A stretch of 19,720 bases of DNA, taken from contig JAHLWH010000244.1 of NCBI GenBank assembly GCA_019058015.1, positions 1 to 19,720 on the forward strand, given 5' to 3'. Position 1 is the stretch's first letter. Each line of letters starts with the position of its first letter. This stretch comes from Promethearchaeota archaeon. GTDB taxonomy: Archaea > Asgardarchaeota > Lokiarchaeia > Sigyniarchaeales > SOKP01. The notes below the pieces were generated by a model. That model was not told where the DNA came from. It did not search any database and saw only the letters and a list, made by a program, of their open reading frames with translations. Below are positions 1-19,720 of the stretch, one piece after another. Position numbers and translations under genes: made by a program.

Positions 1-218
1 AGTTAGAATTGGTGTATTTACCACCATATTCTCCCGATTTAAGCGAGATAGAGGAATTATGGCGCGAGATCAAGCGCGAAGTGGTTTATAACACTTTTTA
101 CGAGTCATTTGAGGAATTTAAAGGGGCTTTAACGAGCGCATTGAGGAGGACAAGAGATTCAAACGGTAAGATCAAAAATCTCTGCAATTTTGAAAAGTAT
201 ATAAAGGTGGAGGGATAA
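1..218 (+). CDS. IS630-family transposase, C-terminal end (partial; continues upstream of window)
   Basis: Frame is open from base 3: LELVYLPPYSPDLSEIEELWREIKR matches the IS630/Tc1 DDE_3 motif 'LPPYSPDLNPIE..W..K' carrying the third catalytic Glu. Stop TAA at 216-218. Confidence 0.9.
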   Translation, partial: LELVYLPPYSPDLSEIEELWREIKREVVYNTFYESFEEFKGALTSALRRTRDSNGKIKNLCNFEKYIKVEG

Positions 219-269
219 TATTAAAAATAATACAATTTTTAACCAAAAAAATTTTTTCTAAATACTATA
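1..269 (+). mobile_element. Right end of an IS630-family element
   Basis: Transposase tail is followed by ...AAATACTATA (260-269), ending in TA as expected for TA-targeting IS630 ends. The left end is outside the window, so the TIR cannot be confirmed. Confidence 0.6.
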
Positions 270-411
270 GTATATTAAATTATAGTTATTCATTCGTTTT
301 ATGGATTAATTCCTAAGTTTATTGTAAAATACAAAAAATAAAATTTTTTTTCCAAAACATACTATCTGGATATTATATCGTAATATATTCAAATTTTTTG
401 CTTTCACTTAC

Positions 412-987
412 ATGGACTTCAATAATCACGTGAAAAAAGAAGTCGTTAAGATTTCCGCCGACAAATACGCCCCTGAAGCGTGCCCCTTCTGCGGGAGCAA
501 GAAGATATCCAAAAGATCGAGCTGAAAGCGGAGAATCCCTGAGATAGGAGATTTGAATACTGAAGTAATTGTGGAACTTGAAGTCGTTCTCTTTAAATGT
601 GAAGATTGCGGAATGGAATACACGCCAGAACACCCGGATTACCCCAAAAAATTTGAATATTCAAAAAGAATAATTCAGACCGCCTTATCAATACATTTTC
701 GAAAAAACTTATCAGGAAATAAAATTGCGGATTTTCTTGTAGAATATTGTAGAGTTCTTATACCTCCAAAGACTATTTATTCTTGGATCAATAATTTGAC
801 GGAAGATTTCATGAAAAGCGAATTTAAAACTGAGCCTGAACGGGCATTAGATGCTTATAAGGCGCTTACAATTGATGGGACTCACTTTAATTTAGGAAAA
901 AAGTTATTAGGTAAAAAAAAAGATGTGCAATTATCGTCAATAGTCAAGTTGTCAAAAGAAATATACTTATTGACCTGGTGGGAGTAG
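412..987 (+). pseudogene. ISL3-like transposase N-terminal ORF (zinc finger, HTH, first catalytic Asp), interrupted by in-frame TGA at 523-525
   Basis: ATG 412 is in frame with the 553 ORF: MDFNNHVKKEVVKISADKYAPEACPFCGSKKISKRSS*KRRIPEIGDLNTEV...FKCEDCG. This gives CxxC...CxxC (zf-ISL3-like), an HTH-like region (PKTIYSWI) and LTIDGTHF (first D). Confidence 0.8.
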
Positions 988-2051
988 AAAATTACGATAA
1001 CGCATATCGTGCCCTAAGTTACGTGAAAGAAAAAGCTCCTTATGACCCATATATTATTGTGTGTGATTTTAAACCAGCCTTGATTGCTGCAATCAAGGCA
1101 GTGTTTCCTAACTCTGCTGTTCAAATTGATGGATTTCATGTTATGCAAGAGGTTAATAATGGGATTAAACGCGATTTGAAAAATTATCGGGTAAACTTAT
1201 ATAAAGTAAAGGTTAATGAATTATTGGAGCTTCGTTCTTTTATTAACGCTCTCCAGGAGCAATTTAAAAATAACGACAATCTCAGTTTTAATCAACTTCC
1301 CGTATTGAAAAGTATTCAATCTTCTTATTATGGCACAAGAATATGTAAGGATGTGTTTAATAAACTCTTTTTTATATTAACTATCCAAGAACCTTACTCT
1401 TTTTTTAAGGCGCTTGATATTGCTCTCAATGGACTTCTAAGAAAACATGGTGAAGTTTTAAATGAGTTTTGCGATTCCATATACTCTAAGTTTCCGAAAC
1501 GGAAATTCACGATTAAAGGACGTACTAGAGTTCAAGGGGAACTTTTAAAAAAACTCAAGACTTTATGTCTCAATTTCAGGAAACCCTTAGAAGAGGAAGC
1601 TACAACATTCAGTAAAGAGTTAAATTTTCTCTTTTTACAGCCCGAAAAAATCACTCCAGAGATTGCGGTTCATTTAGAAAAGTTTTTAGAACAACATCCT
1701 ACTCTTAACGAATATCGTGAAATGACTCTAATGGTGGGAGAAATTTATCGAACCCCTTATGAATTGGTAGATGGACATCAAATTGACGTCTTAATGCAAA
1801 AACCAACTTATTCTGATAAATTAAATACTGCTATATCGACACTCAAAAGACATAAGAATGAGAATATCGCATTTTCAGATGTTTTCCCCAAACACCCAGA
1901 ATTATCAAAAGCTTGTCGGACAAATACAGAATGGATTAATATTAAGGTGAAAGCGCCGTTTAAAACAAGTTTCAATAGACAACGCCTTGATTTCATTGAA
2001 AATCGACTGAAACTTCAACTTGGAGGTGAAGTACGCAATTTTATTAATTAA
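915..2051 (+). CDS. ISL3-like transposase C-terminal ORF (DDE core), probably joined to the upstream ORF by a -1 frameshift at the A9 run 913-921
   Basis: IVCDFKPALIAAIKAVFPNSAVQIDGFHVMQ is the ISL3/IS256 'D...AI..VFP....ID.FH' motif, and RTNTEWINIKVK carries the last catalytic Glu. The frame opens right after TAA 912-914, inside the A run (track start 978). Confidence 0.85.
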   Translation, partial: KKRCAIIVNSQVVKRNILIDLVGVENYDNAYRALSYVKEKAPYDPYIIVCDFKPALIAAIKAVFPNSAVQIDGFHVMQEVNNGIKRDLKNYRVNLYKVKVNELLELRSFINALQEQFKNNDNLSFNQLPVLKSIQSSYYGTRICKDVFNKLFFILTIQEPYSFFKALDIALNGLLRKHGEVLNEFCDSIYSKFPKRKFTIKGRTRVQGELLKKLKTLCLNFRKPLEEEATTFSKELNFLFLQPEKITPEIAVHLEKFLEQHPTLNEYREMTLMVGEIYRTPYELVDGHQIDVLMQKPTYSDKLNTAISTLKRHKNENIAFSDVFPKHPELSKACRTNTEWINIKVKAPFKTSFNRQRLDFIENRLKLQLGGEVRNFIN

Positions 2052-2164
2052 AAAAAGTTTCATTTAAATATACATAAAATATAGGAATTAGTCATCTTTT
2101 TAAGAAATAAGAACAAAATTACAATCAAATAAAGTTTTTTAAATTAATTTTAGGAGTAATTAAA

Positions 2165-3487
2165 ATGGAAAAAAAAGAAAAAGTTTTTAATAAATTTTTA
2201 CGCAGGCAAGTTCTTTTAATCGGAATACTTTTCGCTGGCGACACAATATTTGGGTTCTTCGAACAAAATTATTTAAATACTTATTTAGACCAAGTTTTGA
2301 ATTTAGGTCCACTATTTATATCAGTAATGGTTAGTTTATCAGCGGTCCTAGGGCTTATAATGAACCTTAGTTGGGGAATAATTAGTGATAATACACGTTC
2401 CAAGTTTGGTAGACGAAGACCATATTTATTATTTGGGATTATAGCAGGAATTTCGATGATTTTATTTGCTTTTTCTATAGATCTTGGAGGAGGAAATATC
2501 ATAATTGCCTATATCATCTGTCTCATATTGGATGTAGTGATTATTGGTATTGCTTCAAATGCTTATTATGTATCTGAAAGATCATTAATCCCCGATACAG
2601 TTGAGTTAGAACTTAGAGGAAGAGCGAATGGAAGAATAAATATAATAGGATATTTAGGTTTGTTGATTGCTATTGCAGCTTTTTTAGTCGCAGATCTTAT
2701 ATTTGGGCAAGAAGTGGCTGGAGAAACGGTTATAGGACAAGAAGGGCATTTATTCGTTCTTTCAATAGGAGGAGTTAGTATTATAATTGCTGGTCTGATA
2801 GGATTTCTTTTTATAAAGGAAAAACCGGTTTCAGAATTACCTCCAAAAAAGAAATTTTTTGTTGAACTTAAAGAAATAGTTAATATAGAACAGCTTAAAT
2901 CGAATAAAGAGCTTTTTAAAATAATTCTTGCCCTAACTATATATTATTCAGGAATTTATACGGTAATGCCTTTTTTGTTTATTTGGATTTTTGCATTGAA
3001 CTTATCAACAATAGAGTTACTTCTTGGAGTTGCATTCGGATTTCCTATTTTATTTATTGTAACTTCTTACTTAGGAAAACTGGCTGATAAATATGGACGT
3101 AGAAAATATATACCAATTTCAATCATAATTATATGTATAGGTTATTTGCTAACTCCATTTGTAAAGATTGGAACAGATGTGAATTTTATTTTATTTCTAG
3201 TTGTGCTTCCATTTATTCTAATAGGAATTTTAGGACTTGCCACCCCAATGAATGCATGGACACAAGATTTGATACCTGAAAATCAAAGAGGAAAATTCTT
3301 TGGAATAGTAAATATAGTTTTTACAATTTCCCAAGTTATTGGATCTATAGTTGGGGGATTAGTAATAACTTATTTCGTAATCACAGGATTTGTCCCAGAA
3401 TCTTTCATTTTTGTTTTCGCACCAATTTTCTTTATATGTTCTATTCCACTCTTTCTTAAAGTTAAGGAGACTTTAGTTAAAGAATAA
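2165..3487 (+). CDS. MFS transporter, glycoside-pentoside-hexuronide / MalT-like sugar transporter
   Basis: About 12 hydrophobic segments. Loop motifs WGIISDNTRSKFGRRRPYLL and GKLADKYGRRK, plus SLIPD..ELRGRANG and DLIPENQRGKFFG. AGGAG RBS ~8 nt upstream. Confidence 0.92.
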   Translation: MEKKEKVFNKFLRRQVLLIGILFAGDTIFGFFEQNYLNTYLDQVLNLGPLFISVMVSLSAVLGLIMNLSWGIISDNTRSKFGRRRPYLLFGIIAGISMILFAFSIDLGGGNIIIAYIICLILDVVIIGIASNAYYVSERSLIPDTVELELRGRANGRINIIGYLGLLIAIAAFLVADLIFGQEVAGETVIGQEGHLFVLSIGGVSIIIAGLIGFLFIKEKPVSELPPKKKFFVELKEIVNIEQLKSNKELFKIILALTIYYSGIYTVMPFLFIWIFALNLSTIELLLGVAFGFPILFIVTSYLGKLADKYGRRKYIPISIIIICIGYLLTPFVKIGTDVNFILFLVVLPFILIGILGLATPMNAWTQDLIPENQRGKFFGIVNIVFTISQVIGSIVGGLVITYFVITGFVPESFIFVFAPIFFICSIPLFLKVKETLVKE

Positions 3488-3522
3488 TTTAAATTAAAAT
3501 TTCATTAATTTTTTTTATTTTT

Positions 3523-4524
3523 TTATTTTTTTTGCGGCTCAACAATAATTTTTATCCATTTTTCACGATCATAAAATTTAAATGCATCAACGGCTTCTTC
3601 CAATGTTATTTTTTTAGTAATAAGACTTCTTAAATCAAGCTTTTTACTCGCTATCATATCCAAAGCTTCTGTCCAATAATCTTTATCTGCTTTTGAATTA
3701 ACCATAGCTTCGGGATAAATCAATTCCACACCCTTTTTTCGACAATTAACATACGGAATATACTGCATTTTCTGAGCCCCAAATACTAAAACACGATATC
3801 CTGGCTTTACTAAATTAATTGCATTAAGAAGAGTATCATTATGTCCAACCATTTCAAAAACAGCATGGGCTTCACCAAATTCTTTTTCAATCTCATCTAT
3901 AACGGTTTCATTTCCATGCGTTGGTCGAGAATAATCATTTGGATTATAAACTTCTGCACCCCATTTTTTAGCCAGATCTCTTTTATGATGATATGGTTCC
4001 GTTGCGGCAACTTCAATTCTGTTATTTAATAAAATTTGTGTTAGAATTAACCCAATGGGACCAAGACCTAATACAATGGCTTTCTTTTCCCCTTCTTTTC
4101 TATCAAATTCTGCACGTTCATAACAATTTATTGCACATCCTACTGCATCTGCAAATGAAATTTCATCCATAGAAAGATCATTTCTTACTATGGGAAGAGC
4201 TCCAGTTAATTCATCCTTTCCGTGACCAACCACATTTACGTGAGTTGAATATTCGGCATATCCATGTCCCATTCGTGCTAAATGATCCCCTTCAGAAATA
4301 TCTTCAATATCATTCCCTACTTCAACCGCAATTGCACCTGTCTCGTGTCCGTGTCCACCAGGTTCGTGAGCAATTATCCAATGGCCACCTTCAAAAATCC
4401 CTACATCGCTTCCACAGATTCCTACAGACACCATTTCTGCCAATACTTCATTGGCATCTGGTTTGGGAATATCAATTTCTATTAACTTTACAACCCATGG
4501 TTCTGGGAATAATAAAGCTCTCAT
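3523..4524 (-). CDS. Zn-dependent medium-chain dehydrogenase (sorbitol/threonine dehydrogenase-like)
   Basis: GICGSD and GHE catalytic-Zn motifs and a GLGPIG Rossmann motif. No structural-Zn four-Cys loop. ATG 4524 (MRALLF) is preferred over the track TTG at 4545. Confidence 0.9.
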   Translation of the reverse strand: MRALLFPEPWVVKLIEIDIPKPDANEVLAEMVSVGICGSDVGIFEGGHWIIAHEPGGHGHETGAIAVEVGNDIEDISEGDHLARMGHGYAEYSTHVNVVGHGKDELTGALPIVRNDLSMDEISFADAVGCAINCYERAEFDRKEGEKKAIVLGLGPIGLILTQILLNNRIEVAATEPYHHKRDLAKKWGAEVYNPNDYSRPTHGNETVIDEIEKEFGEAHAVFEMVGHNDTLLNAINLVKPGYRVLVFGAQKMQYIPYVNCRKKGVELIYPEAMVNSKADKDYWTEALDMIASKKLDLRSLITKKITLEEAVDAFKFYDREKWIKIIVEPQKK

Positions 4525-4581
4525 TTTATCTTTCAATATAATCAACTAATTTTTGTAGTGAAATTTAATTATTGAATTTTT

Positions 4582-7401
4582 TTATTTACCTCTGATTCCG
4601 TCAATCAGGAGTTTTAAAATCAAACCAATACTCATATTTAATCCTTTCTCAGGAATTTTTTCTTGAACAGAAGGATCATAGTCTCTATTTACTTCTCTGA
4701 CCCATTCTAAATAAGACATATTCATAAGATTCTCTACATCAAATTCATCTTTTAACGATTTTGCTAATTTGGAATACTTGGAATAATTATTATAAAGATT
4801 AGAATCACTTTTTTTTCCGATTAATATCAAAGGAGGCAGAGTGATATGATCTGCAAATGATTGGATAAAATCTGGAGGAGAATCACCTAAGTATGGTGCC
4901 AAGATCAGTTCAAAAGTGATTATTTTTCCACTAAAAGTAGGAGCAGTAGAATGTACATTACCGAAAAGTTTTGGTATAAATTTTTGAGCATGTCCGGTAC
5001 CTTCTGTCCAATAATGAAATGGTTTTCCAAAATATGTACCAAAGGGATTTAATCTTATTTGTTGACCTTTCACATTAGTATCTCCAAAGCCTTTATTTCT
5101 GACTTTTATTGGAGAAAACGCAAAATTGGCTGCTTTTAAAGAATTAAAACCAATAAGAAGCCCCTTTTTTCGATCAGATAGAGCCATCCAGCCATCTGAT
5201 ATATTTGAAACTAAACAATCCATATCTACATTTTTAGGATCAACTTCCTTCATATCGAGATCAAAATAATCAACAACTCCAAGAAAATTTTTTTTCCAAA
5301 TTCTTAAAGGCTTTTCTTTTCCTACTATTTTAGGTTTGATTTCACATGGCATAATTTCTTGCCATCTCTCATCATATTTCTCGGTTACATAAGTTGTTCC
5401 ATCTTCACTTGTAACTTCTCCTTTAATTTCGGGAATTTTCATTAGGACATTTACAAAAAGTTCTGGTATTTCTGTATATATTGTAATAATTTTTTCAGAA
5501 TATACTTTTAAATTATCAATAATTCTAAATTCACTTTCAATTTTAACAGAAGCAGAAAAACCGTTACTACCATCTTTTAAAATAATTATATTGTCTTTTT
5601 CTGAAGTGTATCTTTTTCCATTATTCAATTTGCCAAATATAATGGCAGATTCCAGAAAATTTGAACAACCAAATTCTTTTCTATTATATTTAAAAGATAC
5701 AATTTTACCTTTTTCGTTAAATTCTAGCGTAATGTATTTATTTTTAATAAATTTTAATGTAGCTATTAATTCTTGATCTTTAACTTGATTCGCTTCTTCG
5801 GAAATATTTAATGATAATAGAGCAGTTTTTCTTCCGTTTTGATTAAACATTGAAGCAGGAATAATAGCTTCTATAAGAAAATCTGATTCAGAATCATTTT
5901 TATATATGGAGTAGTGAATTAATTCTTCTTTAGAAATAGGATTTATTAATCTTAAAGATTTATTTTCTTTCTTTAATATATCCACTAAGTCTGGTGGGAC
6001 TTCTGATCGTACTAAAATTGGTGATTTAATTAGAATATTTTCTTTTTCTGAAATACCTCTGTTAGTTATTGGAGTTATTGTCATTATATAATCATTACCA
6101 TCAAAATTTTCTAATAACTTATTCACTGCTTCTTTAACAGCAACATTAACTGCTTTTTCCGAGGCAAAGAATGCTTTTAAACCATAATTCATGGCCGTTT
6201 TTCTTCTATGTGGGTGCTGAAAAGGCACCGCCATTCCGAAATTTGTAGTAGAGGCAAAAAGAATTTTATTCTTAAGATAAGTTTCTGCTAAATCATTTCC
6301 TTCTCTTAGGTATTTATTTATTTCAGAAATTGACCGATTAACTAAATTTTCAGAGATCAAAGTATCTGAAATACATTTTAACCATCTTGCTCTCTGTCCT
6401 ACGGTCCAAAACTTTGTATTATTAAGTTTCTGTGCCCAATTATAATAACCATTCCACATACCATCAGCTACATCTTCTCTTAGAGTGGTTTCACCATTTA
6501 TATCTAATTTAGGAATAATTTCCAGTAAATTTGTAAATTCAACGAAACCATATTGATCCACAGCTTCAGCAAACTCCATTAGACCTCTTGTATTTGGCAT
6601 CCATTGTAATTTTTTTGGCATCTTGACACCAATCCAATTATCCTCATCCATATCAAAGTTTAAGAATATAAGTGCATGTCCGCTTATTTCTCCACTTTTT
6701 TGCTTTCTTCTTATTAATTCAAACCATCTTTTAATTGAACGATAATCAAGTATATCGCCAAAACCATACATAGGTATCATTAAACATGAAGTATCAGAAA
6801 TTGTAGAATTAAATTTGACTAAACCATATCTTTGATTCCAATCCAAACGAGGTTTTAAAAAAGGTCTGGCAACATCAAATTCATATACAGAATAATAAAC
6901 GCAAATTCCCTGAATACCTAATTTATTATATAATTCAATCATGCCTTGAGTAAACATTGTTTCTTGACAACGGGCATAAGGTGCAACTCTTCCCGGAAAT
7001 AATTGATTCAAGCCGATACCCATTGAATTTTCTAAATACCATTCATATTGTTGTATAAATTCTTCCGTATCAAGGATTGGTTGAGCAACATTACCCCAAG
7101 AGCCAATTAATACTTCATCTTTACCTTTTTTACATCTTTCAATCACTCCATCAAGCACATCCTGTTGGAATTCTTTTTGAAGTTGTATTGACCAGAATGT
7201 GTCGGCATAATCCCAAGTAATACGCATGTTTCCAAAAGAAAAGCCTATATCTTCAATCTTATCAAGCTCACCCAATATTTCTTTCATTAATTTAATATCT
7301 TTGCCGAAACCAGAAGCGCTTCGAGAATCACCTCGATAACTATGGTAATAATTAATGTGAGGTGATAAAACAAAATAAATTTTTTTTTCTTCTATATCCA
7401 A
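4582..7401 (-). CDS. Large cytoplasmic glycoside-hydrolase-like protein (GH38/GH57-type N-terminal barrel, beta-rich C-terminal domain)
   Basis: 939 aa, no signal peptide. N-terminal KIYFVLSPHINYYHSY, ITWDYAD, EVLIGSWGNVAQPILDTEEFIQQ and CQETMF resemble the GH38N/GH57 barrel. IKNKYITLEFNEKGKIVSF resembles the start of the GH38 C-terminal supersandwich. TTG start with AAGGAG upstream. Confidence 0.6.
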   Translation of the reverse strand: MDIEEKKIYFVLSPHINYYHSYRGDSRSASGFGKDIKLMKEILGELDKIEDIGFSFGNMRITWDYADTFWSIQLQKEFQQDVLDGVIERCKKGKDEVLIGSWGNVAQPILDTEEFIQQYEWYLENSMGIGLNQLFPGRVAPYARCQETMFTQGMIELYNKLGIQGICVYYSVYEFDVARPFLKPRLDWNQRYGLVKFNSTISDTSCLMIPMYGFGDILDYRSIKRWFELIRRKQKSGEISGHALIFLNFDMDEDNWIGVKMPKKLQWMPNTRGLMEFAEAVDQYGFVEFTNLLEIIPKLDINGETTLREDVADGMWNGYYNWAQKLNNTKFWTVGQRARWLKCISDTLISENLVNRSISEINKYLREGNDLAETYLKNKILFASTTNFGMAVPFQHPHRRKTAMNYGLKAFFASEKAVNVAVKEAVNKLLENFDGNDYIMTITPITNRGISEKENILIKSPILVRSEVPPDLVDILKKENKSLRLINPISKEELIHYSIYKNDSESDFLIEAIIPASMFNQNGRKTALLSLNISEEANQVKDQELIATLKFIKNKYITLEFNEKGKIVSFKYNRKEFGCSNFLESAIIFGKLNNGKRYTSEKDNIIILKDGSNGFSASVKIESEFRIIDNLKVYSEKIITIYTEIPELFVNVLMKIPEIKGEVTSEDGTTYVTEKYDERWQEIMPCEIKPKIVGKEKPLRIWKKNFLGVVDYFDLDMKEVDPKNVDMDCLVSNISDGWMALSDRKKGLLIGFNSLKAANFAFSPIKVRNKGFGDTNVKGQQIRLNPFGTYFGKPFHYWTEGTGHAQKFIPKLFGNVHSTAPTFSGKIITFELILAPYLGDSPPDFIQSFADHITLPPLILIGKKSDSNLYNNYSKYSKLAKSLKDEFDVENLMNMSYLEWVREVNRDYDPSVQEKIPEKGLNMSIGLILKLLIDGIRGK

Positions 7402-7429
7402 ATTATCTTAACTCCTTTAAATTTTACAA

Positions 7430-7448
7430 ATTAATTGATTCAATTAAT
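7430..7448. promoter_or_regulatory. Perfect inverted repeat ATTAATTGA-T-TCAATTAAT, candidate operator in the divergent promoter region
   Basis: 9-bp arms with a 1-nt spacer, ~30 bp upstream of the GH-like start, between divergent genes. AT-rich context lowers its significance. Confidence 0.4.
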
Positions 7449-7619
7449 ATTTGAATTGTTAAAAATTTTAATTTTCTAATACTTTTAATTAACATTTATT
7501 GTAAATATTGAATATGCTTATATATTTTATATTTAAAGGATAAAATCTGAGAATATAGCAATGATATTCTTTTTTAAGAAAAAATTTAAAAATTTGTATT
7601 TTTTATACTAAAAAATATC

Positions 7620-8531
7620 ATGACCGATTTTGAGGGAATATTTCCGGCAACTATTACTCCCATGAATAATGATTATTCTATTGATTTTGAGAGTTTTAAA
7701 AAATATCTAAGTTGGTTAAAAAATCAGAACATCAGTGGATTTGCTATTAATGTAGATACGGGAGAAGGTCCATCTTTAACATCGGAAGAACGGATGAAAT
7801 TATTAAAAAATACTAAGGAATTAGATGGAGATCTAAGAATTATTGTTGGAATAACAGGTGGCTCTACTGAAAGCGCCATAAAAGAAGCCAAGAATGCAGT
7901 TTCTTATGGGGCAGATACATTTCTAATTTTTCCAAATGTCAATTTTAAGGGGATACCTCAAAATGCTGATTTAATTTACAAATATCACGAGGATATAGCG
8001 ACAGAAACAGATAAAGATATCATAATTTTTAATTTACAAGACGATCTGGGAGGATGTTTATATACTAATGAGACTTTAAAAAAATTGATTTCAATTCCCC
8101 AAGTAAAAGCAATAAAAGAAGCAAGTTTTGACATATCCATCTTTAAATCAGTATATAAATTTTTAAAAAAACAGGATAAAAAAATCTCATTTTTAACCGG
8201 AAATGATAATTTTATATTAGAATCGTTCTTACTGGGTGCTGATGGGGGATTATTAGGGGCATGCGCACAATTCACACATTGGCAAGTAGATTGTTTCAAC
8301 TATGTTAAAACTAAACAATATAAGAAAGCAATTGAATTAAGTAAATTTTTTCAGCCCTTAGTGGATATAATTTTTATGTCTCCAGTTAGAAATTATCGTG
8401 CGAGAACAAAATATTCATTGATGTTGCAAGGTATAATTCCACGGTCTAATGTTCGACCTCCGTTAATGGAGTTGCCTGAAGAGGAAAAGAAAATAATAAA
8501 AAAGGCTTTAAAAACTTCAAAGATAATATAA
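7620..8531 (+). CDS. DapA/NAL-family class I aldolase/dehydratase (probably a 2-keto-3-deoxy sugar-acid enzyme rather than true DapA)
   Basis: EGIFPATITPM, NVDTGEGPSLTSEER, Schiff-base Lys in AIKEAS, LTGND, LGADGGLLG, VRPPL. Confidence 0.88.
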   Translation: MTDFEGIFPATITPMNNDYSIDFESFKKYLSWLKNQNISGFAINVDTGEGPSLTSEERMKLLKNTKELDGDLRIIVGITGGSTESAIKEAKNAVSYGADTFLIFPNVNFKGIPQNADLIYKYHEDIATETDKDIIIFNLQDDLGGCLYTNETLKKLISIPQVKAIKEASFDISIFKSVYKFLKKQDKKISFLTGNDNFILESFLLGADGGLLGACAQFTHWQVDCFNYVKTKQYKKAIELSKFFQPLVDIIFMSPVRNYRARTKYSLMLQGIIPRSNVRPPLMELPEEEKKIIKKALKTSKII

Positions 8532-8533
8532 AT

Positions 8534-9907
8534 TTAAATTTGATATTGAGGATCTCTAACAACACATCCTGCATTTTTTTCGAGTTTCATTAACTCTGAA
8601 CATTTCGAACAGGTTATACATACTTCATTTTTGTCGATAATTCCATCTTGAAAAATTTGCCGGGGGAAATTTGGATTAGCAAACGCCATTCTTCCAAATC
8701 CACAAATATCAACCTTTTTTTCATGAATTAGACCTGCTGCAATATATCCCGCATATTGACGTAAATAAGAATAGCCAGATCCGATAACAACCATATCTTC
8801 TGGCAACTGTTGCTTTATTAGAGATACTAATTTAATTATTCTATTCACACTATATAAGGGATGTTCCGATGCCAAATTTCCTCCTTTTACTGGGGTATCA
8901 TAAGGTCTCGTGATATGAGGTTTATAATGTGGGTTTCCTGCTGAGATATTGATTAATCTTAGACGTAAATTATATAATTTTTTGATTAATTCTAATGGTT
9001 CTAAGAGATCAATTGATGCAGGAAAATTTTCATTTTTTTCCGATTTAACACCAAATCCATTAGGATAAGGAATACCATTATATACTCCAAGACGAGTTGT
9101 CATTAAAAAATTAGTTTTATCAGTTAATTCTTTCTTCAATCTCTTAAAAATATTAAGTAAAAGTCTTGTTCGATTTTCTAAAGATTGCCCACCATATTTC
9201 GAATTTTTCCTCACTCTCGAACATAATAATTCGCTAATTAAATAACCATGACAAGATTTTATATCGACTCCATCAAAACCTATTTCGCTTGCCAAAATTG
9301 CTTTTTCAACCCATAAATCTTCTATCATTTCTAATTCTATGTCCGAAATAATTGAGCCCTCTTTCTTAGAAACGTTAATTGCATTATCTAATTCTGAGTT
9401 GTGATAAGTTCTTATCGGATATTTTTTACCTTCTCTTCTAGAATATCTTCCCGAATGATTTAATTGTAAAATTAAAAAACACTGACCTTCAAGGCCCAAA
9501 TTTTTAAGTGTTTGATTACATCGTTCTCTGGTTATCGAGACTAGGCTCCTAAATTGTTTTGAATTATTCTCAGATAAAACTAATTGATGCTGATTTGAAC
9601 GACAATTATCTGAAATTGCAGTTGCTTCAAACCAAATCAAGCCTGCACCTCCTTTGGCATAACGCTTATATCTTCTAAAAGTTAATTCACTTGGAGCTCC
9701 ATCTATATTTGAGTCGAATCCTTCCATTGGTTGGATAGCTAACCGATTAGGAATGAATTTATTCTCAATTTTTACCCTCTCTTTTAAAATTTCAACCTTA
9801 GAATATATTGGAATATCTAATCTTAATTCCTTTATCTTTTTTTTCAAATCGCTAAGTGATCTATATGTAAATGGTTCAAATTTTTTATATGATGAAGTTA
9901 TTTTCAT
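8534..9907 (-). CDS. NADH:flavin oxidoreductase (Old Yellow Enzyme family) with a C-terminal CxxCxxCx11C motif
   Basis: NRLAIQPMEG, AKGGAGLIWFEA, LQLNHSGR, GFDGVDIKSCHGYL, YGGQSLENRTR, GFGRMAFANP and CITCSKCSELMKLEKNAGC. ATG 9907 (MKITSS) is preferred over 9952, whose extension is low-complexity intergenic sequence. Confidence 0.9.
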   Translation of the reverse strand: MKITSSYKKFEPFTYRSLSDLKKKIKELRLDIPIYSKVEILKERVKIENKFIPNRLAIQPMEGFDSNIDGAPSELTFRRYKRYAKGGAGLIWFEATAISDNCRSNQHQLVLSENNSKQFRSLVSITRERCNQTLKNLGLEGQCFLILQLNHSGRYSRREGKKYPIRTYHNSELDNAINVSKKEGSIISDIELEMIEDLWVEKAILASEIGFDGVDIKSCHGYLISELLCSRVRKNSKYGGQSLENRTRLLLNIFKRLKKELTDKTNFLMTTRLGVYNGIPYPNGFGVKSEKNENFPASIDLLEPLELIKKLYNLRLRLINISAGNPHYKPHITRPYDTPVKGGNLASEHPLYSVNRIIKLVSLIKQQLPEDMVVIGSGYSYLRQYAGYIAAGLIHEKKVDICGFGRMAFANPNFPRQIFQDGIIDKNEVCITCSKCSELMKLEKNAGCVVRDPQYQI

Positions 9908-9963
9908 TATGAACAATATTATTATAAAATAAATAAAAAAAGAACGTTTCATTTTTTCTAACG

Positions 9964-10596
9964 ATGATTAAAAAAAAAATAATTTTGTATCAAGGCGGAA
10001 GATATTTCTATAGAAATAAAACATATAATTACTTTAAGAATATCTTAAGCGATTATGTTGTAGATATGTATGAAAATGTTTTAATATTTGGTAAAAAAGA
10101 ATTTTTTGACTACGACACAGCCATTTTTTTTAGTCAATTTGGCGAATTGACTGATAAACAAGAAAAAAATATTCTAGGTTTTATCAGCAGCGGTAAAGGT
10201 CTAATTGGGCTTCATGGTGCTTCTGCTTCTTTTAAGACTCATCCAAAATATCATGAAATGCTTGGTGGACGATTTATCAGTCATAAAAGGTTTAGAGAGT
10301 TCGATGTTAAAATTCTGGATAAAAACCATCCCATAACTCAGGGGTTAGAAGATTTTAGAATTAAAGATGAGCCTTATCGACATGATTTTTCCATGGGTAG
10401 AGATATATATATTTTAGCAGAAGGGAATTATTATGATAAAAACGATCCAAAGCCTGAACCTATTATATGGATAAAAACCTACGGAAAAGGAAGAATCTTT
10501 TTTTGTGCGTTAGGGCATAAGGCAAAATCCTTGAAAAATGAGAATTATCAAATAATAATAAAAAGAGCCGTGAAATGGGTATTAGAGGGTCAATAA
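9964..10596 (+). CDS. ThuA-like (trehalose utilisation; class I GATase-like fold) domain protein
   Basis: GKGLIGLHGAS, MLGGRFISH, NHPITQGLEDF..DEPY and YGKGRIFFCALGH are characteristic ThuA-domain motifs. Confidence 0.88.
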   Translation: MIKKKIILYQGGRYFYRNKTYNYFKNILSDYVVDMYENVLIFGKKEFFDYDTAIFFSQFGELTDKQEKNILGFISSGKGLIGLHGASASFKTHPKYHEMLGGRFISHKRFREFDVKILDKNHPITQGLEDFRIKDEPYRHDFSMGRDIYILAEGNYYDKNDPKPEPIIWIKTYGKGRIFFCALGHKAKSLKNENYQIIIKRAVKWVLEGQ

Positions 10597-10611
10597 AATG
10601 GGTGGTTTATT

Positions 10612-11637
10612 ATAGGAAATGATGATTTTATAAAAGTAGGAGTTATTGGATGCGGTTCTATTTCTGGATTTTATAAATTTATATCTAGAATAGTTAAAAA
10701 TACAAAAATTGAAGCTGCCATGGATTTAGATTTGAAAAGGGCCATTAAAATTGGAGGAAAAAAACATGCTTATACGGATATTCAAAAAATGTATGATAAT
10801 GAAGATTTCAATGTTGTCTATATTGCTACACCACATTATCTTCACAAACCTATGATTAAGCAAGCCTTCGAAGAGGGTAAACACGTATTATGTGAAAAAC
10901 CGGTTTCTATATCAATTGAAGATGCTCGTGAAATAAATCAGTTGGATAGAAAATTTGGTTTTCTAAAACTTGGATTTAATTATAATTATCGATACGACCA
11001 TAATTGCTTTTACTTAGCTTCAGGTATCCAAAATAGTCATTTAGGTAAAATTTATTACGCAAATTGCAGTATATATTTTAGTCGTGAGATGGATTATTTT
11101 AATAGGGCTATTTGGAGAACTAAAAAGGAAACCGCTGGAGGTGGTACCTTATTAATCCATGGCTCGCACATTGTAGATACAATGTTATGGGCATTAGGTG
11201 AACCAATCTCTGTTATGGGGAAAATAGATACCCTAAAATTTAAAAATATTGAAGTAGAAGATTTGGCATTAGGAATTGTTGAGTTTCAAAGCGGTGCTTA
11301 TGCCCAAATTAATGATGCCTCTTTCATTAAACCTGCTTTGTCTATATTTAAAGAAAAAGTAGAGTTGCAAATTTTCGGAGAAAAAGGATATTGTCATTAT
11401 AAAGGACCTTGGCCTATTTCTTCCCTAAAATGGAAAGGTGTGAAGAATTTTAAAATTAAAAAAAATACTAAAGGATTCTCCCATTTTGGAAGATCTATTA
11501 AGGCATTCGGAAATTGGGTTTTATACGATAAACCATTTTTTAATACGGTAGAAGAAAGCTCTAAAGTATTAAGTTTGATTTCCGCGTTATATAAATCCTC
11601 TGATACCGGCAAAAAAGAAAAAGTTGAAAAGTTATAA
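10612..11637 (+). CDS. Gfo/Idh/MocA-family NAD(P)-dependent oxidoreductase (ThuB-like); true start lies upstream of the track ATG at 10720
   Basis: VYIATPHYLH, GKHVLCEKP and GGGTLLIHGSH.VD. The Rossmann motif IKVGVIGCGSIS is encoded in frame at 10630-10665, upstream of ATG 10720. The start coordinate (ATA 10612 after GGGTGG) is inferred. Confidence 0.88.
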   Translation: MGNDDFIKVGVIGCGSISGFYKFISRIVKNTKIEAAMDLDLKRAIKIGGKKHAYTDIQKMYDNEDFNVVYIATPHYLHKPMIKQAFEEGKHVLCEKPVSISIEDAREINQLDRKFGFLKLGFNYNYRYDHNCFYLASGIQNSHLGKIYYANCSIYFSREMDYFNRAIWRTKKETAGGGTLLIHGSHIVDTMLWALGEPISVMGKIDTLKFKNIEVEDLALGIVEFQSGAYAQINDASFIKPALSIFKEKVELQIFGEKGYCHYKGPWPISSLKWKGVKNFKIKKNTKGFSHFGRSIKAFGNWVLYDKPFFNTVEESSKVLSLISALYKSSDTGKKEKVEKL

Positions 11638-11729
11638 AATACAAAATTTAAATTGGTTTAATATAAAGACATAAATAATTTCGTATGCTTTAAGATTTTT
11701 CCCCCATATCACCTGGATATTATACCCTA

Positions 11730-11875
11730 ACATGAAGTCATCTTTGTTGATGTACGCCATATCATCTTTTCTCAGCCATTTCTCACCGGTGTTAGTGACG
11801 GTCCAAAATGCCCTCTCAGTAGCTTCAGGGCTCTTCCAATAGCCTTTCATAACTTGAGGGCCCTTAATAACAATT
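11730..11875 (-). pseudogene. Short remnant of a long-chain fatty-acid--CoA ligase (AMP-binding enzyme)
   Basis: IVIKGPQVMKGYWKSPEATERAF...EKWLRKDDMAYINKDDF matches 'GE...GPQVMKGYW..PEAT...WL.TGD.A..DEDG' with TGD decayed to KDD. Only ~50 of the expected >500 codons remain. Confidence 0.8.
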
Positions 11876-11976
11876 CTTAGTCCAGCAATTTCAGCTAAGA
11901 GAAAAAATAAATTAAATAAATAATTTTTGCAAAAATTTGGTTCTAGTATTTGAAATTCTTTATATTAAAAGTGATA

Positions 11977-14010
11977 CTAATCAAAAACTTCCTTTTTCAG
12001 AAATTTTTTCCATGTATTTTCAAAACATCCATATTTGGAAGGAATATCTCTTACAGCATCCCATTCGATGATTATTCTACCATTTTTCAGCTGAATAGTT
12101 TGGATTTTATTTGATAAATTTAAATTATTATAAATAAATTTATATTCTTTAAGATTATCTGGAGGTATAATATATTTTTCGGATAACGAATCATTTAACT
12201 TATTTCTTAATACTAAGTAAGAGCCCCTACTACTTCCAAATGAGAGATGGTAATTTAATATTGCTTTTAAGAAGAATAACTGAGTAAGAAGTGCATCTTT
12301 TACTCGTAAGTATTCAATAATTTCAGTATTAAATTTTAGTGTTATTAATTTATTAATTTTATTTAATTGATCTTGAATTGCTAAAATTTCGGCTTCGAGA
12401 CCTTTTAATGGACGAATAATTCCACCATATTTTGACATCCTATATTGTATCTGGTCTAATAGTTTATTTGTTGTTAAGGATTTTTCACTATCAGAAGGAG
12501 AATTTTCCAATACAATAGCGAATTCATGTATTAAATTAACAATTTCATTTTTGACTTTATTTTGAAAATTCTTATGATTTATTAATTGATAACTATTATA
12601 TAAATGCGCTATTTTTTGTGATGCTCTTAATCCACCTACTTGTCCTGCATTTAATGCAGCCCCACCAGGTCTTTGAATTCCGTGGTTCCCATTAATTTCT
12701 CCAATCGCAAAAAGATTTTTTACTGTAGTAGCTTCCCACCATCCATTACATGATACCCCACCATTAAGGTGTTGATTACATACAGCTATTTCAAGTAGTT
12801 CTGAACTAAGATCAATATTATGTTTTTTATAAATCAAAATTGCTTGTTTATTCAATTTCCTAAGACGTTTGATTGGCGTATCTCCTAATGCTTTAGAATT
12901 AATTAAATAATCTTTTGCTACTTGATGTAATTTGTTAAAGTTAAAATTTTTAGGATTTTTTGTGTAATCTAAAAAAACTCGTCTGTTAAATACTTCTAAT
13001 TCATGATAGACAGCTAGATCAATTAATGAAGAACCATAATTTTCAATTTTTGTTGCATTAAATGGCCATTGATAGCCTTTTAAGAATATGGCTTTTGAAA
13101 GTTCTTTAAAAGATGGAAAAATATCATAAAGAAATTCTATTTCATTTTCAGATTCATCAACAGAAAAATATCGGGGAATTACTTGTTGATATGACCCAGA
13201 AACATTCCATCGAAACTTAATTGATGCTAATCCAAATTGTGATTCTGTTAAATTTTGAAGTTTACATCCCGCTTTAATAGCTAAACTTGTTGTTCCTTTT
13301 TGTGATTTTGGGTAAACTGAATTTTTATACAAAACTGCGGGTCCACCAATAGCTAATATTAAATTTTTTACTTTAAAAACTGCTAAGGAATCAAGCAAAT
13401 TTTCTATATTTTTTTCTTTAGATAAATCATCAATCTTAATACATATTAAACCGACTATTTTAGGTTTTTCAGTCGTATCATCAACGATAATTTTTAACGC
13501 ATAATACTTGTCAAATATTTTTATATTTTTTTCTTCAATAGCTTTTAAAAGGCACTTCCCCATTTCTTGAGAAGTTAAAGGCCCTATTGATGTAGCTCTT
13601 TGTCGTGGATCATTATCTGTTTTATATCCTACAAAACCACCATATTTATCATGAGGGAAAGGAACCCCTAATTGAACTAAATGAAAGAATTCTCTTATTG
13701 AATTTGTTGCTTCGATTAAAGCTATATCACCATGCATTGCTCCCCCTCTATAGAGATCTTTAGCCAATTCATAAGGAGAATCAGATTGATCTCCATAAAT
13801 AGACATCTTATAATAAGTTTGTTTATCAGAGCCTGCATTAAAGGAAGTCCCACCACCTAAGTTTTCTGTAACGATTGCTACTTTATCTGATGGGATACCC
13901 TCCATTATTAAATGGAGTGCACAATTTAAACCAGCTGCTCCAGAACCTATAATAATAGAATTAAACTCTTGAATATTTAATTTGTTAAGATTAGGTTTGA
14001 TTTTTTTCAT
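11977..14010 (-). CDS. FAD-dependent oxidoreductase, SdhA/FrdA/NadB-like flavoprotein family (FAD_binding_2)
   Basis: IIIGSGAAGLNCA, LILAIGG, NQHLNGG, LFAIGEINGNHGIQRPGGAALNAGQVGG and C-terminal SRGS. GAGGT RBS at 14016-14020 favours ATG 14010 over 14022. Confidence 0.88.
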   Translation of the reverse strand: MKKIKPNLNKLNIQEFNSIIIGSGAAGLNCALHLIMEGIPSDKVAIVTENLGGGTSFNAGSDKQTYYKMSIYGDQSDSPYELAKDLYRGGAMHGDIALIEATNSIREFFHLVQLGVPFPHDKYGGFVGYKTDNDPRQRATSIGPLTSQEMGKCLLKAIEEKNIKIFDKYYALKIIVDDTTEKPKIVGLICIKIDDLSKEKNIENLLDSLAVFKVKNLILAIGGPAVLYKNSVYPKSQKGTTSLAIKAGCKLQNLTESQFGLASIKFRWNVSGSYQQVIPRYFSVDESENEIEFLYDIFPSFKELSKAIFLKGYQWPFNATKIENYGSSLIDLAVYHELEVFNRRVFLDYTKNPKNFNFNKLHQVAKDYLINSKALGDTPIKRLRKLNKQAILIYKKHNIDLSSELLEIAVCNQHLNGGVSCNGWWEATTVKNLFAIGEINGNHGIQRPGGAALNAGQVGGLRASQKIAHLYNSYQLINHKNFQNKVKNEIVNLIHEFAIVLENSPSDSEKSLTTNKLLDQIQYRMSKYGGIIRPLKGLEAEILAIQDQLNKINKLITLKFNTEIIEYLRVKDALLTQLFFLKAILNYHLSFGSSRGSYLVLRNKLNDSLSEKYIIPPDNLKEYKFIYNNLNLSNKIQTIQLKNGRIIIEWDAVRDIPSKYGCFENTWKKFLKKEVFD

Positions 14011-14025
14011 ATTTAACCTCATATT

Positions 14026-14826
14026 TTACAATTCATGTAAATGGAAGCCACCATCAATGCGAATCGCTTCTCCAGTTGAATAAGGTACACCTCCATTAAC
14101 AATAGAAATTACAATCTTGGCAATATCAGTCGGTAAGCCCCAACGCTTTATTGGTATTAACCCTTTTTCAATCAGATCCTCATATTTTTCTTTAAATGGC
14201 TCAGTCATGGGTGTTAGAATTATCCCTGGCTGTATCTCAAATACAGGAATATTATATTCAGAAAGACGAGTGGCATAGAGTTTCGTCATCATAGATATAC
14301 CTGCCTTAGAAATACAATATTCACCTCTATTTGGGGATGGTATGAAGCTTGAAATGGATGAGATATTTATTATGTATGGTTGATAATCTTCTTTTAATAT
14401 TTTCTTAAGGGTTATCATCCAATTTGCAATTGATTGAGTTAGAAAATAAGGACCTTGAAGATTAATTTTTATTAATCTTTCAAAAGATTCTTCTTTAGCT
14501 TCTAAAAGATCTTTCCTTTCTAGTGGGGCTACTCCAGCATTATTGACCAAAACGTCAATCTTATTGAATTTTTCTTTAAGTTTGTTAACAAGCTTTTCTC
14601 GACTTCTTTTATTGCTTATATCAGCTTGAACATAGATGAAATTATCTTCAGATTCCTTTTTATAGATTTTTGATAAACTCTCAATATAATCTTTAGATAA
14701 TTCTTCCGTTGATGCTCCATTAATAACAAGATTGAACCCTATTTTAGCCAATTCTAATGCAATAGCTTTTCCTATGCCATGGGTACTCCCAGTAACTAAA
14801 GCAACTTTTATTTTATTTGTTTTCAT
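14026..14826 (-). CDS. Short-chain dehydrogenase/reductase (PRK12745-like subgroup, likely a sugar/ketoglycoside dehydrogenase)
   Basis: TGSTHGIG, VLVNNAGV, NISSIS, catalytic YCISK in SPNRGEYCISKAG, PGII.T.MT and IDGG. Its stop lies ~16 bp upstream of the FAD protein start, implying co-transcription. Confidence 0.92.
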   Translation of the reverse strand: MKTNKIKVALVTGSTHGIGKAIALELAKIGFNLVINGASTEELSKDYIESLSKIYKKESEDNFIYVQADISNKRSREKLVNKLKEKFNKIDVLVNNAGVAPLERKDLLEAKEESFERLIKINLQGPYFLTQSIANWMITLKKILKEDYQPYIINISSISSFIPSPNRGEYCISKAGISMMTKLYATRLSEYNIPVFEIQPGIILTPMTEPFKEKYEDLIEKGLIPIKRWGLPTDIAKIVISIVNGGVPYSTGEAIRIDGGFHLHEL

Positions 14827-14900
14827 AAAATACTAATTATTTGATTTTATCAATATTATTAAGTTAAGCTAGAACTCATTTAATATATTTTTTTCATTTT

Positions 14901-15721
14901 ATAAAAGACGAGTTCGTTCCTGAACCCAAAAAAATTCCCGAACGAGTTAAAAAAGAATTAACGTTTGATTTAGAAGATATTTTCTGTCCCTTTTGTGGAC
15001 ACCCGCTTGAGTATCATTACTTGAGCAATGCAAGACCGCTCATCACGATAAAATACGACATTTCTTTAAGGGTGGTACATAAAAGATGCGTTAATGAGGA
15101 GTGCATTGCGTGTATATCCAATAGAAATTTTTATACCCCTTCCTTGGACCTGTATGTGCTACCTAAAAAGACATACGCCACGGACGTCGTGCTTTTAATC
15201 GGACACTTGATTCAACAAGAACATTACACGGAAGAAGAAGTGGTCAAATACTTGTTAGAAGAGCACGGAATTACCATCAGCCAACCGAGCGTAAACAATT
15301 ATAAACGAATAGCCTTGGCATTAGGAGAGGCTCTCATCATGGGGAACGAGGAAAAGATTAAGAGCGGGTTGGACGGATTACCTGTTCGGGTGTATTCAAT
15401 TGACTGTCTTAGCTCAAATAAGAGCAAGACTCTATTTGTGATTCGAGAGTTGATTAGCGGGACTGTTTTAAGGTCGGAGCTTCTTGACAAGCACGATGCC
15501 GACATCATTCACGATTTCATGGAAGCCATGTTTCAAAAATTTGGAGAACACGATTACATGGTGGGTGATGGCGAGCGCGAGCTTATTGGTGCCACGCGCA
15601 AGTATTATAGCCATATCCCGTTTCAATACTGCCATCTCCACTTTTTAGATAACATAGGAAAAGCGCTAATGGAAGACCTTTATAAATCGTTTAAAAAAAA
15701 ATAAACCGAAAATCACACTAA
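14901..15721 (+). pseudogene. Truncated DDE transposase (IS256/ISH6/MULE-like or ISNCY) remnant
   Basis: Frame is open upstream of TTG 15021: (ATA 14901) IKDEFVPEPKKIPERVKKELTFDLEDIFCPFCGH...KRCVNEECIAC (Zn finger). Then ISQPSVNNY (HTH-like), YSIDCL, MVGDGE and FQYCHLHFL (MULE-type CxxH). Ends at an A9 run (15693-15701); the C-terminal catalytic-Glu region is missing. Visibly more GC-rich than its flanks. Confidence 0.8.
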
Positions 15722-15738
15722 AAAATATTTATTTGAAT

Positions 15739-16605
15739 TTATATACTCGCAAAGAAATATGCTATGATTATACAGAGCATTCCACTTCTCAGTAGAATAA
15801 ATACTCTCCCTTTATATTCCTCTTCAAAGTTATATAAGTAGTTCAAAATAGCTGCAATGCCGATTAGTATTGCTCCGATTATCATTGGGATTAGATAGAG
15901 AAAAGAGTTATAGATTCCTGTAATAAATGGAATTACTAAGAACAGAATTGTTAGAACTTGTAGTAATAATACAATATGCTGAGCTTTTTTAATAGTAACA
16001 ATTTCTGCAAAAAGTTTATATTCTTCAGTATTAGTTCTTTTTTCTGCAGTCTTCTTACAACTTTTTAATATATCCTTCGAAAACTGAAGCGTGAAAACTC
16101 CCATAAAAAAGAAGTACACATATATCGGGACTGAAACATTATTTAATATCGCACCGTAGATTAATCCAAAAGAAACTAAAAAGCCTATAATGACATTAAT
16201 CAAAATGCTTTTCTCTTCCCATTGATTTCCATATAGAAAAGAGAATCCCCAGAACACGCCGATTATTCCCAGAATTATTAATACAAATATATTCCGATCA
16301 AAATAGAATACATAAACCGCTGAAATTCCATACGCAACTAAAAATATGACTATTGATATGATCTTTATAACTTTATTCTTATTAAGTTTTCTCTCAGTAC
16401 TCTCTTGCGGTGATTTTAGAAACAGCACAAGCAATATGCCTGAAACAATCACCAGAAAATATAGAGTAGGACCGAGAATGAGATTATCAATGAACCAATT
16501 ATATCCTACATCAAATCTACTGTTTAGTACACCAATAATCAGAAAAATTGTTCCTTTAAACCAATTTATTAATTGATATTTTCCAACAAACGTTTTTATC
16601 TTCAT
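15739..16605 (-). CDS. UbiA-family prenyltransferase-like membrane protein (DGGGP-synthase-like), Asp-rich motifs degenerate
   Basis: About 9 TM segments, and length and layout match archaeal DGGGP synthase (MKIK..., FLYGNQW...LINVIIGFLVSFGLIYGA, QFSKDILKSC....E.YKLFA). The canonical NDxxDxxxD and KDxxDxxGD motifs are not retained. AGGTGA RBS at 16612-16617. Confidence 0.65.
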   Translation of the reverse strand: MKIKTFVGKYQLINWFKGTIFLIIGVLNSRFDVGYNWFIDNLILGPTLYFLVIVSGILLVLFLKSPQESTERKLNKNKVIKIISIVIFLVAYGISAVYVFYFDRNIFVLIILGIIGVFWGFSFLYGNQWEEKSILINVIIGFLVSFGLIYGAILNNVSVPIYVYFFFMGVFTLQFSKDILKSCKKTAEKRTNTEEYKLFAEIVTIKKAQHIVLLLQVLTILFLVIPFITGIYNSFLYLIPMIIGAILIGIAAILNYLYNFEEEYKGRVFILLRSGMLCIIIAYFFASI

Positions 16606-16622
16606 ATTTTCTCACCTTGTGT

Positions 16623-18731
16623 TTATATTACCTCAGTTGTTTTATTGGCATTCACAAAATCAAGTGTTAACCTCTGTCCATTATATTCTATTACTGTTTT
16701 CATAGTACCAAACGTTTGGTTGCAAAAAGGATTTTCAAACCGTTCATATGGATCAAGATCTACTTTTTGATTGTTAGCATACATTGGTCCATCCCATCCC
16801 ACTTTAATTTTACCTTGGGAAGGTGAATCATAAATAATATCATAGCCTATTGATCTTTCGGTGATTTCTATTTTAGCATTTAAAATTTGATTCATAAAAT
16901 CTTCATAAGAATTGAATTGAGCGTCATTATTACTTCCAAGCTCTACTATCCATGTGTTCTTTTTTCCTTCTGCTCTTAACTTGTAATTACTTTTCCATTC
17001 TACTGAATTATAAGAATAGAGTGCTATATAGCTGTCATTTCTACGTCCAAACACCCACTTGCCAGTTTGATTCCATTCATTAAATGCCCAACATGGGAAA
17101 TATGCGTGGGTATAAGATGGTTCAGCAAGCAATAGTTCTAAAACTAATTCTAAGAATAGAGATTGTGCTCGGCGATCGTATTGAATAATTCCCACATTCT
17201 TATGGAGTGTAGCTCGAGGTTTCCAGCCACTTGTAAATTGCTGTTTACTAGCACTTAGACCACTGGGAGAACTGGTGAATACAGTAGCGTTCTTATCCAA
17301 ACATGCTTGCCAAATTAGCTCTTGTAGCCCATTCATTCCTTTTTGATGATCTTGTACGCCAGAGAGTTGATAGTATGGTGTCTTATAGGTATAGGTATTT
17401 GCTGTTTCGAGAGCTACACCTTGCGTGATATCCTTTATACGTGCACTAAGATCGTTTAAGGAACTTCCATATATGGTGGAGCCGATTTCAAATAAGTCTA
17501 CAAACGCTTCATCATTGAATATTAATTTAGGGGCTAAATTATAGGTATTCATTAAATCTAAAGAAGATTCCAAAATATTAGGGCCTGCGGGTGCGGACAT
17601 CGGCCACCAAAACATCAGATCTGATTGCGTTTCATATCCAAATCCATAATCAGGACCCTGAGAGATATCTATGTTATTTCTTGATTTATGAATATATTCA
17701 TCTGCATTGGCAGTCGCATTTGCTATATCTTCCAAAATTTTAGGGGTTGAATAATTTCCTGTAGATATAAAAACTGCTGCACTATTCCCTCCGCTAATGA
17801 TTTCTTCAGATCCAATTCCTAACATTAACCATGCAGGTTCTACTGTTGATTCCTCTTCCGGTAAGTCTGTTATTGCGGTCCCAACTTGTTTTTCATCTTC
17901 TGTTCTTCCGTGTGCGGTGGCATACACTCCTTTATAATAATTATTAGCCAAATCAAAGCCAATTAAATCAACAATCATTTCCGCTTTCGTTGCTATAGTA
18001 TCATTTTCTGCAAAATCTACTAAATTTAGTAATGCGGTTAGGTCTAAGCAATAATAAATATTTGAATGCCATTCCGCAAATCCTAATTCTGCCCTCCAAT
18101 CTAACCAGCGATTTATTAAGGGAAGTGCATGCTCAACATGTTCAATTCCAGTCATATTGGAATTTGGAAAATTTGAGTCTGGAAATAATTGTCCCGCTAA
18201 CAATTCAGCCGTATGAAAGAGTATCATATGGTTTTCTGTCCAAAAGATCATCTCATCAGGACCTGGCTCTGTAAACCAATATTTAAAATTCAAAATAGAT
18301 TCTCTAATGCTGGTATTCAGATTTGTTGGAATATTATACTTTCCTTTATCCAAATACATCATCCGAAGTAAGCTATTCATATCGAAATCGGATGTATCTT
18401 TCCTTTCATTAATCTTATCTATAGATCCATTAATTTCTACTTCATTAAAGTTTGTCTCATTTAAATAGACTTTAGCACATTGAGCATCTAACCCACTACT
18501 CTTGTTTGCAGAGTCGAGATATAAGTCTTTCCGCTCGGTAAAATTCAAATTAGAAATATAGTATGATGAAGGATGTGCATAATCGCTAAGATCGTCATTT
18601 ATGTCCCCATCTTTACTCATCCCTGTGTCGAGTGGAATGAGAATTGTTACTGAAATAATTATCGGCATAAGCACCAATATTCCGACGAGAATAATTAGTT
18701 GAATGTATTTTTTCATATGCATCATTTTCAT
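16623..18731 (-). CDS. Secreted or membrane-anchored protein of unknown function, probable alpha/alpha-toroid (heparinase II/III / alginate-lyase-like) fold
   Basis: N-terminal KK plus hydrophobic helix (IQLIILVGILVLMPIIISVTILIPL). Conserved-looking FWTENH, GFAEWHSNIYY and AHGR. 14 N-x-S/T sequons counted. The fold call is inferential. Confidence 0.6.
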   Translation of the reverse strand: MKMMHMKKYIQLIILVGILVLMPIIISVTILIPLDTGMSKDGDINDDLSDYAHPSSYYISNLNFTERKDLYLDSANKSSGLDAQCAKVYLNETNFNEVEINGSIDKINERKDTSDFDMNSLLRMMYLDKGKYNIPTNLNTSIRESILNFKYWFTEPGPDEMIFWTENHMILFHTAELLAGQLFPDSNFPNSNMTGIEHVEHALPLINRWLDWRAELGFAEWHSNIYYCLDLTALLNLVDFAENDTIATKAEMIVDLIGFDLANNYYKGVYATAHGRTEDEKQVGTAITDLPEEESTVEPAWLMLGIGSEEIISGGNSAAVFISTGNYSTPKILEDIANATANADEYIHKSRNNIDISQGPDYGFGYETQSDLMFWWPMSAPAGPNILESSLDLMNTYNLAPKLIFNDEAFVDLFEIGSTIYGSSLNDLSARIKDITQGVALETANTYTYKTPYYQLSGVQDHQKGMNGLQELIWQACLDKNATVFTSSPSGLSASKQQFTSGWKPRATLHKNVGIIQYDRRAQSLFLELVLELLLAEPSYTHAYFPCWAFNEWNQTGKWVFGRRNDSYIALYSYNSVEWKSNYKLRAEGKKNTWIVELGSNNDAQFNSYEDFMNQILNAKIEITERSIGYDIIYDSPSQGKIKVGWDGPMYANNQKVDLDPYERFENPFCNQTFGTMKTVIEYNGQRLTLDFVNANKTTEVI

Positions 18732-19089
18732 TTCAATTTTTAATTAGATTTTTTAGATCTTTCGTTTTATACTTAAAAGTTAAGAATATTATCATTAATA
18801 CTGATTATATACCTAATAAATCTTGCTTAATAACTGTGTCTTAGAAATTTTTAAATTGTTCATTTTGATACTAAAACATTCATGAAAAATAAAAAATCAA
18901 AAGAGAATAGCTGAGAGTCTTTGAACTGTAATTAGAATAACTAAGTTCTGGATTGGATGTTAGGGAAATTCAACGGAAGTATGAGATCGAAGAAATGAAT
19001 ATGTCTGTGACTATCTAATAAAAAGATCTCATTACAAGTTTCTCTATAAATAAAGAATTGATAATTATAAAAAAAGATAAAAAAAATGG

Positions 19090-19425
19090 TTATACTTTCT
19101 CTAATTCCATCTCTTTAATTGCTTTAGCACTTCTAAAAGGAAGATCCTCAACAGACTCTCCTGCTCTGTACTTAAACTTTTCTTGAAATTGTTCATTTAA
19201 TGATTGAAAGATAAGAGAAAGAGGGAGATCCATAGGACAGTTATTCGCACATGAACCGCACTCTATACATCGGTCAGCATCATGAGCTATCCGAGTTAAT
19301 TGATACGTAATATTATTAATGTTCTTATCTTTACGTTTTTTTTGAAGTATGCAATCCACGCAATAACAGACTGAGCAAGCTCTTATACACATACCACACA
19401 TCGTACATTGCGAAACTGCGAAACT
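19090..19425 (-). pseudogene. C-terminal 2x[4Fe-4S] part of an FdhB/FrhB-type (F420-dependent dehydrogenase beta subunit-like) protein, 5'-truncated
   Basis: CTMCGMCIRACSVCYCVDC...RIAHDADRCIECGSCANNCPMDLPL matches the FdhB-type C-terminal pattern. The first Cys lies upstream of the track ATG, and the frame is closed by TAA at 19426-19428, so the N-terminal domains are absent. Confidence 0.72.
19409..19425. repeat. Tandem 8-bp direct duplication TGCGAAAC-TGCGAAAC-T
   Basis: Directly visible at the truncation point of the 4Fe-4S gene. Confidence 0.7.
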
Positions 19426-19720
19426 TTATTCAGTTACGGATCCGGCAGTTCAGGAAGATAAAAATATTGATACTTTAATTCTAAAAAAAATGATCCCTAA
19501 ATTTGTAAAAGCGGGAATTAATCTAGAAACAACCACAGAAATAGAAGATAAAAGAATAATGGAGTTGATTCATTTTAGTTTTTGGGTGGTTACAAAAGAT
19601 AGTGATGACATTTAAATTTTTTCGCAATCATTTTATTTCAAATTATAGCGAGATATTGCTCCCAGAATTGAAAATAATTTTGATACCACCTATTCAGTTT
19701 AATTCTTCTATGTTTGAAAT

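Follow-up and report, generated by a model that had tools for sequence, protein, structure and literature searches.

Do the nine adjacent genes between positions 2,165 and 14,826 of this DNA constitute a single pathway, as the earlier note proposed? The window (the whole stretch analysed, 19,720 nucleotides) has its closest homologues in named Promethearchaeota/Lokiarchaeota MAG records and belongs to a Loki-type Asgard archaeon, in keeping with the Asgard-like host suggested before. Pfam and NCBIfam profile searches of its open reading frames recover the nine genes in the families assigned to them, with the protein P939 matched by fold. We give an even chance to the reading that the window is an accessory island, a mosaic of two carbohydrate modules (A and B) that were inherited independently. 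Its features are as follows.

978 to 2051, plus strand: ISL3-like transposase remnant, partial DDE_Tnp_ISL3 match, left flank of the island
2165 to 3487, plus strand: MFS transporter, module A (Pfam MFS_1/MFS_2)
3523 to 4545, minus strand: Zn-MDR of the polyol/threonine dehydrogenase type, module A (Pfam ADH_zinc_N, ADH_N, Glu_dehyd_C)
4582 to 7401, minus strand: P939, 939-aa cytoplasmic protein of predicted GH38/GH57 fold, module A (AlphaFold model and Foldseek)
7620 to 8531, plus strand: DapA/DHDPS-family class I aldolase-fold enzyme (Pfam DHDPS)
8534 to 9907, minus strand: OYE-family flavoenzyme, module B core (Pfam Oxidored_FMN; the ORF extends to 9952)
9964 to 10596, plus strand: ThuA-family protein (Pfam ThuA)
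10609 to 11637, plus strand: Gfo/Idh/MocA NAD-dependent oxidoreductase (GFO_IDH_MocA; the ATG-started ORF is 10720-11637)
11632 to 11964: acyl-CoA-synthetase-like fragment, a gene remnant
11977 to 14022, minus strand: 681-aa FAD protein of the fumarate reductase/L-aspartate oxidase type, module B core (FAD_binding_2)
14026 to 14826, minus strand: SDR, module B core (adh_short)
15739 to 16605, minus strand: polytopic membrane protein with weak UbiA likeness (UbiA below cut-off)
16623 to 18731, minus strand: o702, 702-aa membrane-anchored protein of predicted polysaccharide-lyase fold, outside the flagged range (AF2 model and Foldseek)

The contiguity of the island is real and an assembly artefact is ruled out, because metagenome contigs bridge its junctions. 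The P939-DapA junction is spanned by contigs of four runs from four studies (independent sediment metagenomes), and longer metagenome contigs span DapA-OYE-ThuA-Gfo as well as the stretch from the OYE gene through o702. This adjacency of all nine genes, real in four runs, favours the proposal that they form one non-phosphorylative pathway for a neutral glycoside, running through import, C3 oxidation, elimination, ene-reduction, further oxidation and aldol cleavage. The insertion-sequence remnant and the other gene remnants, which mark a rearranged island, count against it. At 978-2051, DDE_Tnp_ISL3 (Pfam) is matched at 35 bits over profile positions 58-105 of 240 only and transpos_ISL3 (NCBIfam) at 36.9 bits against a cut-off of 180; the depth of run X8 over 304-2093 is about five times that of the remainder of the window.

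In relatives, the nine genes are split into at least two modules rather than forming one coherent set. Of the 49 Asgard FAD loci, none contains the MDR or P939, and of the 80 P939 loci none contains a DapA, ThuA, Gfo or FAD gene; on these counts the MFS importer, the Zn-MDR and the GH38/57-like protein drop out of the pathway to which they had been assigned and form a separate module (A), conserved on its own. A single nine-gene pathway, against which this split counts, is highly improbable. A different reading denies any shared pathway: a variable chromosomal spot would gather unrelated accessory oxidoreductase genes by insertion and rearrangement. The transposase remnant and the acyl-CoA-synthetase-like fragment fit such a spot, as do a decayed second copy of module A on contig C21, a single chromosomal position that holds ThuA-Gfo, OYE-FAD-SDR or both depending on the genome (by YjeF in genus g4, by TrmB-FGGY in other genera), and the patchiness of all genes, each present in 2 to 10 of 151 sampled genomes. 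Left unexplained by it are the OYE-SDR-FAD order kept in three phyla and the recurrent Gfo and lyase-fold genes beside these three in both domains. We consider it unlikely; it may apply to module A versus module B.

Within module A, P939 counts by its sequence as an uncurated family. Its AlphaFold (AF2) model (pLDDT 84.5, pTM 0.90) matches GH38 alpha-mannosidases over its full length (Foldseek E 1.6e-22), followed by a GH57 4-alpha-glucanotransferase (E 4e-15). The predicted model has the multi-domain architecture of GH38/GH57 enzymes throughout, whereas identity is 9-11% and no sequence match is found in Pfam, NCBIfam or the PDB; the likeness is one of fold only, and at that level the 'GH38/57-like' label is valid. 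Among 146 homologues, the records that name a taxon are all Asgard MAGs except one, and the invariant alignment columns include E147, D250 and D252. The Zn-MDR gives weak NCBIfam matches to Tdh and to IolM scyllo-inosose 3-dehydrogenase, its best solved relatives being a ketose reductase and a sorbitol dehydrogenase. In 29 of 40 Asgard loci, an MDR of 72-99% identity is the next gene downstream of P939; the same position is occupied in 2 of 40 bacterial loci. The MFS transporter matches MFS_1 (136 bits) and MFS_2 (80 bits) in Pfam and bears a weak glycoside-pentoside-hexuronide likeness (TIGR00792 gph, 57.7 bits, far under its cut-off). A homologue follows the MDR in 25 of the 40 Asgard P939 loci, homologues at 46-49% adjoin the FAD gene in L133 and L134, and a paralogue at 88% is located on contig C21 of genome G000.

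A lokiarchaeal inositol-phosphate synthase/ITPK1 locus (LcIKA-D) is described by Desfougeres et al. (2019, PMC6900528). In 13-20 of 40 Asgard P939 loci, P939-MDR-MFS has an inositol-1-phosphate synthase gene on one side and ITPK1-like ATP-grasp genes on the other, placing module A inside relatives of the LcIKA-D locus; the inositol-phosphate synthase and ITPK1 genes of that locus are all absent from the present window. The words dehydrogenase, hydrolase and transporter are all absent from the main text of PMC6900528, and the three module A genes are therefore not discussed in that main text. The inositol-phosphate block is the normal place of module A, a further point against one nine-gene pathway. 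Module A probably serves to take up and process a substrate of inositol or glycoside type.

The core of module B is a trio of OYE, SDR and FAD protein, whose order and orientation are conserved in Asgard archaea, Clostridia-like bacteria and one spirochaete. Among the 49 Asgard FAD loci, drawn from 12 genera and including related genomes as non-independent samples, 45 hold the SDR gene and 42 the OYE gene; SDR and FAD genes are co-directional in 45 of the 45 loci holding both and lie a median of about 20 bases apart. The complete trio is present in 18 of the 21 loci from a Clostridia-like class; three loci of a third Asgard family have it too, as does the spirochaete locus L140, where Gfo and an o702 homologue accompany it. 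Because the trio recurs in the same order in these three groups, the linkage of module B is well beyond chance, as judged by recurrence among partly related genomes. The FAD gene itself is present in 58 of 154 genomes of the host's order and in 33 of 200 genomes of one bacterial class.

The OYE matches Oxidored_FMN at 76 bits, covering profile positions 1-229 of 342, and carries a C-terminal CxxCxxCx11C (4Fe-4S) motif shared by 15 of 15 aligned homologues, bacteria included. Its start is probably the second Met, at 9907, because relatives begin there, giving a protein of 457 residues without an NAD(P)H domain. The FAD protein may serve the same substrate chain as the OYE or merely the same operon, an ambiguity that arises because the long versions of OYE come with an NAD(P)H module of their own. 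It matches FAD_binding_2 (Pfam, 60 bits), is TfrA-like in its C-terminal half (NCBIfam, 106 bits), and in a profile search retrieves L-aspartate oxidase (E 5e-22), then SdhA and FrdA. Residue R451 aligns with the Arg of the L-aspartate oxidase HGANR motif, a point for an acidic-glycan context; on the opposite side, the His of the fumarate reductase HYxxGG motif aligns with Gln417, with His418 one position on, and the capping domain fails to align. The SDR matches adh_short at 153.7 bits (Pfam) and PRK12745 at 311.7 bits against a cut-off of 250 (NCBIfam), and has a KduD-like similarity of 145 bits against a cut-off of 369.

Neither ThuA-Gfo nor the DapA-family gene may be an obligatory partner of the trio, since the former accompanies it in three of 13 Asgard genera (the host's own included) and the latter in one other sampled genome. 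ThuA (127.4 bits against a Pfam cut-off of 33.4) is present in 10 of 151 sampled Asgard genomes and is followed by Gfo in six of the seven ThuA loci fetched first; among the 49 Asgard FAD loci, ThuA appears in 16 and Gfo in 17. The linkage assumed in the earlier note holds for ThuA-Gfo, OYE, FAD protein and SDR, fails for module A and is not supported for the DapA-family lyase. Of 151 sampled Asgard genomes, two have the DapA-family gene, in each case adjoining OYE-ThuA-Gfo. Its product matches DHDPS at 134.6 bits (Pfam), retains the Lys of KAIKEAS and shows a weak archaeal KD(P)G-aldolase similarity (NCBIfam, 73 bits against a cut-off of 390). Bona fide DapA identity is rejected at 139 bits against a cut-off of 206 (TIGR00674).

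The Rossmann GxGxxG motif of Gfo (IKVGVIGCG) lies upstream of the first ATG (10720), in a stop-to-stop frame that is also the frame of ThuA, with a single TAA between. The region of the start likewise has no ATG, GTG or TTG in 9 of 14 Gfo relatives, and translation most likely begins at the ATT at 10609 behind GGGTGG. Among solved structures, Gfo is closest to 3q2i, DgpA (E 1.5e-22), 1,5-anhydrofructose reductase, GFOR and glucuronide-3-dehydrogenase. The C3-oxidising DgpA and glucuronide-3-dehydrogenase in this group favour the nine-gene pathway, as do bacterial loci L157, L159 and L160, in which Gfo and xylose-isomerase-like TIM barrels accompany the trio; the eliminase-type TIM barrel is found neither in the window nor in the Asgard loci tested, and the proposed 3-keto-glycoside elimination step is left without its known enzyme here. 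The earlier remark that a sugar kinase is missing stands for the 16 window ORFs scanned, none of which matches a kinase family, and does not extend to relatives, where 8 of 49 FAD loci (4 of 12 genera) have an FGGY kinase next to the cassette, contrary to a non-phosphorylative nine-gene pathway. A TrmB sugar regulator is likewise present in 8 of the 49.

Beyond the flagged range, the earlier note missed a member: o702, a protein of polysaccharide-lyase fold according to its model. It has no Pfam match; the AF2 model (pLDDT 81.5) contains a helix at residues 2-31 predicted to be an N-terminal membrane anchor. Nearly all top Foldseek matches are uronate lyases or a uronate epimerase (PL15 Atu3025 at 3.8e-5, DS-epimerase, PL17, heparinases II and III, PL8), and with VIA, Z reaches 10.7 against a GAG lyase and 9.6 against DS-epimerase, the alignments spanning about 390-440 residues. 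The match is moderate, with Foldseek TM at 0.2-0.3 and VIA Z at 8-11, Z of 7-8 being common according to the tool's note. Residues N167, H168 and Y226 are invariant. The gene stands beside the trio in G049, G129, L090, L101, L103, L105, L108, L110 and L134, with a 32% homologue in spirochaete L140, and occurs in at least 7 of 49 Asgard FAD loci, a floor given that many loci end before its position. Membership of the adjoining UbiA-like membrane protein (UbiA 23 bits against a cut-off of 34.2; a 32% homologue after the o702 homologue in L090) is uncertain.

The carbohydrate context assumed from the outset is borne out, as the redox genes of Asgard relatives adjoin GH3 (15 of 49 FAD loci), PL11 (6 of 49), TrmB and FGGY, and those of bacteria adjoin sugar regulators, ABC transporters and glycan genes. 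A PL11 rhamnogalacturonan lyase lies beside the trio in genus g2. Bacterial neighbours comprise LacI/AraC regulators, sugar ABC transporters, GH78, UxaC (L157), D-2-hydroxyacid dehydrogenases (five loci) and heparinase II/III-like genes, the last beside the trio in L146, L148, L149 (together with GH78) and L158 and inside it in L159. For many trio loci, all 12 from genus g4 among them, the genes tested reveal no glycan-active neighbour, and certain bacterial loci adjoin GH92, GH43 or housekeeping genes. Taken with the bacterial neighbours of the trio, the polysaccharide-lyase fold of o702 favours uronate-containing glycans over neutral glycosides. GH78, GH3 and a DgpA-like Gfo suit flavonoid glycosides as well as acidic glycans.

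Module B could alternatively degrade plant flavonoid or phenolic glycosides, with GH3, GH78 and ThuA-Gfo stripping the sugars (DgpA-type oxidation included) and the trio reducing the aglycone enone as for daidzein. The families of the trio are those of the equol cluster, a likeness compared at family level only, and the resemblance of Gfo to DgpA, the GH78 rhamnosidase and GH3 neighbours and the TIM barrels of three bacterial loci agree with this. Against it, uronate-lyase-fold or heparinase II/III-like genes recur by the trio in both domains, once within the operon, UxaC, PL11 and 2-hydroxyacid dehydrogenases are neighbours too, and no chalcone isomerase, phloretin hydrolase or racemase is present among the neighbours scanned. 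We judge degradation of flavonoid glycosides unlikely.

The preferred reading, which we rate as evenly balanced between right and wrong, is that module B handles products of uronate-containing glycans by a redox route not yet characterised; no description of the gene set is found in the literature searched. Gene content, linkage and folds are observed; substrate, direction and step order are inferred, the substrate being guessed from neighbours. Outside the cell, o702 (with PL11 and GH3 in sister genera) would cut a uronate-containing, probably rhamnose-bearing glycan, and the resulting unsaturated or keto sugar acids would undergo NAD-dependent oxidation by ThuA-Gfo inside it. A reductive sequence as in equol formation would follow, in which the OYE reduces C=C, the SDR then reduces C=O, and the FAD protein then carries out a flavin step on an intermediate that bears a carboxylate. 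Cleavage or dehydration of a 2-keto-3-deoxy acid would fall to the DapA-fold enzyme in this genome.

Among known systems, rhizobial and Agrobacterium thuAB forms 3-keto-trehalose and 3-keto-maltitol. Compared by family, it has adjoining ThuA-family and Gfo/Idh/MocA genes in the same order as the window, which differs in its archaeal host, the absence of a thuEFGK ABC transporter and the attachment of the ThuA-Gfo pair to OYE-SDR-FAD. Oxidative 3-keto-glycoside cleavage combines a Gfo-type 3-dehydrogenase with a xylose-isomerase-like TIM-barrel eliminase/hydratase (DgpA/DgpBC; BT2156-2160 type). The Gfo here has DgpA and glucuronide-3-dehydrogenase among its solved relatives, matches BT_2158 and BT_2159 in NCBIfam weakly, far under curated cut-offs (35 versus 750 bits), and is joined by the TIM barrel in several bacterial trio loci; to our knowledge, the route has no counterpart of the OYE or the FAD protein. 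Canonical unsaturated-uronate catabolism employs a polysaccharide lyase, GH88/GH105, KduI, KduD or a DEH reductase (SDR), KDG kinase and an aldolase. The window shares the lyase-fold protein, an SDR with KduD-like similarity and a DapA-fold enzyme with its weak KD(P)G-aldolase similarity; in contrast, KduI and UxaC are not found in G000 (94% complete), KduI is in 0 of 5 genus-g2 genomes bearing the full locus, and a GH88/105 search of the genomes gives marginal partial matches only. We know of no OYE or fumarate-reductase-like flavoprotein in the canonical route. The comparison with equol formation covers the systems of Lactococcus 20-92, Eggerthella YY7918 and Slackia. According to PMC4965515 and PMC11572103, DZNR belongs to the OYE family and has a 4Fe-4S cluster, DHDR is an SDR and THDR is fumarate-reductase-like, and they act serially on an enone: C=C is reduced, then C=O, and a final flavin-dependent step follows. 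Relative to these enzymes, the OYE here is shorter (457 aa without an NAD(P)H/FAD domain, versus 69.7 kDa for DZNR), the FAD protein is larger (681 aa versus 52.6 kDa for THDR), and, instead of a racemase, glycan-active genes and sugar regulators lie nearby. At family level, the Asgard trio has the same three-family make-up as DZNR, DHDR and THDR.

The window is one entire 19.7-kb contig of a 3.84-Mb genome with 29% G+C and 94% completeness. The archaeal Asgard host proposed in the earlier note is borne out by the contig's taxonomy, four of the window's proteins having their close homologues in records named Promethearchaeota, Lokiarchaeota or sister Asgard labels. ORF listing and Pfam/NCBIfam scans recover all nine genes that had been named, with the 'GH38/57-like' protein, here P939, recognised by fold. 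No kinase family is found in the 16 ORFs scanned, in agreement with the claim that the window holds no sugar kinase.

Features of the window
304-2093, ISL3-like transposase remnant
2165-3487, MFS transporter
3523-4545, Zn-MDR
4582-7401, P939, 939 aa
7620-8531, DapA-family protein
8534-9952, OYE as first-Met ORF; the probable start is the second Met
9964-10596, ThuA
10609-11637, Gfo/Idh/MocA protein (Gfo), with ATT at 10609 as probable start
11632-11964 (-), 110-codon open frame between Gfo and the FAD protein
11977-14022, FAD_binding_2 protein (FAD protein), 681 aa
14026-14826, SDR
15021-15704, ORF of 227 aa between SDR and o702, without family match
15739-16605, weakly UbiA-like membrane protein between SDR and o702
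16623-18731 (-), o702, membrane-anchored protein of 702 aa with a predicted lyase fold

Gene neighbourhoods show that the window consists of two modules set side by side: module A, comprising the MFS transporter, Zn-MDR and P939, and module B, built around the trio of OYE, SDR and FAD protein. The nine genes had been read as a single non-phosphorylative keto-glycoside pathway, and this reading does not survive the counts: MDR, P939 and DapA are each absent from all 49 Asgard loci fetched around the FAD gene, while DapA, ThuA, Gfo and FAD occur in 0 of 80 P939 loci. The keto-glycoside elimination scheme may yet apply to the ThuA-Gfo part but fails as a nine-gene pathway. The region 8534-14826 is found at 71-98% of sampled words in 20 sediment or subsurface metagenome runs from 8 studies, and contigs from four of these studies span P939-DapA, DapA-OYE-ThuA-Gfo, and OYE through o702. 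Because these contigs bridge it, the juxtaposition of the modules is real. Some metagenome contigs depart from the window at 7433, just upstream of P939, and the boundary between modules A and B is placed at this point of divergence. The 24 runs listed include no RNA dataset and have no bearing on expression. In one run (X8), contig depth over the transposase remnant (304-2093) rises to about five times the value elsewhere in the window, and variant letters and small deletions are numerous there; the remnant appears to be a mobile element present in multiple copies in that community.

Among 151 evenly sampled genomes of the phylum, FAD, OYE and ThuA are each found in 10, P939 in 9 and the DapA-family gene in 2. 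Nearly all of these genomes belong to the window's own family, and OYE and FAD co-occur in 9. At the order level, 58 of 154 genomes carry FAD, and 16 of 24 genera are represented among them. The 49 fetched FAD loci cover 12 genera and include related genomes, which are non-independent samples. Seeded in this way, the neighbourhood comparison finds SDR and OYE in most loci and upholds the expected co-occurrence with ThuA and Gfo in about a third of them, but not that with DapA.

Neighbours of the FAD gene in 49 Asgard loci
SDR: 45/49, on the FAD strand in every case, with a median gap of some 20 bases
OYE: 42/49
Gfo: 17/49
ThuA: 16/49 (ThuA and Gfo both in 16/49)
HGSNAT-like membrane protein: 16/49
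GH3: 15/49
TrmB: 8/49
FGGY kinase: 8/49
o702: at least 7/49, a floor because the loci were centred on FAD
PL11 rhamnogalacturonan lyase: 6/49
MFS homologue: 2/49
MDR, P939, DapA: each 0/49

The surroundings of the trio vary by genus. One genus (g2) has a fixed locus of PL11, PEMT-like, FAD, SDR, HGSNAT-like, GH3, Gfo, ThuA, OYE and o702 genes; a second (g6) carries Gfo, ThuA, OYE, FAD, SDR, TrmB and FGGY, and a third (g4) OYE, FAD and SDR only. In one genome (G141), DapA, OYE, ThuA and Gfo stand in the window's exact arrangement without FAD-SDR. A single chromosomal position holds ThuA-Gfo, the trio, or both, depending on the genome. A homologue of the UbiA-like protein (15739-16605) also follows the o702 homologue in locus L090.

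Across bacteria and Asgard archaea, the OYE-SDR-FAD cassette is deeply conserved and embedded in carbohydrate loci. In a Bacillota MAG, a sugar ABC transporter, a histidine kinase and an AraC-type response regulator precede FAD, SDR and OYE; in a Spirochaetota MAG, the order is o702 homologue (32%), Gfo (36%), FAD, SDR, LacI and OYE. In the Clostridia-like class of the Bacillota MAG, FAD occurs in 33 of 200 sampled genomes, and in 18 of 21 loci the whole trio is present, arranged as OYE, SDR, FAD. Among the neighbours scanned, heparinase II/III-like proteins appear in five bacterial trio loci, once between OYE and SDR. Other neighbours are GH78, UxaC, additional Gfo genes, TIM barrels of xylose-isomerase-like type, D-2-hydroxyacid dehydrogenases, and LacI and AraC regulators; GH92, GH43 and some housekeeping genes also occur.

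The OYE of the window has an Oxidored_FMN barrel (Pfam, 76 bits) and a CxxCxxCx11C motif that is present in 15 of 15 aligned homologues; the spacing CxxCxxCx(11-12)C is, we take it, the cluster-binding motif of the 4Fe-4S OYE group (TMADH, FadH, BaiCD and DZNR type). The C-terminal FAD/NAD(P)H-binding domain is absent, the protein stopping about 10 residues past the Cys motif. Alignment with relatives places the start at the second Met, and an apparent N-terminal membrane segment is an artefact of choosing the first. In four Clostridia-like loci (L146, L147, L148, L149), OYE is a fusion of 874-895 aa with Fer4_20, a dihydropyrimidine-dehydrogenase-type 4Fe-4S domain, and Pyr_redox_2. Only these long bacterial forms carry the two extra domains and, judged from them, would be self-sufficient NAD(P)H-dependent reductases; with an NAD(P)H module of their own, they give little reason to see OYE and the FAD protein as an obligatory electron-transfer pair.

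The FAD protein profile lies nearest to NadB (L-aspartate oxidase; E 5e-22), with SdhA/FrdA at about 1e-14. The Arg of HGxNR aligns with R451, and the His of HYxxGG aligns with Q417, which adjoins the invariant H418; this His and Arg presumably have active-site roles in the flavoproteins of fumarate reductase, succinate dehydrogenase and L-aspartate oxidase. The capping domain does not align, and all equivalog scores fall far under their cut-offs. With 311.7 bits, the SDR exceeds the cut-off of 250 for PRK12745, the NCBIfam equivalog '3-ketoacyl-ACP reductase', and automatic annotation therefore gives an enzyme of a glycan locus a fatty-acid-synthesis name that its gene context does not support. 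Pipelines currently label the trio '3-ketoacyl-ACP reductase', 'FAD-binding protein' and 'NADH:flavin oxidoreductase'.

ThuA matches Pfam PF06283 over positions 21-209 of the 209-position profile, and its 127.4 bits lie well above the cut-off of 33.4. Gfo adjoins it in the window and follows it in 6 of the 7 first-fetched ThuA loci. The Gfo stop-to-stop frame extends upstream as far as the ThuA stop codon, TAA (10594-10596), and includes a Rossmann GxGxxG, IKVGVIGCGSISG, together with CEKP, of which EKP is presumably the Gfo/Idh/MocA family motif; three Pfam domains score above their cut-offs and match both domains of the protein. No ATG, GTG or TTG lies ahead of the Rossmann motif, and the start is most likely the ATT at 10609, which is preceded by GGGTGG. 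Among 14 Gfo relatives, 9 likewise lack a canonical start and often have ATT behind a GGTG-like motif. Standard gene callers would shorten Gfo by 37 residues, dropping the NAD-binding motif (window 10594-10720). We reject both recoding of the TAA and a fusion of ThuA with Gfo through it, as the relatives are separate genes with varied stops and those 9 also lack a canonical start. Scanned in its truncated ATG form, Gfo does not reach the cut-offs of the glycoside 3-dehydrogenase equivalogs BT_2158, BT_2159 and levoglucosan dehydrogenase of NCBIfam (35.4 against 750, 26.9 against 650 and 67 against 650 bits). Its best solved relatives are 3q2i, DgpA, anhydrofructose reductase, GFOR and glucuronide-3-dehydrogenase. 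Searches found no published work joining ThuA and Asgard archaea, nor any on glycoside 3-dehydrogenase with elimination in archaea. Behind Gfo, the frame at 11632-11964 (-) is probably a gene remnant; judged by a motif, it may stem from the C-terminal end of an acyl-CoA synthetase of the AMP-binding type. In L025, L042 and L043, P939 is followed by intact AMP-binding genes.

The o702 protein is modelled with an N-terminal helix and two domains, and the model matches uronate lyases and DS-epimerase nearly row for row. Its top Foldseek matches are nearly all uronate lyases with an (alpha/alpha) toroid and beta-sandwich (PL8, 12, 15, 17, 21 and 33; best E 3.8e-5), and VIA gives Z scores of 10.7, 9.6 and 9.6 over 388-441 aligned residues of both domains; the fold match is of moderate strength. 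No lyase signature such as Hepar_II_III is matched in Pfam; the ESM Atlas cluster 'Heparinase II/III family protein' ranks third (0.94). N167, H168 and Y226, candidates for the catalytic Asn/His and Tyr of these lyases, are invariant, and the His-Tyr spacing of 58 residues compares, by spacing alone, with 56 for the mutated H202/Y258 of Alg17c.

The DapA-family protein scores 139.3 bits on the equivalog TIGR00674, under its cut-off of 206.15. This score and the gene's presence in only 2 of the 151 sampled Asgard genomes lead us to reject a housekeeping role in lysine biosynthesis. The Schiff-base lysine motif is kept, and by eye the protein reads FNLQDDL where DHDPS has YNxPxRT, which we take to be the stretch bearing the catalytic Tyr and the substrate Arg. 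Read from these residues, the active site would be unusual for the family.

The recurrent lyase-fold partners, together with PL11, GH78, UxaC and the 2-hydroxyacid dehydrogenases, make a glycan containing uronate and rhamnose the favoured source of substrate for module B. The OYE-FeS, SDR and fumarate-reductase-like families are those of DZNR, DHDR and THDR in equol formation (PMC4965515, PMC11572103). The main rival is a flavonoid-glycoside reading of the module. Within the glycan reading, KduI and UxaC are not found in the 94%-complete genome of the window, nor KduI in five g2 genomes, and GH88/105 gives marginal partial matches only. These weak matches, at profile positions of about 4-128 of 352, lie at 4152-4544 of contig C71 of the window's genome and in the five g2 genomes, in frames of 650-753 aa that could add to the uncurated (alpha/alpha)-toroid families. 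A bold and rather unlikely model is that OYE(4Fe-4S), SDR and FAD protein, with the o702 family and Gfo, would form a previously undescribed reductive route for lyase-released 4,5-unsaturated uronates, one that stands in for GH88/105-KduI-KduD among strict anaerobes from two domains, namely Asgard archaea on one side and Clostridia-like bacteria and spirochaetes on the other, and that would have spread between them by gene transfer. Literature searches yielded no published link of an unsaturated uronate with a reductase and a flavoprotein, and nothing relevant on Asgard rhamnogalacturonan use or on old yellow enzyme, polysaccharide lyase and short-chain dehydrogenase together; for Lokiarchaeia and polysaccharide lyases they returned surveys, with nothing relevant. 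If the favoured glycan reading of module B is right, the trio, a widespread cassette, would mark a branch of acidic-glycan or glycoside breakdown in anaerobes that has gone unrecognised.

In module A, sequence searches of Pfam, NCBIfam and PDB match nothing to P939. Its predicted model (pLDDT 84.5) matches GH38 alpha-mannosidases end to end (Foldseek E 1.6e-22), with a TM of 0.51-0.55 over 987 columns against 2wyh, and the GH57 enzyme 1k1x follows (Foldseek E 4.2e-15). The acidic residues E147, D250, D252, D310 and D313 are invariant. The P939 profile recovers 80 loci, 40 of Asgard type at 49-99% identity and 40 bacterial at 25-32%. MDR directly follows P939 in 29 of the 40 Asgard loci (72-99% identity) and in 2 of the 40 bacterial ones; MFS is present in 25 of the Asgard set. 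Weak matches to OYE (one) and SDR (one) turn up in the Asgard set, with a further one to SDR in the bacterial set. In L026, labelled Deltaproteobacteria, an Asgard-type P939 (49%) and MDR (74%) occur with a weak OYE match; this locus could reflect a transfer, or it could be an Asgard contig binned wrongly.

In 13-20 Asgard P939 loci, the module A trio lies within a larger syntenic block of inositol-1-phosphate synthase, two ITPK1-like and further ATP-grasp genes, a HAD hydrolase and a radical-SAM gene. In L004 (1-20800) and about 20 other Asgard loci, P939, MDR and MFS sit between inositol-1-phosphate synthase and the ITPK1-like kinases. The core of the block is the Lokiarchaeal inositol-phosphate locus of Desfougeres et al. 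2019 (PMC6900528), whose main text makes no mention of a dehydrogenase, hydrolase or transporter. The placement of module A suggests that this block may have a catabolic or glycoside-linked side not yet described. In the window's genome, the block lies elsewhere, on contig C155, and a second, decayed copy of module A is found on contig C21 (7108-8849), consisting of an MFS paralogue (88% identity) and a 124-residue N-terminal P939 fragment (72%) without MDR.

As this case shows, a tidy-looking nine-gene 'pathway' in a single genome can be two modules juxtaposed by rearrangement. The bacterial homologues bring the question of module B within reach of cultivable organisms, and the high conservation of gene order offers a clear handle. 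For Asgard biology, the loci add evidence of accessory, probably exchanged, polysaccharide-utilisation loci in sediment Loki-type archaea, and the uncurated families of P939, with its very conserved MDR partner, and o702 would merit CAZy-type characterisation.

Compared with known systems, P939 shares, in its predicted model, the fold and domain order of GH38/GH57 glycoside hydrolases, but no GH38/GH57 family sequence signature. With the thuAB-type pair that forms 3-keto-disaccharides, module B shares neighbouring ThuA and Gfo/Idh/MocA genes; that pair is marked by a linked thuEFGK and by activity on trehalose, maltitol or sucrose isomers, whereas the window ORFs scanned include no thuEFGK-type or other ABC transporter gene. 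With the equol DZNR/DHDR/THDR cluster, the trio shares, at the family level, three clustered genes for OYE-FeS, SDR and fumarate-reductase-like proteins, and the enone-to-methylene sequence of the equol enzymes (PMC4965515, PMC11572103) gives a concrete chemical analogy for the trio.
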